Assembly (NCBI RefSeq): GCF_041146345.1
Contig: NW_027191415.1
Span: forward strand, 62,001 to 126,000
Length of the DNA: 64,000 nt
Direction of reading: 5' to 3'
From: Neodothiora populina
Taxonomy: Eukaryota
In this document: positions 1 to 64,000 of the stretch, piece after piece
How positions within the stretch are numbered: the first letter of the stretch is position 1
Layout: each line of letters begins with the position of its first letter
Translations under genes and position numbers: made by a program
Notes under the pieces: model-generated
Databases searched by the model: none
What the model was told of the DNA's origin: nothing
What the model saw: only the letters and a program-made list of their open reading frames with translations

Positions 1-944
1 AGCTATGCGTCAATGAGACGCTGTTGATAAGATGACAAAGAATGTATTGTCGCGGCGACAATTGGAGGATGGTCAGTAAATGGTCGGAAAATGGTGGAGT
101 CTAGTATATAAAATTGCATTCATCCGAGTTTGTGCAGGACGGTGCAGGCGGATTGGTGCGGCGAGGGATACACGCAGTATGCCTATTATGGCGCAAGATA
201 ATTTGATGAAGAGAAAGAGAAACAGGTAGATGCAAGTTTCGAGTCGCTGGATGCCAGACAGGAATACACATGGAGGTGAATATGGAATCGCCGTAGACAT
301 ATGCATACAGTACTTGTTAGGTGAAGATGCTCGCGCGGTCGGCTACGGTACATGGCCAAGTGCGACTAGACCAGAAACAGAAAAGCGCTGGCGGCAGGTC
401 CGTACCCCAGGCATTGTGCATCTTGAGTTCTGAGGTGACGATTTCCCCTTTGTAAAACAAGTGCCGTACGAACTTGTGAATTCCTCTCCTTACCTTAAGG
501 TAGGTAAAGATCGATAATTAGCAATATCGTGGACCCTTGACCATTGTTGTGTTCTCAGCGCACGCTTTGACAATTGGAACTCAAGTCACAATTGCTTCCC
601 CAGAGAAAAGACCCTCGCCCTGTAGGAGGTGGAGCTTCCTGTACTGTAGCTTTCATTTCTAGATCGCCTAAGGTGTCATTGATCAATAAAGTCCGCTTTG
701 AGCATCGCAATTCGGTTGTTGTTATTGTCACATACCTTAGCTGACCTCACAGCACTTTATGCACCTGCCTTGTCCTTGATATTCGTGCACAATCTACAGC
801 TTCACCAGCACAACTCGATTACCTTCCAGTGTTGCATCAAACCACAATCTTCCCCCGCTCTTCATCAATTGTACCTTACTTGTAGCATCATACCACAACA
901 CCATCGTTGAACCCACTTTTATACCACGATATACACAATAAACC

Positions 945-2605
945 ATGTCGCACAAGAAGCCTCCGACCAACGAAGATTTGTTTGCAGCCCTTGACGAACT
1001 CCCCTCCGAGGACACTCCTGCAGTGGCATCATCCACCACTCCTCGTCCAGACGCAGCTGCTGCACCCACATCTTCCTCCTTGAGTCCACCACCAGCAGCG
1101 CCCGTTCCCGACGATGACGATCCACTGGCAGAGCTGAGTGCGCTGGCCGCTGCCCGTCCGACCTCGCGTCCCGGCACCCCTCGCCATTCAAGCGCCACGA
1201 CATCCAGCACGAGCACGAAACGAGCAGAACACACCCCCGCAAGCTCTGGTCCCCCTAGCAATAGAACGAGCGAGGACAGGTTGAGGGCTGTCGCACCATC
1301 TGCCCCGAGGAAGAGCACCGAGAGCAGCCGCAGTGCACTCAATCACAGCTTCATCGCCGAGGACAAGAACGAGTCAGCGACAGCGACAGCGACAGCAGCG
1401 GGCACAGACGACACCTCTCACCACACGCCAGAGCAGCCGGCTGCTTCGAGTGGTGGAGGCTGGTGGGGAAGTGTCTTCAATGTCGCTTCTGCTGCCGTCA
1501 AGCAGGCTGAGGCTGCCGTCAAGGAGATTCGTGGCAATGAGGAGGTGCTCAAGTACGCCGAGCAGGTCAAGGGCAATGCGAAGCTGCTGCGTGAGTACGG
1601 TATGTTTGTCTGATGATCATGTTGGGGAGGAATGATGCTGATGCGGACTTTGGTGCTCCAGGTGGCAATGTGCGCTCACTCGCCCTCCCTACCTTCCACT
1701 CCCTCATTCAGACCATCGCCCCGCCCATCTCTGCCCACGAGCGTCTACAGATTCACATCACCCACGATATCCAGGGCTACCCTTCGCTTGATCCTCTGAT
1801 CTACTCGGTCTTCGCCCGTGTCATGTCACAGGTCGAAGGCGGCGATCTCCTTGTCATCCAAAGAGGCAGCGAGTCTCGCGCCCGCTCTGTCTCGGATGCT
1901 GCTTACAAAGGCTCTGTCCTCGGCGGAAACTCTGGATGGACTGATGGCCCTTGGTGGCGTGACGAGAACCAGATCAGGGACATTGCAGCCATCCGCGGCG
2001 TGGTCGAGGGAACCAAGCTTGCGCGTGCCAACGCTGAAGCCTACGCCAATGACTTCTTCGCCAGCAGGGGTGGCATCGAAGAGGCGGCCAAGCAAGCCAC
2101 TCAGGTCTTGAGCGAGTCGAATCCCGTCAGAAGCTCCGACATCTTCCTTGCCATTCAGGCGATCACCATTGCGGGCGACAAGTCTCTGTTCCAGGGCTCC
2201 CCTCTCAAAAAGGACGACGCTGATGCCACTGTGCCCACTCCCGAAGAGGAAATCGAGGACACGACTGCCTTTGCCATTTTCCTGCACGACCCCATCCACT
2301 CTCTTTCTTTCTCTGCACTGTCACAATCCTTCCCTGCCAAGTGGTCAGCCTGGTTAGATGAGAGCTCGGCCGGTCCCGACGCTCTGCCCGAAAGCATCAG
2401 GGAGATTGTCGAGTCAGGCGGTATCGATCCCAGGGAATGGACTGCTGAATGGATGGAGGAGACTCTGAGCCTCAGCATTGGCATCATCGCTCAACGCTAC
2501 GTCGCTAAGAGAATGGGTGTTGGCGAGGGCGGTCTCGGTCACGGAAAGGCCAAGGAGAGGGCCGACGAGGCTGCCGCTGCTGGTGAAGCCGCGAGGGCAT
2601 TGTAG
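945..2605 (+). CDS. MTC1: Maintenance of telomere capping protein 1 family protein (532 aa; exons 945-1599, 1662-2605)
   Basis: Two ORFs joined in frame by intron 1600-1661 (GTATGT...GCTGAT...CCAG). Low-complexity N-terminus, GGWWG motif and the block ALPTF..IAPPISAHERLQIHITHD..YPSLDPLIYSVFARVMSQVEGG typical of fungal Mtc1. Confidence 0.8.
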
Positions 2606-2916
2606 TTACTCCGAATGCTTATCTTGTTTTTACGATTATTCCCTCGTCTCACGCTTTATCGTGTGGTGTCTGGCGCTCGGGACTATTGAGGTGGACAGTA
2701 TACGAGAGAGCGACGACTTTTTCTTGCGGCGTTATCCATACAGGCTAATGACAGTTCAACATCGATGACATCTGTCCATTTCCTGGCCGAAGACCTTCCT
2801 TGTAAACCATGCAAGTGAGTCCGTTAACTACCATCGTTACAGACACCGGTGAGCTTTCCTCATTGATACGAATTTGCAGTACAATATACCATCGCGACTC
2901 TGTCCATTACATAATC

Positions 2917-3027
2917 GGCACTGTGGCGGAGTGGTTAACGCGTTAGACTCGAAACTCGGAGGGTCACCTCCTGGGAAATAGTCATCTAATACTTTCGGGT
3001 GCACAGGTTCGAGTCCTGTCAGTGTCG
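2917..3027 (+). tRNA. tRNA-Ser(CGA) with 30-nt intron (2954-2983)
   Basis: Acceptor stem GGCACTG/CAGTGTC, D arm GCG-GAGTGGTTAA-CGC, anticodon stem TTAGA/TCTAA with CT-CGA-A loop interrupted after position 37, long variable arm TACT-TTCG-GGTG, T arm ACAGG-TTCGAGT-CCTGT, discriminator G, followed by a T-run (Pol III terminator). Confidence 0.95.
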
Positions 3028-6000
3028 CGTTTCTTTTTGGTTTTTCTCCCTGCATACCTCTACGGTCTCCGTACACTCACATATAACAAAACAGACCTTT
3101 TACCGTCTGCACAATCTGTTCTGAGATCCGATGGCAATAGCCAGCAACGTCGGCATGGATGGACATTTTCACTATCTCGAGGGATCGAAGTGACGACGGG
3201 ACCATGCATACCCAAGGTAGCTATTAGACGAAAGCACGATACACTTTCGGAGTCTAAGATGGATCTTTTCTCGTTACCTTGATCTGCACATTTCATCTCA
3301 CGCACGTGTCGTCAGTTGTGACTTTACACTCAGAGTTCACAAGTGACATATTACTTCTTACCTAAGCTGTAGAGGACGATCAAAACTCTGCATGGAAGTC
3401 AACTCCGGAAGTATAAACCATGCTCCAAAGAGCCTCAGGGTACAGTAGAGCAAGGTACCCACCTCGTTTCGATGTTGACCAGTACGCGAGAGACGGGGCT
3501 GTACCCACAATACAGATATCACAATTCATCTTGCGATTCAATATGTAGAGTCGCGCAGTAACAAAGATCGAGGACGATCCTGAAGATCGTTCTTACTTTT
3601 TAGACGCAAGAAGGAAAAGCAGGTACAGGTAAACGTCTTGGGGGCTGAAAAGTCGAGCAGTCAAGCAAACATGGCGCGAGAATAAGGTATGTGGTAAGAT
3701 AGGGCGGGTGAAGGCTGCTTGATGACGATGGTTATGATGAATGATGACGGCTCTGGGTGGATGATCTAAGGTCATGGTGGTTGTGTACATGCTGTATCTT
3801 TCCTTCGGACGTAGAATGACGACGATGAATCAAGGTCAAATGATGAACATGTTTGTAGGTGATCAATGGTCGTGGGTGGGAGACTAGCATGCACTATATC
3901 ACTGCTGACTTCTCGTCTGTACTTTGTAGCTGTAAAGAGCATGACCTAGAGCAGCAACATATAGAACAAGTGTTGATATCACTCAAGTGGTGTTCTTGTA
4001 CTTTAGCGATGCTACACACCATACTGCTAGGGTCACTATTGCGGAGCATGCGGCCCAGCGGATAGTACATGTAGTATATTGTCATGTAGAGGCTAAAGCA
4101 AGTGAAGGTGGGGAGGGTCCCTCAGTACCTTAGTCTTGCCTGCTTCTCGGTGCTTCAGCCCGTCAGTGATTACTGGACAATGTTGAATGACAAACACTTT
4201 GGAGGTACAGTAATATGATCAACTGATATCGATGTCTAGCAACTGTGGAGGCCAATGGCTTCTGCGTTCGCCCTACTTCCAACGCACCTTAGCTCATCAC
4301 ACCATGGCGCTTGAGATTTCCAAGGAACAAGAACGACTTAATATAGCAACGTACTGCAAGTGCCGCAGCAAAACGCCTGAAATTTGGAAGGATTCTCGTT
4401 GCAGGTCGATTGTTTCTCATGTATTGCAGATCCTTCATATCCTGTTGGTGTCCATACCTCCCAGGTGGATTACAAGTATCACCGCTGTGCATAACACATA
4501 TGCCTTCCTTTGTTAAAACCAGATGCACGACGACACGTTGCCGACCTCACCTCTGATGGACAACACGCTCAACCGCGAGTACTTGTTCAAGTTTACATCT
4601 GCATGCTTCCCCTGCTATCAGCACTAAGAGCAGAGCAGGCCAGAGGGCCCCACATTCATTGAGAAAAACAAAACACGAGTGCGGATCGCACACACTACTC
4701 TACCAGTTACTCACAGCATGCACACGGCAGCTGTTGAACTTATTGTTCGAATACTGCATTTCAACCCCAGAGAAACCGCTATACAAGTATTGACCGTGAC
4801 ATCATGGTGGAGTCGGGCACGCGGGTGGAGGACCCTGCTGATCGTTAGGAAATCCCTCCATGACGTCGCCTCGGCGCGCCGCCAACGATACAGCATGTGT
4901 TCATTTCGACGACGGGCAAACGTGCGAGCATGTGTAAGCGCTCGCGTGCAAAGTGACAGAATCAAGCTGAGATACGGGGAACGGACCCTCCCCGACGTTC
5001 CTTGTATACAGCAGGAAAAGCAAGACAAGGCATTGCTGGTTTCGTAGAGCTGTTTCTTGTTGCTTGGGGGCGCTGGCAATCATGGCGTAGGTAGCGGTTG
5101 TCGAACCGGAACGAGATTACTGTACCTTGCCGGAGCGGCATCCTATGAATTGTGCCGTGCTGAAGGTTGAGTTGACCCTGCAGCGTCGAGAGGAACGACG
5201 ACAAGGTCTTTGCTACGATTGGCTTTTCCATCGAGTCAAACAAACTGTCTCACTGGAAAGTGTAGTCATGACGAGCAGAAGTAAGGTAGGTTGGCATAGC
5301 CAGGTCATATACTATCACTGCCCTGAACAATCATGAAAGTCATTGCGGAGGAATAACGAGGCCCACGCACGTCTGGTACCGCTGAGATCCGGGCTCATAA
5401 GCCCAAGGGCAAAACTTTATGCTTTTCATAGGGCCCACTAGGCGGAGATTCCCTCAAGTCATATCTAACAGGTCTCCTCATACAATATTGTAGCCCAAAC
5501 CATTCTCGTGTTCCACAACCTGCTCATCCACAACCCCTTCCACTACTGCCCATTCTGTTTTCTCTTGGCCCTCACCCGTAACGTCGCCTCATACACGGGC
5601 CGTCTGCATCGGGAATCGAATATCGTCAGAAGCGGGGTACTTTCCTAACGAGACCTAAGCCGAGACTTCAGGCTACGCATATTCATTCTGTGTGGAACGC
5701 CGGTTGCATTCAAAACCCCCTGGGAAACTCATCATCGATCCTAGATAGTTCCGTCCTCTGACTGGAATCACGCCCACTCAAAGCAAGATTAGACGCGAGA
5801 TCGACTACTAGTAGGCTCTTCCTTGCAAAGGGAGCAGGTATCATGTGGAAAATAGAGGTATGACACTTGTTCATTTGCGCACGTCTTGTCTGTCCATCAC
5901 GCTTTCTAAGCTCCCCATTCCTGCCTTCGTATGTTCCTGACTCGCGACTCCTCACTGTCGCTGTGCCCACATCTATCCTTCCAGCGGTCGACTTGAGAAA

Positions 6001-6485
6001 ATTCTACATATTCGTGAATGTCTCGTCTTCAAGAGGACGGGAGGGACCGGCAGAGTATCATCCAAATGGGCTGGGTCATTCCTCGATAGCACCCAACAAA
6101 GAAATTACACGCTTTTACCCCGGTTTTGTGCAATACGTCACTAGCACCATGAGGCGCCCTATGACGCACTACCATGCGACCACAACACTCTGATGCTGCA
6201 GATGGTTGACGTCCTTTCCCTGCCCTGCATTTTACATCACATCTCACTCTTGCACTACCGCCTACCCGTTGCTACCTTGCAATTAATTCCACTGCACCCC
6301 CTTTCATCCCACCCTTCAAAGCATCTGCACCATTCTCTGGTAGTGTTTTAGAAAAGAGAAAAAGTCACATTTCCTCACGCAGCCCGACACGAACTGACGA
6401 CTGATCCGTGATCTTCATCTGCCTTACTTCCTTTGTTATACATCAGCGGCGTCACGCCTGCAATCACCTTATACCTTACTAAGCC

Positions 6486-8752
6486 ATGTCTACCATACAG
6501 AACCTCAAAAACTTCATTCGTCACGGCAAGCAGGCTCGCGATGCAAAAGCGCAGCCTGACCAAGCAGCCGTGTCGAACGTGCATGCTCAACACACACGCT
6601 ACAACAACAACACCCAGAGCAGTCCGCGGGCTAACGAGCAACGTCAACACGATCAGTATGCCATGAGTGACCCCAATGTGTACGCTCATCAGCCTCTGCA
6701 AGCCAACGCTGCCCAAGGTGACTTCTCTCTCGCTGCAGGTGGCGACAACCGAAATGTTGCTGCCAGGGCAGGCCAGGCTGCCGGACACGCAATTGACCAG
6801 CAACAAAAGAAGCAGCAACAAAAGAAAGAAGTCGATCCCGAAGTGCTAGAGCGCATCGTTGCCGAGGAACGGGAAAGTAAGGGTAAACTACCCAAGTATC
6901 CTGGACTGGAAAGATGGCAACTTGTGGAGAAGATGGGTGATGGCGCCTTCAGCAATGTCTACCGAGCAAAAGACACTACTGGAGTTCACGCAGAAGTCGC
7001 CATCAAAGTTGTGAGAAAATTCGAGATGAACTCCACACAGGTATGACTGAACACATCCCTTTGGCTCGTTCTCCTTAATCTTCTCTTCCTTTATCATTCT
7101 ACAAAAACGCTCCATATACCAACTGCGGTACTAAATATAGGGCGACGATGTGCTTCATCCAGACTACAAGAAGCAGCCAAGGGGCGTGGAGGTGCGCACC
7201 GTTTCTCTTTCTTTTTTTTTTTTTCTCAATTCTCTATGATATCTTCTGGTTCTTTTGTGGAAAACATCTGATCAGGATTCTGACGTCGTAATTCGCAGCG
7301 TGCCAATATCCTCAAGGAGGTGCAAATAATGCGACAGCTTGACCACCCCAACATTGTCAAGCTCATCGAGTTCCAAGAAGCTCGCCAGTACTACTACATT
7401 GTGCTTGAGCTCTGCCCCGGCGGCGAGCTCTTCCACCAGATTGTCCGCCTCACCTACTTCAGCGAGGATCTATCAAGACACGTCATCACGCAGGTCGCCA
7501 ACGCCCTGCACTACCTACACGAAGAGGCTGGTGTCGTGCATCGGTATGTGTTTTTGTACCACAATTTGCACCGTTCACAGGAACTGACGTAGACTATAGT
7601 GATATCAAACCCGAGAACCTGCTTTTCTACCCGACTCCGTTCATTCCCACCAGGAACCCTAAGCCTAGAGGACCTGATGATGAGGACAAGGCAGACGAAG
7701 GTGAATATATTAAGGGCATCGGTGCTGGAGGCATCGGAACCATCAAGCTCGCCGACTTTGGTCTCAGCAAGGTGATCTGGGACAGCCAGACCATGACGCC
7801 TTGCGGCACTGTCGGCTACACTGCCCCTGAGATTGTCAAAGATGAACGCTACTCCAAGAGTGTGGACATGTGGGCTCTTGGTTGTGTGCTATACACTCTT
7901 CTTTGTGGTTTCCCTCCCTTTTATGACGAGAGCATCCAGGTGCTCACTGAGAAGGTCGCCAAGGGACAATATACTTTCCTATCACCGTGGTGGGACGACA
8001 TCTCGAAATCGGCACAAGACCTCGTATCACACTTGCTCACTGTGGATCCTGAGAAGCGTTATGACATTACCCAGTTCTTGGAACATCCTTGGATTCGCGA
8101 GTCCAACGAGGAGACCAGAGCCGCTGCTGACGCACCTCCTCTTGCTACTCCCCTCTACAGGCAACAGCAGTCAGCCGGACTCGAGCCTCCTCTGGCTTCT
8201 AGCTTCGCTTATCTCGACGAGACGCCCGGCAACGGCAGAAGAGTGGACTTCAGATCACCCGGCGCAGTCAACCTGCGTGAGGTCTTCGACGTTTCTTATG
8301 CGGTGCACAGACAAGAAGAGGAGGGCAAGCGCCGCAAGAACTTCAAGCAAGGTTACCGCGGCGCCCAAGGTCTCAACTCTCTCAACGCGCTTGACGAAGA
8401 ATTCGATGATGATGAAGAGGAGTACAACGCTTCTTCTCAGCCGTATGATTCCAGCAGCGCGAACCCGCCGGCCAAGTTGCCAAAGGCCAGTGCGCCTGAC
8501 GTGACCGGAGTGGAACAGAAGATGCGCAACACGAGCCTCTCCGCAGCAGCACAAGCAAGACAGCAAAGCGCGCAGCCCAAGCAGCAGGAGCGCGGGTACG
8601 GTCAACACAGTGCCGCCGTTGCCAGCGCCGCGAGACGTCAAGTCAAGAACAAGGGCGTGTTCGAGCTCAGCCTGGACAACTCGACATTGTTGGGCAAGCG
8701 TCGCAACAAGCCCGACCCCAGCAGACTTCGCGAGCAGCTCACAGTCCAATAG
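6486..8752 (+). CDS. srk1: MAPK-activated CAMK-family Ser/Thr kinase Srk1/Rck2 (667 aa; exons 6486-7040, 7141-7191, 7299-7543, 7600-8752)
   Basis: N-terminal MSTIQNLKNFIRHGKQAR, GDGAFS G-loop, VAIK, HRDIKPEN across a splice junction, LADFGLSK, TPCGTVGYTAPE and C-terminal FELSLDNSTLL.RR. All three introns are GT-AG and keep the frame. Confidence 0.92.
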
Positions 8753-9628
8753 GCGTCTACTACCTGTCGCCTAAGTAAGCAACATAATTTGAACACTTTG
8801 CATTTTCGATAGATGGATGCATGGGTGGCGAAGAGAGCACGTGTCATGGCCTGCTTGTCTTTGTCCACACTGCCGTTTTTACTTTTCGACTTTGACCTTT
8901 CAGCATGACCTGGATGGTCGTTATTTTCATGCACACTCATGGACGCGAACGAGGGAGGAGTTTACTACAAAGACCTCCCGCTAAGCGGTGTGTCAATATG
9001 GGCACTTTTCAGAGATTATGGAAAGGGCGTACGACGGCCATCGGGTTGACATTGAGCACAGCGGCGTTTCGATTAACAGGAGTAGTGATTTCTTGCTTTT
9101 GTTTCTGCTTTTCCAACGGTATTGGGCATGTCGCCTGCTTTTCCTTGCAAACTCTTCTGTCACTATGGGACGGGGTCTGCTCTCACTCGGTCTCCCTTCT
9201 CTTGTTTCACGAGACGATGTATGTTTTTGTCACGAGATGTCCTACGGTTTTATTGTGTTTTAGCACACTACACAGCGCATAGTGTTTTTTCCATGAAAAT
9301 CCAACATAACATTCTATTGACCTGTTTTTCGTCAGCTTGGTGATTTGATGTATTATGCAGTAGACACCAGGTCAATTAATCATCATACTGTATACCTCAA
9401 GTGGTGTAAGGTACAGTACCTTACTGTGTTAGGTGACTGGAATCGAATCGAGGTGCCGCCAAGAGAATGCCCCTCATGAGTCATAAAATAATTGTGTGAC
9501 GAACAAGTCGGTCCCGCAGTCCAGCGCCAAAGATTGAATGAATCGATGAATAACTGATATACGAAAACCATACATCTGAGTCAATACAACAGACCCTATA
9601 AAAACAAGCAGATACAAGAAAAACAGAA

Positions 9629-11447
9629 ATGGTCGGACAACGTGGCCCCGTGCCGGTTCCGCTGGAGAAGGGAAACCGAGACCTGACGCAGGAAGTGCTG
9701 GACAAACTCGATAGCAAACAATCACCGCTGCAGACCAGCGACGACTTCCCGGATGTGTCACAGAGCGAGATCAAGGCGGCGCTGGACCGTCTGGCCTCGC
9801 GGTCCATGCTGGTTTATGAGACCAAGGACTCGGAGCAGGTGCAGTTGACCGGCGAGGGCGAGCAGATTGCCAATGAGGGCAGTCACGAGTACAAGGTCTG
9901 GGCTGCGGTGCACAAGGAGGGCAAGTTGGCATTGAAGGAGCTTCCGGTATGATTTTGTTTATTCATCTATTCATTTTCTTTTCCTTCTTCATGTTTTCTG
10001 CGTCATCTAAAAAGAAAGAGAGAGAAAGGAGATGGACATCTCAAAAGAGAGAGAGATCACATGGCTGATTTCATGTCTTTCTGATCATACAGTCAAAAGT
10101 CGGCGCCGACAGTGCAAAGGTCGGCCAGGGCAATGCGTTCAAACTCAAGTGGATCAAGAAATATGGCGACCAATTGGTGCCTCTGGTGGATTCTCCCGAA
10201 GACACAACCCGCAAGGCGCTCCAAGGCGTCCAGGCGACCAAGACTCTGTCTGACAGCAAGCAACTGGCCGACTTCAAGAAGCGAAAGCTCGTCGTCGTCA
10301 CCAAGATCATCCACTACACCGTCCAAAAGGGACCCAAGTATGCCAAGGAGATCCCCGTCGAGGTCACCGACATCACACCAGAGATGCTCGAGAGCGGCAG
10401 CTGGCAGACGGCCAACTTCAAGCCATACAACTTTGCCGCCAAGGGAGCGGTGCAGAACGCTGGCGCACTGCATCCGCTGAACAAGGTGCGAGAGGAGTTC
10501 AGGAAGATTTTCTTCCATCAGGGTTTCGTCGAGATGCCGACGGCAAGGTGATTTTTGGTGTTTTTGTCGTGTTTTCTTTTCCTTCAATACTTACGTCCGA
10601 CAACAGATACGTCGACAGCGGCTTCTGGAACTTCGATGCTCTTTTCGTCCCCCAGCAACATCCTGCTCGTGATCTCCAAGACACCTTCTACGTGTCCGAC
10701 CCAGCCTTCGCCGACGAACCTCGCGCCGACCCGGCGGCAGATGCAGCCCTGGACGCCATGGAATCCGATGCCCAACTCTACGACCCCAAGACCAAGATCC
10801 ACGACGCCAGCAAGCTCGACTACGCGCAATACTACAAGAACGTGCGCGAGACGCATCAAGACGGCAAATACGGCTCCATCGGCTACCGCTACCCCTTCGC
10901 CGACGCCGAGACGAAGCGTCTGGTCCTGCGCACCCACACGACCGCAGTGTCGACCTACTGCCTGCACCGTCTGGCCGCCAACCCGCGCCCATGCCGCTAC
11001 TTCTCCATCGACCGCGTCTTCCGCAACGAAACGGTCGACGCCACCCATCTGGCAGAGTTCCACCAGGTCGAGGGCGTCATCGCCGACTACGACCTGACGC
11101 TCGGAGGCCTCATGGCCTTCCTCGAGGCCTTCTTCGCCAAACTCGGCATTTTCAACCTGCGCTTCAAGCCGGCGTACAACCCCTACACGGAGCCGTCGAT
11201 GGAGGTCTTTGGCTTCCACAAAGGATTAGGCAAGTGGGTCGAGATTGGCAACTCGGGAATGTTCAGACCCGAGATGCTCGAGCCCATGGGTCTGCCCAAG
11301 GATCTGAGGGTCTATGGCTTCGGATTGAGTCTCGAGAGACCGACCATGATCAAGTATGCCGTCAGCAATATCCGTGATTTGCTTGGTCACAAGGTCGATT
11401 TGAATTTCATCGAGAGCAACGCTGCCGTCAGACTCGACAAGGACTAG
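9629..11447 (+). CDS. FRS2: Cytoplasmic phenylalanyl-tRNA synthetase alpha subunit (537 aa; exons 9629-9946, 10093-10547, 10607-11447)
   Basis: [79 protein letters not shown] motifs. Canonical introns, frame consistent. Confidence 0.96.
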
Positions 11448-11932
11448 AATACGTTATGCTTTTCGTTCTATGAGGGTTTTCAAAAAGGAAAGAAGAACAA
11501 ATGGGATACGATATATATACATTAGAGTATTCTGGAAAAACGAGCACGTCTTTATTTTTATGTCGTTCACGTGAAAAGTGGTGGCGACGAAAGAACCAGA
11601 TGAGAATTGAGAAGGACGAAGGCTAAGGCAACTGGGACTTGTGTTCTAAGAAGGCGCAGCGCGTGTGAATTACTGCGCTTTCCTATTGCGAAAAGTAGGT
11701 GCTCTCGATTCTCTGCCTGCACTGTCTGTCTGTCTCTCTGAAAAGTCGGTCATGTCAATGCCTCTGCTTTTCATTTCTCTGCTTTTCTCATTCATACAAT
11801 ACATACATAGATACAATGAATTCTCTCCTCAATCTTCACAGCTTGAAAGACAAAGAAAAAAAAAAGGTCTTTTGGATAATATTACACGTTGAAGCGAAGA
11901 CAAGAGGGGTGGAGAGACGCAAAGAAAAGCGG

Positions 11933-13812
11933 CTAAGAGGAAGCAGGCTTAGGACCGCCTCCGAAGCCGAACCACGAGCTCCTCATTTCCTTCATCTGGC
12001 CCTCCATGAACTTCTTCTCCTCCTCTTCCATCTCCTTGAGCCACTTGGCGCCGTTGACCCTGATCTCGCGATCGAGCCGCTCGTACTCGCGCTGTCCGCG
12101 CTCGCGGATCTGGTCGCTGAGCATCTTGCCCTGCGCCAGGCCCTCGGCCACGGTCGTCTCGTTGTCGAGCGTCATGCCACCCGGCGCCGCTTTGATGCCC
12201 AGCGCTTTGTTGAGCAGGCCCCCGAGAGATTTCTTGGGCTTGCGCGCCGCTTCTTCTGCTAGTTGCTTGTGGAAGGCTTCGCGGGCCAGGGACTCGCGGC
12301 GGGCGAACTCGATGGGGATGTCTTTGCCTTTGAAGGATTCTGTGGGGTGGTGGTGGTCATGTTAGCTCTCTGTCTCGTCGAAAGGGCTGGGGAAAGCAAA
12401 GGAAGAAAGGAAAGAATAGAATTACCGATGACTTTGCGCACGTCTTCGGTGCCCATGGTGGCGACGTATTCAAGGAAAGGAATCAATGCGACGAGGTCCT
12501 TGGTGTGTTCGTCCTTGGGGCTTCCGGTCCACTTGGGAAGCACGATTGCGTTCTCCGGCTGGTTCTTGACGTGGGCGGCCTTGGTGTCGATAATAATCGT
12601 CTTCTCCAGAGGACGGTTGAGGTAGCTGAGGTCCTTGACGTACTCGCCGTTCTCGTATCTCGTGCCCTCCCTGAATAAGGGCCACTGGATGATGCGGAAA
12701 GGATCGAGTTTCTTGACGACGGGGTCGGCCATGGCGACGGGGACCGAAGTGAAGAGGACAAGCTCGTAGTACTGGCTGAGATATCTCAAAAAGTAGTCAA
12801 TGCCGGGTCTCTTTGCCGTCCTCCAGCCGTGCTCGCGCGTCCATTCGGAGTGGATCATCAGGTCCTCGAGAGACAGAACAAGAGTGTAAGGAGGACGCTG
12901 GGCCTCGGGGACCTCGGGAAGCAGCTTGTTGAAGGTGGGCTCGGTGTAGTAGCCCTTTTGCGAAGACCATCGCGCCGTCATTCTGGCCCACATGGCAGCG
13001 GGAGCCCAGCCGGCAAGGTGCTCGGGGGCAAGACCCTCGGGGTTCTCGTCGTCGTCGTAGGGACGAGTGCAGTAGGCGGCGGCGGTGGCGACCAGGGTTG
13101 CCATGGCGAGGTATCCGTACTTTGAGAGTTGAGCGCGTTTGCGGTCAATCGACGTCTCGTAGGCGGAGCGGTCAAATTCTTCGTCTTCGCCGCCACGACG
13201 ACCGCCGCTGCCTGACGAGGATGAAGCGCCCTCGGATGTCGCCTCATCGCCGAAGATCTTGTCTTCCGTCGCCGAAGAAGACTTGTTCTTTGCCGCCTCG
13301 GACTTGTTGAACTCTTCGAAAAAGGTCGAGGGGATTCCCTGGCGCAGGTCGGGGAGGGGAGTCTTGGGCGCGATGGGTTCTGCCTCTGCAGCTTCTGTGA
13401 TCTCCGGTGATTGCTGCTGCGGCGGTGGCACTGCTGGACCATTGCGATCCACATCTGCCGTGGTCGAGGTAGAAGAAGCGGGAGTCGTTGCGCTCTTGGC
13501 TGCTCCGCCGGTGGCGGCAGTGGCAGCAGGACCGCCGAACTTGATGCTATCCTGAGGCTTCCATGTCTGGTTCTTGGGGATCGTCGTTCCGGGCGAGGTC
13601 TGTCTGGCCGCGCCCGAGACTGCTGAAGGAGCCGGAGAGGGAGCAGAAGTGGAAGGAGCAGCAGGAGAGGCCTTGTTGGTCTTTATGAATTGCGTGGGAC
13701 GCGGTTTACCAGCCTTTGCATATCCTCTGATCGCCAGCGAGAACGGCGGTTGTGCTGTTGCTCTTGCGGGCTGCTGCGCTCTGAAGGCTCTTGCCGCTGC
13801 TCGGCTGAGCAT
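11933..13812 (-). CDS. TIM50: Mitochondrial import inner membrane translocase subunit Tim50 (597 aa; exons 13812-12426, 12339-11933)
   Basis: Arg/Ala-rich presequence MLSRAAARAFRA, one TM segment, NIF/FCP1-like domain (PYTLVLSLEDLMIHSEWTREHGWRTAKRPG, KDLSYLNR). Intron 12425-12340 restores the C-terminal frame. Confidence 0.93.
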
Positions 13813-14020
13813 CTTGTTTGTATTTTTCCGTAGTGTATATGTGTGTAGTTTAACAGAATCCAACAAAGGAAACAATTAACTCATGCACAGAATCTGCAGC
13901 TATAGAGGGCCAAGTTCCAATCAAGGATTTGGCAGGAAAACGCGCACTACAACAAGAGTCTCGTCGTAGTTGTCGTTGTCGTTGGTGGTGGTGATATGAC
14001 TTTTAGATTCATTAATTGTG

Positions 14021-14050
14021 TCTCTGTCTCTCTCTCTCTCTCTCTCTCTC
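14021..14050. repeat. (TC)n microsatellite upstream of TIM50
   Basis: Directly visible TC dinucleotide run with one interruption. Confidence 0.9.
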
Positions 14051-14628
14051 GACGTAATTTGAGCCCAGTTCGATATCCGGCTATCTTGCTATACGGCCGA
14101 CTGCAAATACCAGAGACGTAATTCTTTTTCTTGTCCGTCACGCGTCATGCGCTGCCATCGTGCGTCAGTCATGCCTCTCCTTAGGCAGAGTTTTAGTCCT
14201 AGGTACTCACTTATCGATAAGGTGGGCATCAGGGCGACCCTGTCTCTTACTGACAACAGTCCATCTCCCACAAACAAATCAGACATATCGTTCCTGCCTT
14301 ATCTCTTCGTTGGATGTAATCAGGTCGATGATATTCCCAATCGAGTGGGGTGTTGAGATAGATAGAAACAAACGGAAGCGAGGGATGGAAAGAACACATG
14401 AAGGTTGAATACTCTGGAAGTCACGTTCGTATCTCCGTATGATCGACTGTGGCAACGGAACAAGGCACTGAAAAAGACACCAAGAGAAGCAAGAACTGTG
14501 AATTCACAGTGACAGATTTTCAATGTCTATACACACAACTTCATCATAATTATTAATGGCTTTCTATTCTTTATATCAATCCAAGCCCCGTCCTACCCTC
14601 CAACGCCTTGCCATGCCTTTGAAACCCC

Positions 14629-17600
14629 TCAAAACCCTGCTGCCACTACTTCCTCCTCTGCTTCTACCTCTTCTTCGTTATCGTATTCGTGCTCGTTGTC
14701 GTCAAAGTCCAGACTCTCCAACTCATCAGCCAGACTTCTGATCTCTTTCACAGCTTGCTGCTTCTTGGCTGCCAGAGGCTTCTTCTCTTCTCCGTGTCCT
14801 TCTGACGCTGCGCTAACATCACTGCTACTTCTCAGGTCCTGTAAGACAATCGAGTCTGTAGCAGCGACCGGTGCCGAAGGAGTGGTCTCATCGGCCAACG
14901 AACAGGTACATTTTTCTTCTTCTGCCACCACTTCGCCGTCGCGACCCTCATGAGCGACATCGCTCACACTCAGCAGACTGGCAGGCCCATCCTTGATCGC
15001 AGCACCGATTGCAAATGCCAGAGTCAGACTGAATCGAATCCAGAGCCAGGGACTGTGTCTTTCGATCAGACTATTGGATGCGACTTCGCTGGAAGGTACA
15101 CCATGGCAAGGGCAGGAGGATGCACTTCCCGACGATGACGCTGTCGCAGGTCTGGATCCAGTTGCAGCGCTCTTTCTCTGCTTTCTCTTTGCTTGTCTGC
15201 GTCTCCATGCCTTGGCCGAAGCAACAGGATCTGCGGACGACCAGGAAGAGCCGGATGTGGAGAGACAAGACGATACAATGCGTCTACACACCATTGGCCC
15301 CAGAAGAAAGCTCAAGAGCCACCACTGCACCTTGTTGACACTCGATGAGTTTAACAGCATGAGATTCTCCCCCCGCATGACGCATCGACGCGCCAGCTTG
15401 TATGGCTGACGGCACATATTGGAAACAACTGTGATAATCTTGCTGTTAGAGCCATTGTTGCCATTCATGTGTTGAGAGAGAGATGACGAAGCACGAAGAC
15501 GATTACGTGCGTGGCGGCGACTATCGTCTGTTCTGCCACTTTGGTTCGACGAGCGCGACGACATGCCGATGGACGTCCGAGAACGTGGACGGCGTGCCAG
15601 GGTCGTCTGCTCGGAGATGGAGCGTTGATGTAGTATACGTTTCCGCCGGAGCTGCGAAGGCGACATGTCCAAGGGAAAACTGGAAAAGGCTGCAAGATCG
15701 GAGATGGACGAGGCTTCCTGCTGGGAAGCAGCAGACGCAGAAGCAGCCGACGCAGAAGTGGTTGGTCTGTCGCTTGACGCCTCATCGCTTGCCGTGGATC
15801 TAGCTCGTTGCAGCTCATCGAACAGATTGCGCCCTACAGCTGCTGATGACCCAGGTCGTGGAGAGTAGCCTCGTGGTGTGCTATCAACGATGCCTGAAAT
15901 CTGTGAAATTGCAGACTGTGGCCTGCTTGCGTCTGAGGACGTGGAGTTGCACTGCGAAGGACTTTCAATCTTCAAGGGGGTCAAGATCTGCAAGTCTTCC
16001 TCGCACAAATTTTCCGCACTCGTATAAGCCCGCCTTCGGCCGTGAGCAAGGGGACTATCGTCGAAGCTCATCCGTCTGGGAAGTGCATCCTGGACGTCAG
16101 GAAAAGGGAAAGCGGGCGAAGACTCGTGCGGGTCCATCAACGGTGCAGTGGCCGGTGGTGGTGGCGCCGCATTCAGCTGTGTAGACGTAGAGAGGATCAG
16201 CGTTTTCGGCATCAGCGATCCAGCGTGGAAGCGGCGCATTCTTCGAGACGGTTTTGTCTTGCCAGTACTGGGGCAGATCAAATCTCCGTTCACGCCATCG
16301 GGCAGCGTCCAACTAAGACGCGAAGATGTGGCGCTGAGCATCGAATCTCGCTTAGACGCAGTCTCGGTGTAGGCGAAGTCGACCTCACTCGTGTAACGCG
16401 AATGCGACTGGACATCTGCAGGGGGCGACGACTGTATGTCAGAGGGAGGAGCAGACGCATCCTCCGCGATGCTTTGATTACTGCTAGAAGCCGACGACGG
16501 CGGCGGTAGTGCCACGGTCGAGGCGCTTGCCGGTGTGGGCATCACGAAAGGAGCTGATACTTGTGACACCATACCGGAGGTAGGCAGACGGGGCATAGTT
16601 GACTGTCTGCGTATATGGCCCCTTCTCTCGCCGAACGGTGTGAAGGTAGGCTCTGGCTTCTGAGGGGACAGGGCGACAATATTTGCAAATGTCTCCAAGC
16701 GCTTCTCCAGCTCCACGTTCGCAGACTCTGCGGCTGCCAGGGAGTTTCTTGTCTGCTCAAGTTGATGCTGAAGCTCACGCGCGTTGTGCGTGTAGGCCTC
16801 CAAGTCAGTCTCCAGTGATCGGATGCGAGCTTTGAGGGAGGATTCAACCTGCATCCTCTCGTCACCCTCTTCTTGGATACGATCTTTGTATCTAGTCTCC
16901 CACTCGCCCAGTTCCTCTTGGAGCGATCTGATCTGCGTGTTGAGAGCGCGCATCTTCACCGATCTGGCTTGAGTGACAGTCGGTGAAGTCAGAGACGACA
17001 GCTGGGTCTGCGTGGCAGCAAGCTGGGACTCCAGATGTTCAATGTACTTGTCTTTCTCCTGCAATATTGCGTCTCTGACAAGATCCGAGGCAGACCGTTG
17101 CAATACCTGTTTCTTGCCTCGAGTGAGGTTGGGTGCGTCAGGCGGGAGGCTGCATGTATGCACGAATCAGTATTTTGAAATGTTTGCTTCATGACTGTGG
17201 ACAATGTCTACAAATGCGGAAGGTACAAGGCTCGGCGATGATGTATGCACGAAAGAATATACAAAAACAACGAGGAAAGTAGATGGATTGATGACTGACC
17301 ATGCAGGTGATAGCTCTGATTGCTGCTGATGCTGGTCCCGTAATGCATCTCGTTCCGGACTCCCTTCCTCAACATTCTCATCTTGCCAGACAGACAGCAG
17401 ACCGTCCATCTTCGGACGGGGCCTGACTTTGCTGCGGCGAAGACTAGAATTGTTGACTTCCTGTAGTATATTCGAAGAAGAGCGACTCCTTGATTCACGA
17501 CCATCGTCTATCATTTTGCCGTCACTCGCTCCGTCCATCAACAGACCGAGGTCGTTGCCTGTATTTGGTGACCAGCTGCCTGACGCTCTGTTTGGAGTCA

Positions 17601-17811
17601 CGAAGCTGTGCTGCTGCTCCACCGCTTTTCCTCTGAACCCGTTCTTTCGTAGTTGGAGACGTCGGTTTGCTCTTGTGGTTCCAGGGCCGGCGAGTGGCAT
17701 TGATGAAGGTGATGAGGACTTCTGTCCAGCTCCACCATCCCCTCCTCCATTTACATGTGATGGGGCAGCCATGTCCGAGGACATGATGGCAGGTACCCTG
17801 TTGGAAGCCAT
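14629..17811 (-). CDS. Uncharacterised ~1010-aa protein: coiled coil, long Ser/Pro-rich region, C-terminal hydrophobic segments (exons 17811-17300, 17149-14629)
   Basis: 844-codon ORF joined in frame to the upstream ORF by intron 17299-17150 (GTCAGT...ACTGAT...GCAG). Heptad-rich segment EKDKYIEHLESQL...LEKRLE; hydrophobic WWLLSFLLGP and PWLWIRFSLTLAFAIGAAI. Start codon uncertain. Confidence 0.75.
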
Positions 17812-20800
17812 ACCGTTGGGTGAGAGGACAGCTTCTTGCAGGTCAATACTCTCTTGGTTGTTTATGCCCTAAATGATGTGTCGGTGCATGTGATACCCCC
17901 ACCCATGCCCACGGGTCTGATTATGCTGGCAGAAGAGAAAGGCGGTATAACGGTTTGCCTGATGCAGGCACCACATACACAAGCCCACACACTCTCTTTC
18001 TCTGAACAAAGCAATTGATGCAGAAGTCAATATATCGTGACAGAAAGGAGACTCGTTATTCGTTCAAGCAGAGGCGGCAGCGTGTGTGGATGGCCTCGAT
18101 CTATAACATTGACTCCCTAGCCCTCGACGACTCCTTCGTCAGATCGTACCACTGCGTGACTGCTGAAGATCGTCTGGGGATGTGTGCGGGGCGAGAGCGA
18201 TGCATACATACAAAATAACACACTGCCCTCACATTATGATGATGACTAGGCCAGATGCCTCTATTTACAATAGGGTCTAGGCATTGTTTACTTCACCTCA
18301 CACAATACAACGGAACGCAACGCTCTGACTGGACGACGACGACCGAAGTCTCGGCGCGCCGGACTTTGCGACGCAAGATTGACTCCTGATCTGACCGCTT
18401 CCAAAATGTGGAATGGAATGAGTGAGGGCGACCCGTTTCATCGCTCAAATCTCCTTTTGCTCGTTTGGTCGTCTTGTGATCTCGATGACTGCATATCTTC
18501 ATCTGCATCGTCAATCCACTGGAGCGTTGGACTTTTATTATTACGGATTCGAGCCGGTTGGTTCCCTGTCGCTTTGCAACCAATATCAATCTGGCGGGGG
18601 TGAATCTGCTTCATCAATCTCAAAGCAAGCATTACATATTTAACAACATTGTCCGTCGAGTCAGTGGTTACAACAATGATGGCACGAATATTTCAGGCGA
18701 GTCAGTGACCGCTCTCAACCTCACGGATGTTGCGGATCCAAGCAGAAAAAGCTCATAATCACATGCATGTTCAAGGTGGTCTTGGTTTTGTTTAGAAGAT
18801 TATCGCCGTTGCGAGAAATTCCAGAGTGCATGACGTTTTGAATCTCGAAGATCAACGATCGCAGATGGATGTCGCAGCAGTCAGTCACGTCCGGAGCTGT
18901 TGTGAATGTGCAGTACAGAATACAGACCGGAGCAAGCGCAGGCCGCTCTTTCAGTAAGGTAAGTTGTACAATTTGTCTTCACACATATGCGAATTAGTAT
19001 CTCGTAAAGGCGGCGCATCTACACGCTAGTCCTTTTCATGAAGTTTCCCATGTACCTACTGTACAGTACGTATCACCACGATGGCGAGCCTTGTGTTCGG
19101 GTGCCTGCGCATCTGTTTCAATCCGTACCATCTTCGTACCTACTGTATTTATCCATATGATCAGTCGCTGAAATATCGAAAGAGACGATGCAGTAGTCTT
19201 GATGTGCTGCGATCATGATGAACATGGCCCACCGGATGACAAATGGTCCATCATTGTGCCGTCTTGTCGAATATAATGTTTATGTACCGAGGTTTGTCAA
19301 ATATAACAAGATGCTGTTGTCAAAGTATACTTTGAATCGGAGTTGATAGACTCGCGTCCGAGGAAGATTGGAAAGCTGGGGAGATCCTGGTAGATGTGGG
19401 AAAGGCAGTGTAGCCGTCTTCCCGATCGCAGGTCAATAGTCGTCGAGGCGATCAACATGTCCTGGAAGTGCCACTGTCACGAATCGCTGGGAGTGATCGA
19501 GTAACAGATCCGTCTTCGAGACGACGAGAATAAATGCGATCCTGTGCGAAGTATTCTGATTGCTTTATTTCCAGTCCGCAGACACTGGGTCTGTTCCATC
19601 GATCCCGTCGTGGAGTATACCGGGCGAGAGGGACCACAACGGGCGTACAGAAGGCGGGTCGCATCTCCGCATCTTTGAGGAACGCGGGACGCGTAACCAC
19701 CAAACCACTGCAGGGTGCAAATGCCGGGGCCGTTCCCATTGCTAGAGAGTTGGACGACTGGATTAATGTCGAGCTGCGTCGTCAGAGATGTCAATAACGA
19801 CACAAGAAGCTGGAGGGTGGAAACCTCCAGGTTGCTGAGTGCGACAGTCTCAGGCGACGGGCGAAACCAAGGATAAATCATCTCAGCGCATGGCAAATGC
19901 GTGGACAGGTGAGACCGAACTATTTTTTTGAAGTAGAAAAAAAGCGTTCTGCCCTCTATTGCGCGTCCTTTGGAGCTCGAACCCGAACCAGAGCCTGTCA
20001 GTGGCTTGCTTCGCTACCATGTTCGTGATAGCGCGACGGGATGATGCAGGGCAATCAACGGTCGTCGGCTGTTCGAAGCGCTTTATGCATTCTCGTTGCA
20101 ACCGAAGGCGCAAGATTCATGGGTGGGGTACCCAAAAGAGATCTGCGCCAAAGCCTTGTAACGGTGCCATGTGCAGCTGAAATCGAAGAAGCTTTTCTGC
20201 GACCATCAGCAGTTCGGCGAGATCACAGCTATTGATACAAAAGTATCAGAACTCCGCCGCGGACTACCTTAGTCAGTATGATGCAATTCTGTGGCAATCT
20301 GGGCTTGATCAGAGAAACTAGATTGTTGAGGCTAAATCGAGGTGGAATGCTGCTCGCAGAAGGCGGAAAGGCTCAACTCTCCGACAAATCTTCACCATAT
20401 CTGACTAGGTGTTTCAGGACCGGCGACGTCGGGACAGATGATCGGAGCGATTTTTCGACATGGCGTTCAAGCAAATATCGCTGAACAGGAGAAGTCACTA
20501 CACACACACACACACATGTACACACGCAGCCTATCTCCCGATACATACTTACTCTCACAGTAGCAAGCGCTTCGTGGAGAATAGATCAGTGCATTGCGGG
20601 TTTTCTTATATTATCCAACGTTCCGATGACGTGGTCGTGAAGCGAGGTTTTGTCTTATTAAATATAGTATTCTTAGGTCTGCAAGAATCCAGACGGCCAC
20701 TCACGGTTGTGAATCGAGTGGACGAGGGGTGTCCGTGCATACTAGTTTTGGAGCGAAGTGGTGCATAGGGCATTGCATAGTGTGTAGTGGCTACAGTAGT

Positions 20801-22125
20801 GGATCATGAGCGATAGATTGCAACCCATGTGTGCGTTCCCGTGGGAGTCTGCAATCACCACTTGCCGAGAATGTAATAACGAGAGCTAGTCAGGAGGTCG
20901 ATCATCACCTGGGTGCAATTACCTGAGAGTCGTGGCCACGCAACACGCGCTCCCTACAGCAGAGAGTGTAGAGTGCAGCACGCAGCAAGAGGGATGGGGA
21001 AAGGGATAGCCGCGGCATAGATACCTTAGCCTAGCAACATGGCTTTCCGGCTAGGTGAACTGGACTGTTTGGGTGACGAGGAATAGTGCTAGCATGATGT
21101 TTTCACTCTAGAAGGTGATGCTTGTACCATTCTGTACAGTAGACTACAGTAGACTAAAAGTCTCTCAATGATGTGCGATAAGTAAAGTACTGTCCGCCGG
21201 GTACGCAATCAGTGATCGAACGGAAAGTGGTGCAAGTGCACCCCCAACAACCGCAGGATATCGGCTTGGCGACGAGCAATGCAGCCAATAGAGGAAAGAG
21301 GCAGGAAAGAGGCACTTTAGGTTGACGGGCAAAGTTGCCAAGTACACGCAAGTCTACGCTGCACGGGCTCAAAGTCCGCTGGATGTTGACTTTGGCTTGG
21401 GATTCTGACGGTGCTTTGGCTCTTTTTTGGCTCTGCTTTGGTTTTGGCTTTCCCGGATGTTGACCCTGGTTCCACCCTCGGTCCTTGGTGCTCGGTGCTT
21501 GGTCTGTCTCTAGGGAAGCGACCATCATATCCTCCGAGTCTCCATATCTTTCTTTTTCACCATCATCATCATCACAAGAAATTGCCTTGCTCTCTAATTC
21601 TCACTTGTGCACTTGTGAGACCTCCTTTTGCACTTCTTCTCTCTGCCCCCCCTCTTTCCTTTTAGATTTCCCGCTTTTTGATCTCTCTTAGTGGCGATAC
21701 TCTTGTATCATCCCCTCGCATAACATAAAAGGAAATCCCCTTTCTCTTCTCCTTTGGGACCAGAATAGTGGCGTTGCAATACACCCTCGTCAAGTTCAGA
21801 ACAAGAGAGTAATCAAGTACGGAGAGGTGCAACACAAGTACAGTACTTCGTGCCGTCCATTATACCACGGCCGTTTGAACGACATACACCGGCGAAGCCC
21901 ACGCTCGTTAACGACGTTTGCCAAAACAAAGCTTAAATAAGCATTTGGTTGCAAGAGTTCGCTATAACTCGACAGCGAAACTCGAGCATTTGAGAGTATC
22001 AGAATTGACTTATCGCACATCCCGGTGCGATAAAGAGACTCGCCAAACTGGAGGACTTCAAGGAGCGCATTTCGGAGAGCAGCTTCTCCTCCAGCGATGG
22101 TGGCGACAGATCACCACGACCAGCT

Positions 22126-24249
22126 ATGATCCCTGTCCCTCGTCTGCGCGACTTTAATCCGCTCAGACTCTTTCATACAAACTTCTCCTATCAGCAGTTA
22201 CCCACTGACAGTCGGGATGGGTCGCGGAATGGTTCTCCTTTCCACATCCGCCCTTTCAAGGAGTACGGCTTCCCCTCCCGGGACAGGATCAGATCCATCA
22301 GGATGCCTTCTCTTACCAGAATGTGCATCTACACTGCCATGTCGGTGATGACTCTGTTACTGCTCATCGGCGGTGGTGTGAAACATCACATAAGGCACCA
22401 CTCCGACCCTGCACCCGAGGAAGGTGTCTATTTCTGGCAGGACTACAATAGGTTGAATTCTTACTATAACGGCATCCGCACCCTCGTGCCTTCCTCGGAT
22501 ATCAAACGCGAACAGAACTACAACCTGTCGGAACCTCTCGGTCTTATTTCGAAAGAAGACGCTCAGAGATTGCCTCACACGCCTGCCATGGACCCCGTTG
22601 TCTTTAACCCTTACCCTGACTACAACTCGTACGAGTACATTGAAAAGTACGGCGAGAAGAGCGAGTGCTTCCTCGACGCCGCCGAGAAGATTTCTGTTCC
22701 AGACGTCTACGTGTACCCTGGTGTGCCCGAGATCATGGCAGAGCCTTCGTTCGGATCCTACAAAGAGCTTGGAGTCAACGAGAGTATATGCTATGAGAAG
22801 TTCGGCAGGTTGAGCCCCTACGGCTATGCCTACAACTGGACCCAGGGAGGACTCGGCCCCGGTCTCAATTCGGAGCACGCAGGTGCCGAGAAGGTCTTCG
22901 ACAAGCTCAAGATTGTTAACCACACTGCTGTGAACTGGGGCGATGCTCAGAAGAGATGCTACGAGAAGAACAAGGCACGATTCGAAAAGCCCGGCGCGGA
23001 TGCCACGCGAAAAGTCGCTCGCCACGCCTATGTCATGCGCATCTGGAGCGGCTACTTCTGGAACGACCACCAGATCTACACCCTCCGTGCAATGATTAAT
23101 GAGCTCTCGCTGAAGTCTGGTGGTGAATACGACGTGCACTTTTTGCTCCACGTCAAGGACAACAGCATTCCCATCTGGGCCGATGAGACGGCGTATCGCC
23201 AGGTCATCGAGGACAACATGCCCGAAGAGTTCTGGAACATGACCACTCTCTGGTCTGAGATGCAACTCCTCAATTACTATCCAGATCCCTTCCCTCACAA
23301 CTTGGAGAACCCCTCCCAACAGAGTGTACATGGCGTGTATCGTGCTGCTCACTTTGCCCTGCAATGGTTCTCGCAAAAGCGCCCAGAATACGACTTCTAC
23401 TGGAACTGGGAGATGGACCTTCGCTACATTGGCCACTACTACGAATTCAACACTGGCATCGGAGATTGGGCACGCCGTCAGCCTCGCAAGGGCATGTGGG
23501 AACGCAACGAGCGCTTCTGGATTCCTGCGCTACATGGCACTTGGGACAACTTCACCGAGATCGTCGAGCGAGAAACCCGCGAAGCTGGCCGTGAGCCAGT
23601 TTGGGGACCTGTCGAGTTTGAAAACGCCGGTCGCATCACTCCGCCTGCCGAGTGCATCCCTCCCACTTCTTACGACCAGGACAACTACGAGTGGGGTGTA
23701 GGCGAGGACGCCGATCTCATTACATTCAACCCCATCTTCGATGCCAGCAGGACGAACTGGGTGTTCCGCCATGACGTGACTGGCTACAATCTCTCGCTCC
23801 CTCCCCCGCCCCGCCGAACGGCCATCATCACAGTCTCAAGGCTCTCAAAGCGCCTTCTCGACATCATGCACGAGGAGACGTGGAGATACAAGCACACCAT
23901 GTTCCCCGAGATGTGGCCCCCGTCAGTTGCTCTGCACCATGGTCTGAAGGCAGTCTACGCCCCGCATCCCATCTACTTCGATCGCGACTGGAACCTCGAG
24001 ACCATGGACCGAACCTTCAATCACCCTCGCGAGGATTACGAGTCACCCTTTGGCTGGGGCGAGCACAACTTCATAGGAAGCAGTTTCTACTACAACGCCG
24101 GCTTCAGCGGTGCACTCTGGAGACGCTGGTTGGGTATGAAGGAGAACAAGGAGGGCGGCAAGGCTTTCGAGGAGTCTCACACCGGACGCATGTGTCTCAG
24201 GCCTGTGCTCCACCATCCTATCAAGCATGAAATCGGCCAACCCGAATAA
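22126..24249 (+). CDS. DUF3405-family type II membrane protein (707 aa, intronless)
   Basis: N-terminal TM segment, then motifs PEYDFYWNWEMD.RY.GH, RKG.WERN.RF.IP..HG.W, WGVGEDADLIT, VALHHGLKAVYAPHP.Y.DR.W, recognised as DUF3405. Confidence 0.8.
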   Translation: MIPVPRLRDFNPLRLFHTNFSYQQLPTDSRDGSRNGSPFHIRPFKEYGFPSRDRIRSIRMPSLTRMCIYTAMSVMTLLLLIGGGVKHHIRHHSDPAPEEGVYFWQDYNRLNSYYNGIRTLVPSSDIKREQNYNLSEPLGLISKEDAQRLPHTPAMDPVVFNPYPDYNSYEYIEKYGEKSECFLDAAEKISVPDVYVYPGVPEIMAEPSFGSYKELGVNESICYEKFGRLSPYGYAYNWTQGGLGPGLNSEHAGAEKVFDKLKIVNHTAVNWGDAQKRCYEKNKARFEKPGADATRKVARHAYVMRIWSGYFWNDHQIYTLRAMINELSLKSGGEYDVHFLLHVKDNSIPIWADETAYRQVIEDNMPEEFWNMTTLWSEMQLLNYYPDPFPHNLENPSQQSVHGVYRAAHFALQWFSQKRPEYDFYWNWEMDLRYIGHYYEFNTGIGDWARRQPRKGMWERNERFWIPALHGTWDNFTEIVERETREAGREPVWGPVEFENAGRITPPAECIPPTSYDQDNYEWGVGEDADLITFNPIFDASRTNWVFRHDVTGYNLSLPPPPRRTAIITVSRLSKRLLDIMHEETWRYKHTMFPEMWPPSVALHHGLKAVYAPHPIYFDRDWNLETMDRTFNHPREDYESPFGWGEHNFIGSSFYYNAGFSGALWRRWLGMKENKEGGKAFEESHTGRMCLRPVLHHPIKHEIGQPE

Positions 24250-26065
24250 GACGGCACTCACGAACACTGGAAACCAGGACCTTTAGATGATTTGACTTCT
24301 TTTATACGCATGCATACGCCTCGCTCATTAGCGCAGAGCTTGCTTTTCATTTCCACTTCTGCTTTTTCTCCGCGACTGCATCGGCCTGGGCGTTTTACAT
24401 CGTCATTTTAATTCACCCCGTTCTCCGTACGAGCACACATTGCGTGCGTGCGCGGCTGGCATCGCTACGCTTTGTTTGGATTCATAGGGTATAAGGCGTT
24501 ACCTTATGGCTTTTTTTCTTTTCTTTTTCAGTCATTCAATATCCGGTAATGGGACAGGAGGAAGCGTTGAACCGAGAGCATTTTATCGTCTGTTATTGTC
24601 GGTATAATGGCGCCCTTGGGAGGACATGTTCACACGGAGGTGGGAATAGACATATCCTTGTACATATTCGAAGAGCAGGCAGACGAAGGGGCGCCGACAA
24701 AACCCCTTCTGTATGTCCAAGGAGGAGGGGGTGATTCATGGGAGGAATAGATTCGTTACATTCTCTAATCACAGAGAAAAAACCTAATACCGAGTCGTAC
24801 GGGGAATATCTTCACACATTCTATCCCTTTCTCGTATGAGTATAGATAGAATCTCAGCTATGAAACCACCCCCGAATCATCAAATTCGCAGTCCGAACGT
24901 GAAAGAAGGAAAATTGGCCCCATGATCTTTCCCTCGATCCGATTCGTACCCGTCGCTACACAATCTGTCTACCTACCATTACGCGACCCATGATGATCCG
25001 ACACGCGATCAATACGCGAATGAATCAGACAGTCGCGCCTTCCTCTGACGAGGTACACACTACGCTACAAGTACATACATACTTAAGGTACCTTTCGACT
25101 CGACCCCGACCATTTCCCTGAATCCGCCCTCTTGCCGCATAGAGGAGATACTTGCAACTCCTTGACTGAGATGTACTGTTCTGTACATGGACCCCTCGTG
25201 CTCATCCTCACTCCTTCCAGATCTGTTGTCTGAGATCTCGACCCTGCATTCCTCGGCCGCAGATGGGCCAATTACCACACGCAAGGCCTTGCACACGCAC
25301 GTGCTTACACGCATACGCGATGGCATGCATTTAGATACACACATATCTTTTTCGTCTCAGGTGGGTTATTGACTTAGCCTTGCGTCCTTGCTTGTAGATT
25401 GCGCTGTAACGAGCATACGATATGCTGTCTGCTAGAGTTCCTTGGATTGGACATGTGTCAAGTGGGAATGGTTGTGGGCCTCTGTTATCAGATTCACGGG
25501 CGAGGACGGGGCCCACATCCTAGGGGATTATTCACCGCCTCGTTCCCATCATTCGGCGCAGTATGTTCGTCCATAACAAGCTCAGAGGGAAATCGATTAG
25601 TAGTGGTTTTCGTGTTCATTTAGTGTTTCTTCTATCTACATTGCTCCTTTCCCCTTTCGGGTCTGCTCCTCAAATAGAAAAAGAAAGCGTTTTCGCTCCA
25701 CGTTACTCATCCATCGACAAGTGAGGCGCGAGCTATACGCTATGCTATGCTAATATCAAGCCGTGCCAATACCAATGCTGCATCCAGACCCCCCAAATTG
25801 CGCCAGCACACATTCGACGTCGAGATCTTTGTCAAGACCAGATGTATCGAATCGAATGGGCTCTCGTAAAAGCATCCCAATGCTGATCCCGGCTTTCGCT
25901 ATCTACCTTACCTGGGTATTTCCATCTAAATTTCCCATCCCTGATAAATGCAAAAAAAGGACTCCCATTTTGCGATTTTATTTTTCATCGCCATTCTCGT
26001 ACGCATCGCTGGGTTTTGTGTCCACCTTTCCATTAAAGGAAAAGAAGGAAACAGTTGACACTTTC

Positions 26066-28006
26066 TTACTTGGTCGCAACGATCTTGTCGTTCGAACACG
26101 TCGTGCCGGCAGCCACACTGCCCATCATGACCCAACCGCCGTGATCACACATCAAGAACTGGTCGCTGCCGGAGCACTGGATCGCGCCGTCGCTGGTACA
26201 CGAGCCATATGGCTGCGAAGCAGCGATGCGGTCGTCGCGGTAGTAGCCTGATGGCGCGTCGGCTTGTTGGGCGTATTGTTTCGTCGAGGACGAGTATGGA
26301 GAGGTGTTGGGAAAGCACTCTGTGCCTGCTGCGACGACGCGCGATTCCTCGTAAACCCAGGCTGTGCTGCCGTCGCTGTACATGGTTTGGTCGCATGTGA
26401 CCCATGTGCTGAGAAATGTTAGCGTGCTGTTTTTTTTGTTTTGTGCTACATGAGAGAGGAAAAGCGGGAGCAAGGGGTGTGTGACTTACGTTTCAGATGT
26501 ACAGATGAACGTTCCGGGCACGCAAGGCAGATAGGTGGCCAAGTCACCAGTGGCGTAACCCTCGGTGATTTCAGGTCCAGCTGAAGACGTGGTTGCACTG
26601 CTGGTTGGCTTGGCTGACGCGGCTGGCTTGCCTGAAGTGGATGTTGCTGCCGAGACGACGACAACGGTGGAGGAGCTGATGGTCGAGAAACCGAGCAGAG
26701 TCGAGACACTTGAGCCTGTCAAGGATGGCGTGACTGATGAGGAGGCCCCTGCTGTACGAGTCACTGTGCTGGTCACAGGTGCGCTGGCGTAGACAGTTAG
26801 AGTCACGTCTGGCGGGCAGGTCTCATCTGCGGTCACGGTCGAGGTCGGGTCACCGCGTCCGGCTCCGACAGAAGAATATGTAAAGACAGATGTGGTTGCT
26901 GGCGAAGTCGATACGGACGAGGCAGCCTTTGAACTCGAAGAAGCTGGTGCTGTTGCTCTTGTGCTCGTGCTCGTGCTCAAAGTAGTAGGTTTGGTGCTAC
27001 TTGGTGCCTGAGATGGCGACGAACTTGAACCCACGTTCGAGCTGGAACTCAACGGTCTGCTGCTGGATGGCGCGGACGCCACCGAACTCGTCCTGATGGT
27101 AGAGCTCAAGCTCCCGGGTCTACTGCTTGTAATGAATGTGCTTGGTTGAGTGGTAGTCGGGCGCGTAAGAGAAGAAGTAGGAGCAGCGCTGCCAGTGTTG
27201 CTGCCACCTCCAGTGGACAACACTTCAGTGGCAGGATTGACACTGTCGGACATGTACTTGTAAGTCTGACCAAATGGTGTAGGTGCATCACACTGTCCGG
27301 GGTTGTCTGTTGGCGAGCTGGAACTGCTGGCGCCGCTTCCATAGACGACAGCTGGACCAGGGTCAGGATAGACCGGCGTGGTACCTTCAGTCGTTGTGCA
27401 GTCGTTGATCCCAGGCAGATTGGCTTTCCAAATGAAGGGTAGATCCTCAAAAGAGCTGAATCCAGAGGACGCATCGCGCTTGTTGGCCGATCCCGCAGTG
27501 GATCCCGTGATCTTTACTTCTGCACAGTTCATATAGAATTCGCGATTTCCCTGCAGGTTCTGCCACGTCCACGCGAACAGAGCCTGACCGTTGGGAACGT
27601 ATGAAGGGAGCGTGAAGTCGTACTTGTCAACCAGCGGGCATCCACCAATCATCGACTGGATGACTCTGAACGTGGCGCCGTTGTCGTACGAAAGAGACAA
27701 CTGACAAGAGCCTCCACCATGGACTGCACTCCCTGCAAGAGTCATGTTGTAAGTTGTGCCAGCAGTCCAAGTGGCTACGTTGTTGATCGGTCTATCATTC
27801 TGATAGCCCTTGCAAGGAAAGTTTGAACCGTCGGCGACCAGCGGCGAGGTCATACTGTAATCGATGTTTTGATAGTTGTTGGCAGGATCATACTTCGAGT
27901 GCAGGGGATAAGGCCAGCTCATCTCCATGTGTGCGAGCGCTTGAGGCGCGAGTGATAGAATCGTACATGTCGCCAGGACGGTCCGCAGACTTGTTTGAGA
28001 AGACAT
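26066..28006 (-). CDS. Secreted AA11-family lytic polysaccharide monooxygenase with S/T linker and C-terminal Cys-rich modules (619 aa; exons 28006-26490, 26408-26066)
   Basis: Signal peptide ending ALA followed by His1 (HMEMSWPYP), [28 protein letters not shown] (second His), NREFYMNCA (Glu/Tyr). Intron GTAAGT...GCTAAC...CAG. Confidence 0.88.
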
Positions 28007-29272
28007 GGTAAGGATATGGTTTTGCTTGTAAAGAACGGCAAATGCTTGGAAGGACAAGACTCCAGGTCTTATAACAGGGCGCTGAAAGAAACAAAAAGAG
28101 TGGCCAGCCACCTGTCAAAGGTTGCCAGGAGGTATGACAGCGCGAAACGGGGTGAAAGAGAGACTTAACAATACTGAACGTTGGTTGGTGTAGCAAACCG
28201 GTAGTGAACGTGAAGGTCGAACGGTTTTTCCAACATTCTTCGCGTTCTGTGCACTCGGTTTTAACGCGACTGACCATGGTGGAGATATGTGACTACTCCT
28301 TTTACCTCGGCGCCAACACAGATGTTGCTGCGTACGACTTGCTCCTGAAAGTTGCAATACAGCACGACCATACTGCTAACACGAATGGACAAATTGACTA
28401 AGCGCTCAGTGGAGGGAACGGCAATGTATAGCCGTTGACAAACCCGTTTCAGAACGGCGCCTCGCCCCAGGGGACAGCAACGAGAAGCATCACGGAAAAG
28501 ACGCTAGAAAGGCGACAGCGCAACGCAACGCAGAGCAAAACGTCTTGATCGCGTGGACACGCATACCACTCTGCAATGCGCGCCTGAAGCGTCGTATTAG
28601 ATGTGTGTCCACGGGGCTGCCTCGACCAGCGCATTTATTCTTCAGGGCTGCTCATGTCACATACATGCGCATACCTTAGCTTCGCTCTGATAAAAAGAAG
28701 ACACTTGAGGTATTCCTAGGGTGCGTGCAATAGCTCCATAGTTGAGAAAGATGTTGTTATGTGTACCGTGAAGGTCTACCAGTGGTGGACATGCGCCCAA
28801 GAGGCTGTGGCATACATTGAAGTATAAACAAATCGTTATCTCCCGGTCCTGTATAGTCGCAAAATACTACCTCGCCAACGTCGCCAGTCTTACCAAAAAG
28901 CGCCATGTAAGGAACAGTAAATGAACAGTTATCTTATGTCTCTGCTATGCCAGCCATCCATGATTGAACGTGTGGTGACGCGCGCCAACATCCGTGCTCA
29001 GGGCGTCGCCACAGCTGCGAGAACGTTGCCACGACCGCTGATTGGCGCTTCAAACTTCGTTCGCTCCGAACCGTTCATCCATCCTGGACGACGTCGAATA
29101 GCTACTAGCACGAGTCCCGAGTGATCGATATACTGCACCAAAAGTGTCGAAAAGGAGTCACGACAGGCTTATTGATCAGGGCTTGTCGTGTTCTGAAGAC
29201 ACTGTCACATACGTGGGTGACAGTGGTATCATACGCTACACCGCATTGCGATCTTGACTATAGCCTCTCAAT

Positions 29273-29764
29273 ATGCCAGGTTTACAGGGCGACGATGTCG
29301 ACAAAGTAGAGGTCCGTTGTTGCAGATCAAGTTGGGCGCATGTGTACTCATAAATTGGAAAGCGATTAAAAAGCGCCTTATGGCATGCGATCGGCGGTAT
29401 TGTGGATGCGATTTCCCTCAATCAGGACATAAATGCCTCTCCAGAGTTCATCGGATCGTTGACAGAGCTTGTATGGAACCAAATACGTGAGTCTTGGAGA
29501 TGCAATTGAATCCATCCATAGGCACACTGAGATGCAAATCGCTAATGTCAATGCAGATACTTCTGGTCGCGATCTAGAAGCTTTCACAAAGTGCGGCTCT
29601 TTGGAAACCATAGCTCTTGTTCACCACTGATCGTCTCGCTTTGTAGGCATGCTGGTCGTTCCACGATTGACACCAAGGATGTCATGCTTCTTACTCGTCG
29701 CAATGAGGACTTAAAGACGATACTGCAGAACTCCCTAGAGGAAGTTCACGCAAAACCCCGGTGA
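29273..29764 (+). CDS. MHF1: MHF1 / CENP-S histone-fold protein (104 aa; exons 29273-29311, 29363-29486, 29557-29590, 29647-29764); absent from the ORF track
   Basis: Spliced translation MPGLQGDDVDKVE-RLKSALWHAIGGIVDAISLNQDINASPEFIGSLTELVWNQI-HTSGRDLEAFTK-HAGRSTIDTKDVMLLTRRNEDLKTILQNSLEEVHAKPR. RLK.ALW and DLE.F..HAGR.TI...DV.LL.RRN are CENP-S hallmarks. Confidence 0.9.
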
Positions 29765-29976
29765 GCGTGCGACGCACGGCAAATATTCGTGAGCCATGAA
29801 GATAAACTGCATTGGGAATGCTCCAAATTCTAAAGATGGGAGTCATGAGACCTCTCTATCTATGGGCACAAGCATGGGCAACGCATGACATGTCACTAAG
29901 ACTCTTCAACAAATCAGACCTGCTTCATGCATCCGAGTCACATAACGGCTTTACTTGACATTCTGTCGTAAGTCGT

Positions 29977-31400
29977 TTATTCCGTTGCTCCCTTCTTGTC
30001 CGGGAACCCGAGATCAAGCTGCAGATATCATTAGCACCGTACTTATACCATTTGCAAGTAGATATACATACACCGAAAGCTGGGAAGATGAGCCTCTTTG
30101 GCGGGTGGTTCTTGGAGATATGGTCAAGCGCTTGCAGATCGCTGTGGTCGAATTTGATGATTCTCATGTTCTCTTCAATGCGGGAAGGATTGACTGATTT
30201 CGGAATCACGCAGTTACCGCGAGCAACTGTCCAATCTGTTAGCGCAAGCAATTCGGGAGTTGTCAATCAATCTCACTGTGGTAGCTGAGCAGTACACATC
30301 CAGGAGTCACGTCGTGTTTCTTTGCAACCTCCTGGATCTCCTTCTCCTGGAAGAGAGGGCCTCCTGTACTGCCGAATGGACTGTATGCTGTGATGAGGAT
30401 GCCCTTCTCCTTGCAGTAGTCTCCGACGTCGTGTTGTGCAAGGTAAGGGTGGCACTCGATCTGGTTCATTGCCGGGACGACCTCAGCTTGGGGCAATAGC
30501 TCCTCGAGGTATTCAACCGAGAAGTTGGCGACTCCAATGGCCTTGGTCTTGCCAGTCTTGAGCACCTTCTCCATCTCCTTCCATGTCTGGATGTACGACC
30601 AGCTCTTGTCGAGATCGCGGGATCCATCGGGAAGCTTGGGAATGGTCTCATGGTTTCCCTTGGGGTTCATCGGCACGGGCCAGTGCATCAGATAGAGATC
30701 GACTGTTCGAGGAAGCAGGAGTTAGCAATAAACAACAATGCAGTGGCAAATGGACTTGAGTATGCGAATCTATCACTGCACTGCCGTCTTGACTGCACGG
30801 CGATTCACTATTTCCCGATGCGGAGCGGAGACAACAATGCAAAGACGTCACCGATGAATAGCGTAGTCAAGGACATCAAGTCGAATAACAATACTTCACA
30901 CCGCTGCAATTTATTTTCACGTGCAACAACTTCTCGAGGCGCGAAACATTGAAAGCAGGATAAGAAAGTCACAGCGTGTACTCACCATAGTCGAGACCGA
31001 GCTTGCTCAAACTCTTGTCCAAGTTCTCTTCTACTCGCGAGTGATAGGTACCTACAGTAGTGGGTCAGCGAGCGAAGTTTCAGAATATTAGAGACGGCGA
31101 CAGCTTACACCACAGCTTTGTTGTCACAAACACATCTTCACGCTTGATGCCAGAGTCGAATCCCTCCTTCAGTCCAGCGCCGACCTCATCCTCGTTGCCG
31201 TAGATGTAAGCTGCGTCAACATGCCTGTATCCGACCTTGAGAGCGTGTGAGACTGCCTTTGTCACTTCGCCCGGGGCAGATTGCCATGTTCCCAGACCTG
31301 GAACATATAAGCCTGGAAGTTCTAATAACATCACAAGAAACATCATACCGAGGGCGGGGACCTTTGCGCCAGTGTTGAGAGTAAACTTAGTATCGGCCAT
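29977..31400 (-). CDS. NADPH aldo-keto reductase, GAR1-like (candidate D-glucuronate/D-galacturonate reductase; 309 aa; exons 31400-31349, 31297-31109, 31051-30986, 30702-30277, 30226-30072, 30018-29977)
   Basis: AKR tetrad D(AAY)-Y-K(LW)-H(WP), GLGTWQS, IPKSV. The loop MNPKGNH...PKLPDGSRD and C-terminus P.FG.D.GFPDK resemble my recollection of Trichoderma reesei GAR1. The substrate is inferred. Confidence 0.88.
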
Positions 31401-32444
31401 CTTGGTAGGGTGCAGTATGAAATCGGGGGTCTTCTTCAGGATGAAGTTTGCGAGAGAAGGATTCATGGCAGGTTTGACGGAAGAAGCGAAAAGATATAGG
31501 GATTCACTTTCCTTGCAGAGATGATTGGTTTGTTTGTCAAATCAGAGCTGCTGCCCTGCCCGCCGCCCGCAGCAGATAAGTGAGCACGTCAACCTGGCGC
31601 CGAATCATTGATGCCCCACTACCCCTCTATCGACTTGCCTGGATAGGCATGGACGCTGGGAAACAAGGGTGGACAGGTAACTGACGCCGCTCGCTCATAC
31701 GTTAATCCGATACCAGTCGGCCCGGGCATGATATCAGGTAGAAACACAGAAAAGCAAAGGCCGAAGTTCCAGAGCCAAGCCCGCTCGGTCTCCGATTGTC
31801 CGAAAGATGGCTCACCTGATGCGGTAGAGAGGAGAAACCCATCTGCCGAAGCCTCCGCGGCGGCGACAAGACCGGGCGGGGTAGCTGTTCTGGCCGACGC
31901 TACGGCGTCCATAGTCCCGCTGGCGCATCCTTTGCCCCAGTATAATCGTCATTTTGCTGGCATGAGGGAGTGGAGATTGCATAATGCTCGCTCCGATTGT
32001 CCTGAGGTTGAGGAGCGTATTGCCTCCGGGCGGCGCGCTAGAGCGAAGATTTTTCCGGATTGGGGCCTTTTTTGCTTCCGATGGGGGTTTAGACTTCGTC
32101 TGGGTGGTCTGGGGACCCCTAGACCTTGACCACAACACGAAACAGTGGGCATGGGAAGAGCCAATGATGTGTCTCTTTTGCTGTTTGACCCCCCCTCTCT
32201 AGTGATCGAAATGAAGGTGAGAAACGATTCAGCAGGTTTAGTATTGCGTGTATGTGTAGTCAGAAGGTAGATAAACCCCCCTCCCTTCGCTCTGTAAACA
32301 CTTCTCTTTTCACCTCACTTGTGTTTCCATCTTCCCCAATCTCCCATTACTCAACCTGCCTGCGATCCTATACCATAGCATCTTCAGTCCTTCAGTACTA
32401 GCATTGCATTTCCGAGTCTCATACAAGAGGCCCCGTTATAAACC
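31401..32444. promoter_or_regulatory. Divergent promoter shared by the AKR and MIOX genes
   Basis: 1044 bp between head-to-head ATGs. Contains two exact copies of CTCCGATTGTCC (31790-31801, 31991-32002) and CCG(G)AT(T)GGGG variants (32055-32065, 32078-32087). Confidence 0.65.
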
Positions 32445-33419
32445 ATGGCCCCCATTGCTATTGAGACACCAAATGTCAACGAGAACTTCAATGACCACAG
32501 AGACGGCCTCGCTCTCGAGGCAACCTCGGATAGCATCGACGAGGTGAACGTCCTCAAGGCCGCCCTGAAGGTCAAGAACGGCACGGCGACGCAAGAAGAA
32601 AAGGACATATACGAAAAATCCCAGTTCGACGCGGAAAAGGACAAGACGCAGTTTCGCCAGTACGAGGACGCGTGCGATCGCGTCAAGAACTTCTACCGCG
32701 AGCAGCACGAGAAGCAGACGGTGGCGTACAATCTCAAAGCCCGCAATGACTTCAAGTCCAAGACGCGCGCCGAAATGACCATCTGGCAAGCCATGGAGAA
32801 GCTCAACACGCTCATCGACGAGTCCGACCCAGACACGTCTCTCTCGCAGATCGAGCACCTCCTGCAGTCCGCCGAGGCCATCCGCCGCGATGGCAAGCCC
32901 CGCTGGTTCCAGCTCACAGGTCTCGTACACGACCTCGGCAAACTGCTGTACTTCTTCGACGCCCAGGGCCAATGGGACGTGGTCGGCGACACATTCCCTG
33001 TCGGCTGCGCGTTCGACGAGAAGATCATCTACCCCGGCACATTCACCGACAACCCCGACTCCAAAGACCCCATCTACGGCACGAAATACGGCATCTACTC
33101 GCCCCGCTGCGGCATGGACAACATCATGCTGAGCTGGGGCCACGACGAGTACCTGTACCATATCTGCAAGGAGCAGAGCACGCTGCCCGACGAAGCGCTG
33201 GCTATGATCCGTTATCACTCGTTCTACCCCTGGCACAGCGAGGGCGCGTATTCGTGGGCGATGAACGAAAAGGACGAGGCTATGCTGAAGGCTGTCAAGG
33301 CGTTCAACCCTTATGATCTGTACAGCAAGAGTGATGATGTGCCCAGCGTCGACGAGCTCAAGGAGTATTATCTGGATCTGATCAATGAGTACTTCCCTCA
33401 GCAGGTCATCAAGTGGTGA
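32445..33419 (+). CDS. MIOX: myo-inositol oxygenase (324 aa, intronless)
   Basis: FRQY, LIDESDPD, HLLQSAE.IR, HDLGK, QWDVVGDTFPVGC, SWGHDEYLY, IRYHSFYPWH, DLYSK: the di-iron HD-domain ligands of MIOX are intact. Confidence 0.97.
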   Translation: MAPIAIETPNVNENFNDHRDGLALEATSDSIDEVNVLKAALKVKNGTATQEEKDIYEKSQFDAEKDKTQFRQYEDACDRVKNFYREQHEKQTVAYNLKARNDFKSKTRAEMTIWQAMEKLNTLIDESDPDTSLSQIEHLLQSAEAIRRDGKPRWFQLTGLVHDLGKLLYFFDAQGQWDVVGDTFPVGCAFDEKIIYPGTFTDNPDSKDPIYGTKYGIYSPRCGMDNIMLSWGHDEYLYHICKEQSTLPDEALAMIRYHSFYPWHSEGAYSWAMNEKDEAMLKAVKAFNPYDLYSKSDDVPSVDELKEYYLDLINEYFPQQVIKW

Positions 33420-33898
33420 TCCTGGACATCCGACTTCTTGACGTGGATGATTTTTCTTGACGATTGTGGCGCTTTGTGGGGAGGGCGTTTCTTTCGCTGG
33501 ATTTGATGAATGATAATGTTTCCGTTTTCCGAATTTAGCGATATAGTCTATCTTAGATAGTCCACTACACCTTGCTGTGTGGATGTGTCTTGGGTGTCGT
33601 TCGTTCCGTGTGAGCCTGACTGCTCCGGATCAAGAATGCGACTTTCTTTTCCAATTCTCATGTCTTACTTGTATCTTCGTCTCACGTGTATCTTGTATGC
33701 TTCATGTTCATTTGGCCTGAGCAAAGTACCTAGTGATCTAATAATTTGATAGTCGATCACATCTGCCAGTCGTTGATGGAGTAGTAGTGGTTTCAATGCA
33801 AAAAGGTATAATGTTTCCAAACATTTTTTGTTATTTGGGCCAAAATATATCGGGTCCATCCAAATCCAATATCAATGTTGCTCTCCGCGTCATGCTTT

Positions 33899-35167
33899 TC
33901 AATTGCTCGAATCCTCGGGGGTCTCAATAACGACCTTGAGCACCAAGGTGCCGTCTTCCTCTTTCGTCTTGCCTGCGAGTGCAAAGGCTTCCGGCACGCT
34001 CTCCAGTCCCTTGAATCTGTGCGTCACCAGTTTGGAAAAGTCGACGGCATTCGGGCCTTTTGTCGTCATGACCTCGATGCCCTCGGGGTATGTGTTTGCG
34101 TATCTGAAGACGCCGACGATGTCGACTTCTCTTAGAGCGGCGGCGGACATGGCAAGGGTCTGAACTGGCACTCCCATTCCGACCAGCATTATGCGGCCTC
34201 CGGGACGTGTTGCCTAGATGTAGGGATTAGTGTTCACAAGAAAAAAAAAAGATGAAGCGGGACAGGGTGACTCACGTAGATGCCGGCTTGTACGCAAGAA
34301 GGTACACCGGTGCACTCGAAAACAACGTCCACTTCTCCGAGCTTTCCGTGGTCCGTCTCGACCTCAGCCAGCGCATCTGCCGTCTCTCTAGCGATGGCAA
34401 GGTTCTCCTCGGTGTCCTTTCCTCTCTTCATCGGCACGACAAAACTCTTGTGTGCAAAGCCATTCTTGACTGCAAAATCAACTCGTCCCTGGTCAATATC
34501 GGCGATCAAGACCGTCTTGGCCCCCTTAGTCTTTGCCACCGCTGCAGCGAGTAGTCCCACTGCGCCCGCACCGAAGACCAGCACCGTCTGTCCCTCCTTC
34601 ATCAAACTGCGTCTGCAGGCGTGAATCGTCACGCCGAGCGGTTCTAGTAATGCTCCGAGATCCATGCTCATCTCATCTGGCAGCTTATGGCACCACTTTG
34701 CAGGGTGATTGATTCTACCTTGCAGGGTACCCTGGAAATGGGGGAAACTCTTCGCAGAGCTTCGGAACCGCATGCTTTTGCAGATATTGTAGCGGCCTTC
34801 GTCACATCTAGCACATGCATCACAAGGAACACCGACTTCGAGAGCGACTCGGTCACCCGGCTTGAGATTCGTCACTGCACTGCCTACCGCTGTGACGATT
34901 CCGGATGACTCGTGACCCAGAGTCAGGGGCTCCTTGACGATGATGTCGCCGTTCCGGCCATGGTTGAAGTAGTGAAGATCGCTGCCGCAGAGACCGGTGC
35001 TGTGCACCGAGACTTGAACTTCTGTTGCTTCGGGGGCAGGAACTTCACGCGTTTCCTGTTTGTTACCATTAGCATTGAGATACAAGGAAGATGATACTGT
35101 TACTCACAATGCGGACATCTTTGGCGCTGTGGAGCACACTGGCCTGTACTTGAGTTGTAGACGGCAT
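33899..35167 (-). CDS. Zn-dependent NAD+ polyol/sugar-acid dehydrogenase, sorbitol-DH-like (candidate L-idonate or L-gulonate 5-dehydrogenase; 384 aa; exons 35167-35108, 35055-34276, 34213-33899)
   Basis: GLCGSDLH, GHE, structural Zn CDACARCDEGRYNIC, GAGAVG Rossmann motif with IADID (Asp, NAD+-type), GVFRYANTY. The substrate is inferred. Confidence 0.9.
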
Positions 35168-35490
35168 GGTTATGGAATGTGATAAATGAACGGTCTGTCA
35201 AAGGCATGTAACACTCTCTTCTAAAAGCAAAAGAATTGACGCCGGTGTATGCAGTTGCAATGACAAAAAGATGGCAATAGATATCAAGTAGTGTCTGAGA
35301 GACAAAACCAACATCGGCAACGGAGAGCGGGGATGGGGTAATCACGCATCCCCCACACGCTCGGCATCTGAAACTGGAAATAGCCTTTGATCATACCGCC
35401 TTATAATGAACACATCTGGCCCGCTGTTTATATTTCTGTATCATCTTCTACCCCTCTGTCATACTGTCAAACGAAAAAGAAACAAGAAAC
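35168..35490. promoter_or_regulatory. Short (323 bp) divergent promoter shared by the Zn-dehydrogenase and SDR genes
   Basis: Head-to-head ATGs. Central GC-rich patch with CGG triplets (35315, 35321, 35328, 35362) and inverted repeat GGGGATG/CATCCCC (35329-35353). Confidence 0.7.
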
Positions 35491-36338
35491 ATGCCTTCGG
35501 TGCAGCAACTCTTTTCCCTCGAGAGCGAGACCGCCCTTTGCACCGGCAGCACCCGTGGTATAGGACTGTCCATGACTCTGGCACTCGCAGAAGCCGGCGC
35601 AGACATTATTCTTGTCCAGGTATGAATTGAAAATGAATCATGCAGCTCGTCTCGATCAGTATCGCTAACTCTCCTCAGCGTGACGAGTCCAACCAAACCA
35701 CAAAACAGCAAGTCGAAGCACTGGGAAGGAAATGCACAATCTACACAGCCGACCTCTCCTCGAAAGCATCCCTCAAGGGCCTGGTGTCACGCATCACCGA
35801 CACCGACGGCCACAAGGTCACGATTCTCCTGAACTGCGGCGGCATCCAGCGCCGCCACCCCTCTCACCAGTTCCCCGACTCGGACTGGGACGAAGTGCTG
35901 CAAGTGAACCTCAACGCCGTCTTCACGCTGTGCCGCGACGTGGGCGCCCACATGCTGGCCCGCGAACCCGACGCGACCGGCCGACGAGGCAGCATCATCA
36001 ACATTGCCTCTCTGCTGACCTTCCAAGGCGGCATCACTGTGCCCGCGTACGCGGCGTCCAAAGGCGGTGTCGCGCAGCTGACGAAAGCCCTCAGCAACGA
36101 ATGGGCCGCAAAGGGAATCAATGTCAATGGCATCGCGCCGGGATACATCGACACGGACATGAACGTGGCGCTGATCAACGACGAGGCCAGAGCGGCGGGC
36201 ATCATGGCTAGGATCCCCGCGGGCAGGTGGGGCAGACCGGATGATTTCAAGGGCGCGGTTGTGTTTTTGGCTAGCAGAGCATCGGTCTACGTCACTGGGG
36301 AGGTGTTGTTGGTCGACGGTGGCTGGATGGGCCGATAG
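35491..36338 (+). CDS. Short-chain dehydrogenase/reductase, KduD / 5-keto-gluconate reductase-like (262 aa; exons 35491-35619, 35679-36338)
   Basis: [68 protein letters not shown]: the KduD-like signature. Arg rather than Asp after beta-2 (LVQRD) suggests NADP(H). Confidence 0.92.
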
Positions 36339-37472
36339 AGTGTGTGCCTTTTGTGCAATACCAAAATCTAGTAGGAATAGAGAGATGACATCCCCCTAAC
36401 ACATTCAATTTTTCACTTTTCACTCACTCTCTCCTTTCTTCTCTGTTTCAGATCATCATAAAGTGTAGACAGATCCGCCAATCTCTCTATCTGATCCTCA
36501 GCTATCTAGGGCACCGCACGGTACCGTAAAAAGGTGGACAGTACACCCCACTTGTTTTTTCAAACGCCGACGCACGTACTCCGTACAGTAAAACCAACCC
36601 CGCCACAGCGACGGACGGAAAAACAGTGGGCCGGAGTCGCCCGACGTGGGGTGGGAAGACCGAGAACCTAGACCCCAACTCAGACCCATTGTCTCGCAGC
36701 GACTTGCGCCTGAATTATAGGATACGGTTGATGGAGGGTTGTCGAGTGTGTCTACTCCGCTTTGTGCTCCGGCTATGGTATTCTGTAAACTTTGACATTG
36801 TCCATTCGCAGTAGAATGGTTGTGTATGGCTCCTGATAGACTTTCGTACTCGTTCATTCACAGAAGGCAAGAGGAGAGCACGTGTCACATGTCACATGGG
36901 GTCATAATGTAAATAATCCACCGATCATCCAGTGAACATGACACTTATTGCTCGCCAGGTGGGATTCATGACTCTGCCATGTCGTGTCTGCCTCGTATCT
37001 CTTCTCCTTGTCGCCTGCCTTCTAGACCTTCTGCGGGGAGCACTCCCTGATCTGCTTGCTTTGGTCCCCCTGGTCGGCATTGTGTCTATCGTCTCATCAT
37101 CGCTTTTAAGAGACCCCTACACCGGTCAGGCTGGGGGGAGCGACAATCGTGGGGCTGATCTATGCGAGCGTCTTGAGCGAGCGTGCTTCTTCGGACGAGA
37201 GCCTGTATTCTCGAGGTGTTCTGCATAGGAGCAGAGGCTACGCCTTTGCCCTGTGGCACGACGACGAGGAAGGTAAGTACTTGGCAACATTCGTGCCTTT
37301 GTTCGTACAAGTCTGCTGGGTCGGAGCTGGGATTGTCCATGACAGACCGTGGAGCCGGAGGTATTTGTTCCATGGCTCTCCTCGAGTATACCGAATCTAA
37401 GTCGCTTCGAGGATGGATTGACTGGGCGGTGTACACACGTAGGACAAAAAAGAACAGACTTGTCGTAACGTC

Positions 37473-38558
37473 TCAGCCTCGATGGCCGTCCAGAGGTCCC
37501 CCTGTCAACCCATGAAAGACCTTGGTGACGGCGTTCATGCCCTTTGTCAAGTGCGGATGTCTGTTCGGACTGCTGGCATGAGCCCCTGCTGCGCCACCGC
37601 TGGCCTCGCTATTTTTGACGGCGTCCTTGCCATTCGCCTGCTTGTCGTTGTTGTTATTCGCATGACTGTTCTTTTTGCTCGTGGCCACGCTGGGCTCCGG
37701 GGCTGCTGGTTTCGGCGGCCAGTTCCCTTCCTCTTTCCAGCCGTGTATTAACGCGTTGGTGATGTCCTGCAGGTTTATGGGAATGGTGGGTGTGCGCGCC
37801 TGTAAGATGACTTTGGAGTAAATCTCCGAGTATGTGTGAGATGTGATGCGCCGCCGCACAGGGTGATTCGGTAGAAGCCTGGGCGCAATGGGAAGCAGGA
37901 CGCTTGCATCTTCTGCAATGGCCAAAGGTTGTGTCTTGGGCTCGACAATAGCTGGCGCTGTGCTCGCCGTCTTATCTGCTTCGTCGACTGCATCCGCTGG
38001 ATTCGCTTGCCGCATCTGGTTGCTCCTCGCTGCAGTCCATGCATTTCTCTGAGCGCTGTAGTGAGCAAGACCAATGTTCCACGTCATCTCTTCCTCCGAC
38101 TTCTCCTGTCTCTTTCTTTTCCGCGCTTCTTTCTGCGCCGTCACACTCCCGCCGGAATTACTCAATTGAGACATTGACGTCGCTGCAGAATGGCTGCTGC
38201 CGCTCTTACGTCCAATCTGCACGGCCCTCAGTCCGCTGCTGATGACCCTGTCCTCTCCGTCCTCGTCATCCGACGTCTCGTTGTCGCTATACACTCTCTC
38301 CCGCCACCCAATGGGCTCAAAGTCAATCGAACTCGACCGCGTCATGACAGCGGCAGCAGTGCTGCTCTGCGGGCCATCCATGACATGTGCCGCCACGGCC
38401 TCTTTGGCGTTCGGCAAGACGTACGCACTCGTGTGCGTGTGCGGGTGTGGAGCGCTGGGGTACTCCCAGTCATTGCGCACTTTGTCCTGCAGCATGCGGC
38501 GCGCCTCTCGCGTTTCTTCCTGCGCGTGCCCATGCGGCAGTCCTAGATGTAAAGGCAT
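37473..38558 (-). CDS. Gag1-like clamp (DUF4050) domain protein (361 aa)
   Basis: W.IGL.HY..QR.AW and Y.EIY.KV.....PT.PINL.D...AL..GWK..G.WP motifs recognised from this family. Single long ORF. Confidence 0.7.
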   Translation of the reverse strand: MPLHLGLPHGHAQEETREARRMLQDKVRNDWEYPSAPHPHTHTSAYVLPNAKEAVAAHVMDGPQSSTAAAVMTRSSSIDFEPIGWRERVYSDNETSDDEDGEDRVISSGLRAVQIGRKSGSSHSAATSMSQLSNSGGSVTAQKEARKRKRQEKSEEEMTWNIGLAHYSAQRNAWTAARSNQMRQANPADAVDEADKTASTAPAIVEPKTQPLAIAEDASVLLPIAPRLLPNHPVRRRITSHTYSEIYSKVILQARTPTIPINLQDITNALIHGWKEEGNWPPKPAAPEPSVATSKKNSHANNNNDKQANGKDAVKNSEASGGAAGAHASSPNRHPHLTKGMNAVTKVFHGLTGGPLDGHRG

Positions 38559-38731
38559 CTTTGCTGTTTATGCCCGGTCCTGCGGGTCTGCCGTGAGGCT
38601 GTTCTGACGCTCGCAATGCTTGATTCGCTCTGGAAGTTGCGGAGGACTGACTGTAGTGTATGCACAGAGTAGCGCGCGAGATAAAAGAGGCTGCAATACT
38701 CGGGAGAACTACCTCGTGCGCATCTTTGGTG

Positions 38732-38733
<2 letters not shown>

Positions 38734-38762
<29 letters not shown>
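38734..38762. repeat. (TC)n microsatellite upstream of the Gag1-like gene
   Basis: Directly visible perfect TC run of about 14 units. Confidence 0.9.
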
Positions 38763-38766
<4 letters not shown>

Positions 38767-39804
38767 TAGATTATAGCCATAGTCGCCCGAACCGAGAATG
38801 CCGAATTGTCTTTTGGTCGATGATGGAATGTTTTATTATTATTAATCAATTAATTATGTAATGAGTTGAGTCCATATCAATCGGGGGCTACCTCTCGCAG
38901 ACGACGCAATCGATAGTGGTTTTTTCCTCTGGACAGGACAATCAGAAGAAAAATTGTCGGGAGAAGATCTTTTTGGGGTTCTGATTGGTGGTGGTATATG
39001 GTGTGGTGTGGTGCAGGTATAGAAGACGTCATGCGACAATAAAGGGTCGATCCGGACACTCGAAACGGACAAGGTTACCTACCTACTTTAACTTTTTACT
39101 GACATAATATACTGCTGGCAGCTGGTTGCTACTTGTACAATCTCGAGTACTCAATTATCACCGGTACCACTACTGACCAAGGTAATCAGGTACAGTAACA
39201 ACTGCTTCTGCCGGCTGCCGTCGCAACACTGCTACAAGGGCATCTCTTGCCCTGTCCTGCTTGAGATACAAGTACATGGACATACAGTAATTACTCGCAA
39301 CCCTGGGAAAATTCAGTAGATCATTAAAGCGGGGTCGGTCCGAATCGTCCGGATGGCTGCGCTATAATTTCATACCAGCAATCCGACACATCTCTGAGGG
39401 CCGAGCACGAACCTCGACTCATACCAGACACAAGCAAACACGCTTCTATTCGTAGTTGGTTACGACCAGGAGTGTCACGATGCATGAGAACAACAAGTTC
39501 GTGCGCTTATACCGTCAATAAAAGGACATTAGATGTCGTTCGTAATAGGGTTATATATATGCCTGGTGAAAACCTCATCTGCTGCAGACACAAGGTGTGT
39601 GTACACACATACAAGTTCAGGAAGAGAAGAAGAGTAATAGTCGTCTCAAAGGACGTTTGGAATCGCGAATTAACCTCCCCGCCATCTCTGCTCGCTGAAA
39701 TGCAGCCATGAACACTCTAGACTTTTTCTCCCACGATCCGGATCGTCTGTGAAGCGCCCGCGCTCGGCATGACTTCCGCTCATGGATTGCTTTTATTCTT
39801 CCCT

Positions 39805-40811
39805 TTATAAGACCATGACCACGAGACCAGCTACGAAAGCCAGTGCGCCGAAGGATGCACCGAGCTGAGCTGCAGCTCCGGTCTGGGTCGAGGAAGCGGC
39901 GGCGGCAGAGCCTGACGAGGACGCAGAGGATGAGCCCGTCGAAGAGGATGAAGATCCCGTCTTGGTCGATGTCCTGAGAGAGCTGGCCATAGACGCAGCA
40001 GAGCCCGAGGGCTTCACATCGGTTGAGTTAGCAAAACCCCAACCTGTGAATGCAGCTGCGCCGCTGGTGCCTTTAAATACCAAAGAAGAGCTGGTCGCTG
40101 TCGTGCCGTTGCTGCCTGTAGCGCTGGCCTCGGACGCAGCAGATGTGACAGCTGAAGCGCCAGCAGATGCGACAGAGGAAGCGGCTGAAGTTGCGCTGGC
40201 GACGACAGAAGAAGCAGACTCAGAGATATCCGTGACCGCGGCTGCTACCTTCGCGGCAGGAGTACTGGTCACAACATGTGCGGAGCTTGCAGACTCGGGT
40301 GCCGAAGAGGTCTCCGCAGTGGACGCGGAAGCTGAGCTTGCAGACGAAGAGCCGCCGCTGCTGTACTGATCGTTTGAGATGCCAAACTGTGTGGTGTCTG
40401 TGTGTTCCTGTCAGTCCGCTGCTCCGATCCAAGGCAATACAAAAGACTCGACATACATTGGTAGGTACCATCTTCGGCGACGAGCTGAATACCGTAACCA
40501 GTGGGCTGGCTCGGCTCTAGGTCAGAGGTAGGGGTCCAGTCATAGTTGCCGCTGTTGTCGATGCTATCGGCAATCGTCTTGACGGTGACGCAGTTCGTTG
40601 AAGGACCGTGGCAAAGCGTCAGGGAGACCTTGCCCTTGGTGGTGGGGTCCCATGTAATAGTGAAAGGCTTGCCGGCAGGCACGACGGAGTTGAGTCCAGG
40701 CTCGTAAATGGCGTTACCCGATGGCGTATCACCTTTGGCTGTGTAGACTGCAGAGACCACGGGACCGAAGACGGCAAGGCCGGCAGTGAACAGGGTAAGA
40801 GTGGGAGACAT
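39805..40811 (-). CDS. GPI-anchored Ser/Thr-rich cell-surface protein with Kre9/Knh1-like N-terminal domain (315 aa; exons 40811-40457, 40397-39805)
   Basis: Signal peptide; GNAI..PGL...VPAGKPFTITW.PT..G.V.L.L..GPS.N...IADSIDNSG.Y.WTP...YGIQL...YQYTTQFGISN; S/A/T-rich stalk; hydrophobic C-terminus after TGAA. Confidence 0.85.
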
Positions 40812-41999
40812 TGCGTATACGAGGATAAAAGATAACAATGATGGAGTCAAATGCTTGTTTCCCCTTTCCTTGCTTCGTGTTTCGATAGTAACGTATTGCT
40901 TTATCCGGACACGATGGATGGTTTATACAGATTTTTATGCGTGTTGGTAGCAAAATTGGTGAGAGAAAACCGATTGGATTCGGGATGCGAATGCAGTAAT
41001 AAAGATTCTTGATTTAACGAATGGCTGAAGAGCAAAAAAGCCTTCTTCATTGAGCGAGCGTGATGGACTAAAACTGGTGGGCGAAAAGAATGGACGAACC
41101 GTTCCGTGTTGTCGTGGTGGCAGTCTCACGATATAAACGTCCAAACGAGTAAGGAGGCAGGGTGCAATCACCAATGTACGGCACTATAACGCTGATTCAA
41201 GGCCTCCATCTCTCTTCGGCGTCTAAACTTAGTGGCCCAGATGTCATGGCGGTCATTGCTCTTTGCTCATCAGAACGTGCTCCCTCCTGGCCCATGACAT
41301 TTGCTTGATTCATCATTTCGCCTATTGTCAGGCCGGAGTAAACATGTCTGGACGGGCTGCATGTTCCACTAAGATGACCGTAGAGAGCTTGATGAGGTTA
41401 AACATCGATCAGTCGTGTCTTGGCGCAATTTCCTCCCGCCTGGCTAACTCCTTGGCCCCAAATTAGCTTCGAGGGCGCCGACCGTCGTTGCAAATCGATA
41501 AGGCACCAGCCTCGAACGCGATGGACTGGTCTGCTATCGCGAGTCACGCACGCGACGGGCGTCACAACGTTCAAATTTTGGAAAGGTCAAGAGGTAAAAT
41601 TGCAGATATAGTACATAGTGGGGTTGGGAATAACGTCCTGTGATGCGGCTCCTTCGCGCGTCTCGGGTTTAAATCAAGAGATAAAAGCTGTGGTGCGCTC
41701 CGCCACAGTCTTTTCTGACTAGGAAGAACGGTAGCGAGTTACGCCTGACAGACTGGTGTGATCTAGTCATGTCGAATGCCTTATGCCAGGGACGGGTCGT
41801 GTTTTCATATTTTTAGCAATTGTTGCAGGCTCGTAAAATCGTAGAATGCATAAACAATTGAGCAATCGTTAGTCGTGGCTTTCATCATTCATGGTGAAGG
41901 TTGCAGATGAGCTAGTAAGGCTCGGATTTTGTATAGGGCGTCCATCAAAGCGGACATAGCCGTTGTGATCCTGGCTGACGTACCGACTTGGCCGAGGTT

Positions 42000-43511
42000 C
42001 TAACTACATTGACCAGGGTCTGGAGAAGTAGGTTAGCGGAGACTTGCAGCATGAGTCATTGATTCATCTTACGGTTTCTGTTCGTGACGGGATTGGGATA
42101 GACGCCTCCGGCAAGAAGAGCTTGCATGTCCCACTCCGGGGCACCCTCGGTCTTCCAGGTCCAGAAGATCCAGCCAGCAGCCTTTTCATAGGCATCCATC
42201 TGAGCCTCTACGAAGCGACCGATATTGTCCTTGTCGGCTGAGCTGAGGTCGGCGACGAAACCCGAATATTTTCCATCACAGCTGCCAATATAGTACGACG
42301 ACTGACCATTATAATTGTAGGTTCCATCGTACCTACGCGATCGATTGTGTTAGTACATGGATGACACCATTGAACATCAAGAGATGCTTACCTGGCCCCA
42401 ACACCCCGTCCGTTGAGCCACTTTGCACAATCTGTGAAAGCTCCACTCCATTCACCAGCAATGGTCCACTTGTTGTTCGTCGACATGGACCCACCAAAGC
42501 CACAAGCTGTGCTCAAGTGATCCTTGGGACTAGCTTCCAATTCGCCAGAAGAAAAGACTTCATAGTGATGTGTGTCCAGGAGTAGGTTCCACATGCCAGA
42601 TCCCCACTCATTCCAAGCAGTGACGCCTTCGAATGCATCATGGAACGTGATAGCAACATTGCTGTTTTGCAGGTCACCCCATCCGTCCATATAGAATTGA
42701 CGCACAGTGTCCATATTGAGAGAGGGACCCAGTGGCTCGTTCAGCAGCTCGATCGCAGCCACAGCCGAATGCCCGGCCAGATCGTCACGGAGCTGTTTGA
42801 GCGCCTGGAGCGTCTCATCAACCGTATTGCCTTGAGTCCATCCTACGCTTCCACGCTGGCCCGAATTGTCGAAGCCGTTCTGGGAACCGGGAGCTGTAGA
42901 CTTTTGTCAGTGGTTTCCTAGATGCATCTAGAAAGAGAGGCTGCTCTCACCTCCGTGCAGATCGATCAATACTTTGAGGCCTGCTCCTCCAGCCCAATCA
43001 CAGGCAGCATGAAGATACTCATAGGCACCCTTGATGTACGGCGAGCTGTCGTAGCCGATCTCGGAACCGGTGATGGACCAGTAGCCGATTGGGATTCTCA
43101 CAAAATTCATACCCGCCGCCGCGATGGCGTACATGTCAGACTCTTGAATCCAGCTCGACCAGTGCGGGGTGAGTCGCGAGTTACCCTCATCTTGCCCATA
43201 CTGCTGGCCATAGGTATATTCGTCTACAACGTTGTCTGGAGTCGCCTCGAATACACTAGGTGTGATCCATGGTTCGAGCACCAACCATCCGCCCAGGTTA
43301 ACACCCCGAACTTTCTCATCGCCGAAGCCAAATTTGAGGGTGTCATCGCGTTTCAGGTAAGAACTACAGCAAGATTAGCGCGTTTGCAGAGCCAGTAAAG
43401 AATTCATCACTAGTGAAGAACTTACAATCCACGAGTTGGCGCAGCATTAATTATGTTTGGCAGCCAGACAAAAGCTGCCAGGGTTGAGGTGATGACTGGG
43501 TTGCACCGCAT
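42000..43511 (-). CDS. EXG1: Secreted GH5 exo-beta-1,3-glucanase, Exg1-like (426 aa; exons 43511-43426, 43363-42951, 42893-42392, 42332-42073, 42019-42000)
   Basis: Signal peptide plus KR; VRGVNLGGWLVLEPWITPS, VRIPIGYW, DLHGAPGSQNGFDNSG, IELLNEP (acid/base), DTHHYEVF, GEWSGA.TDCAKWLNG (nucleophile), GWIFWTWKTE. Confidence 0.93.
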
Positions 43512-45154
43512 GTTTGATAAGAGATGACAGTACAAATTCCAGAAGGATTTGAGTAAGCTGGAAGGATGGTGACAATGTTATGCAGTTTATTGACCATGTA
43601 TGTATTGTTACGATGCAGAGTTCAAAATATGTTCACCGAAGTAAATGTTATTGCATTGATGATGAAGCGAAGAACAACTTCTGATTCACTTCATGGGACG
43701 CCACCGACATTTATATAAGTCCTGTCTCACGTTGTTTAACGGAGATGCTTTGCAATACAACCGTTACTTGCATGACCACGAGACCTCCTCGCAGGTTGAT
43801 CATACCAACTTGACGCTCGCATGAGTCCACAATTGCCAATGACTTTTTAAACATTTTTGAGCTATGTACACTGAGGTATGCGGGGCCATTGGCAAGAAAT
43901 GAGGCACAGGGTCTGTTTACCCACAGGGATGACGGGTTAGAGGCGTCAGGCACACATTCTCAGTGGCTGGACGCACAGTAAGCTCCGACTGATGGCAAAT
44001 TTAAAGTCGCGGATATCCTTCGGCTCGGAGACTTGGTCCAAGTACAATTACCTTGCTTCATATGCAATGATCTGTTAGATCAGCTGGCATCCCACAGTGA
44101 AGGTTCTACTCCACTTCGCCTACCAATGACTAAGTCTGATCACCCTAACGGCAGCGATTTGCCGTCACACGGACATGGAATGCTGTCCAGTATGCCGTCA
44201 GTGAAGTCGCCTATGACTAAATGTAGTAGGTGTATCAGAACGACCCGCCTGGCCGTCGGACGATGCACCATGCATATACTCTCTACGTCAGATGCCGTTA
44301 GGCTGACTGAGTGAAATATGAGATCGCGGGGCACATCTGTGGGGAACATGGGGTATGCACGCGACCGGTCGCACTTTCTCTGAGGTTGTAACAGCGGCGG
44401 CTCCCACCAACACAAAAGGCGGAAGCAAGAGTACAATTACCAGGTGGGTATCCAGTCCAGTGCACGAGACGCAATGGAGGATTGGCTTTGGTCGATGTTG
44501 CGTTAGGTTGCAATGATCGCATCGGATCACCTCAAACGATCGCATCCTCTGTAGCAGAACTCCACGGTATCACACGTGTTGATTTGCGAAGCAGATCAGG
44601 CTCATGCTGCTCTCCTGCACGCTGCACGCTGCACGCTGCACTGTGACTCGTGATTAGAACGTCGATCTATCACTCAAGTAGACATCGTAAAGATGCAAGC
44701 AAAGGCGGAGTGCAGACGATCATCTTCCTTCCAGAACATGAAGCCTTCGCCTCCACCAACGGAGATCGCACCGGTATGGTACAAGTACATAGTAAACAGC
44801 TATCCGTGTGTCAAGCCGCTTCTTTAGGGCATTCTCTCGACTTCTGCTGGTCAGTATGGCGTCGCTTTGAAGGTCACACGCTCGCAAAGATCTGCTCATA
44901 CGTGCCTTGCTTTTGTGCCTAAATTTCCTCTAACAACCAATCGAGAGAGATGACTCGTTCGACGACAGCACAGATCGTCGCCTACCGAAAGCCTCGGCAA
45001 GATGCTCTTGGCGTTGTGGCTGGAGCACGTGATGGTACTCTTCCATCGCTCCACTGCGTTCGCGGAAACGGACCGCCACATCCCTCATCGCTGCAGTGCA
45101 ACCTTTGGGGCCTTGTGCGCCCGAGTGATACGGAAAGCCCCATGTCGTTCAATT

Positions 45155-46333
45155 ATGCGCTCCTGCGAGTCGCACGATCGACCACAAACTCTCAAGCAAG
45201 CGAAGAAAGCTTTCAAGGCTCGAGGTCCGACATCGGTATCGGTGGAGCAAAGGCGAAAGCTTGAGCGCGGGGCTGAGCTGATAGAGCGTGCCTCACGGTG
45301 TAAACAACAAGAAGAGCGTAAAGCGTTGTTGGAATCTAAAAGAGAAGAAAAAGAGTCTACCAAAAAGCAGCAGCAGCAGCAAGTTCATTTGGGCACACAG
45401 CGAAAGCTCGATAAATTCGGGTATAAATCATCTCAGCTCCACTTGGGCGCCTTCTGGAAACCACCCCAGCCTTCAATAAACGCATCAGCGGGCGAAGAGA
45501 AAGCCTCCTCTCAGCCGTGGGACGACGACCTTCTGGATGACGACACCTTGCTTGACATAGTGAATGAGTCCCCTGATTGGAACTGTGTAGATTTACGGCA
45601 AGGTAATATCACTGCTGCAGCTGTGCTTCCGACGAGGCTATCATGTCCGGCACTTCCCTCGTCGAACGTCGACGGAGATCCTGATCCATGGAGCGACTGC
45701 GATGACAGCAATACACAACTGGCTTGCGAGCTGTCCAATGAATGCTCCGGGACTCGAGATCAACCCCCTGCATCCTCCATATCTTTCGGATCTTTCGGAT
45801 CCAGTGATTTCGACCTTACTTCAGATGATCTTGACGCCCTGGATGCCTCTGTATCACGGAATGTATTTACCGCGTTGAATCAAAGACGCCCCCAAGATAT
45901 GTCGGCTTCCAAAACTCCAGTAACGCCACAGAAGCATTTCGTGTTCTCCTACGCCTACGGGAAGGATGATGGTTCAGTTTTCTCGCCACCAAAATTCGTA
46001 AATGAAGAAACCAAACTACTGTCACCGTCGGTGCAAAAGCGTGCTAGGCGGGCTGGCCTGACGGGAAATGCGCGACCCTCTGAACAAGTGAGAAGTCACA
46101 GCGAAGACCGCAAACTCATGTCACCGCCACCGACATTGATATCGCATCGACGCAATGAGATCGATACTCCTTGCCCCAAACAAAAGCCAGCACTTGTTCG
46201 TACATCTGAGCTACATCGCTACAAGGCGTCGGTGCCAACGCTCGCGAGTCTCGAGGTAGCACATGACATCAGTATAGCCGAACTCGAATATTTTGCACAG
46301 GTCGAGATCAATCTGACGCAAGATGCTGGATGA
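45155..46333 (+). CDS. Hypothetical protein: basic/coiled N-terminal region then acidic low-complexity region
   Basis: 443-codon ORF from 45002. ATG 45155 is preferred because the protein-like segment (PQTLKQAKKAFK..GP..S..QRRKLERGAEL..RA) starts just after it. No family recognised. Confidence 0.6.
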   Translation: MRSCESHDRPQTLKQAKKAFKARGPTSVSVEQRRKLERGAELIERASRCKQQEERKALLESKREEKESTKKQQQQQVHLGTQRKLDKFGYKSSQLHLGAFWKPPQPSINASAGEEKASSQPWDDDLLDDDTLLDIVNESPDWNCVDLRQGNITAAAVLPTRLSCPALPSSNVDGDPDPWSDCDDSNTQLACELSNECSGTRDQPPASSISFGSFGSSDFDLTSDDLDALDASVSRNVFTALNQRRPQDMSASKTPVTPQKHFVFSYAYGKDDGSVFSPPKFVNEETKLLSPSVQKRARRAGLTGNARPSEQVRSHSEDRKLMSPPPTLISHRRNEIDTPCPKQKPALVRTSELHRYKASVPTLASLEVAHDISIAELEYFAQVEINLTQDAG

Positions 46334-47252
46334 ACGTCGTGCAACTTCTTCATGTTATGATATTCTTCTTCATATCATGATCGACGAACCATTTTCACGA
46401 TTAGCTCGGGGAACAAAATTTTGGCCTCTTGTTGAAATGCACCCTGCTTGCTTGTGCCGTCGCATCTCAAAATCTCGCTTTAGCACACCAGGACTCAGAC
46501 TCCAGCATTTGATACGACGAACTATGCGGCGTGGCTGACAGCTACAATTGGATACAGGCGAACCACAATCTTCGGTACGCTACCGTCGCCTTTGGACTCA
46601 TTCTCATAGGCGGTAGCTAATTTCTTCTGTCTAGGTTTGAATAGTTACGGCACGAACAGGACTTGGTAGAGGCGGTCAGTCCTGTGCACTGAACAATGAA
46701 CCTTAGCCGGTCCGGACACTTACTACAATGCAAGAAGCAGAAAAAGGGATATCGTTGCAACGAGGGACCAGTCAAACCATGCATACATCGAAGCAACCCT
46801 GTATAGAGTTTGATTAAACCACAGTGGACACGATTACGAAGAGTACGCTCCCATAAGAGAATGGTCTCATGTCATACAAACCCTGCATGGGATTATCGCG
46901 CATTCTTGCAATCGCGCCGAGGAATGGAAAGGCCAAGGACTTCGCGATGCCAAGTCAGCGCACCGATGTGTGTTTATCGGCGCAACTGCAAGATAGCCGG
47001 AGAACTCCCATGTCAACAGGCTTATTGCGAAAGTTTATAGACACTCACTAGCATTTACACAAAGTTCAGAAGTGGGACCTCAAACGTAGATGTGTTTAAC
47101 AACTTCGTGTCAAGACTGTGACAAGACACCAGCTAAAGCAAATATCTACAGTAGTCTCGAAGTTTCGTATCTATAATTATGTCTAGAAAAATGTGCGCTC
47201 AACAAGGATGATCCCAAACGACCCATGTATGCTGAAATCGCTATCAGACTTT

Positions 47253-50200
47253 TCATTTTCGTAGCATTTTGGCCCAACTGGCCATCTTGTCGATCTTGGG
47301 GATGATTTCAACGATGCGAAAGGGCTTCGAAATGGCATCGTCCATGCCTGCAGAGATGGCCTCTCTCGTCTGTTCCGGCCGCGCGTTGGCGGACACGGCG
47401 ATGATGGGTATGTGCCCGGATATCTCGCCCTGTTTCTGGTAGTCTCTTATGCATCTCGCCGCCTGCAGGCCGCCCATGACCGGCATCTCGACGTCCATCA
47501 GGATGACGTCCACGTCGAGGGCGTTGTCGTCGGCGGCGACTGTCGTTCTGTTGCCTCGCCAATATTTTGTTGTCCTGAGAAAGTCGAGCGCTTGTTGTCC
47601 GTTGTCTGCTGTGTACACGTTGTATCCGTGTTTCGTCAGTTGCTTCTTGAGCACTTTTTGATTGAGGATGTTGTCTTCTGTCACCAAGACAGTGACTTCG
47701 TGCGCGGTCATGCGGTGTTTGGTCAAGGACATGTTGTCGACTTGTTCTTGCAAGCCTTGCACTTTCGTCGCTGGGGGATCTGTGTGCACTGTCTTGACGA
47801 AGAATGCGAAAGTTGATCCTTTACCTGCTTCTGACGCGACGCCAATCTCGCCGCCCTGCAGACCGGCGAGTTCTCGACTGATGAACAAGCCGAGTCCGGA
47901 ACCGCCGTACTCGCTGTACGTCTTCGGGGATCCTTGTGTGAATCGTGAGAAGATCTTGGATTTCTCTTCTTGCGTCATGCCTCTACCAGTGTCTTGGACG
48001 GTGAACCATAGATGAAAGGTACGACCAGCGAATTCAGGTCCTTCGTATATGCTGTCGCGGACCGAATGCGCCAACGCAAATTCGACATTCAACGAGCTCT
48101 CTGACGGTCGAGCTTCGCTGGCGCCCATGCGAATAACGACGTGACGGATGGACTCGTTCTTGGTGAACTTGATGGCATTTGTGACCAAATTGATTAGAAT
48201 CTGGAGAGCTCTACCGGAGTCGAGAAGGGCATAGGTCGCCTTCATCTGCTCAAATGATTCATCCACTTCTGTCCGTACATCTACATTTGCACGTTGGGCC
48301 TCTGCTTCAAAAAGTTTTGAGACGTTTTTGAGCACATCCTCAAGTCGGACAGCCGATGGCGCGATCTGGAGGAGGTTCGAGTCAAGCTTGGAAAGAACCT
48401 GTCCACATTGTTAGGAGGTACATTAACAGACATCCCGAGTGCGTGGCAAGCATACCAGGATATCGTCGACGATTCTTTTGAGATGCGAGGTACAAGACTC
48501 GATGGTGTGCGCAGAATCGAGACTATTCCTGATCAGGTCGAGCAATTGGCCGAGCTTGTTAACGTGTTCGGTCAGTTTCAGCGTTTCTGCTAGGTCTCGC
48601 ATGTCTACCAAGCCATCGGCGATGGCGTCAGTACAGTGAACAATAGCGCCGAGAGGATTTCGAATCTCATGGGAAGTCATGTCGATGAAGTTTTCCTGCT
48701 GCCTTTTGGCTTCGACTGCTTCATTGATACGCATCTGCTGTGAGGTTTCCGCCCATTTGAAGCCAGTAATATCTGACATAGTTCCCATTATGCCTTTGAT
48801 CGTTCCGTCATCGTTGAATTCGGGATTGGCTGTCGCCATGACCCAGATTGGTGATATAGGCTCCCCGTCGGTGTCAGTCCACATGCGTTTAAGTCGGAAC
48901 TGGACATTCACAGTCTCTTTCTGACCAGTTAGCGCTGACCAAATGTGGTCGATGACTTGGATATCCTCTTCCAGAACAGCACTTCGCCAATCGATATTGG
49001 TGTAATCGCCCTTTTCGAGACCTGTCAGAGCAAACCAAGCGTCGTTTCCTATGTTCGTGTTCGTGTCAGTCCAATGTATACTGGAACGAGTACAGTAATA
49101 ACATCAAAAGCATGAGATGATCCCCGTAAGAGGTGTCGCCAACGGGCCGAACTATCCTGGGGGTCGGGTCCATTGGGCAGCAAAGAGGAGTGATTCACCA
49201 TATGTGACCTTCTTAGAAGGGTGCTCTAGTATGTAAATGGGCACAGCAGATGATTCTGTGAATCGTACAAATCTCTGCTCAGATGCTCTAGCTCTTTCCA
49301 GTGCTTCCGCACGTTGGACAGACTCTCTCTCGGCACTCTTCTGGGCATCTATGTCCGTGATACAGCCGAAGAGAGTCGAAAAATTGCCATCTTCATCAAG
49401 GATAGGAATGCAAGCAGCAAGCGTCCAGCGGCCTGGATCTGGGCCTCCAGGCACTGCCCGATCCGGGGCTTTCCAACGCATCTCGAAATTGAGTGAACGA
49501 CCCTGTGACATGACATGCCATTGCGATAACGCAAATTCGAGATCATCTTCTTAACGGTTAGCTATCACATCCGACCGCTTGTGCTTGTTCTTAACTTCGA
49601 ACGAACCGGGAAAGACCGCATCAGTGAACTGTAACTCAACCTGGTGATCCTTTTGGACACCGCTTATGGTATAGTATGCGTCCTACAAGTCACGGTATGA
49701 GCTTTGCCGCCTTGAAAGATCGATACTAGAGAACCGTCGCAATATATTGACATATCGGGCCACACGGAAAGAACGTACATTTGCTTGTCGCCTAGCTTAG
49801 TTAGTCACTGATGTTCAATAAGCCAAGGAAAGCGCGCAAGGACTTACAATACCCCCTTGGAGTCATATTCGAAGACTCCAACATCAATCAGGTCCACCAA
49901 TGAAGTCATTCTCTTGTATCTTTCATTAGCAAGATCCGCCTTTTTTTCACTCTCTCGCGCTTGCTCGAGCGCTTCGGCTCGTCGAAGCGCATCGCGGACA
50001 ACCCTCTTTTGCGGTCCTATGTTGGTCGTGCAGCCCGAAATGGCGATCAATGTTCCGTTCTCGTCCATGACTGGTATACAACTAGACAGCACCCATTGCC
50101 CATCCTCGGGTGGTCTCTCTCCCGGAGCAGGAGGTGGGGCTTTCCATCTCATCTCGAATGTCGTAGGGTTACCTTGGACTAAATTTCGCCAATTGCGAAG

Positions 50201-51822
50201 GACTAAGTCAACGTCATCTTCATAGACGCATGTCATGAAATCAAATTCTGTGGCCCCGCCTGGCGATCTCGGGTATCCTGACAATTTGTACCAGGCTTCC
50301 TTATAGAATTACTTTCATTAGTGGTTTTCCTTATGAGTAACAAGTTTATGCGTGGCTGTCGCCAATGGTAAGGAGTTGACGGGCCTTGGTCTGCGTTGAC
50401 TACTCGATTGCCAGAAAGTCGTTCGGGAACCAGCGCATCTAAGATTGGGGAACAAGATTGAAAAACAAGATATTCCTTGTGTAAGGAGGCGCTCAGCGCA
50501 AAAAATCAAGGCTGGTATAGCTACTTACATTTGCATGCCGAAGCTTACCATCCGGACTGTACTCGAAGATGCCTGTAATCATTTCAGCATATTGTTACAG
50601 CATGTTGATGGCAGTACCTACCAACGCCACAGTCTTCCATCATATCCAGCAAGCGCTTAGCTTGATCATTCGCAGAGCTAGCTTCCTTCTCACGAGATGC
50701 AAGCTCTTTAGCTAGCAGTACTTGCTCATAAGCAGCCTGCTTGGCTTGATCGTGGTGTTTCCTGATTGCGTCTTCCGTAAGAAGTTTGACAGTGAAAGCT
50801 TCACTGATTTCACGTCCGATCTCCGAGATCCAGTCACGATACATGTTGTCCCACGGTCTTCTGGTGTTGAGACCCAGGACAAAAAGACCGATCACAACTC
50901 CAGTTCGATTTGATTTGATTGGAACGATGACCGCGGCCTGCAAGACAGTACCATGGCTCCTATCAGATGCAGCAAGAACCCAACTATCTGGTACATGACC
51001 ATCGTTTACAAATAGCATTTGCGGCTCTCGTAGCATGACAGCTCGACGCGCCATGTCTTGATGCAATTTCGTTGTGTTGTCGAGATTCAGGGTCGTCTGG
51101 ACGAGCGGCCGAGCAGAAGGCTCGCCCACAAAGTTCTTGAGAGAAAAACGTGTAGCATCTTGAGCATCGAGGACAAAATCGTGCCAAGTCTGTTGGCCAG
51201 ATTGAGGCACAGCGGAGTAGAGCAAGGCAAACGGAAACTCTGTCGGATGGCAAGCAAAGGTTTGAGAGAGCGAAGACCATAGAGAGGGCAAATCGGCAGT
51301 GAGTGACCACCTTTCAGACCAGTCTTTTAATAGCCCTCGTCGATGCTCTCCGACCCTTATATCAGTCACGTCGGTCAATGACACATAGAATCCAGGGAAG
51401 CGGCCTTTCAGAGCAGACGTTGACCATCTTAGGATTACGTCCTCGGTGGAATCGTTCCTCCGGTAATGGAGAGAGTAGTCTTCCTCGGTATGAGACAGTC
51501 CTGTGGCGCGCACTTTCTCCATGATCGATCGAGTTTTATCCCATTGTGCAGGCCAGCCATCGCGCATTGGCATGCCAAGAAATTTTGGATGATATTCACC
51601 AATCATTTCGCCATAAGCTGGATTATACAGCATATTATCATCGACTCCCACAAGTAAGAGTCGAGGTTGTGAGTCCAATAGCATGACGGAAATAAGTTCC
51701 GCAAGTTCTACCGGCAACTTCTCCAATGGACCGACAGAAGTGGCTGTCCAGTCGACACTGCGTACATGACGGAGGTGCTCATCTAGTGCTAGATCTCCAG
51801 TCGGTATCCGGAAATACTCCAT
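47253..51822 (-). CDS. Hybrid sensor histidine kinase with tandem PAS domains, HisKA, HATPase and receiver (1291 aa; exons 51822-50622, 50572-50529, 50299-49848, 49791-49779, 49682-49607, 49549-49199, 49048-48456, 48398-47253)
   Basis: H box FIDMTSHEIRNPL, N box INLVTNAIKFT, G1 VQDTGRGM, G2 GGSGLGLFIS, receiver TEDN..NQ, ILMDVEMPVMGG, ISKPF. The eight exons sum to an open frame. Architecture resembles fungal group XI hybrid kinases. Confidence 0.9.
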
Positions 51823-53006
51823 CTTTGCACGGCTCCGGAACTGACAGCTCACGTGCGAGGCATCTGAAATGTATAATCGAGTACAAGGAGGTATACCTTA
51901 GTTTGGGATGCTGCTGTCGCTTGCTGTGCGGGGATTTCGTGTCTAATATCGAGGCGGGTGAGGCGGCGCGGCAGGCTCAAAGTCCAGATTGACAGACCCA
52001 GACTTGGCAAACAGCCTCAAATACCAATAGCATCATATCTCTGGAAGTTTAAACTTTAACCCACGGTGTGATTTAATAAGAGGTTCCGAAAAAACGGAAC
52101 ATAATGAAGAAATGGTTCATATCTTGTGAATGATGCAAAGCACAAAGTGCATATAGATTGCTGTCAAAGTATCAAGTACAGTATAAATTTCGCGAAGGTG
52201 CAAGTACAGTAAGGTGCCTTACTCAGAGCACTGTGGCGGCCAAAGAAAGCTTGATCTGCGGCTCAATCTTCGAACACAGCACTCTGGAGAGTCCTGATCG
52301 CAGGAACATACAATTTTCCCTAGATGATTGTGATCTTCATCATCGCATCTTGTATACAGTCTGAAAGTAGTAACACAGGACGAATGGCACGCGTGAAGGC
52401 AATTAGCAATCATGTATGCTTGCGCTCATATTGCAGGGGAGCAGCAAGACGATACTGTTATTTTTGCGTTATTACCATTGGTAGGAAGTCTTATCCCTGT
52501 CTTGCGTGGAAGAGTCCTCTTAGAAAAATGGCAGGACTTGCCCGTCGTTCATCATTCGCTCATCATCATTAGAATACATTACGTACCATGTCTGCCTCAT
52601 TATCTGTGTGACTTGATGCGTTGGCTAAAATTGGGCCACGGACCCATAGTTCAGTGATACGAAACCCTAGGTTGGGCAACGTCGTCATGGTACTGTACCT
52701 AGGCATGTAGCAGATGGACAGGGTTGCCCTCTTCACCGCCTTCCATCGGCATATACACTATTGTATACTTGTACGTACAGAATATTATCTTCGTTCTGAT
52801 GAGATATACTGCATTTTGTACTGTAGAGATCTGGGAGGATGACCGTACTATTCGGGTCCGATACGATACAAGCAGATTCATTTTGATTGGTAGCATTTTC
52901 CTTGGTATACATGACCGTCAGAGCACGTATCCAACAGGAACCCAAACTACACAAAAAACATAATCGTAACATATCATCAATTTCTTAAGCTCCAGTACAT
53001 AAGGTA

Positions 53007-54592
53007 TCAGTACTTGTATCTGAACTCCTTGTTCAGCCTGTCTGTAACATCGGAGAACTCAATGTCCGCCTTATGCTCCATATGCGTCTCTTCCATAAGT
53101 CTGTCCCTTCTCTTATTCTCCCACATGTAATAAACGCGAAGAACTGCTGTCAGCATGATTGCAACTGCACAAGTGACTACTATCGTAATTTTGGCAGGAA
53201 TGTAGTCAGGAGCGTCCTCGGGACGAAAGGTAAGAGGTCCTATTATGTTACCGAGGCAGAAGGACATTAGAAGAATCGCATTCATTGTCACTATTTAGTA
53301 TAGTCAGTGGCATGTTGCTTCAGTCACTTTGGTTCAACCGTACCTTTCTTAGTGTGTCCTGCGTAGTTAGCACCAACCCAGCTGTAAAGCAAAGGCAAGC
53401 TTGCACCAATGCAATTGGTCAGATAGTTTCCGATCAATCTGCCTGGCTTGTTGTCCGCGCTGAGGAAGGCCATGAGGCAACCACCAATCACGCCCGGGAT
53501 CAGTAGCGTAATAACATTCAGCCCACGCTGGTTGAAGCGTCCGGCGAGATACGTTGCTATCAATATGGAAACAATCGAGACTCCTCCAGCGGGGATCTGC
53601 AGCAGGGCAGTCTGCTTGCTATCATAACCAAAAGCTTTGATTGTGATGGCTTGAAATGACGAGATAGCACCATTCGGTACGCTCGACGAAATCGTGATCA
53701 GACTGAGCAGCCACGTCTGAGGATCAAGGAAGCACTCAACGACTTGAGCAGGTTTGAAGTTTTTGTTCTCAATACCAGTCTGATTCTCACGAAGGCGCTC
53801 GACAGCCCAGATCTTTTCGTCATGAGTGAGCCTGCTCTGCATCGGATTGTTGGGCAGAAACAACAGACAGGTGCTACCGATGCAAACAGTCAAGAGACCA
53901 ACGACGAGGAAGAGGATCTGCCAGCTGTAGAGCGCTGCAGAATGCACATGCTGGAAGGCGTAGGAGAGCAGACTGCCTATCACCACACCAGTGCCGGTCC
54001 CGAGATACCATATACCTACTCGGAGAGGCTGCTCATGCTTTCGGTACCACATGGTGGTGATCAGATTCAGAGTCGGCGCGACAGCAGACTCGAAGACACC
54101 GAGTAGTACACGTGTGGTGATCAGCCCGCCATAATTATGACAGGCAGCCGTCACAGCAACAACGGCACCCCAGCAAGTGACCATGACTCCCAGGTATTTC
54201 GCGGTCGGGAATCGTTGCATGCCGTATCCATGGGGAAACTCGAAGACCAGATAGGAAACATAGAAGATCCACGCCAGGTTTGAGAAGTCTCCCTTCGTGA
54301 TGTTTGCATCATCGTAAAGACCCATGACTGCAGCATAGTTGATCAATGTCTTGTCGAGATACTGTGCCCAGTAGCAAAGCCACATCAGTGGCATGATCAT
54401 CCAATCAATCTTGCGCACAAGTCGCTTCTCATCCTCAGGGGTCATTTCTCCCGCACTGGACTCGTGGCGTAAGAAGTCAAGCGCTGCATCAGCATCACGC
54501 ACATCCCTTACTTCTCCTATCTCATAGTCTGGGGTGACCTTCGTAGGTGAATAGTCCAAGGCCTTTTCTTTATCTGGGTAGTGTTCCGCCAT
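53007..54592 (-). CDS. MFS transporter, allantoate permease (Dal5-like, anion:cation symporter family; 510 aa; exons 54592-53344, 53290-53007)
   Basis: LVRKIDW.IMPL, YLDKT.INYAAVMG, R.LLG.FES, MWY..EQP.R, RLRENQTG, N.AGHTKKVT.NA, GNIIGP..F..DAP.Y, D.TD..N.EFRY.Y. Confidence 0.9.
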
Positions 54593-55347
54593 GATGGAAA
54601 ATAGCCTCAAGGATGTATTTTCAGACCTCGGAGATTTGAGGCGAGTATCGCAGAAAAGGGTGATCAAATATCGACAAAAGGAACATGGAAGAGACGCACG
54701 TGAAGCACCTACCTTGCCTGACTACATATATCTCGTTGAGAAGGCGGTTCCTATGATCATACAAACCTAGCACTAGCTTACAGTGTTCAACTATAACAGC
54801 ATGCCTATCATATCAGATTGTGTGACTCGATAAGGTCGCCCTATCAGCAACATTGCCTGGTCGCTACTCCGACAGGTGGTGATGTTGATCATAATGATTG
54901 AATGCCCGCGGGTCATTTGAACAAGGATGGAGTGAGACGTCGCTCTGTGGCCGGCGGCCAGCTACTAGATAGGGAAGGTCGGGATCACGGACTTTAGGTC
55001 GGGTACCTCCGAGGCCAAAGTGAGATGTAAGCGTCACAACAACCATTCATCTTGCCAGCATCGGCATCAACACTTGGAACAATTTTACATGACGTTCGAT
55101 TGATACAGTAGTGTATATACTATCAGTGCCGCCTATTAGTGTATGTCTTTCAAGGTGGCTGAAATAACAGTGGCCTTGTTGAAAGCCGCTGTTGTCGCCA
55201 ACAATGATAAGGTAAAGAAAGCGATTATGTTGTACAAAGAACGCGATGATCTCGCGACTTCTGACATACAGAAGGATGTAGGTTTGATGGGAACTCCTGG
55301 CTGATGATCGGAATGATCTTCTTTCCCTATAGCCTAGGATGAAGCCA

Positions 55348-56528
55348 TCAAGTGCTTGCCGTAAAGTGGTTGGCTTGCATTGTTCTCTGCACCAATGCTC
55401 TTTCACATACGGCCTCAATTGCAGCAAGGTCCGGCGCTTCCTTCCCTGCAATAGTGTTCATGCACAACCCAGCTTGGATGATTTGCCATACATCGTTGTA
55501 CTTGGCCTCGAGATACGCTTCAACCCGGCTGACTTCTCCTGGAGGGACATTAGGACCGAAGATTGGTGGAGGTCTGCTTCCGCTTCCCTGCCTGCCAAGT
55601 TCCATATCGAGGGACTGCGGAGCAATGGCTGGCAAACGCAAATGCGATATATCTGGCCATCGAAGAGGCAGTGCTGGGGATCTGATGAACAGCTCCGGCG
55701 ATTGAGGATGATACATTTCTGGTGATCCGATGGACAACTCTGGCGATCGAAGGGGTGATGCATTTGGCGCACGGAAAGACATCTCTGGTGATTCGAGAGT
55801 CGATTCTGGCGATGACTGTTGCAAAGCCTCGATCGTATCCTCTGAGCCTGGGCTTGGGTTACTGTGATGCTCACAATCTTCTTCTTCTTTCTCTTCATCC
55901 TTTTCTTCCTCCTCTTCCTCTTCTTCCTCTTCCTCTTTCTCGTCCTCTGCCTCTGTCTCCGTGTCTTCCTCATCTTCTTCAGTCTCCGATGACTCATTGA
56001 AGGTCTGTGGACGAGCGGTAACCCTAACAGCTCCGTTGGCGGAAGCTCTAGCGGCAAGAGCACACGCGCGGTGGTTTCCCTGCTTGCGAAGTGCCTGCAT
56101 CCGAAGTCGCAAGGCTTGGTTGGAACGTCCGAGCTGATTGGAGGCCATTTCGTACCCGGTCGGAGTTGATTTGCCACCAGCTCGCACTCTCATCTGAACG
56201 GTCTCGAGACAGGTCAGGAGGATGTCAACCTGTTGAACGTCAGCAATTGTCAATGGGCTACGACAGCCACCGTCCGCCTATATCGAGTGAGGTGTTCAGA
56301 TGTCAACAGACATGCGCTGTTGACAGCGCTTGCACTCTCTCATGATCGGAGATAGAAGAGATAACTCACCTCAGAGTCGTTCCAACTGCGGCCGCCATGA
56401 CTGGCACCTACCAGTGTTGGGGCTCCACGCATGGTCGGTTCTGCGATGTTGGACTGGTTGTACAGAAAGACTGTAGGTCTCGTGCTGGAGTTGTTCGATG
56501 ATGGTTTTGATGAAGATCTGTAGGACAT
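55348..56528 (-). CDS. Putative Myb/SANT-like protein A with poly-Glu tract and SPE repeats (~346 aa; exons 56528-56370, 56229-55348)
   Basis: Intron 56369-56230 (GTGAGT...GCTGAC...CAG) joins GGRSWNDSE to VDILL...YEMASNQLGRSNQALRLRM, a degenerate Myb/SANT pattern. Start codon uncertain. Confidence 0.6.
55880..55983. repeat. Coding (TCTTCC)-type low-complexity repeat encoding poly-Glu
   Basis: Pyrimidine-rich imperfect repeat on the + strand; encodes EEDEED...EEEEEEEEEE on the - strand. Confidence 0.85.
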
Positions 56529-57427
56529 ACAGAGAAGAGTCGCTGTCAACTTATATGTGCTTCAGATTCCAATACGCTCCTGGCTGCAGTTTGTTGCACT
56601 GCCTGAGTTGGCAATGCTTAAGCTTGTTGCAGTCCTACTTGTCTAATGGACCACACGCGATCAGCAGTACTTCGATCGTGGACGCAACAAGCTTCACTCA
56701 CAGGGGCAGGACGACGTTGTCGGTTTTGAACACGAAACGACAATAAGAGGTCCGAAGAGACTTTTACGGATCATCAACAGTCGTGTATGCGATGTTCAGG
56801 TTGCTTGGTCTGTTCAGCATGAGCTTCCTCTTGAAGAGGGATTCCAAACAAACCCCCAAGTGGAAGCCACATTGGCGCTAGCACTTCTGTTGTCACTTAT
56901 TCTACTCGTCGCTTGTCCACCGAGCGTATGGTCCGAATATGGCCACAGACGGCACAAACGCTAGCCTGACGATACTGTCTGGTGGACTTATGAGACTTCA
57001 CATGGGGGAAAGGACATACATCGATTCAAGCTATTGCCGCATACAGTTATCTGTGTACGCACTTTTACACAGGAATAAAGTCATCGTGTTACTGATTAAG
57101 AAATACATACTAGAGTTCATGTCGCATTGCCCCGAACGCCTCACAACCAATGAGCCAAAAACCTTTACAGCTTATCGAACTGTCTGTTCCCAAACAAGTA
57201 CATAGGCGGGTGAACAAGCACACGCAGAGCTCTTCGATGTTCTGGTCAAGCCGAAACTCCGATGTCCAACAGCCGAAAATCCACGAATTGAGAAAGGGTA
57301 GTCCCAGTAATGAAGCTAATAGAAACCCTTGATTAAAAGCATGCCGGGCCAACTCCAAGCAACTCTTTCGTCGTGCCCCCCTGGCAAGACGAGCCTCCAC
57401 TTAGGTTCGCTGCCACAAAGAGCTGGC

Positions 57428-58339
57428 TCACTGATGGACCCCAGATCGTACGACGAGCGTGATCGATGATGGGACCGCTGCATCGCGTCTTAGGGGATTG
57501 TCTGGATCAGACGCAAAGCGCGAGACCAAAGCGTGATCGTAGCTACGACTGCGACCCAGATTTTCTAGGGTGATAATCCCCATGTGCTCGTCGGCCGAGT
57601 CGCTTCGAGCTCTCAAGTAGACGCTGCTATCTCTGCGATAGCGACGGCGTTCTCCTTCTTCAGAAGCTCTGGTGGGACTAGCCAGATTGCGAGTTTCGTA
57701 CATTGAATCACGTCTTGCGACGGGGTAAATGAAGGGAAGCCTCGGTGGTGGTGGTGGAGATGAAGATAGCTGCATGAGGCTATCAGCTGCATCACTTGTC
57801 CTTTGATCGCGCTCGGCCTCTCTAGGAAAGTGTATGGCCGGCTATAGGACATTAGTCACTATACGGATCCGAAGCCATCGATTCGGACTCACTTCGACAT
57901 CGAGCTGTTGACCAACATTTTGCTGTTGGGGCTTCGGAGAACTTGAGCTTTGGGGAGCAATGGTCAATGGAGAAGGACTCCGACGAGCAGCCCTAGCGCT
58001 TTCGTAGAGATCCAAAAAGTTTTGAAGCTTTCCATACTTCTTGCCGGTATTCATACAATGAAGACGGACAGCCTGATTGGTGCGCCCCAAATGTCTACGA
58101 ATCACTTCATGCGACAAACTTGGGATGGATGTGCGAGCACGGCACATATAAGCAGTCTGTTCACAGTCAGTACCTCTTCTTCGCATACAAATTGACGATA
58201 GGAAAGTTACCTCTTCATCGCGCCATGGATCGTTCCCGTTCTCGGGCGGTGGGCCGCTATGAACAATAGTGCCTCTTTTACGTCTGGTTCCCTGAGGGTC
58301 GGCACGTGCTCCGGAGTTGTTGCGCTTCTTGGGTGGCAT
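57428..58339 (-). CDS. Putative Myb/SANT-like protein B (~268 aa; exons 58339-58211, 58156-57893, 57841-57428)
   Basis: MPPKKR NLS-like start; spliced PWRDEE|TAYMCRAR...SHEVIRRHLGRTNQAVRLHC. Both introns have GT, CTRAY and YAG, and link three ORF pieces in frame. Confidence 0.65.
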
Positions 58340-61300
58340 GACTAACAACTCTCAGATCTGCAAATGTTCTGGCTTGGATAAGTGTATCCTCTGAATGTAA
58401 TGAGATGGTGAAGGGACGAGAACAACGCTTATCTTATAGCTTTCTAGAGACTGCTAGAAGAGAAAGGGAGGTTCAAAGGCTAGAAGGTTTGCACGTCGAG
58501 CGCTTGGTGGATGAGCCGGTAGATGGGCAAGAACACTCGACGACACTGTTAGAGGCACTACGGTAGGTATCAAAGTTTATTATTGTGCCCAAGGTCTTCT
58601 GCTGTGACGCAAGGCCGCGGGGCGGCGGGACAACGAAGAATTGCTCATGGATGATATCCCTTACTACACTTGTGGTAAGCAGTTACTGCATAGTGCGGCA
58701 GATCACCAGAGTAAGTGTACTACATTGGAGCAAGCAGCATCCACTTAGTCTCAGCTTGTCCCGCATGAGAACACTCCACGATTCTACAAGGCTCAAAGTG
58801 AAACAGTACGAGGACTGAGACCTGTTACGGATCACGCATCCAACCTAAAATACCAGAATAGCGAAATGGAGTGAGGGGGAGGGGTCGAACCTGAACGTGA
58901 AATTGGTAGTGCAAGGTAAAGTGACTGGACGGCCAAGCATATTCGTACATCTTTTATACCTTACCCTCCTTGGACTGACTTGATGATCTCATGGAGTTAC
59001 TGACATCGAGGAGATGCATCACGACTTTCTGTATGTCCACAACCAATCCTGGAAATTTGCAGAGTATTGCACGACCAAGAGCTTTGCAGCTGTATGGAAG
59101 GGCAAGCATATGAAGCAGTCCAACATGATAGTTACATCATTGCGTTAATAAGGTGTGTTTTTCCTTCCCTGCATCACATAAATCGGCACTTAAAACTGGC
59201 TAGCCATAGCTAGCCCCGGGAGGGTCCGCATATGGACAGGTTATTGTAGTTCGTCGGTTGGTAATGATTTGCCCGCTTCGTCCTGCCCACCTTGTCAGTT
59301 TTGACAGCAATCATCACCACCAGCTCGATGAACTTGGAGTTGTGCTCCACTTAAGGTTGCGGCCGACCAAAACTTTTCAGCGTCAAACTTTCACATTCCA
59401 GGCATTCAACGTTCATCCCGATAGTTTCAACAACGACTGCCCAAGCTCCCGTCACACGTCCACATTTCTGTTACATATTGCTTTCGAAATGCGAAGCAAA
59501 TGGCGCATAGGTAGCTGTACTGACCACAAAAGTCGCCGTCCTACGCTACAGACAAAAGGTCACGGTCAAATCTTGGGCGATATACGCAGACTCAGGTTTT
59601 GCTCCACCAAAGGAGTACAAGCAAAAGACCGCTACTGGTTTTGACAGAGCAGTAGAGCTATTGGTCCAGTCCCAACCCCACTGTGAACCAGCAGTTTGCG
59701 ACCGCAGTAGCACAGGCAGCATCGATGACCGGTCAGCATCTCTACTCCTCCTAAGCTAAGCAAGAAGTTGAAGTTACTTTGTGCGATCATCATGGACAAT
59801 GCGCAATCAGTCACTGCATATTCGCATTTGCGAGGATGGTGCTGTAACATCCTTATTGGTCGGTATACTTGCCTCCTGTCTCACCGACATCGTGGGAGCA
59901 GCAGACTAGTTGAGGAATTCTTTTTCCACCCGCGGAAGGATTGTGTCTCGGACCTCCTCTCGACTTCATACCAAAATGAGAAGCGATATTTGAAGCAGAT
60001 GATGGTGGTGACGATGTTATCTTGCTGCTCTGGACATCTTAGGAAAGCTACCACGTCGGAGACTTTCGACCAGTCTCCAAGGAGGCGAACCACCTGGTGT
60101 AGTGATGGCTGTAGCGACTCTCTCCATCGTAGATTCCAAGATAGATCGGCCTCTGAGATATGATTGATTCATCTGAGCCCTGTTCTCCCTGTTCCAGGAC
60201 AGCGAGTGCAATGTGCTCACTGTTTGACTAGCCTCGTATCATTACTCGCAGGCTATCTTCAAGTACTCTCGAGTAGTTCCTTCGATCTGAAATGTAAGAG
60301 AAACCGAGGCTTAGTGTCTAGGTATTCTGGGACGAGCGACTTCGCAATTTTGAATTGTCAACGCGCAAAGGACCTCTTAAGTATCAGAGTACATCTGAAG
60401 CCTATGCGGCAAGTATGTAAAATCGCATTGAGAACAGCACCTACATCGCGCTTCAGTAGTTCCTTTCGCTGCGTGCAAAGTGCTTCTCCTCGCTTAGCCA
60501 TTATATGCGCCATGTGGCGTGCCTTGACCAACACCTTGTTGTACGGAAATGCGCTATGGTATAACGACCATTCTGTTAGGTTGACCTACTCCATACTTTG
60601 TATACCTAAAAAGATCCGATGATACATTCTGCGATGATATGATGTAGGCCACCTCTTGGAGTACCCGCATGATATGAGTGCGCCCAAATTCCGCCTGCCC
60701 AGGAAGTTTACCCCGGAAGCCATGAACATCAGAACCACTACACTATTTTACTCGCCGCACGGGGTCCATGTGTTCTTATACATGCGAGTATCTACGAACA
60801 TTATGCTCGTTTATAATGTTCACGTGAAGTTCGAGCAATCAAACGTAGAAGGTGGCAAGAAGCGATACTCAAAGATCCAGACCTTCTGTCGTACAACTGA
60901 ATTCATGCATGATTGCAGTTGCGTGGGCGGTCTCATGGGAAACACATGCTGAACGAGTACGCAAGTATAGGCGAAACGCCTCTTTGAGAGATTTTTCCTA
61001 TGGTATGTATGGTCGAATACAGGGAAACTCCTTTCTACAGTTCCACTTCCCCCACCTAATCAATACTGCAGTGGTAACATTACATAGGCTATATTCCGAT
61101 ACAGCAGAAGAACGATCGCTCAGAGTTCTTGAAGCTCATGACACTGCATCCACAATTCTTGACCAAATGCCTCAGGGCTGCCGCTCTCTATTCAAGCCAA
61201 CTCTCACAGCCATCAGACCGGTCTAAAGAACCGAGGGTGCCTGCCAATATGATCGTGGCAGCCCAGGATCTATGCCAACGCAGATTCGTAATCTCATCCG

Positions 61301-63471
61301 CGGCGCATTTCTCGATACCTAACAATGACAAGCCTTGATGCCTGATGACCATCTTCGAATATTCAGGTATCTGCTATAAGTTTATCTGGATAGGAAATGT
61401 ACTTTTCTCCGTACAAATTTCGTACCAATCTAGTGTCATCAAGCATCCACAATAAGCATGAGGGGGTGTGCTGCTCCTTTATGGCCAGCCAGTACCGGAT
61501 ATGCATCAGTCATGGTATTGTTGTTTTTTCCCCTGCTGATGGCATGCCCATCATATGGACAGCCATCATCAAAAGCATTCAACGTAATGCTTGCAAACAT
61601 CTAAGTCTAAGCCCCGTACGATTGAGCTTCAAAGGGGTGAGGTCAAATTGGCGACAACATGATTGGTTCTATCCGAAGCGTCACTTTCCCAATTGGGCTC
61701 ACTCGAGCACAGGGCAACTTCCCCTCAAAAATATACTTCTGACGTTGGTTCCGCTTCTCTAGTTGCGCCCTACGTACCGTACCATACCACACTTTTATCT
61801 GCTCTGTTGACAGCGGTCCTGCATTCAAGCGTTGGAGCTTGTCAAGTCCCGCCGGATCTCAAAAATATGGTTTCAGTCTCTCCGCAGCTCACCATATGCA
61901 GGTCGAATGTCACGAATGAGTCAATTTTCATTCGTAGGATGACAAGCATCTTATTCGACCTCAGTCATAGAATTTGGTATGCCCGTCCCCGCCCATGATG
62001 TGAGTATGATCTCAAAGGAAGGGGTTTGTATTTTTCAATGTGTCATAATGATGCGCGAGTACTTTATGATCGAGGCGGTGTTGCCTTCGAGCAAGATTGA
62101 CAAAACGCAACGGTAATCCCTATCGTTATCCACACCTGCGAGAGATATCAGCCAGAGAACCTTGCTTCACATAGTTCTCATCTTCCTTCCACGCATCATA
62201 CCCCGCTTTGAAGTGAAGGCAGGAAACAGTGGTGCGGTGCTGTTCTTGATAGGTGCCCTCAGTCAACCATCCCCTCGAACCGTGTAGCCTAGCCCAGCGA
62301 TCCAGCAGTATGGGTTGAGGCCAAGTCGAGACGCGCATGCTTCCCTTTTCCTCAGTTGTCTCACTGCGCCCGTCTGGTTCAAATTACGTCTGTGTCTGCG
62401 CCCCTATCTGTACCCCTCGCCGCATACATGCGGGAGTCATCACACTACCGATAAGGTATCTATCTTACCCTGAGCTTACTGTATTAAGACAATGTACTCT
62501 GATTCGGCGGGAGATATTTCCTTTTTCCTTCTTTTTTCTTTTTCTTTTCACCGCAGACTCAGAACTTCAGCTCGCGCTTGGAACACTCCCTAGACGCATC
62601 CACTTCCATCACTGACTGTGCTGTGTAATCGTACGCTCTGAACCCACAGGGATGACAACACTTCACTATCAACTTGCTCTTCTCACCGCGAGAGACATAT
62701 CTCCACGACTTTCTTTCTCAGTCATGATTTATTGGCTATGAGACGCTTGAGGTCAATGGGGCCATACAAAATGGCGAGCAAGTTGAGTTTGTCGTCATAT
62801 TTCTTTCGCAGGAAGACTCGTACGAGTTCTCTGTCAGAAGAAGACAGACCATGATGCTGGATTTTATTGTTGAGCAAATATGGATTGTTGCTTCTCGATT
62901 CGTGTTCTCGTGAGTTGCTTTTTGAAAACTTCATCTCACTCACATTTTCCTTGTCGATCCACTCCGTAGAAATGAGACAGACGGAGTATGTAACCACTTA
63001 GCACAGAGCGTAAGGAACACATCCTTGCTCTCTTCTACCAATCATAACAGACTTCGACTCTGCTTCCTCCTCTTCTCCATCTTCACCATCTCAGCAGAAC
63101 CCTTGAAAGCAAGCACGCAGCAAATATCTGTGTTATTTCTGATTTGGAGTATTAGGTAGTAGATATGTACAACATGAACAGCTCGAAGAACAAAGGAAAA
63201 TATATGTATCTAAAGATGAGCGCTGGAGAACCTTTTATCATCGGGCCCGCGGAGGGGTCCCCAAAGTGGGTATAAATCGTTGGACGAAGGATGCCAGAGA
63301 GATTACCCTCCCGGAATCGGAATAAGTAGAGAAAGGAAAAGGAAAGACATGAGCCGCCCATTGAACCACCGCCACCACCGCTACCACCATACGCGTCTTT
63401 TTGTTTGCAGCAACAACATATGAATATTCTCAACTCTTCCCTCATCTTGCCCAGAAGATGATAGATCGACC

Positions 63472-63551
63472 TCATTGTCCACTCGAATCCTCAAATTTCG
63501 CACCGCTCGTGTTGTCAATTCGCTGCTGCTGATGCTGAGGCTGATGCTGCC

Positions 63552-63584
<33 letters not shown>

Positions 63585-63876
63585 TGTCCCCATGATCCAC
63601 AGCCAGATGATGATGTTGATGATGTTGACCAGTCTCGAAGTCCTCATATGGACGATCCTCTTCTTCGTCGAAATCGTACCCCTCCCCTGTCGCCCCCAAT
63701 GGATCTGGAGCATCTCGTTGATGAAGATTCCCACGCCCGTCGTCATTGGGATCCAAGTTTAGTTCGTCGGCTTTGGCTTGACACGCCGTGGCTGAGAATC
63801 CGTTGCCTACTTTGCTGGATATGATGCGCCAGCGATCGTTGTTGTAGTCGTGAATTGCTGTTTGTAGTCTCTGGAT
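63472..63876 (-). CDS. Last exon of a Myb/SANT-like, poly-Gln protein; upstream exons lie beyond the window end
   Basis: Branch CACTGAC and acceptor CAG (63879-63877), then open frame IQRLQTAIHDYNNDRWRIISSKVGNGFSATACQAKADEL...QQQQQQQQQQ...SGQ-stop. The W..I...VG......C pattern matches Myb helices 2-3. Confidence 0.7.
63552..63584. repeat. (GCTGTT)5 hexanucleotide repeat encoding poly-Gln
   Basis: Directly visible; alternating CAA/CAG codons on the - strand. Confidence 0.9.
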
Positions 63877-64000
63877 CTGTGGTTGCGGGAAAGACCGTCG
63901 TGTCAGTGATGGGTTCGAGTCAATTACTATGGATGAACAACACTTGTTCGCGGATCATGTATGTTGGTGGAGGATTTTGTGCTCTATCTTTGTTTTTCGG

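Follow-up and report, generated by a model that had tools for sequence, protein, structure and literature searches.

A candidate gene cluster for the catabolism of myo-inositol and D-glucuronate in Neodothiora populina

Four neighbouring sugar-oxidoreductase genes, all intact, lie at positions 29977-36338 of the window (the whole 64,000-nucleotide stretch of DNA analysed here) from the Dothideomycete Neodothiora populina, raising the question of whether they serve a single catabolic route and, if so, which. We consider it probable that they form a cluster for the catabolism of myo-inositol, and of free D-glucuronate, made up of two divergently transcribed pairs and yielding D-gluconate. Such a cluster ties inositol oxygenase to enzymes so far known only from the fungal glucuronate pathway. 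Our literature searches found no description of a MIOX-containing cluster of this kind, in agreement with the initial annotation of the locus, whose author knew of none in fungi.

Gene organization and transcription

The two divergent pairs are AKR/MIOX and ZnDH/SDR, with MIOX and ZnDH convergent and separated by 479 bp; the stop codons of AKR and SDR bound the cluster, with their final bases at 29977 and 36338, respectively. The gene models have open frames and exclusively GT-AG introns, which are present in AKR, ZnDH, and SDR, whereas MIOX is a single exon. Together with the Pfam matches they bear out the head-to-head layout, the coordinates, and the four family assignments (AKR, MIOX, Zn-dehydrogenase, and KduD-like SDR) first proposed for this locus. 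The flanking genes are also as proposed: a CENP-S/MHF1 exon lies at 29546-29764 (PF15630, 2.6e-08) on one side, and on the other, positions 37476-38567 hold a Gag1-like clamp gene (PF13259, 2.8e-38).

AKR, MIOX, and SDR are transcribed, as seen in the spliced contigs of one public run (X2), from which the single intron of SDR and all five introns predicted for AKR are precisely missing. The AKR contig is 1328 nt long with its 5′ end near 31446, the SDR contig starts at 35423, and two unspliced contigs cover MIOX (32428-32804 and 32840-33660).

Predicted enzymes and the route to D-gluconate

MIOX (32445..33419, forward strand) codes for a 324-aa myo-inositol oxygenase that matches the full Pfam MIOX profile (1-249 of 249; 8.9e-127) and is 74-92% identical to the other listed proteins, 119 in number; residues H138, H162, D163, H233, H258, and D291 are invariant among 15 orthologs. 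It would open the route by oxidizing myo-inositol, giving D-glucuronate, and a passage in a study of Leptographium procerum reports that deletion of MIOX abolishes growth on myo- and D-chiro-inositol (PMC9788770).

The divergent partner, AKR (29977..31400, reverse strand; 309 aa), has six exons (31400-31349, 31297-31109, 31051-30986, 30702-30277, 30226-30072, and 30018-29977), two of which match Pfam Aldo_ket_red (2e-22 and 1.9e-10), and the catalytic tetrad is present (D45, Y50, K78, H109). Its best solved matches include aldehyde reductase (3.6e-26), and the names in its subfamily are generic only (glycerol 2-dehydrogenase and D-xylose reductase, for example). We regard this aldo-keto reductase as a candidate D-glucuronate reductase of the GAR1/garB/gcy type, which would convert D-glucuronate to L-gulonate with NADPH; the portion of PMC6353982 that deals with fungal D-galacturonate reductases ascribes the same conversion to them. 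AKR and MIOX would be expressed from a common promoter in the 1044 bp between them (31401..32444), which is presumed to be bidirectional. The orthologous spacers of 32 loci measure 856-1709 bp, and no common cis-motif could be shown in them.

ZnDH (33899..35167, reverse strand; exons 35167-35108, 35055-34276, and 34213-33899) codes for a 384-aa Zn-dependent medium-chain dehydrogenase of the sorbitol-dehydrogenase family with ADH_N and ADH_zinc_N domains (Pfam); the product is equal in length to NCBI AAFC00_006126 of the same species, and exon 2 is 100% identical. Its motifs comprise the residues C43, H68, E69, E158, and D206, the sequence GAGAVG at 182, and, at 98-112, the four cysteines of a structural Zn site. 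The nearest solved relatives are sorbitol dehydrogenases (6.6e-79 to an animal enzyme), and the top NCBIfam model is L-idonate 5-dehydrogenase (IdnD; 7.6e-60), although the score of 202 bits is far below the 469-bit cutoff. By a 2026 ortholog table (PMC13158570), in which Neurospora crassa sodh-1 is listed as its ortholog, Aspergillus niger GluE/IddA itself belongs to the sorbitol-dehydrogenase family. Published gluE primers encode MTVNST(D/E) and [LVI]ESGDD-stop, and members of the ZnDH family have similar termini, for example MSTDSTEIQ... and ...KVVLETGEE. [quoted passage not shown]

SDR (35491..36338, forward strand; exons 35491-35619 and 35679-36338) codes for a 262-aa protein identical to NCBI AAFC00_006127, with an adh_short_C2 domain (Pfam, 1.2e-44) and the motifs TGSTRGIG at 18-25, R44, S154, Y167, and K171. 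Its placement as KduD-like is upheld by both the best solved relatives, KduD (1.9e-62) and gluconate 5-dehydrogenase (1.6e-54), and the nearest NCBIfam relatives, which are the same two enzymes. GluF has been described as a 265-aa SDR mis-annotated as 2-deoxy-D-gluconate 3-dehydrogenase, and the termini specified by published primers for gluF are MSAAVASLFSL... and ...GWMGR-stop. SDR, ending in ...GGWMGR, has termini that match these and is 73-76% identical to six Aspergillus and Penicillium proteins that read M(D/N)LFSL...GGWMGR and have the N-terminal LFSL and C-terminal GWMGR-stop of the primers.

The substrates of these enzymes are predicted from homology to A. niger GluE and GluF and Trichoderma reesei GAR1, and the putative orthology to the A. 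niger and T. reesei enzymes is based on synteny, the literature table, and the terminal peptides. The L-gulonate made by AKR would pass through two steps encoded outside the cluster, to 2-keto-L-gulonate and then L-idonate; ZnDH would oxidize L-idonate at C5 with NAD+ to 5-keto-D-gluconate, and SDR, sharing a promoter with ZnDH, would reduce this with NADPH to D-gluconate, which once phosphorylated would enter the pentose-phosphate pathway. Genes for the two middle steps are absent from the window, and the 120 flank ORFs of relatives showed no 2-hydroxyacid dehydrogenase of the GluC/GluD type. The proposal that the cluster encodes steps 1, 2, 5, and 6 from inositol to gluconate finds support in homology and synteny, and the cofactor motifs fit the preferences predicted with it (NAD+ for ZnDH, NADPH for SDR). 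We infer co-regulation of the four genes and the physiological role of the cluster.

Conservation of the linkage

The linkage recurs in other fungi, in both metagenome loci and named genomes. Among 80 MIOX-anchored metagenome loci (65 groups at 97% nucleotide identity), 38 loci (32 groups) have 2.5 kb or more of DNA upstream of MIOX, and in 27 of these (22 groups) a divergent AKR lies within 2.5 kb on that side; wherever ZnDH and SDR are both present (21/21 loci), they are divergent and 396-725 bp apart. All four genes occur together in 16 of the 80 loci, which represent five gene orders and 14 sequence groups. Of the loci whose flanks reach at least 8 kb on either side of MIOX, also 16 in number, 14 have AKR but only five the full set. 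ZnDH and SDR have consecutive NCBI locus tags in 12 other named genomes, and MIOX is one to five tags from ZnDH/SDR in all nine genomes with comparable positional tags, including the lichen fungus Trapelia (class Lecanoromycetes). The four-gene cluster is widely conserved. Its two gene pairs, which are older, are found in at least five arrangements, the compact form among them. The orthologs of the four genes are 55-88% identical and still neighbours across fungal classes and through rearrangements, which argues for selection on the linkage.

Relation to known systems and alternative routes

The D-glucuronate pathway of A. niger (gaaA/garA, garB, gluC/gurA, gluD/gurB, gluE/iddA, and gluF/kgrA) has the same predicted chemistry for three of the four genes (AKR, Zn-MDR idonate dehydrogenase, and KduD-like SDR reductase) and, as is presumed here, uses a bidirectional promoter, in the divergent gluD-gluE pair. 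However, the A. niger genes are dispersed (NRRL3_06930, _00319, and _02652), and the partner of gluE is the 2-hydroxyacid dehydrogenase gene gluD and not gluF, whereas in N. populina an idd-type and a kgr-type gene form the pair, and MIOX, absent from the described A. niger pathway, is part of the cluster. Further parallels are N. crassa kgr-1 (NCU01904), idd-1 (NCU01905), and gar-2 (NCU01906) and T. reesei GAR1 (TrC1350W), idd (TrC1351C), and kgr (TrC1352W), which have consecutive numbers in the supplementary table of PMC13158570, where they are listed as orthologs of A. niger garB, iddA (gluE), and kgrA (gluF); word searches of the text of that paper found no mention of clustering or adjacency, which shows only in the gene numbers of the table. 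The same three families are thus direct neighbours in both fungi, and these consecutive numbers fit the GAR1-type call made for AKR. If, as we presume, the final W and C of the T. reesei names indicate the strand, idd and kgr there lie on opposite strands, like their counterparts in the window. Unlike in the window, the N. crassa MIOX gene (NCU08856) lies elsewhere.

The location of NCU08856 away from NCU01904-06 is among the observations in favour of two independent modules placed side by side, in which MIOX and AKR make L-gulonate for some other fate and ZnDH and SDR act on a different substrate, such as external L-idonate, 5-ketogluconate, or a polyol/ketose pair. The pairs are also apart in many lineages, as the 14 AKR loci against five four-gene loci among the 16 well-flanked ones illustrate, and no promoter motif common to both pairs was found in the window. 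We nonetheless think this unlikely, as the recurrent co-occurrence of the pairs, in 14 sequence groups, five gene orders, and 9/9 comparable named genomes, is hard to explain without a common function; moreover, a GAR-type AKR itself adjoins idd and kgr in T. reesei and N. crassa, and exactly these activities are joined in the A. niger pathway.

The lack of a clustered candidate for the middle steps in any locus examined would be accounted for by a self-contained shorter route, with ZnDH oxidizing L-gulonate at C5 to D-fructuronate and SDR reducing this to D-mannonate. L-Gulonate and L-idonate differ in stereochemistry only at C2, which is distant from the carbon that would react. The accumulation of 2-keto-L-gulonate in a gluD mutant speaks against this route, and we consider it quite improbable.

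The animal myo-inositol/glucuronate-xylulose pathway starts with the same two steps as predicted here, carried out by the same families (MIOX and the aldehyde reductase AKR1A1), and continues with L-gulonate 3-dehydrogenase, a decarboxylase, L-xylulose reductase, and sorbitol/xylitol dehydrogenase; its genes are unclustered and its downstream chemistry differs. On an animal-like route, L-gulonate would be oxidized at C3 and decarboxylated to L-xylulose, and SDR would be the NADPH-dependent L-xylulose reductase and ZnDH the NAD+-dependent xylitol dehydrogenase; animals, for which PMC6353982 lists the pathway, use the same four enzyme families and cofactor pattern. ZnDH does match a solved xylitol dehydrogenase at 1e-70, but neither this enzyme nor L-arabinitol dehydrogenase (6.9e-64) is a closer match than the animal sorbitol dehydrogenase, and ZnDH is therefore an ortholog of neither. 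SDR is of the gluconate-5-dehydrogenase/KduD type, none of its 60 best solved chains bearing the name L-xylulose reductase, and neither the window nor the flanks of relatives showed a gene of the L-gulonate 3-dehydrogenase type. As the A. niger pathway also proceeds via idonate and 5-ketogluconate, an animal-like route seems very improbable. Fungi do have large AKR, MDR, and SDR families, but chance adjacency of four common, functionally unlinked oxidoreductase families is scarcely credible, since the synteny counts contradict it: orthologs remain neighbours across classes, and with its recurrence in many other fungi the linkage is far beyond chance.

Two bacterial systems resemble parts of the preferred inositol-to-gluconate cluster. 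In the Escherichia coli L-idonate (GntII) system, cited as a bacterial cluster (PMC5306355), the Zn-dependent L-idonate 5-dehydrogenase gene idnD adjoins idnO, coding for an SDR 5-keto-D-gluconate reductase; however, this is an operon that also includes a transporter, a kinase, and a regulator but neither MIOX nor AKR, and ZnDH is nearer to eukaryotic sorbitol dehydrogenases than to IdnD. The bacterial iol operon acts on the same substrate by an entirely different route (inosose, dehydratase, hydrolase). Relatives of the cluster often carry a fifth gene, coding for an IolG-like Gfo/Idh/MocA dehydrogenase, which is absent from the N. populina window; other iol-type genes were seen neither in the window nor among the relatives' 120 flank ORFs.

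The 323-bp region common to ZnDH and SDR (35168..35490) contains two copies of WTGCCGA on the reverse strand, at 35314-35320 and 35361-35367. Of 17 dereplicated orthologous ZnDH-SDR spacers, 9 contain ATGCCGA and 9 contain TTGCCGA, against a shuffle maximum of 8.

Gene structures and surroundings

Gene models were built from stop-to-stop ORFs and sequence, with canonical GT-AG introns and open frames. The aldo-keto reductase (AKR) gene lies on the minus strand (31400-29977, the last base of its stop codon being 29977), with six exons coding for 309 aa, and diverges from the single-exon myo-inositol oxygenase (MIOX) gene (32445-33419, plus strand, 324 aa), the two start codons being 1044 bp apart. 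After a 479-bp gap, MIOX converges on the three-exon gene for a Zn-dependent medium-chain dehydrogenase (ZnDH; 35167-33899, minus strand, 384 aa), which in turn diverges, with 323 bp between start codons, from a two-exon gene for a classical SDR (35491-36338, plus strand, 262 aa, the stop codon ending at 36338). The initial annotation had described four contiguous oxidoreductase genes in two head-to-head pairs, and the models together with the Pfam family matches bear this out. NCBI lists the same ZnDH and SDR sequences as AAFC00_006126 and AAFC00_006127 of Neodothiora populina (order Dothideales, Dothideomycetes).

Six public sequencing runs match this region, none recorded as RNA, one of which (X2) shares its sample with the best-matching DNA run and bears a tentative DNA label. 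All five predicted AKR introns are exactly absent from one 1328-nt X2 contig, the skipped segments having CT..AC ends on the plus strand, equivalent to GT..AG on the gene strand; the SDR intron (ends GT..AG) is absent from another. MIOX is covered by further X2 contigs without any skip, and the unspliced form is present in the genomic run X1. We read X2 as transcript-derived, and because its contigs splice the AKR and SDR introns and cover MIOX, three of the four gene models are confirmed. ZnDH has no X2 contig cover, which is uninformative on its expression, and contig depth cannot rank expression. AKR intron 3 (30703-30985, minus strand), whose removal the X2 contig confirms, is 283 nt long, compared with 50-62 nt for the other introns of the four genes; an Rfam scan of 28500-37500, this intron included, gave no match.

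The predicted proteins carry the catalytic residues of their families. MIOX matches Pfam PF05153 over profile positions 1-249 of 249 (E 8.9e-127, 422 bits, cutoff 25), and H138, H162, D163, H233, H258, and D291 are conserved without exception in 15 orthologs, at spacings of 24, 1, 70, 25, and 33 residues; we take these six to be the di-iron site ligands, with roles and matching spacing from the mouse enzyme. The AKR matches PF00248 on two exons and has a complete tetrad of D45, Y50, K78 (in TTKLW), and H109 (in LMHWP). ZnDH, which was aligned with human sorbitol dehydrogenase, has Pfam ADH_N and ADH_zinc_N domains, C43, H68, E69, and E158, and a four-cysteine structural zinc site at 98-112; GAGAVG occurs at 182, and D206 ends the second Rossmann strand, a mark of NAD+ preference. 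The SDR, also matched by Pfam, has TGSTRGIG at 18-25 and S154, Y167, and K171, and its R22 and R44, the latter after the second strand, are marks of NADPH preference. The cofactor-site residues of the two enzymes therefore fit the earlier predictions of NAD+ for ZnDH and NADPH for the SDR.

Of the 135 window ORFs of 110 aa or longer, the 115 that fall outside the four-gene region were scanned with Pfam, which turned up no other sugar-acid enzyme, no sugar transporter, and no Gfo/Idh/MocA gene in the vicinity of the cluster; the nearest MFS gene is 17 kb off. The flanks are unrelated, as the initial annotation had described, with a CENP-S/MHF1 exon (29546-29764) on the AKR side and a Gag1-like clamp gene (37476-38567) on the SDR side. 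A hybrid histidine kinase gene (PAS, HisKA, HATPase_c, and response-regulator receiver domains) lies 11 kb downstream at 47256-49103 on the minus strand, with no link to the cluster seen. Beyond the MHF1 exon, 26072-28171 (minus strand) encodes a secreted-looking Ser/Thr-rich protein of ~540 aa or more, in which a histidine directly following the predicted signal peptide opens the N-terminal domain; this domain gives a faint indication of AA9 (E 0.0056).

Linkage of the two gene pairs across fungi

ZnDH and SDR orthologs occupy consecutive NCBI locus tags in at least 12 other named genomes, counted among the best 120 matches listed per homology search, a sampling that genomes lacking the linkage could escape. 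Examples are Zalaria (M8818_006471/70), Cercospora berteroae (CBER1_00862/63), and Neofusicoccum ribis (SLS56_008159/58, with MIOX at 008157). Among the same matches, MIOX is one to five tags from ZnDH or SDR in all nine genomes with same-prefix positional tags, including the Lecanoromycete Trapelia coarctata (MMC30_008361/62) and Bathelium (M1822_005578/76), of the Trypetheliales.

An alignment of 15 MIOX proteins was used to retrieve 80 MIOX-anchored metagenome loci (65 groups at 97% MIOX nucleotide identity), with which the four window proteins were compared by local tblastn. Of the 38 loci (32 groups) with at least 2.5 kb of DNA upstream of MIOX, 27 (22 groups) have an AKR ortholog (55-71% identical) within that distance and divergent from MIOX. 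In all 21 loci that contain both ZnDH and SDR, the two genes are divergent, with 396-725 bp between them. Sixteen loci (14 groups) carry all four genes, in five different orders, most commonly ZnDH- SDR+ AKR- MIOX+ (9 groups); the window order, AKR- MIOX+ ZnDH- SDR+, is found in two groups. Where at least 8 kb is available on both sides of MIOX (16 loci, 15 groups), AKR is present in 14 and all four genes in five, with ZnDH-SDR not near MIOX in 11. These counts therefore describe two divergent pairs of old standing whose linkage is frequent but not universal, and N. populina has an especially compact version. The linkage exceeds chance by two independent routes, locus tags and metagenome contigs, and the conserved linkage in related genomes that the initial annotation had asked for was found, both in the four-gene loci and in the comparable named genomes. 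Physical linkage kept across species, as expected of a fungal catabolic gene cluster, is seen here.

Many relatives carry a fifth gene. A Gfo/Idh/MocA gene, absent from the 64-kb window, accompanies MIOX in 19 of the 80 loci (the L056 copy being only 36% identical); 11 of the 16 long-flank loci have it, among them loci with only the AKR-MIOX pair. Examples are L005:480-1505, L010:3100-4446, L008:3100-4413, L016:448-1707, L052:5206-6303, and L079:14990-16264. The solved structures that match it best are inositol dehydrogenases (PDB 4mkx, 3e-55), and its best NCBIfam model is IolG (TIGR04380, 1.6e-73, below cutoff). In Leptographium procerum, pinitol is reported to induce iolG and MIOX, and a MIOX mutant cannot use myo- or D-chiro-inositol (PMC9788770). 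Together, the IolG-like gene in relatives and the Leptographium data strengthen the inositol context of the cluster family; the IolG-like enzyme may channel further inositol isomers toward MIOX, or its role may lie at another point of the route.

Several minor features of these loci are recorded here. An ORF of 630 aa that separates the gene pairs in relatives was considered as a pathway gene and rejected, being the ortholog of the Ser/Thr-rich protein at 26072-28171, a syntenic bystander; such orthologs sit between the pairs in L005, L008, L010, L016, and L019. The AKR beside MIOX in L052 (P0517) appears to fall in a 90% cluster with Knufia, Exophiala, and Lithohypha (Chaetothyriales) proteins; if this placement holds, AKR-MIOX with the IolG-like gene, and no ZnDH-SDR within 10 kb, reaches the Eurotiomycetes. 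In L011 (4134-7253), the PRP8 gene adjoining the AKR-MIOX pair contains an intein, marked by its Hint/homing-endonuclease domain (PF05203, 4e-10). Among the listed ZnDH orthologs (P0001-P0120), 37 of the 96 full-length proteins end in a PTS1-like tripeptide (SKL 16, ARL 13, SRL 4, AKL 3, and others), a hint that ZnDH is targeted to peroxisomes in many Dothideomycetes; the N. populina ZnDH ends in SSN and that of Aureobasidium in ETA, and no SDR or MIOX ortholog has such an ending.

Candidate identities of the AKR, ZnDH, and SDR

In the Aspergillus niger route, D-glucuronate is converted to L-gulonate by GaaA and a second, as yet unassigned reductase, and L-gulonate to 2-keto-L-gulonate in a step that still had no assigned gene in 2026 (PMC13158570). 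GluC and GluD then yield L-idonate, GluE (NAD+) yields 5-keto-D-gluconate, and GluF (NADPH) yields D-gluconate. The strongest outside link for enzyme identity is the ortholog table in the supplement of the same 2026 report, which equates gluE (iddA, NRRL3_00319) with Neurospora crassa NCU01905 (sodh-1) and Trichoderma reesei TrC1351C, gluF (kgrA, NRRL3_02652) with NCU01904 and TrC1352W, and garB (NRRL3_06930) with NCU01906 (gcy-2) and TrC1350W (GAR1). By these gene numbers, idd-, kgr-, and GAR1-type genes are therefore consecutive in two Sordariomycetes, a trio of the same three families as the ZnDH, SDR, and AKR of the window. Word searches of the text of PMC13158570 found no mention of clustering or adjacency and no occurrence of 'inositol'. 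The C5 inversion proposed for the ZnDH-SDR pair is paralleled by IdnD and IdnO of Escherichia coli, as described in PMC5306355.

The best solved relatives of the SDR are KduD (1.9e-62) and then gluconate 5-dehydrogenases (from 1.6e-54), and its best NCBIfam models follow the same order, with the KduD equivalog TIGR01832 scoring 308.4 bits, under its cutoff of 338.85. Six Aspergillus and Penicillium proteins of 257-261 aa, which start with M(D/N)LFSL and end with GGWMGR, share 73-76% identity with it; the published gluF primers encode MSAAVASLFSL and GWMGR-stop. GluF is described in the A. niger pathway literature as a 265-aa SDR, earlier mis-annotated as 2-deoxy-D-gluconate 3-dehydrogenase, and the GluF paper regards the KduD-type annotation as an error for that enzyme. 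These similarities fit the SDR as a candidate counterpart of GluF (A. niger EHA27001.1 / NRRL3_02652).

ZnDH is a sorbitol-dehydrogenase-family member and a candidate enzyme of GluE/IddA type (A. niger NRRL3_00319 / N. crassa NCU01905). Its best match among solved structures is human sorbitol dehydrogenase (6.6e-79), its best NCBIfam model is L-idonate 5-dehydrogenase (IdnD, 7.6e-60, below cutoff), the termini of its family resemble the peptides encoded by the gluE primers, and its gene neighbors a candidate kgr-type SDR gene, like the idd-type genes of N. crassa and T. reesei. Exact copies of the GluE and GluF terminal peptides were searched for in all loci, with no match. We rejected ZnDH as a close ortholog of xylitol dehydrogenase (1e-70) or of the N. 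crassa L-arabinitol dehydrogenase (6.9e-64).

A search of representatives with AKR exon 4 returned only generic cluster names (such as glycerol 2-dehydrogenase, D-xylose reductase, and aldo/keto reductase). Aldehyde reductase, the animal glucuronate reductase, is among the best solved matches of the AKR. Fungal D-galacturonate reductases also turn D-glucuronate into L-gulonate, as stated in a review (PMC6353982). By analogy with the three adjoining families in T. reesei and N. crassa, the AKR is a candidate NADPH-dependent D-glucuronate reductase of GAR1/garB type.

A proposed inositol route and its alternatives

We propose that MIOX and the AKR, expressed from a common promoter, would make L-gulonate from inositol, and that ZnDH and the SDR, sharing another, would invert C5 of L-idonate via 5-keto-D-gluconate to give D-gluconate. 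The intervening C2 inversion, via 2-keto-L-gulonate, would have to be encoded elsewhere; no 2-hydroxyacid dehydrogenase of GluC/GluD type was found in the window or among 120 flank ORFs of relatives.

A point against this explanation is that the two pairs are separable. ZnDH-SDR is missing near MIOX in most long-flank loci (11/16); MIOX of N. crassa (NCU08856) is unlinked to NCU01904-06, whereas in the window it belongs to the cluster; and A. niger gluE is paired with gluD, whereas ZnDH is paired with the SDR. A k-mer comparison of the spacers likewise found no common promoter motif linking the two pairs in the window. An animal-like glucuronate-xylulose route using the same four families is disfavored, since the affinities of the SDR lie with KduD and gluconate 5-dehydrogenase and its middle enzymes were not seen in the window or among the flank ORFs of relatives. 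The boldest reading, in our view very unlikely, is a complete route in which ZnDH-SDR would epimerize L-gulonate at C5 via D-fructuronate to D-mannonate, much as xylose reductase and xylitol dehydrogenase replace an isomerase: it would make the cluster self-contained and distinct from the A. niger pathway, and would explain why the gene for L-gulonate to 2-keto-L-gulonate is never clustered with the four genes, but it conflicts with the reported substrate screens of GluE and GluF.

The enzymes and pathway are known already; the novelty lies in a cluster architecture that includes MIOX and in how widely it is conserved. The initial annotation knew of no described fungal cluster joining MIOX to these enzymes, and none appeared in the literature we searched. 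Fungal inositol catabolism has been documented only up to its first enzyme, a 2026 Cryptococcus paper naming the MIOX step only, and the fungal D-glucuronate pathway has so far been treated as a route for plant-cell-wall sugar acids. Our findings suggest that the 'glucuronate pathway' is the lower half of inositol catabolism in many ascomycetes, and they point to the AKR paired with MIOX as a specific candidate for that pathway's second glucuronate reductase. They also suggest a co-evolving gene set for phylogenetic profiling, including the IolG-like partner in relatives, which could help find a transporter, a regulator, and the missing L-gulonate step. Because plant tissue is rich in inositol, pinitol, and the breakdown products of phytate, the cluster may be relevant to fungi that live with plants or form lichens.

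Across the orthologous loci, TGGCGGG/ATGGCGG and ATGCCGA occur jointly in both spacer sets above all 60 shuffles, which ignore relatedness, and start-codon context may lie behind part of this k-mer signal. TGGCGGG is in neither window spacer, and WTGCCGA is in the ZnDH-SDR spacer only, with two minus-strand copies (35314-35320 and 35361-35367) 47 bp apart. Each WTGCCGA 7-mer is present in 9 of 17 dereplicated orthologous ZnDH-SDR spacers (shuffle maximum 8), and the element could be a putative binding site of a zinc-cluster regulator.

Follow-up and report, generated by a model that had tools for sequence, protein, structure and literature searches.

The zinc-dependent dehydrogenase (Zn-DH) and KduD-like SDR genes of Neodothiora populina described here appear, with somewhat better than even confidence on our part, to form a module, conserved in fungi, for the inversion of an L-hexonate at C5, by analogy with the Aspergillus niger enzymes GluE and GluF, whose substrates are the likeliest ones, and with the genes for C2 inversion located outside the cluster. 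The pair occupies positions 33899-36338 of the window, the whole 64-kb stretch of DNA that was analysed, bounds that coincide exactly with two stop codons, that of the Zn-DH gene (reverse strand) at the left and that of the SDR gene (forward strand) at the right. The two genes are divergently transcribed, next to genes for myo-inositol oxygenase (MIOX) and an aldehyde-reductase-like aldo-keto reductase (AKR). Gene structure, enzyme families, catalytic and cofactor residues, a sugar-acid-type loop, and the conservation of both the pair and the cluster were observed directly.

We infer the substrates, the reaction direction and the pathway place of the pair as follows. The C5 hydroxyl of an L-hexonate would be oxidised by the Zn-DH with NAD+, and the 5-keto acid would then be reduced by the SDR with NADPH, from the opposite face. 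Together with MIOX and the AKR, the pair would make up a catabolic cluster for inositol and glucuronate, taking inositol through D-glucuronate and L-gulonate to a D-hexonate. The likeliest chemistry of the pair would be that of GluE and GluF, from L-idonate through 5-keto-D-gluconate to D-gluconate, which would enter the pentose phosphate pathway via gluconokinase, and the two C2-inversion steps, from L-gulonate through 2-keto-L-gulonate to L-idonate, would be encoded outside the cluster. Two-enzyme C5 redox epimerisation is in itself already known, from GluE/GluF and from IdnD/IdnO. The cluster links MIOX physically to late pathway enzymes; a search of the literature outside subscription journals found no description of a MIOX-linked cluster, or of a post-MIOX inositol route, in filamentous fungi. 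If the pair does act as GluE and GluF do, its members could be better annotated across many fungi than as "sorbitol dehydrogenase-like" and "2-deoxy-D-gluconate 3-dehydrogenase".

Gene content of the window

As the preliminary description had proposed, MIOX, AKR, Zn-DH and SDR genes form a four-gene cluster, evident from both gene models and Pfam matches. The AKR gene (29977-31400, reverse strand) has six exons (31400-31349, 31297-31109, 31051-30986, 30702-30277, 30226-30072 and 30018-29977) and encodes a protein of 309 aa, predicted to be an NADPH-dependent D-glucuronate reductase that forms L-gulonate. It matches Pfam Aldo_ket_red on exon 4 (2e-22) and on exons 1-2 (3.2e-10), and over exon 4 its nearest solved structures are aldehyde and aldose reductases of the AKR1 group (∼95 bits). 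Across a divergent promoter region of 1044 bp (31401-32444) lies the MIOX gene (32445-33419, forward strand), a single exon encoding 324 aa, whose product, converting inositol to D-glucuronate, gives a full-length match to PF05153 (8.9e-127, profile positions 1-249 of 249). MIOX and the AKR belong to the same two families that take inositol through D-glucuronate to L-gulonate in mammals, where the aldehyde reductase AKR1A1 is the glucuronate reductase. The Zn-DH gene (33899-35167, reverse strand; exons 35167-35108, 35055-34276 and 34213-33899) encodes 384 aa, a predicted NAD+-dependent hexonate 5-dehydrogenase, and the SDR gene (35491-36338, forward strand; exons 35491-35619 and 35679-36338) encodes 262 aa, a predicted NADPH-dependent 5-keto-hexonate reductase; the 323 bp between them (35168-35490) make up the second divergent promoter region. 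Both models are letter-identical to deposited N. populina proteins (P0121 for the Zn-DH and P0001 for the SDR), and the genes bear the locus tags AAFC00_006126 (Zn-DH) and AAFC00_006127 (SDR). Contigs of two sequencing runs (X3 and X1) were all DNA-like, with no spliced joints among them, and so do not bear on expression.

The absence of a 2-hydroxyacid dehydrogenase from the cluster, also remarked on earlier, extends to the whole 64 kb. Pfam scans of 274 ORF pieces, which could overlook exons shorter than 75 aa, gave no match in the window to 2-Hacid_dh, Gfo/Idh/MocA, gluconokinase or sugar-acid dehydratase families. The pieces came from four scans (5, 27, 127 and 115) and comprised, from 88 ORFs of at least 130 aa, the longest frame per position, together with all 232 ORFs of 75-129 aa. 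Likewise, neither a UxuB-type fructuronate reductase nor a mannonate dehydratase was found in these 274 pieces or in 91 neighbour ORFs of related loci.

Sequence features of the two enzymes

The Zn-DH matches Pfam ADH_N (6.3e-26) and ADH_zinc_N, and in an alignment with 1pl6 and 1e3j its catalytic residues C43, H68, E69 and E158 align with the active site of human sorbitol dehydrogenase, and all four structural-zinc cysteines are present. D206, invariant across 12 Zn-DH orthologues, falls at the Asp position of the NAD+-dependent human enzyme, a position at which 1e3j, an NADP(H)-dependent ketose reductase, has Ala-Arg; the cofactor site is predicted to be of the NAD+ rather than the NADP+ type. 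The loop F117-H126 carries a four-residue insertion, F[RC]SSAKxxPH, which is present in 16/16 fungal representatives of at least 41% identity, and also in a bacterial cluster named L-idonate 5-dehydrogenase by JGI/IMG; representatives of sorbitol dehydrogenase and of D-xylulose reductase lack it. The top NCBIfam model is IdnD (NF007375), at 153 bits, below the cutoff of 469, and the best solved relatives are human sorbitol dehydrogenase (269 bits) and xylitol dehydrogenase (242 bits); matches to the solved L-idonate 5-dehydrogenase 6dkh and to RspB (4ilk) scored 129 and 111 bits. By our own stereochemical reasoning, L-gulonate viewed from C6 has the sorbitol configuration, and L-idonate that of L-iditol. 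Because sorbitol dehydrogenases accept both configurations, the fold of the Zn-DH does not tell L-gulonate from L-idonate.

The SDR matches Pfam adh_short_C2 (1.2e-44), and catalytic S154, Y167 and K171 are present. Its top models and structures are those of KduD and gluconate 5-dehydrogenase, with 266.8 bits for the NCBIfam KduD model TIGR01832 (cutoff 338.85; exon 2 alone, 219 of 262 aa, was scored) and 174 bits for the gluconate 5-dehydrogenase model. With gluconate 5-dehydrogenase 1vl8, an NADP-type enzyme, and in contrast to KduD 4z9y, the SDR shares arginines in the Gly motif (R22) and following strand 2 (R44); such basic residues mark NADP(H) binding, and the cofactor site is predicted to be of the NADPH type. 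The features of the two enzymes together lead us to predict a sugar acid, and not a neutral polyol, as the substrate.

In A. niger ATCC 1015 the SDR's orthogroup is represented by EHA20545.1 (257 aa, 70.7% identical) and not by GluF (EHA27001.1, 265 aa), which was not among the 120 best matches of an Aspergillus orthologue of the window SDR. As judged from these comparisons, the window SDR is orthologous not to GluF but to EHA20545.1, an uncharacterised A. niger paralogue of it, so that the widely conserved SDR is a GluF paralogue and not the characterised enzyme. For EHA20545 or ASPNIDRAFT_50499, a literature search covering journals outside subscription returned nothing relevant. Some orthologues of the SDR carry the name sorbose reductase-like.

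Conservation of the pair, its neighbours and a promoter motif

In 12 other Dothideomycete species the locus tags of the Zn-DH and SDR genes are consecutive, and the divergent pair is found in 30 of the 38 assessable environmental (metagenome) fungal loci, the SDR being absent in the other 8. The pairing is ancient and conserved, far beyond chance. Loci with a Zn-DH and no SDR were searched for a gluD-like neighbour, and no 2-hydroxyacid dehydrogenase was found in 27 ORFs of 12 loci; when 70 Zn-DH sequences assembled from tblastn pieces were placed in a tree, which is uninformative on paralogy, the SDR-less loci did not form one clade, and seven rows needed seven changes. The 120 best Zn-DH matches included no named Eurotiales protein. 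A representative search with the Zn-DH extended to the Chaetothyriales and returned Cadophora, Lipomyces, Podospora, Auricularia, Fonsecaea, Dipodascopsis, Cutaneotrichosporon and Hyaloscypha, and no Aspergillus, and no Eurotiales-like contig was seen among the metagenome loci, as judged by SDR identity.

Of 75 related loci, 22 have an AKR gene next to the pair and 13 contain a MIOX gene, and MIOX and AKR are divergent in 10 of the 11 loci that hold both (the exception is L002). At four loci (L029, L044, L072 and L078), SDR and Zn-DH are followed directly downstream by a convergent AKR, and five more loci have the same downstream AKR with a flank too short to show the SDR. An IolG-like inositol dehydrogenase gene lies nearby in seven related loci, and MIOX, AKR, the pair and the IolG-like gene co-occur repeatedly, in varying order. 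Among the neighbours scanned at 30 related loci there was neither a 2-hydroxyacid dehydrogenase nor a mannonate dehydratase gene.

A candidate motif, CARAKGCCGA, which was defined post hoc, is common to both divergent promoters in the window, with one copy in the AKR-MIOX region (31755-31764, forward strand) and one in the Zn-DH-SDR region (35361-35370, reverse strand). It is present in 20/34 SDR-Zn-DH intergenic regions (23 sites over 18.8 kb, whereas 546.6 kb of background contained 9) and in 5/11 AKR-MIOX intergenic regions.

Known systems and alternative routes

In A. niger, GluE (IddA, NRRL3_00319) is a Zn-ADH-type L-idonate 5-dehydrogenase that strictly uses NAD+, and GluF (KgrA), formerly misannotated as a 2-deoxy-D-gluconate 3-dehydrogenase, is an SDR that reduces 5-keto-D-gluconate strictly with NADPH; deletion of either gluE or gluF abolishes D-glucuronate use. 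The window pair resembles them in both enzyme families and, as predicted, in the split between NAD+ and then NADPH and in a place downstream of D-glucuronate reduction. In contrast, gluE is paired with gluD (NRRL3_00318), which encodes a 2-hydroxyacid dehydrogenase, and gluF is located elsewhere, whereas in the window the Zn-DH is paired beside MIOX with the SDR, the orthologue of EHA20545.1 rather than of GluF. E. coli IdnD and IdnO likewise combine a Zn-MDR L-idonate 5-dehydrogenase with an NADPH-dependent SDR, and convert L-idonate through 5-keto-D-gluconate to D-gluconate, but they are distant relatives only, as indicated by the NF007375 and 6dkh scores given above.

In a published table (PMC13158570), the consecutive genes NCU01904/05/06 of Neurospora crassa and TrC1352W/1351C/1350W of Trichoderma reesei are matched, as predicted orthologues, to gluF, gluE and garB, and these AKR-Zn-DH-SDR trios already bear gar/idd/kgr names. 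They resemble the genes described here in that SDR, Zn-DH and AKR are numbered consecutively (NCU01904-NCU01906 and TrC1350W-TrC1352W), and differ in that their functions are assigned by predicted orthology only. Both trios probably represent the conserved module described here. D-glucuronate does not support growth of N. crassa, and the same table (PMC13158570) gives no T. reesei gurA orthologue.

Several points count against a C5-inverting module acting on L-idonate: the SDR is the orthologue of EHA20545.1 and not of GluF, no 2-hydroxyacid dehydrogenase was found in the window or at the 30 scanned loci, T. reesei has no gurA orthologue in the published table, the fold itself does not discriminate between the two acids, and the cluster holds steps 1, 2, 5 and 6 of the pathway and never steps 3 and 4, which is odd. 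The preliminary description offered two explanations, that the missing genes lie elsewhere in the genome or that the pair is a C5 redox epimerase acting directly on L-gulonate, and the former is the likelier. In the latter case D-fructuronate would arise from L-gulonate through oxidation at C5 by the Zn-DH and would then be reduced to D-mannonate by the SDR, giving a gap-free four-enzyme route from inositol. The underlying chemistry was correctly stated, since L-idonate/D-gluconate and L-gulonate/D-mannonate are both C5-epimer pairs, and identical conversions occur in bacteria, with GulD, UxuB and UxuA of Haemophilus influenzae, although the reductase there is UxuB and not a KduD-like SDR, and that pathway includes a mannonate dehydratase. 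The direct use of L-gulonate also gains from the retention of the cluster in several arrangements, never with a C2-inversion gene, and from our own reasoning that L-gulonate is sorbitol's 6-carboxy analogue and that sorbitol is the classic substrate for enzymes of this fold; moreover, the window SDR falls in the uncharacterised paralogue group, and neither D-fructuronate nor D-mannonate was in the library with which GluF was tested. The conversion of L-gulonate to 2-keto-L-gulonate has been the one step missing in the fungal D-glucuronate pathway since 2016, and the L-gulonate 2-dehydrogenase sought since then has been found in no fungus and still appeared among the unidentified enzymes in a 2026 listing. 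Nevertheless, we consider the direct route unlikely. A. niger requires GluC (NRRL3_08410) upstream of GluE and GluF and has no such flux, the A. niger sugar-acid dehydratases that were tested lack L-gulonate activity, L-gulonate was included in the same laboratory's libraries (though this is not stated for GluE), and mannonate dehydratase was seen neither in the window nor next to the 30 scanned loci. The earlier claim is upheld, then, in the hallmarks of two-step C5 inversion (an NAD+-type Zn-MDR, a sugar-acid loop and an NADPH-type SDR), whereas L-gulonate as the substrate is unsupported as stated. It is also quite unlikely that MIOX, AKR, Zn-DH and SDR make up a complete fungal route of their own, through D-fructuronate to D-mannonate with no 2-keto-L-gulonate stage, the GluC/D/E/F route of A. 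niger then being a paralogue-based elaboration; if true, this would account both for the unfound L-gulonate 2-dehydrogenase and for a cluster without a 2-hydroxyacid dehydrogenase.

The resemblance of the Zn-DH to solved sorbitol and xylitol dehydrogenases, and of MIOX and an AKR1A-like reductase to the two opening steps in animals, would fit a glucuronate-xylulose pathway in which the SDR acts as L-xylulose reductase (some of its orthologues being named for sorbose reductase) and the Zn-DH as xylitol dehydrogenase, following an L-gulonate 3-dehydrogenase and a decarboxylase encoded elsewhere. We regard this as very improbable, given that fungi typically lack the later animal genes from L-gulonate to xylitol (CRYL1, the decarboxylase and DCXR), that the loop insertion of the Zn-DH is of the sugar-acid type and missing from D-xylulose reductase representatives, and that the SDR is nearest to KduD and gluconate 5-dehydrogenases, which are enzymes of acids. 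Very improbable, too, is a pair that acts on neutral polyols, or on L-galactonate derived from D-galacturonate (through D-tagaturonate to D-altronate), and that adjoins MIOX without sharing a pathway with it. The AKR adjoining the T. reesei pair is indeed listed as GAR1, a D-galacturonate reductase, in the published table (PMC13158570), many loci have no MIOX, and the SDR is absent from 8 of the 38 assessable loci. Against this, no activity of GluF on D-tagaturonate is reported, MIOX, AKR, the pair and the IolG-like gene recur together in different orders, and the candidate motif stands in both divergent promoters.

Organization and linkage of the gene cluster

Within 29977-36338 there are four genes in two divergent pairs, whose families were assigned by Pfam: an aldo-keto reductase (AKR; minus strand, six exons, 309 aa) opposite a myo-inositol oxygenase (MIOX; 32445-33419, plus strand, 324 aa), and a Zn-dependent medium-chain dehydrogenase (Zn-DH; 33899-35167, minus strand, three exons, 384 aa) opposite a short-chain reductase (SDR; 35491-36338, plus strand, two exons, 262 aa). 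The AKR/MIOX and Zn-DH/SDR genes are spaced by 1044 and 323 bp, respectively. The derived Zn-DH and SDR gene models match the deposited proteins letter for letter, and the interval 33899-36338, assigned to this pair in the preliminary description, spans it from stop codon to stop codon. The flanking genes, a Ser/Thr-rich ORF (26486-28114) and a Gag1-like clamp protein (37473-38567), are unrelated. Among the 274 ORF pieces scanned with Pfam (every frame of at least 75 aa in the 64 kb), there was no Gfo/Idh/MocA enzyme, gluconokinase, sugar-acid dehydratase, or D-isomer 2-hydroxyacid dehydrogenase, the last confirming the earlier statement that the cluster is without a gene of this type. In contigs of a sequencing run that possibly gave rise to this sequence, one base is missing at 32189 (AKR-MIOX intergenic, non-coding, in the single contig covering it), and one minor contig is without one base at 33451, also non-coding.

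Zn-DH and SDR carry consecutive locus tags not only in N. populina but also in 12 other named Dothideomycete species, these being the species present in both hit lists, with one more assembly besides. Twelve aligned Zn-DH orthologues were used to scan metagenome contigs, which yielded 80 environmental fungal loci (L numbers), 75 of them non-redundant, against which the window's four proteins were compared. A divergent SDR was located within 1.5 kb of Zn-DH in 30 of the 38 loci having at least 1500 bp upstream of Zn-DH, and was missing from eight (L011, L042, L049, L069, L073, L076, L077, and L079). Nearby AKR and MIOX genes were detected in 22 and 13 of the 75 loci, and when at least 5 kb was present on both sides (n = 13), the pair, AKR, and MIOX were found in 11, 9, and 6 loci. 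MIOX and AKR were divergent in 10 of the 11 loci carrying both (the exception is L002), and the order of the two divergent pairs relative to each other varied among loci, which speaks in favour of selection for their linkage. AKR was convergent and directly downstream of Zn-DH in nine loci, four of which (L029, L044, L072, and L078) also had the SDR upstream. The Zn-DH/SDR pair is real and old.

For these three families (SDR, Zn-DH, and AKR), consecutive gene numbers are also listed in Neurospora crassa (NCU01904 kgr-1, NCU01905 idd-1, and NCU01906 gar-2) and Trichoderma reesei (TrC1352W, TrC1351C, and TrC1350W, the latter being GAR1), as predicted orthologues of Aspergillus niger gluF, gluE, and garB (PMC13158570, supplement file 4). 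From synteny, rather than sequence comparison, we infer that these trios are the same module as that of the window.

Sequence features of the dehydrogenase and the reductase

Zn-DH retains the sorbitol dehydrogenase-type catalytic residues (C43, H68, E69, and E158) and the four-Cys structural zinc site, and in alignments its Asp206 occupies the position that is Asp in NAD+-dependent enzymes and Ala in the NADP(H)-dependent ketose reductase. The solved structures most closely related to it are those of sorbitol, xylitol, and L-arabinitol dehydrogenases rather than the solved bacterial L-idonate 5-dehydrogenase (269 vs 129 bits); the best NCBIfam model is IdnD, with a score far below cutoff. Zn-DH also has an insertion of four residues, F117-[RC]-S-S-A-K-x-x-P-H126 (approximately 34739-34768, minus strand), in which basic residues are conserved. 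It is located in the loop corresponding in the alignment to Phe118-Thr121 of human sorbitol dehydrogenase, a region that contacts the substrate. The loop alignment took in 58 of 150 Zn-DH representatives, and the insertion was present in all 16 fungal representatives of at least 41% identity. Among the other 42, it was complete only in search proteins P0367, P0422, and P0459 and partial in P0438, and it was missing from the turtle sorbitol dehydrogenase and fungal D-xylulose reductase representatives. P0459 belongs to a JGI/IMG cluster automatically named L-idonate 5-dehydrogenase. We read Zn-DH as a probable sugar-acid 5-dehydrogenase that arose inside the polyol dehydrogenase clade. F[RC]SSAKxxPH sets the fungal subfamily and the bacterial "L-idonate 5-dehydrogenase" group apart from sorbitol/xylitol/arabinitol dehydrogenases, and could be used as an annotation signature. 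The representative search extended to a broad range of fungal classes and to yeasts (among them Lipomyces, Dipodascopsis, Cutaneotrichosporon, and Auricularia) but did not reach Aspergillus.

The nearest relatives of the SDR are KduD and gluconate 5-dehydrogenases, and it has the Ser-Tyr-Lys site. Its Arg22 and Arg44 are as in gluconate 5-dehydrogenase 1vl8, not as in KduD, which points to NADPH as the cofactor. Oxidation with NAD+ followed by reduction with NADPH drives a two-step epimerisation. The proposal that the pair is a C5 redox epimerase is right in kind, with a predicted NAD+-type Zn-DH and NADPH-type SDR, as in GluE/GluF and IdnD/IdnO.

When an Aspergillus orthologue of the SDR was used as query and the A. 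niger cluster accessions were then read, the A. niger ATCC 1015 orthologue was EHA20545.1 (ASPNIDRAFT_50499, 257 aa; P0253 and P0316), 70.7% identical to the window SDR. GluF (EHA27001.1, 265 aa) was not among the best 120 hits, the weakest of which was still 71-72% identical to the query, so the slowly evolving SDR present throughout Pezizomycotina is a paralogue of GluF. EHA20545.1, a second KduD-like SDR in A. niger, is the protein truly orthologous to this pan-fungal SDR, whereas the published N. crassa table ties NCU01904 to gluF (PMC13158570). We found no mention of EHA20545.1/ASPNIDRAFT_50499 in the searchable literature, and it appears uncharacterised. This paralogy, the link between the pair and MIOX, and the sugar-acid loop signature extend the preliminary description.

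Substrate of the Zn-DH/SDR pair

In A. niger, as described in the reports cited here, D-glucuronate is converted to L-gulonate by GaaA and another reductase, L-gulonate to 2-keto-L-gulonate by a step to which these reports assign no enzyme, and 2-keto-L-gulonate to L-idonate by one of two D-isomer 2-hydroxyacid dehydrogenases, GluC (with NADH) or GluD (with NADPH); GluE (Zn-ADH type, NAD+) then forms 5-keto-D-gluconate, which is reduced to D-gluconate by GluF, an NADPH SDR formerly misannotated as 2-deoxy-D-gluconate 3-dehydrogenase (PMC5306355, PMC5814732, PMC4870679). Deletion of gluC or gluE stops D-glucuronate use, and 2-keto-L-gulonate or 5-keto-D-gluconate builds up on deletion of gluD or gluF, respectively, consistent with this step order (PMC5306355, PMC5814732, PMC4870679). 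Since families and predicted cofactor order are the same as in GluE/GluF, the window pair matches a known kind of module, to which E. coli IdnD/IdnO also belongs. We lean toward L-idonate as the pair's substrate, with C2 inversion encoded outside the cluster. An animal-type route via L-xylulose is unlikely because its middle genes are typically missing in fungi, according to one account (PMC12337341).

The earlier proposal that the pair acts directly on L-gulonate, with Zn-DH forming D-fructuronate and the SDR D-mannonate, has the bacterial precedent claimed for it in GulD, UxuB, and UxuA of Haemophilus influenzae (PMC5788505). The cluster repeatedly has the steps before and after C2 inversion and never the inversion genes themselves, which were absent from 91 neighbour ORFs of 30 related loci, and L-gulonate 2-dehydrogenase is still given as hypothetical in a 2026 account (PMC13158570). 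Fischer projections indicate that, viewed from C6, L-gulonate is configured like sorbitol and L-idonate like L-iditol, both classically accepted by this fold, and the GluF library had L-gulonate and D-tagaturonate, without D-fructuronate or D-mannonate. However, no mannonate dehydratase is linked, and the fate of D-gluconate in fungi is obvious, whereas we know of none for D-mannonate. Direct action on L-gulonate is a minority reading, which we consider rather improbable.

Inositol context and a candidate promoter motif

In seven environmental fungal loci, the cluster is adjoined by an IolG-like Gfo/Idh/MocA oxidoreductase resembling inositol dehydrogenase (L002:10934-12193, L007:2854-3879, L009:3213-4037, L010:7996-9321, L027:6926-8272, L039:11994-13340, and L075:11914-13212), which scored 234-252 bits against TIGR04380 (inositol 2-dehydrogenase; cutoff 355) and up to 177 bits against solved inositol dehydrogenases. 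No such gene was found in the window itself. The enzyme might channel other isomers of inositol toward MIOX.

The ten-base motif CARAKGCCGA occurs in 20 of 34 SDR-ZnDH and 5 of 11 AKR-MIOX intergenic regions, with 9 sites in the remaining 546.6 kb of locus sequence. Three sites were seen in the window vs 0.63 expected by chance: in the AKR-MIOX promoter (31755-31764, plus strand), in the Zn-DH/SDR promoter (35361-35370, minus strand), and beyond the cluster, where an ORF without Pfam match ends (60146-60155, minus strand). Because the motif was defined post hoc from the same, mutually related intergenic sequences, it is a lead rather than a result, as a candidate cis-element for co-regulation of both divergent promoters. 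Together with the neighbouring IolG-like genes, it provides context supporting an inositol role for the cluster.

Fungal_trans_2 transcription-factor genes lie near the pair in three loci (L007:878-2551, L015:4911-6071, and L027:13158-14315), and L002, L007, and L027 share an ORF of 628-682 aa that has no Pfam match; both could be regulators of the cluster. In the window, no transcription-factor gene was detected next to the cluster. Other genes in the window include a Kre9/KNH protein (40269-40922), GH5 cellulase pieces (42388-43374), an MFS transporter (53324-54721), and, approximately 11 kb from the cluster, a hybrid histidine kinase with PAS, HisKA, HATPase_c, and Response_reg domains (47253-49103, minus strand).
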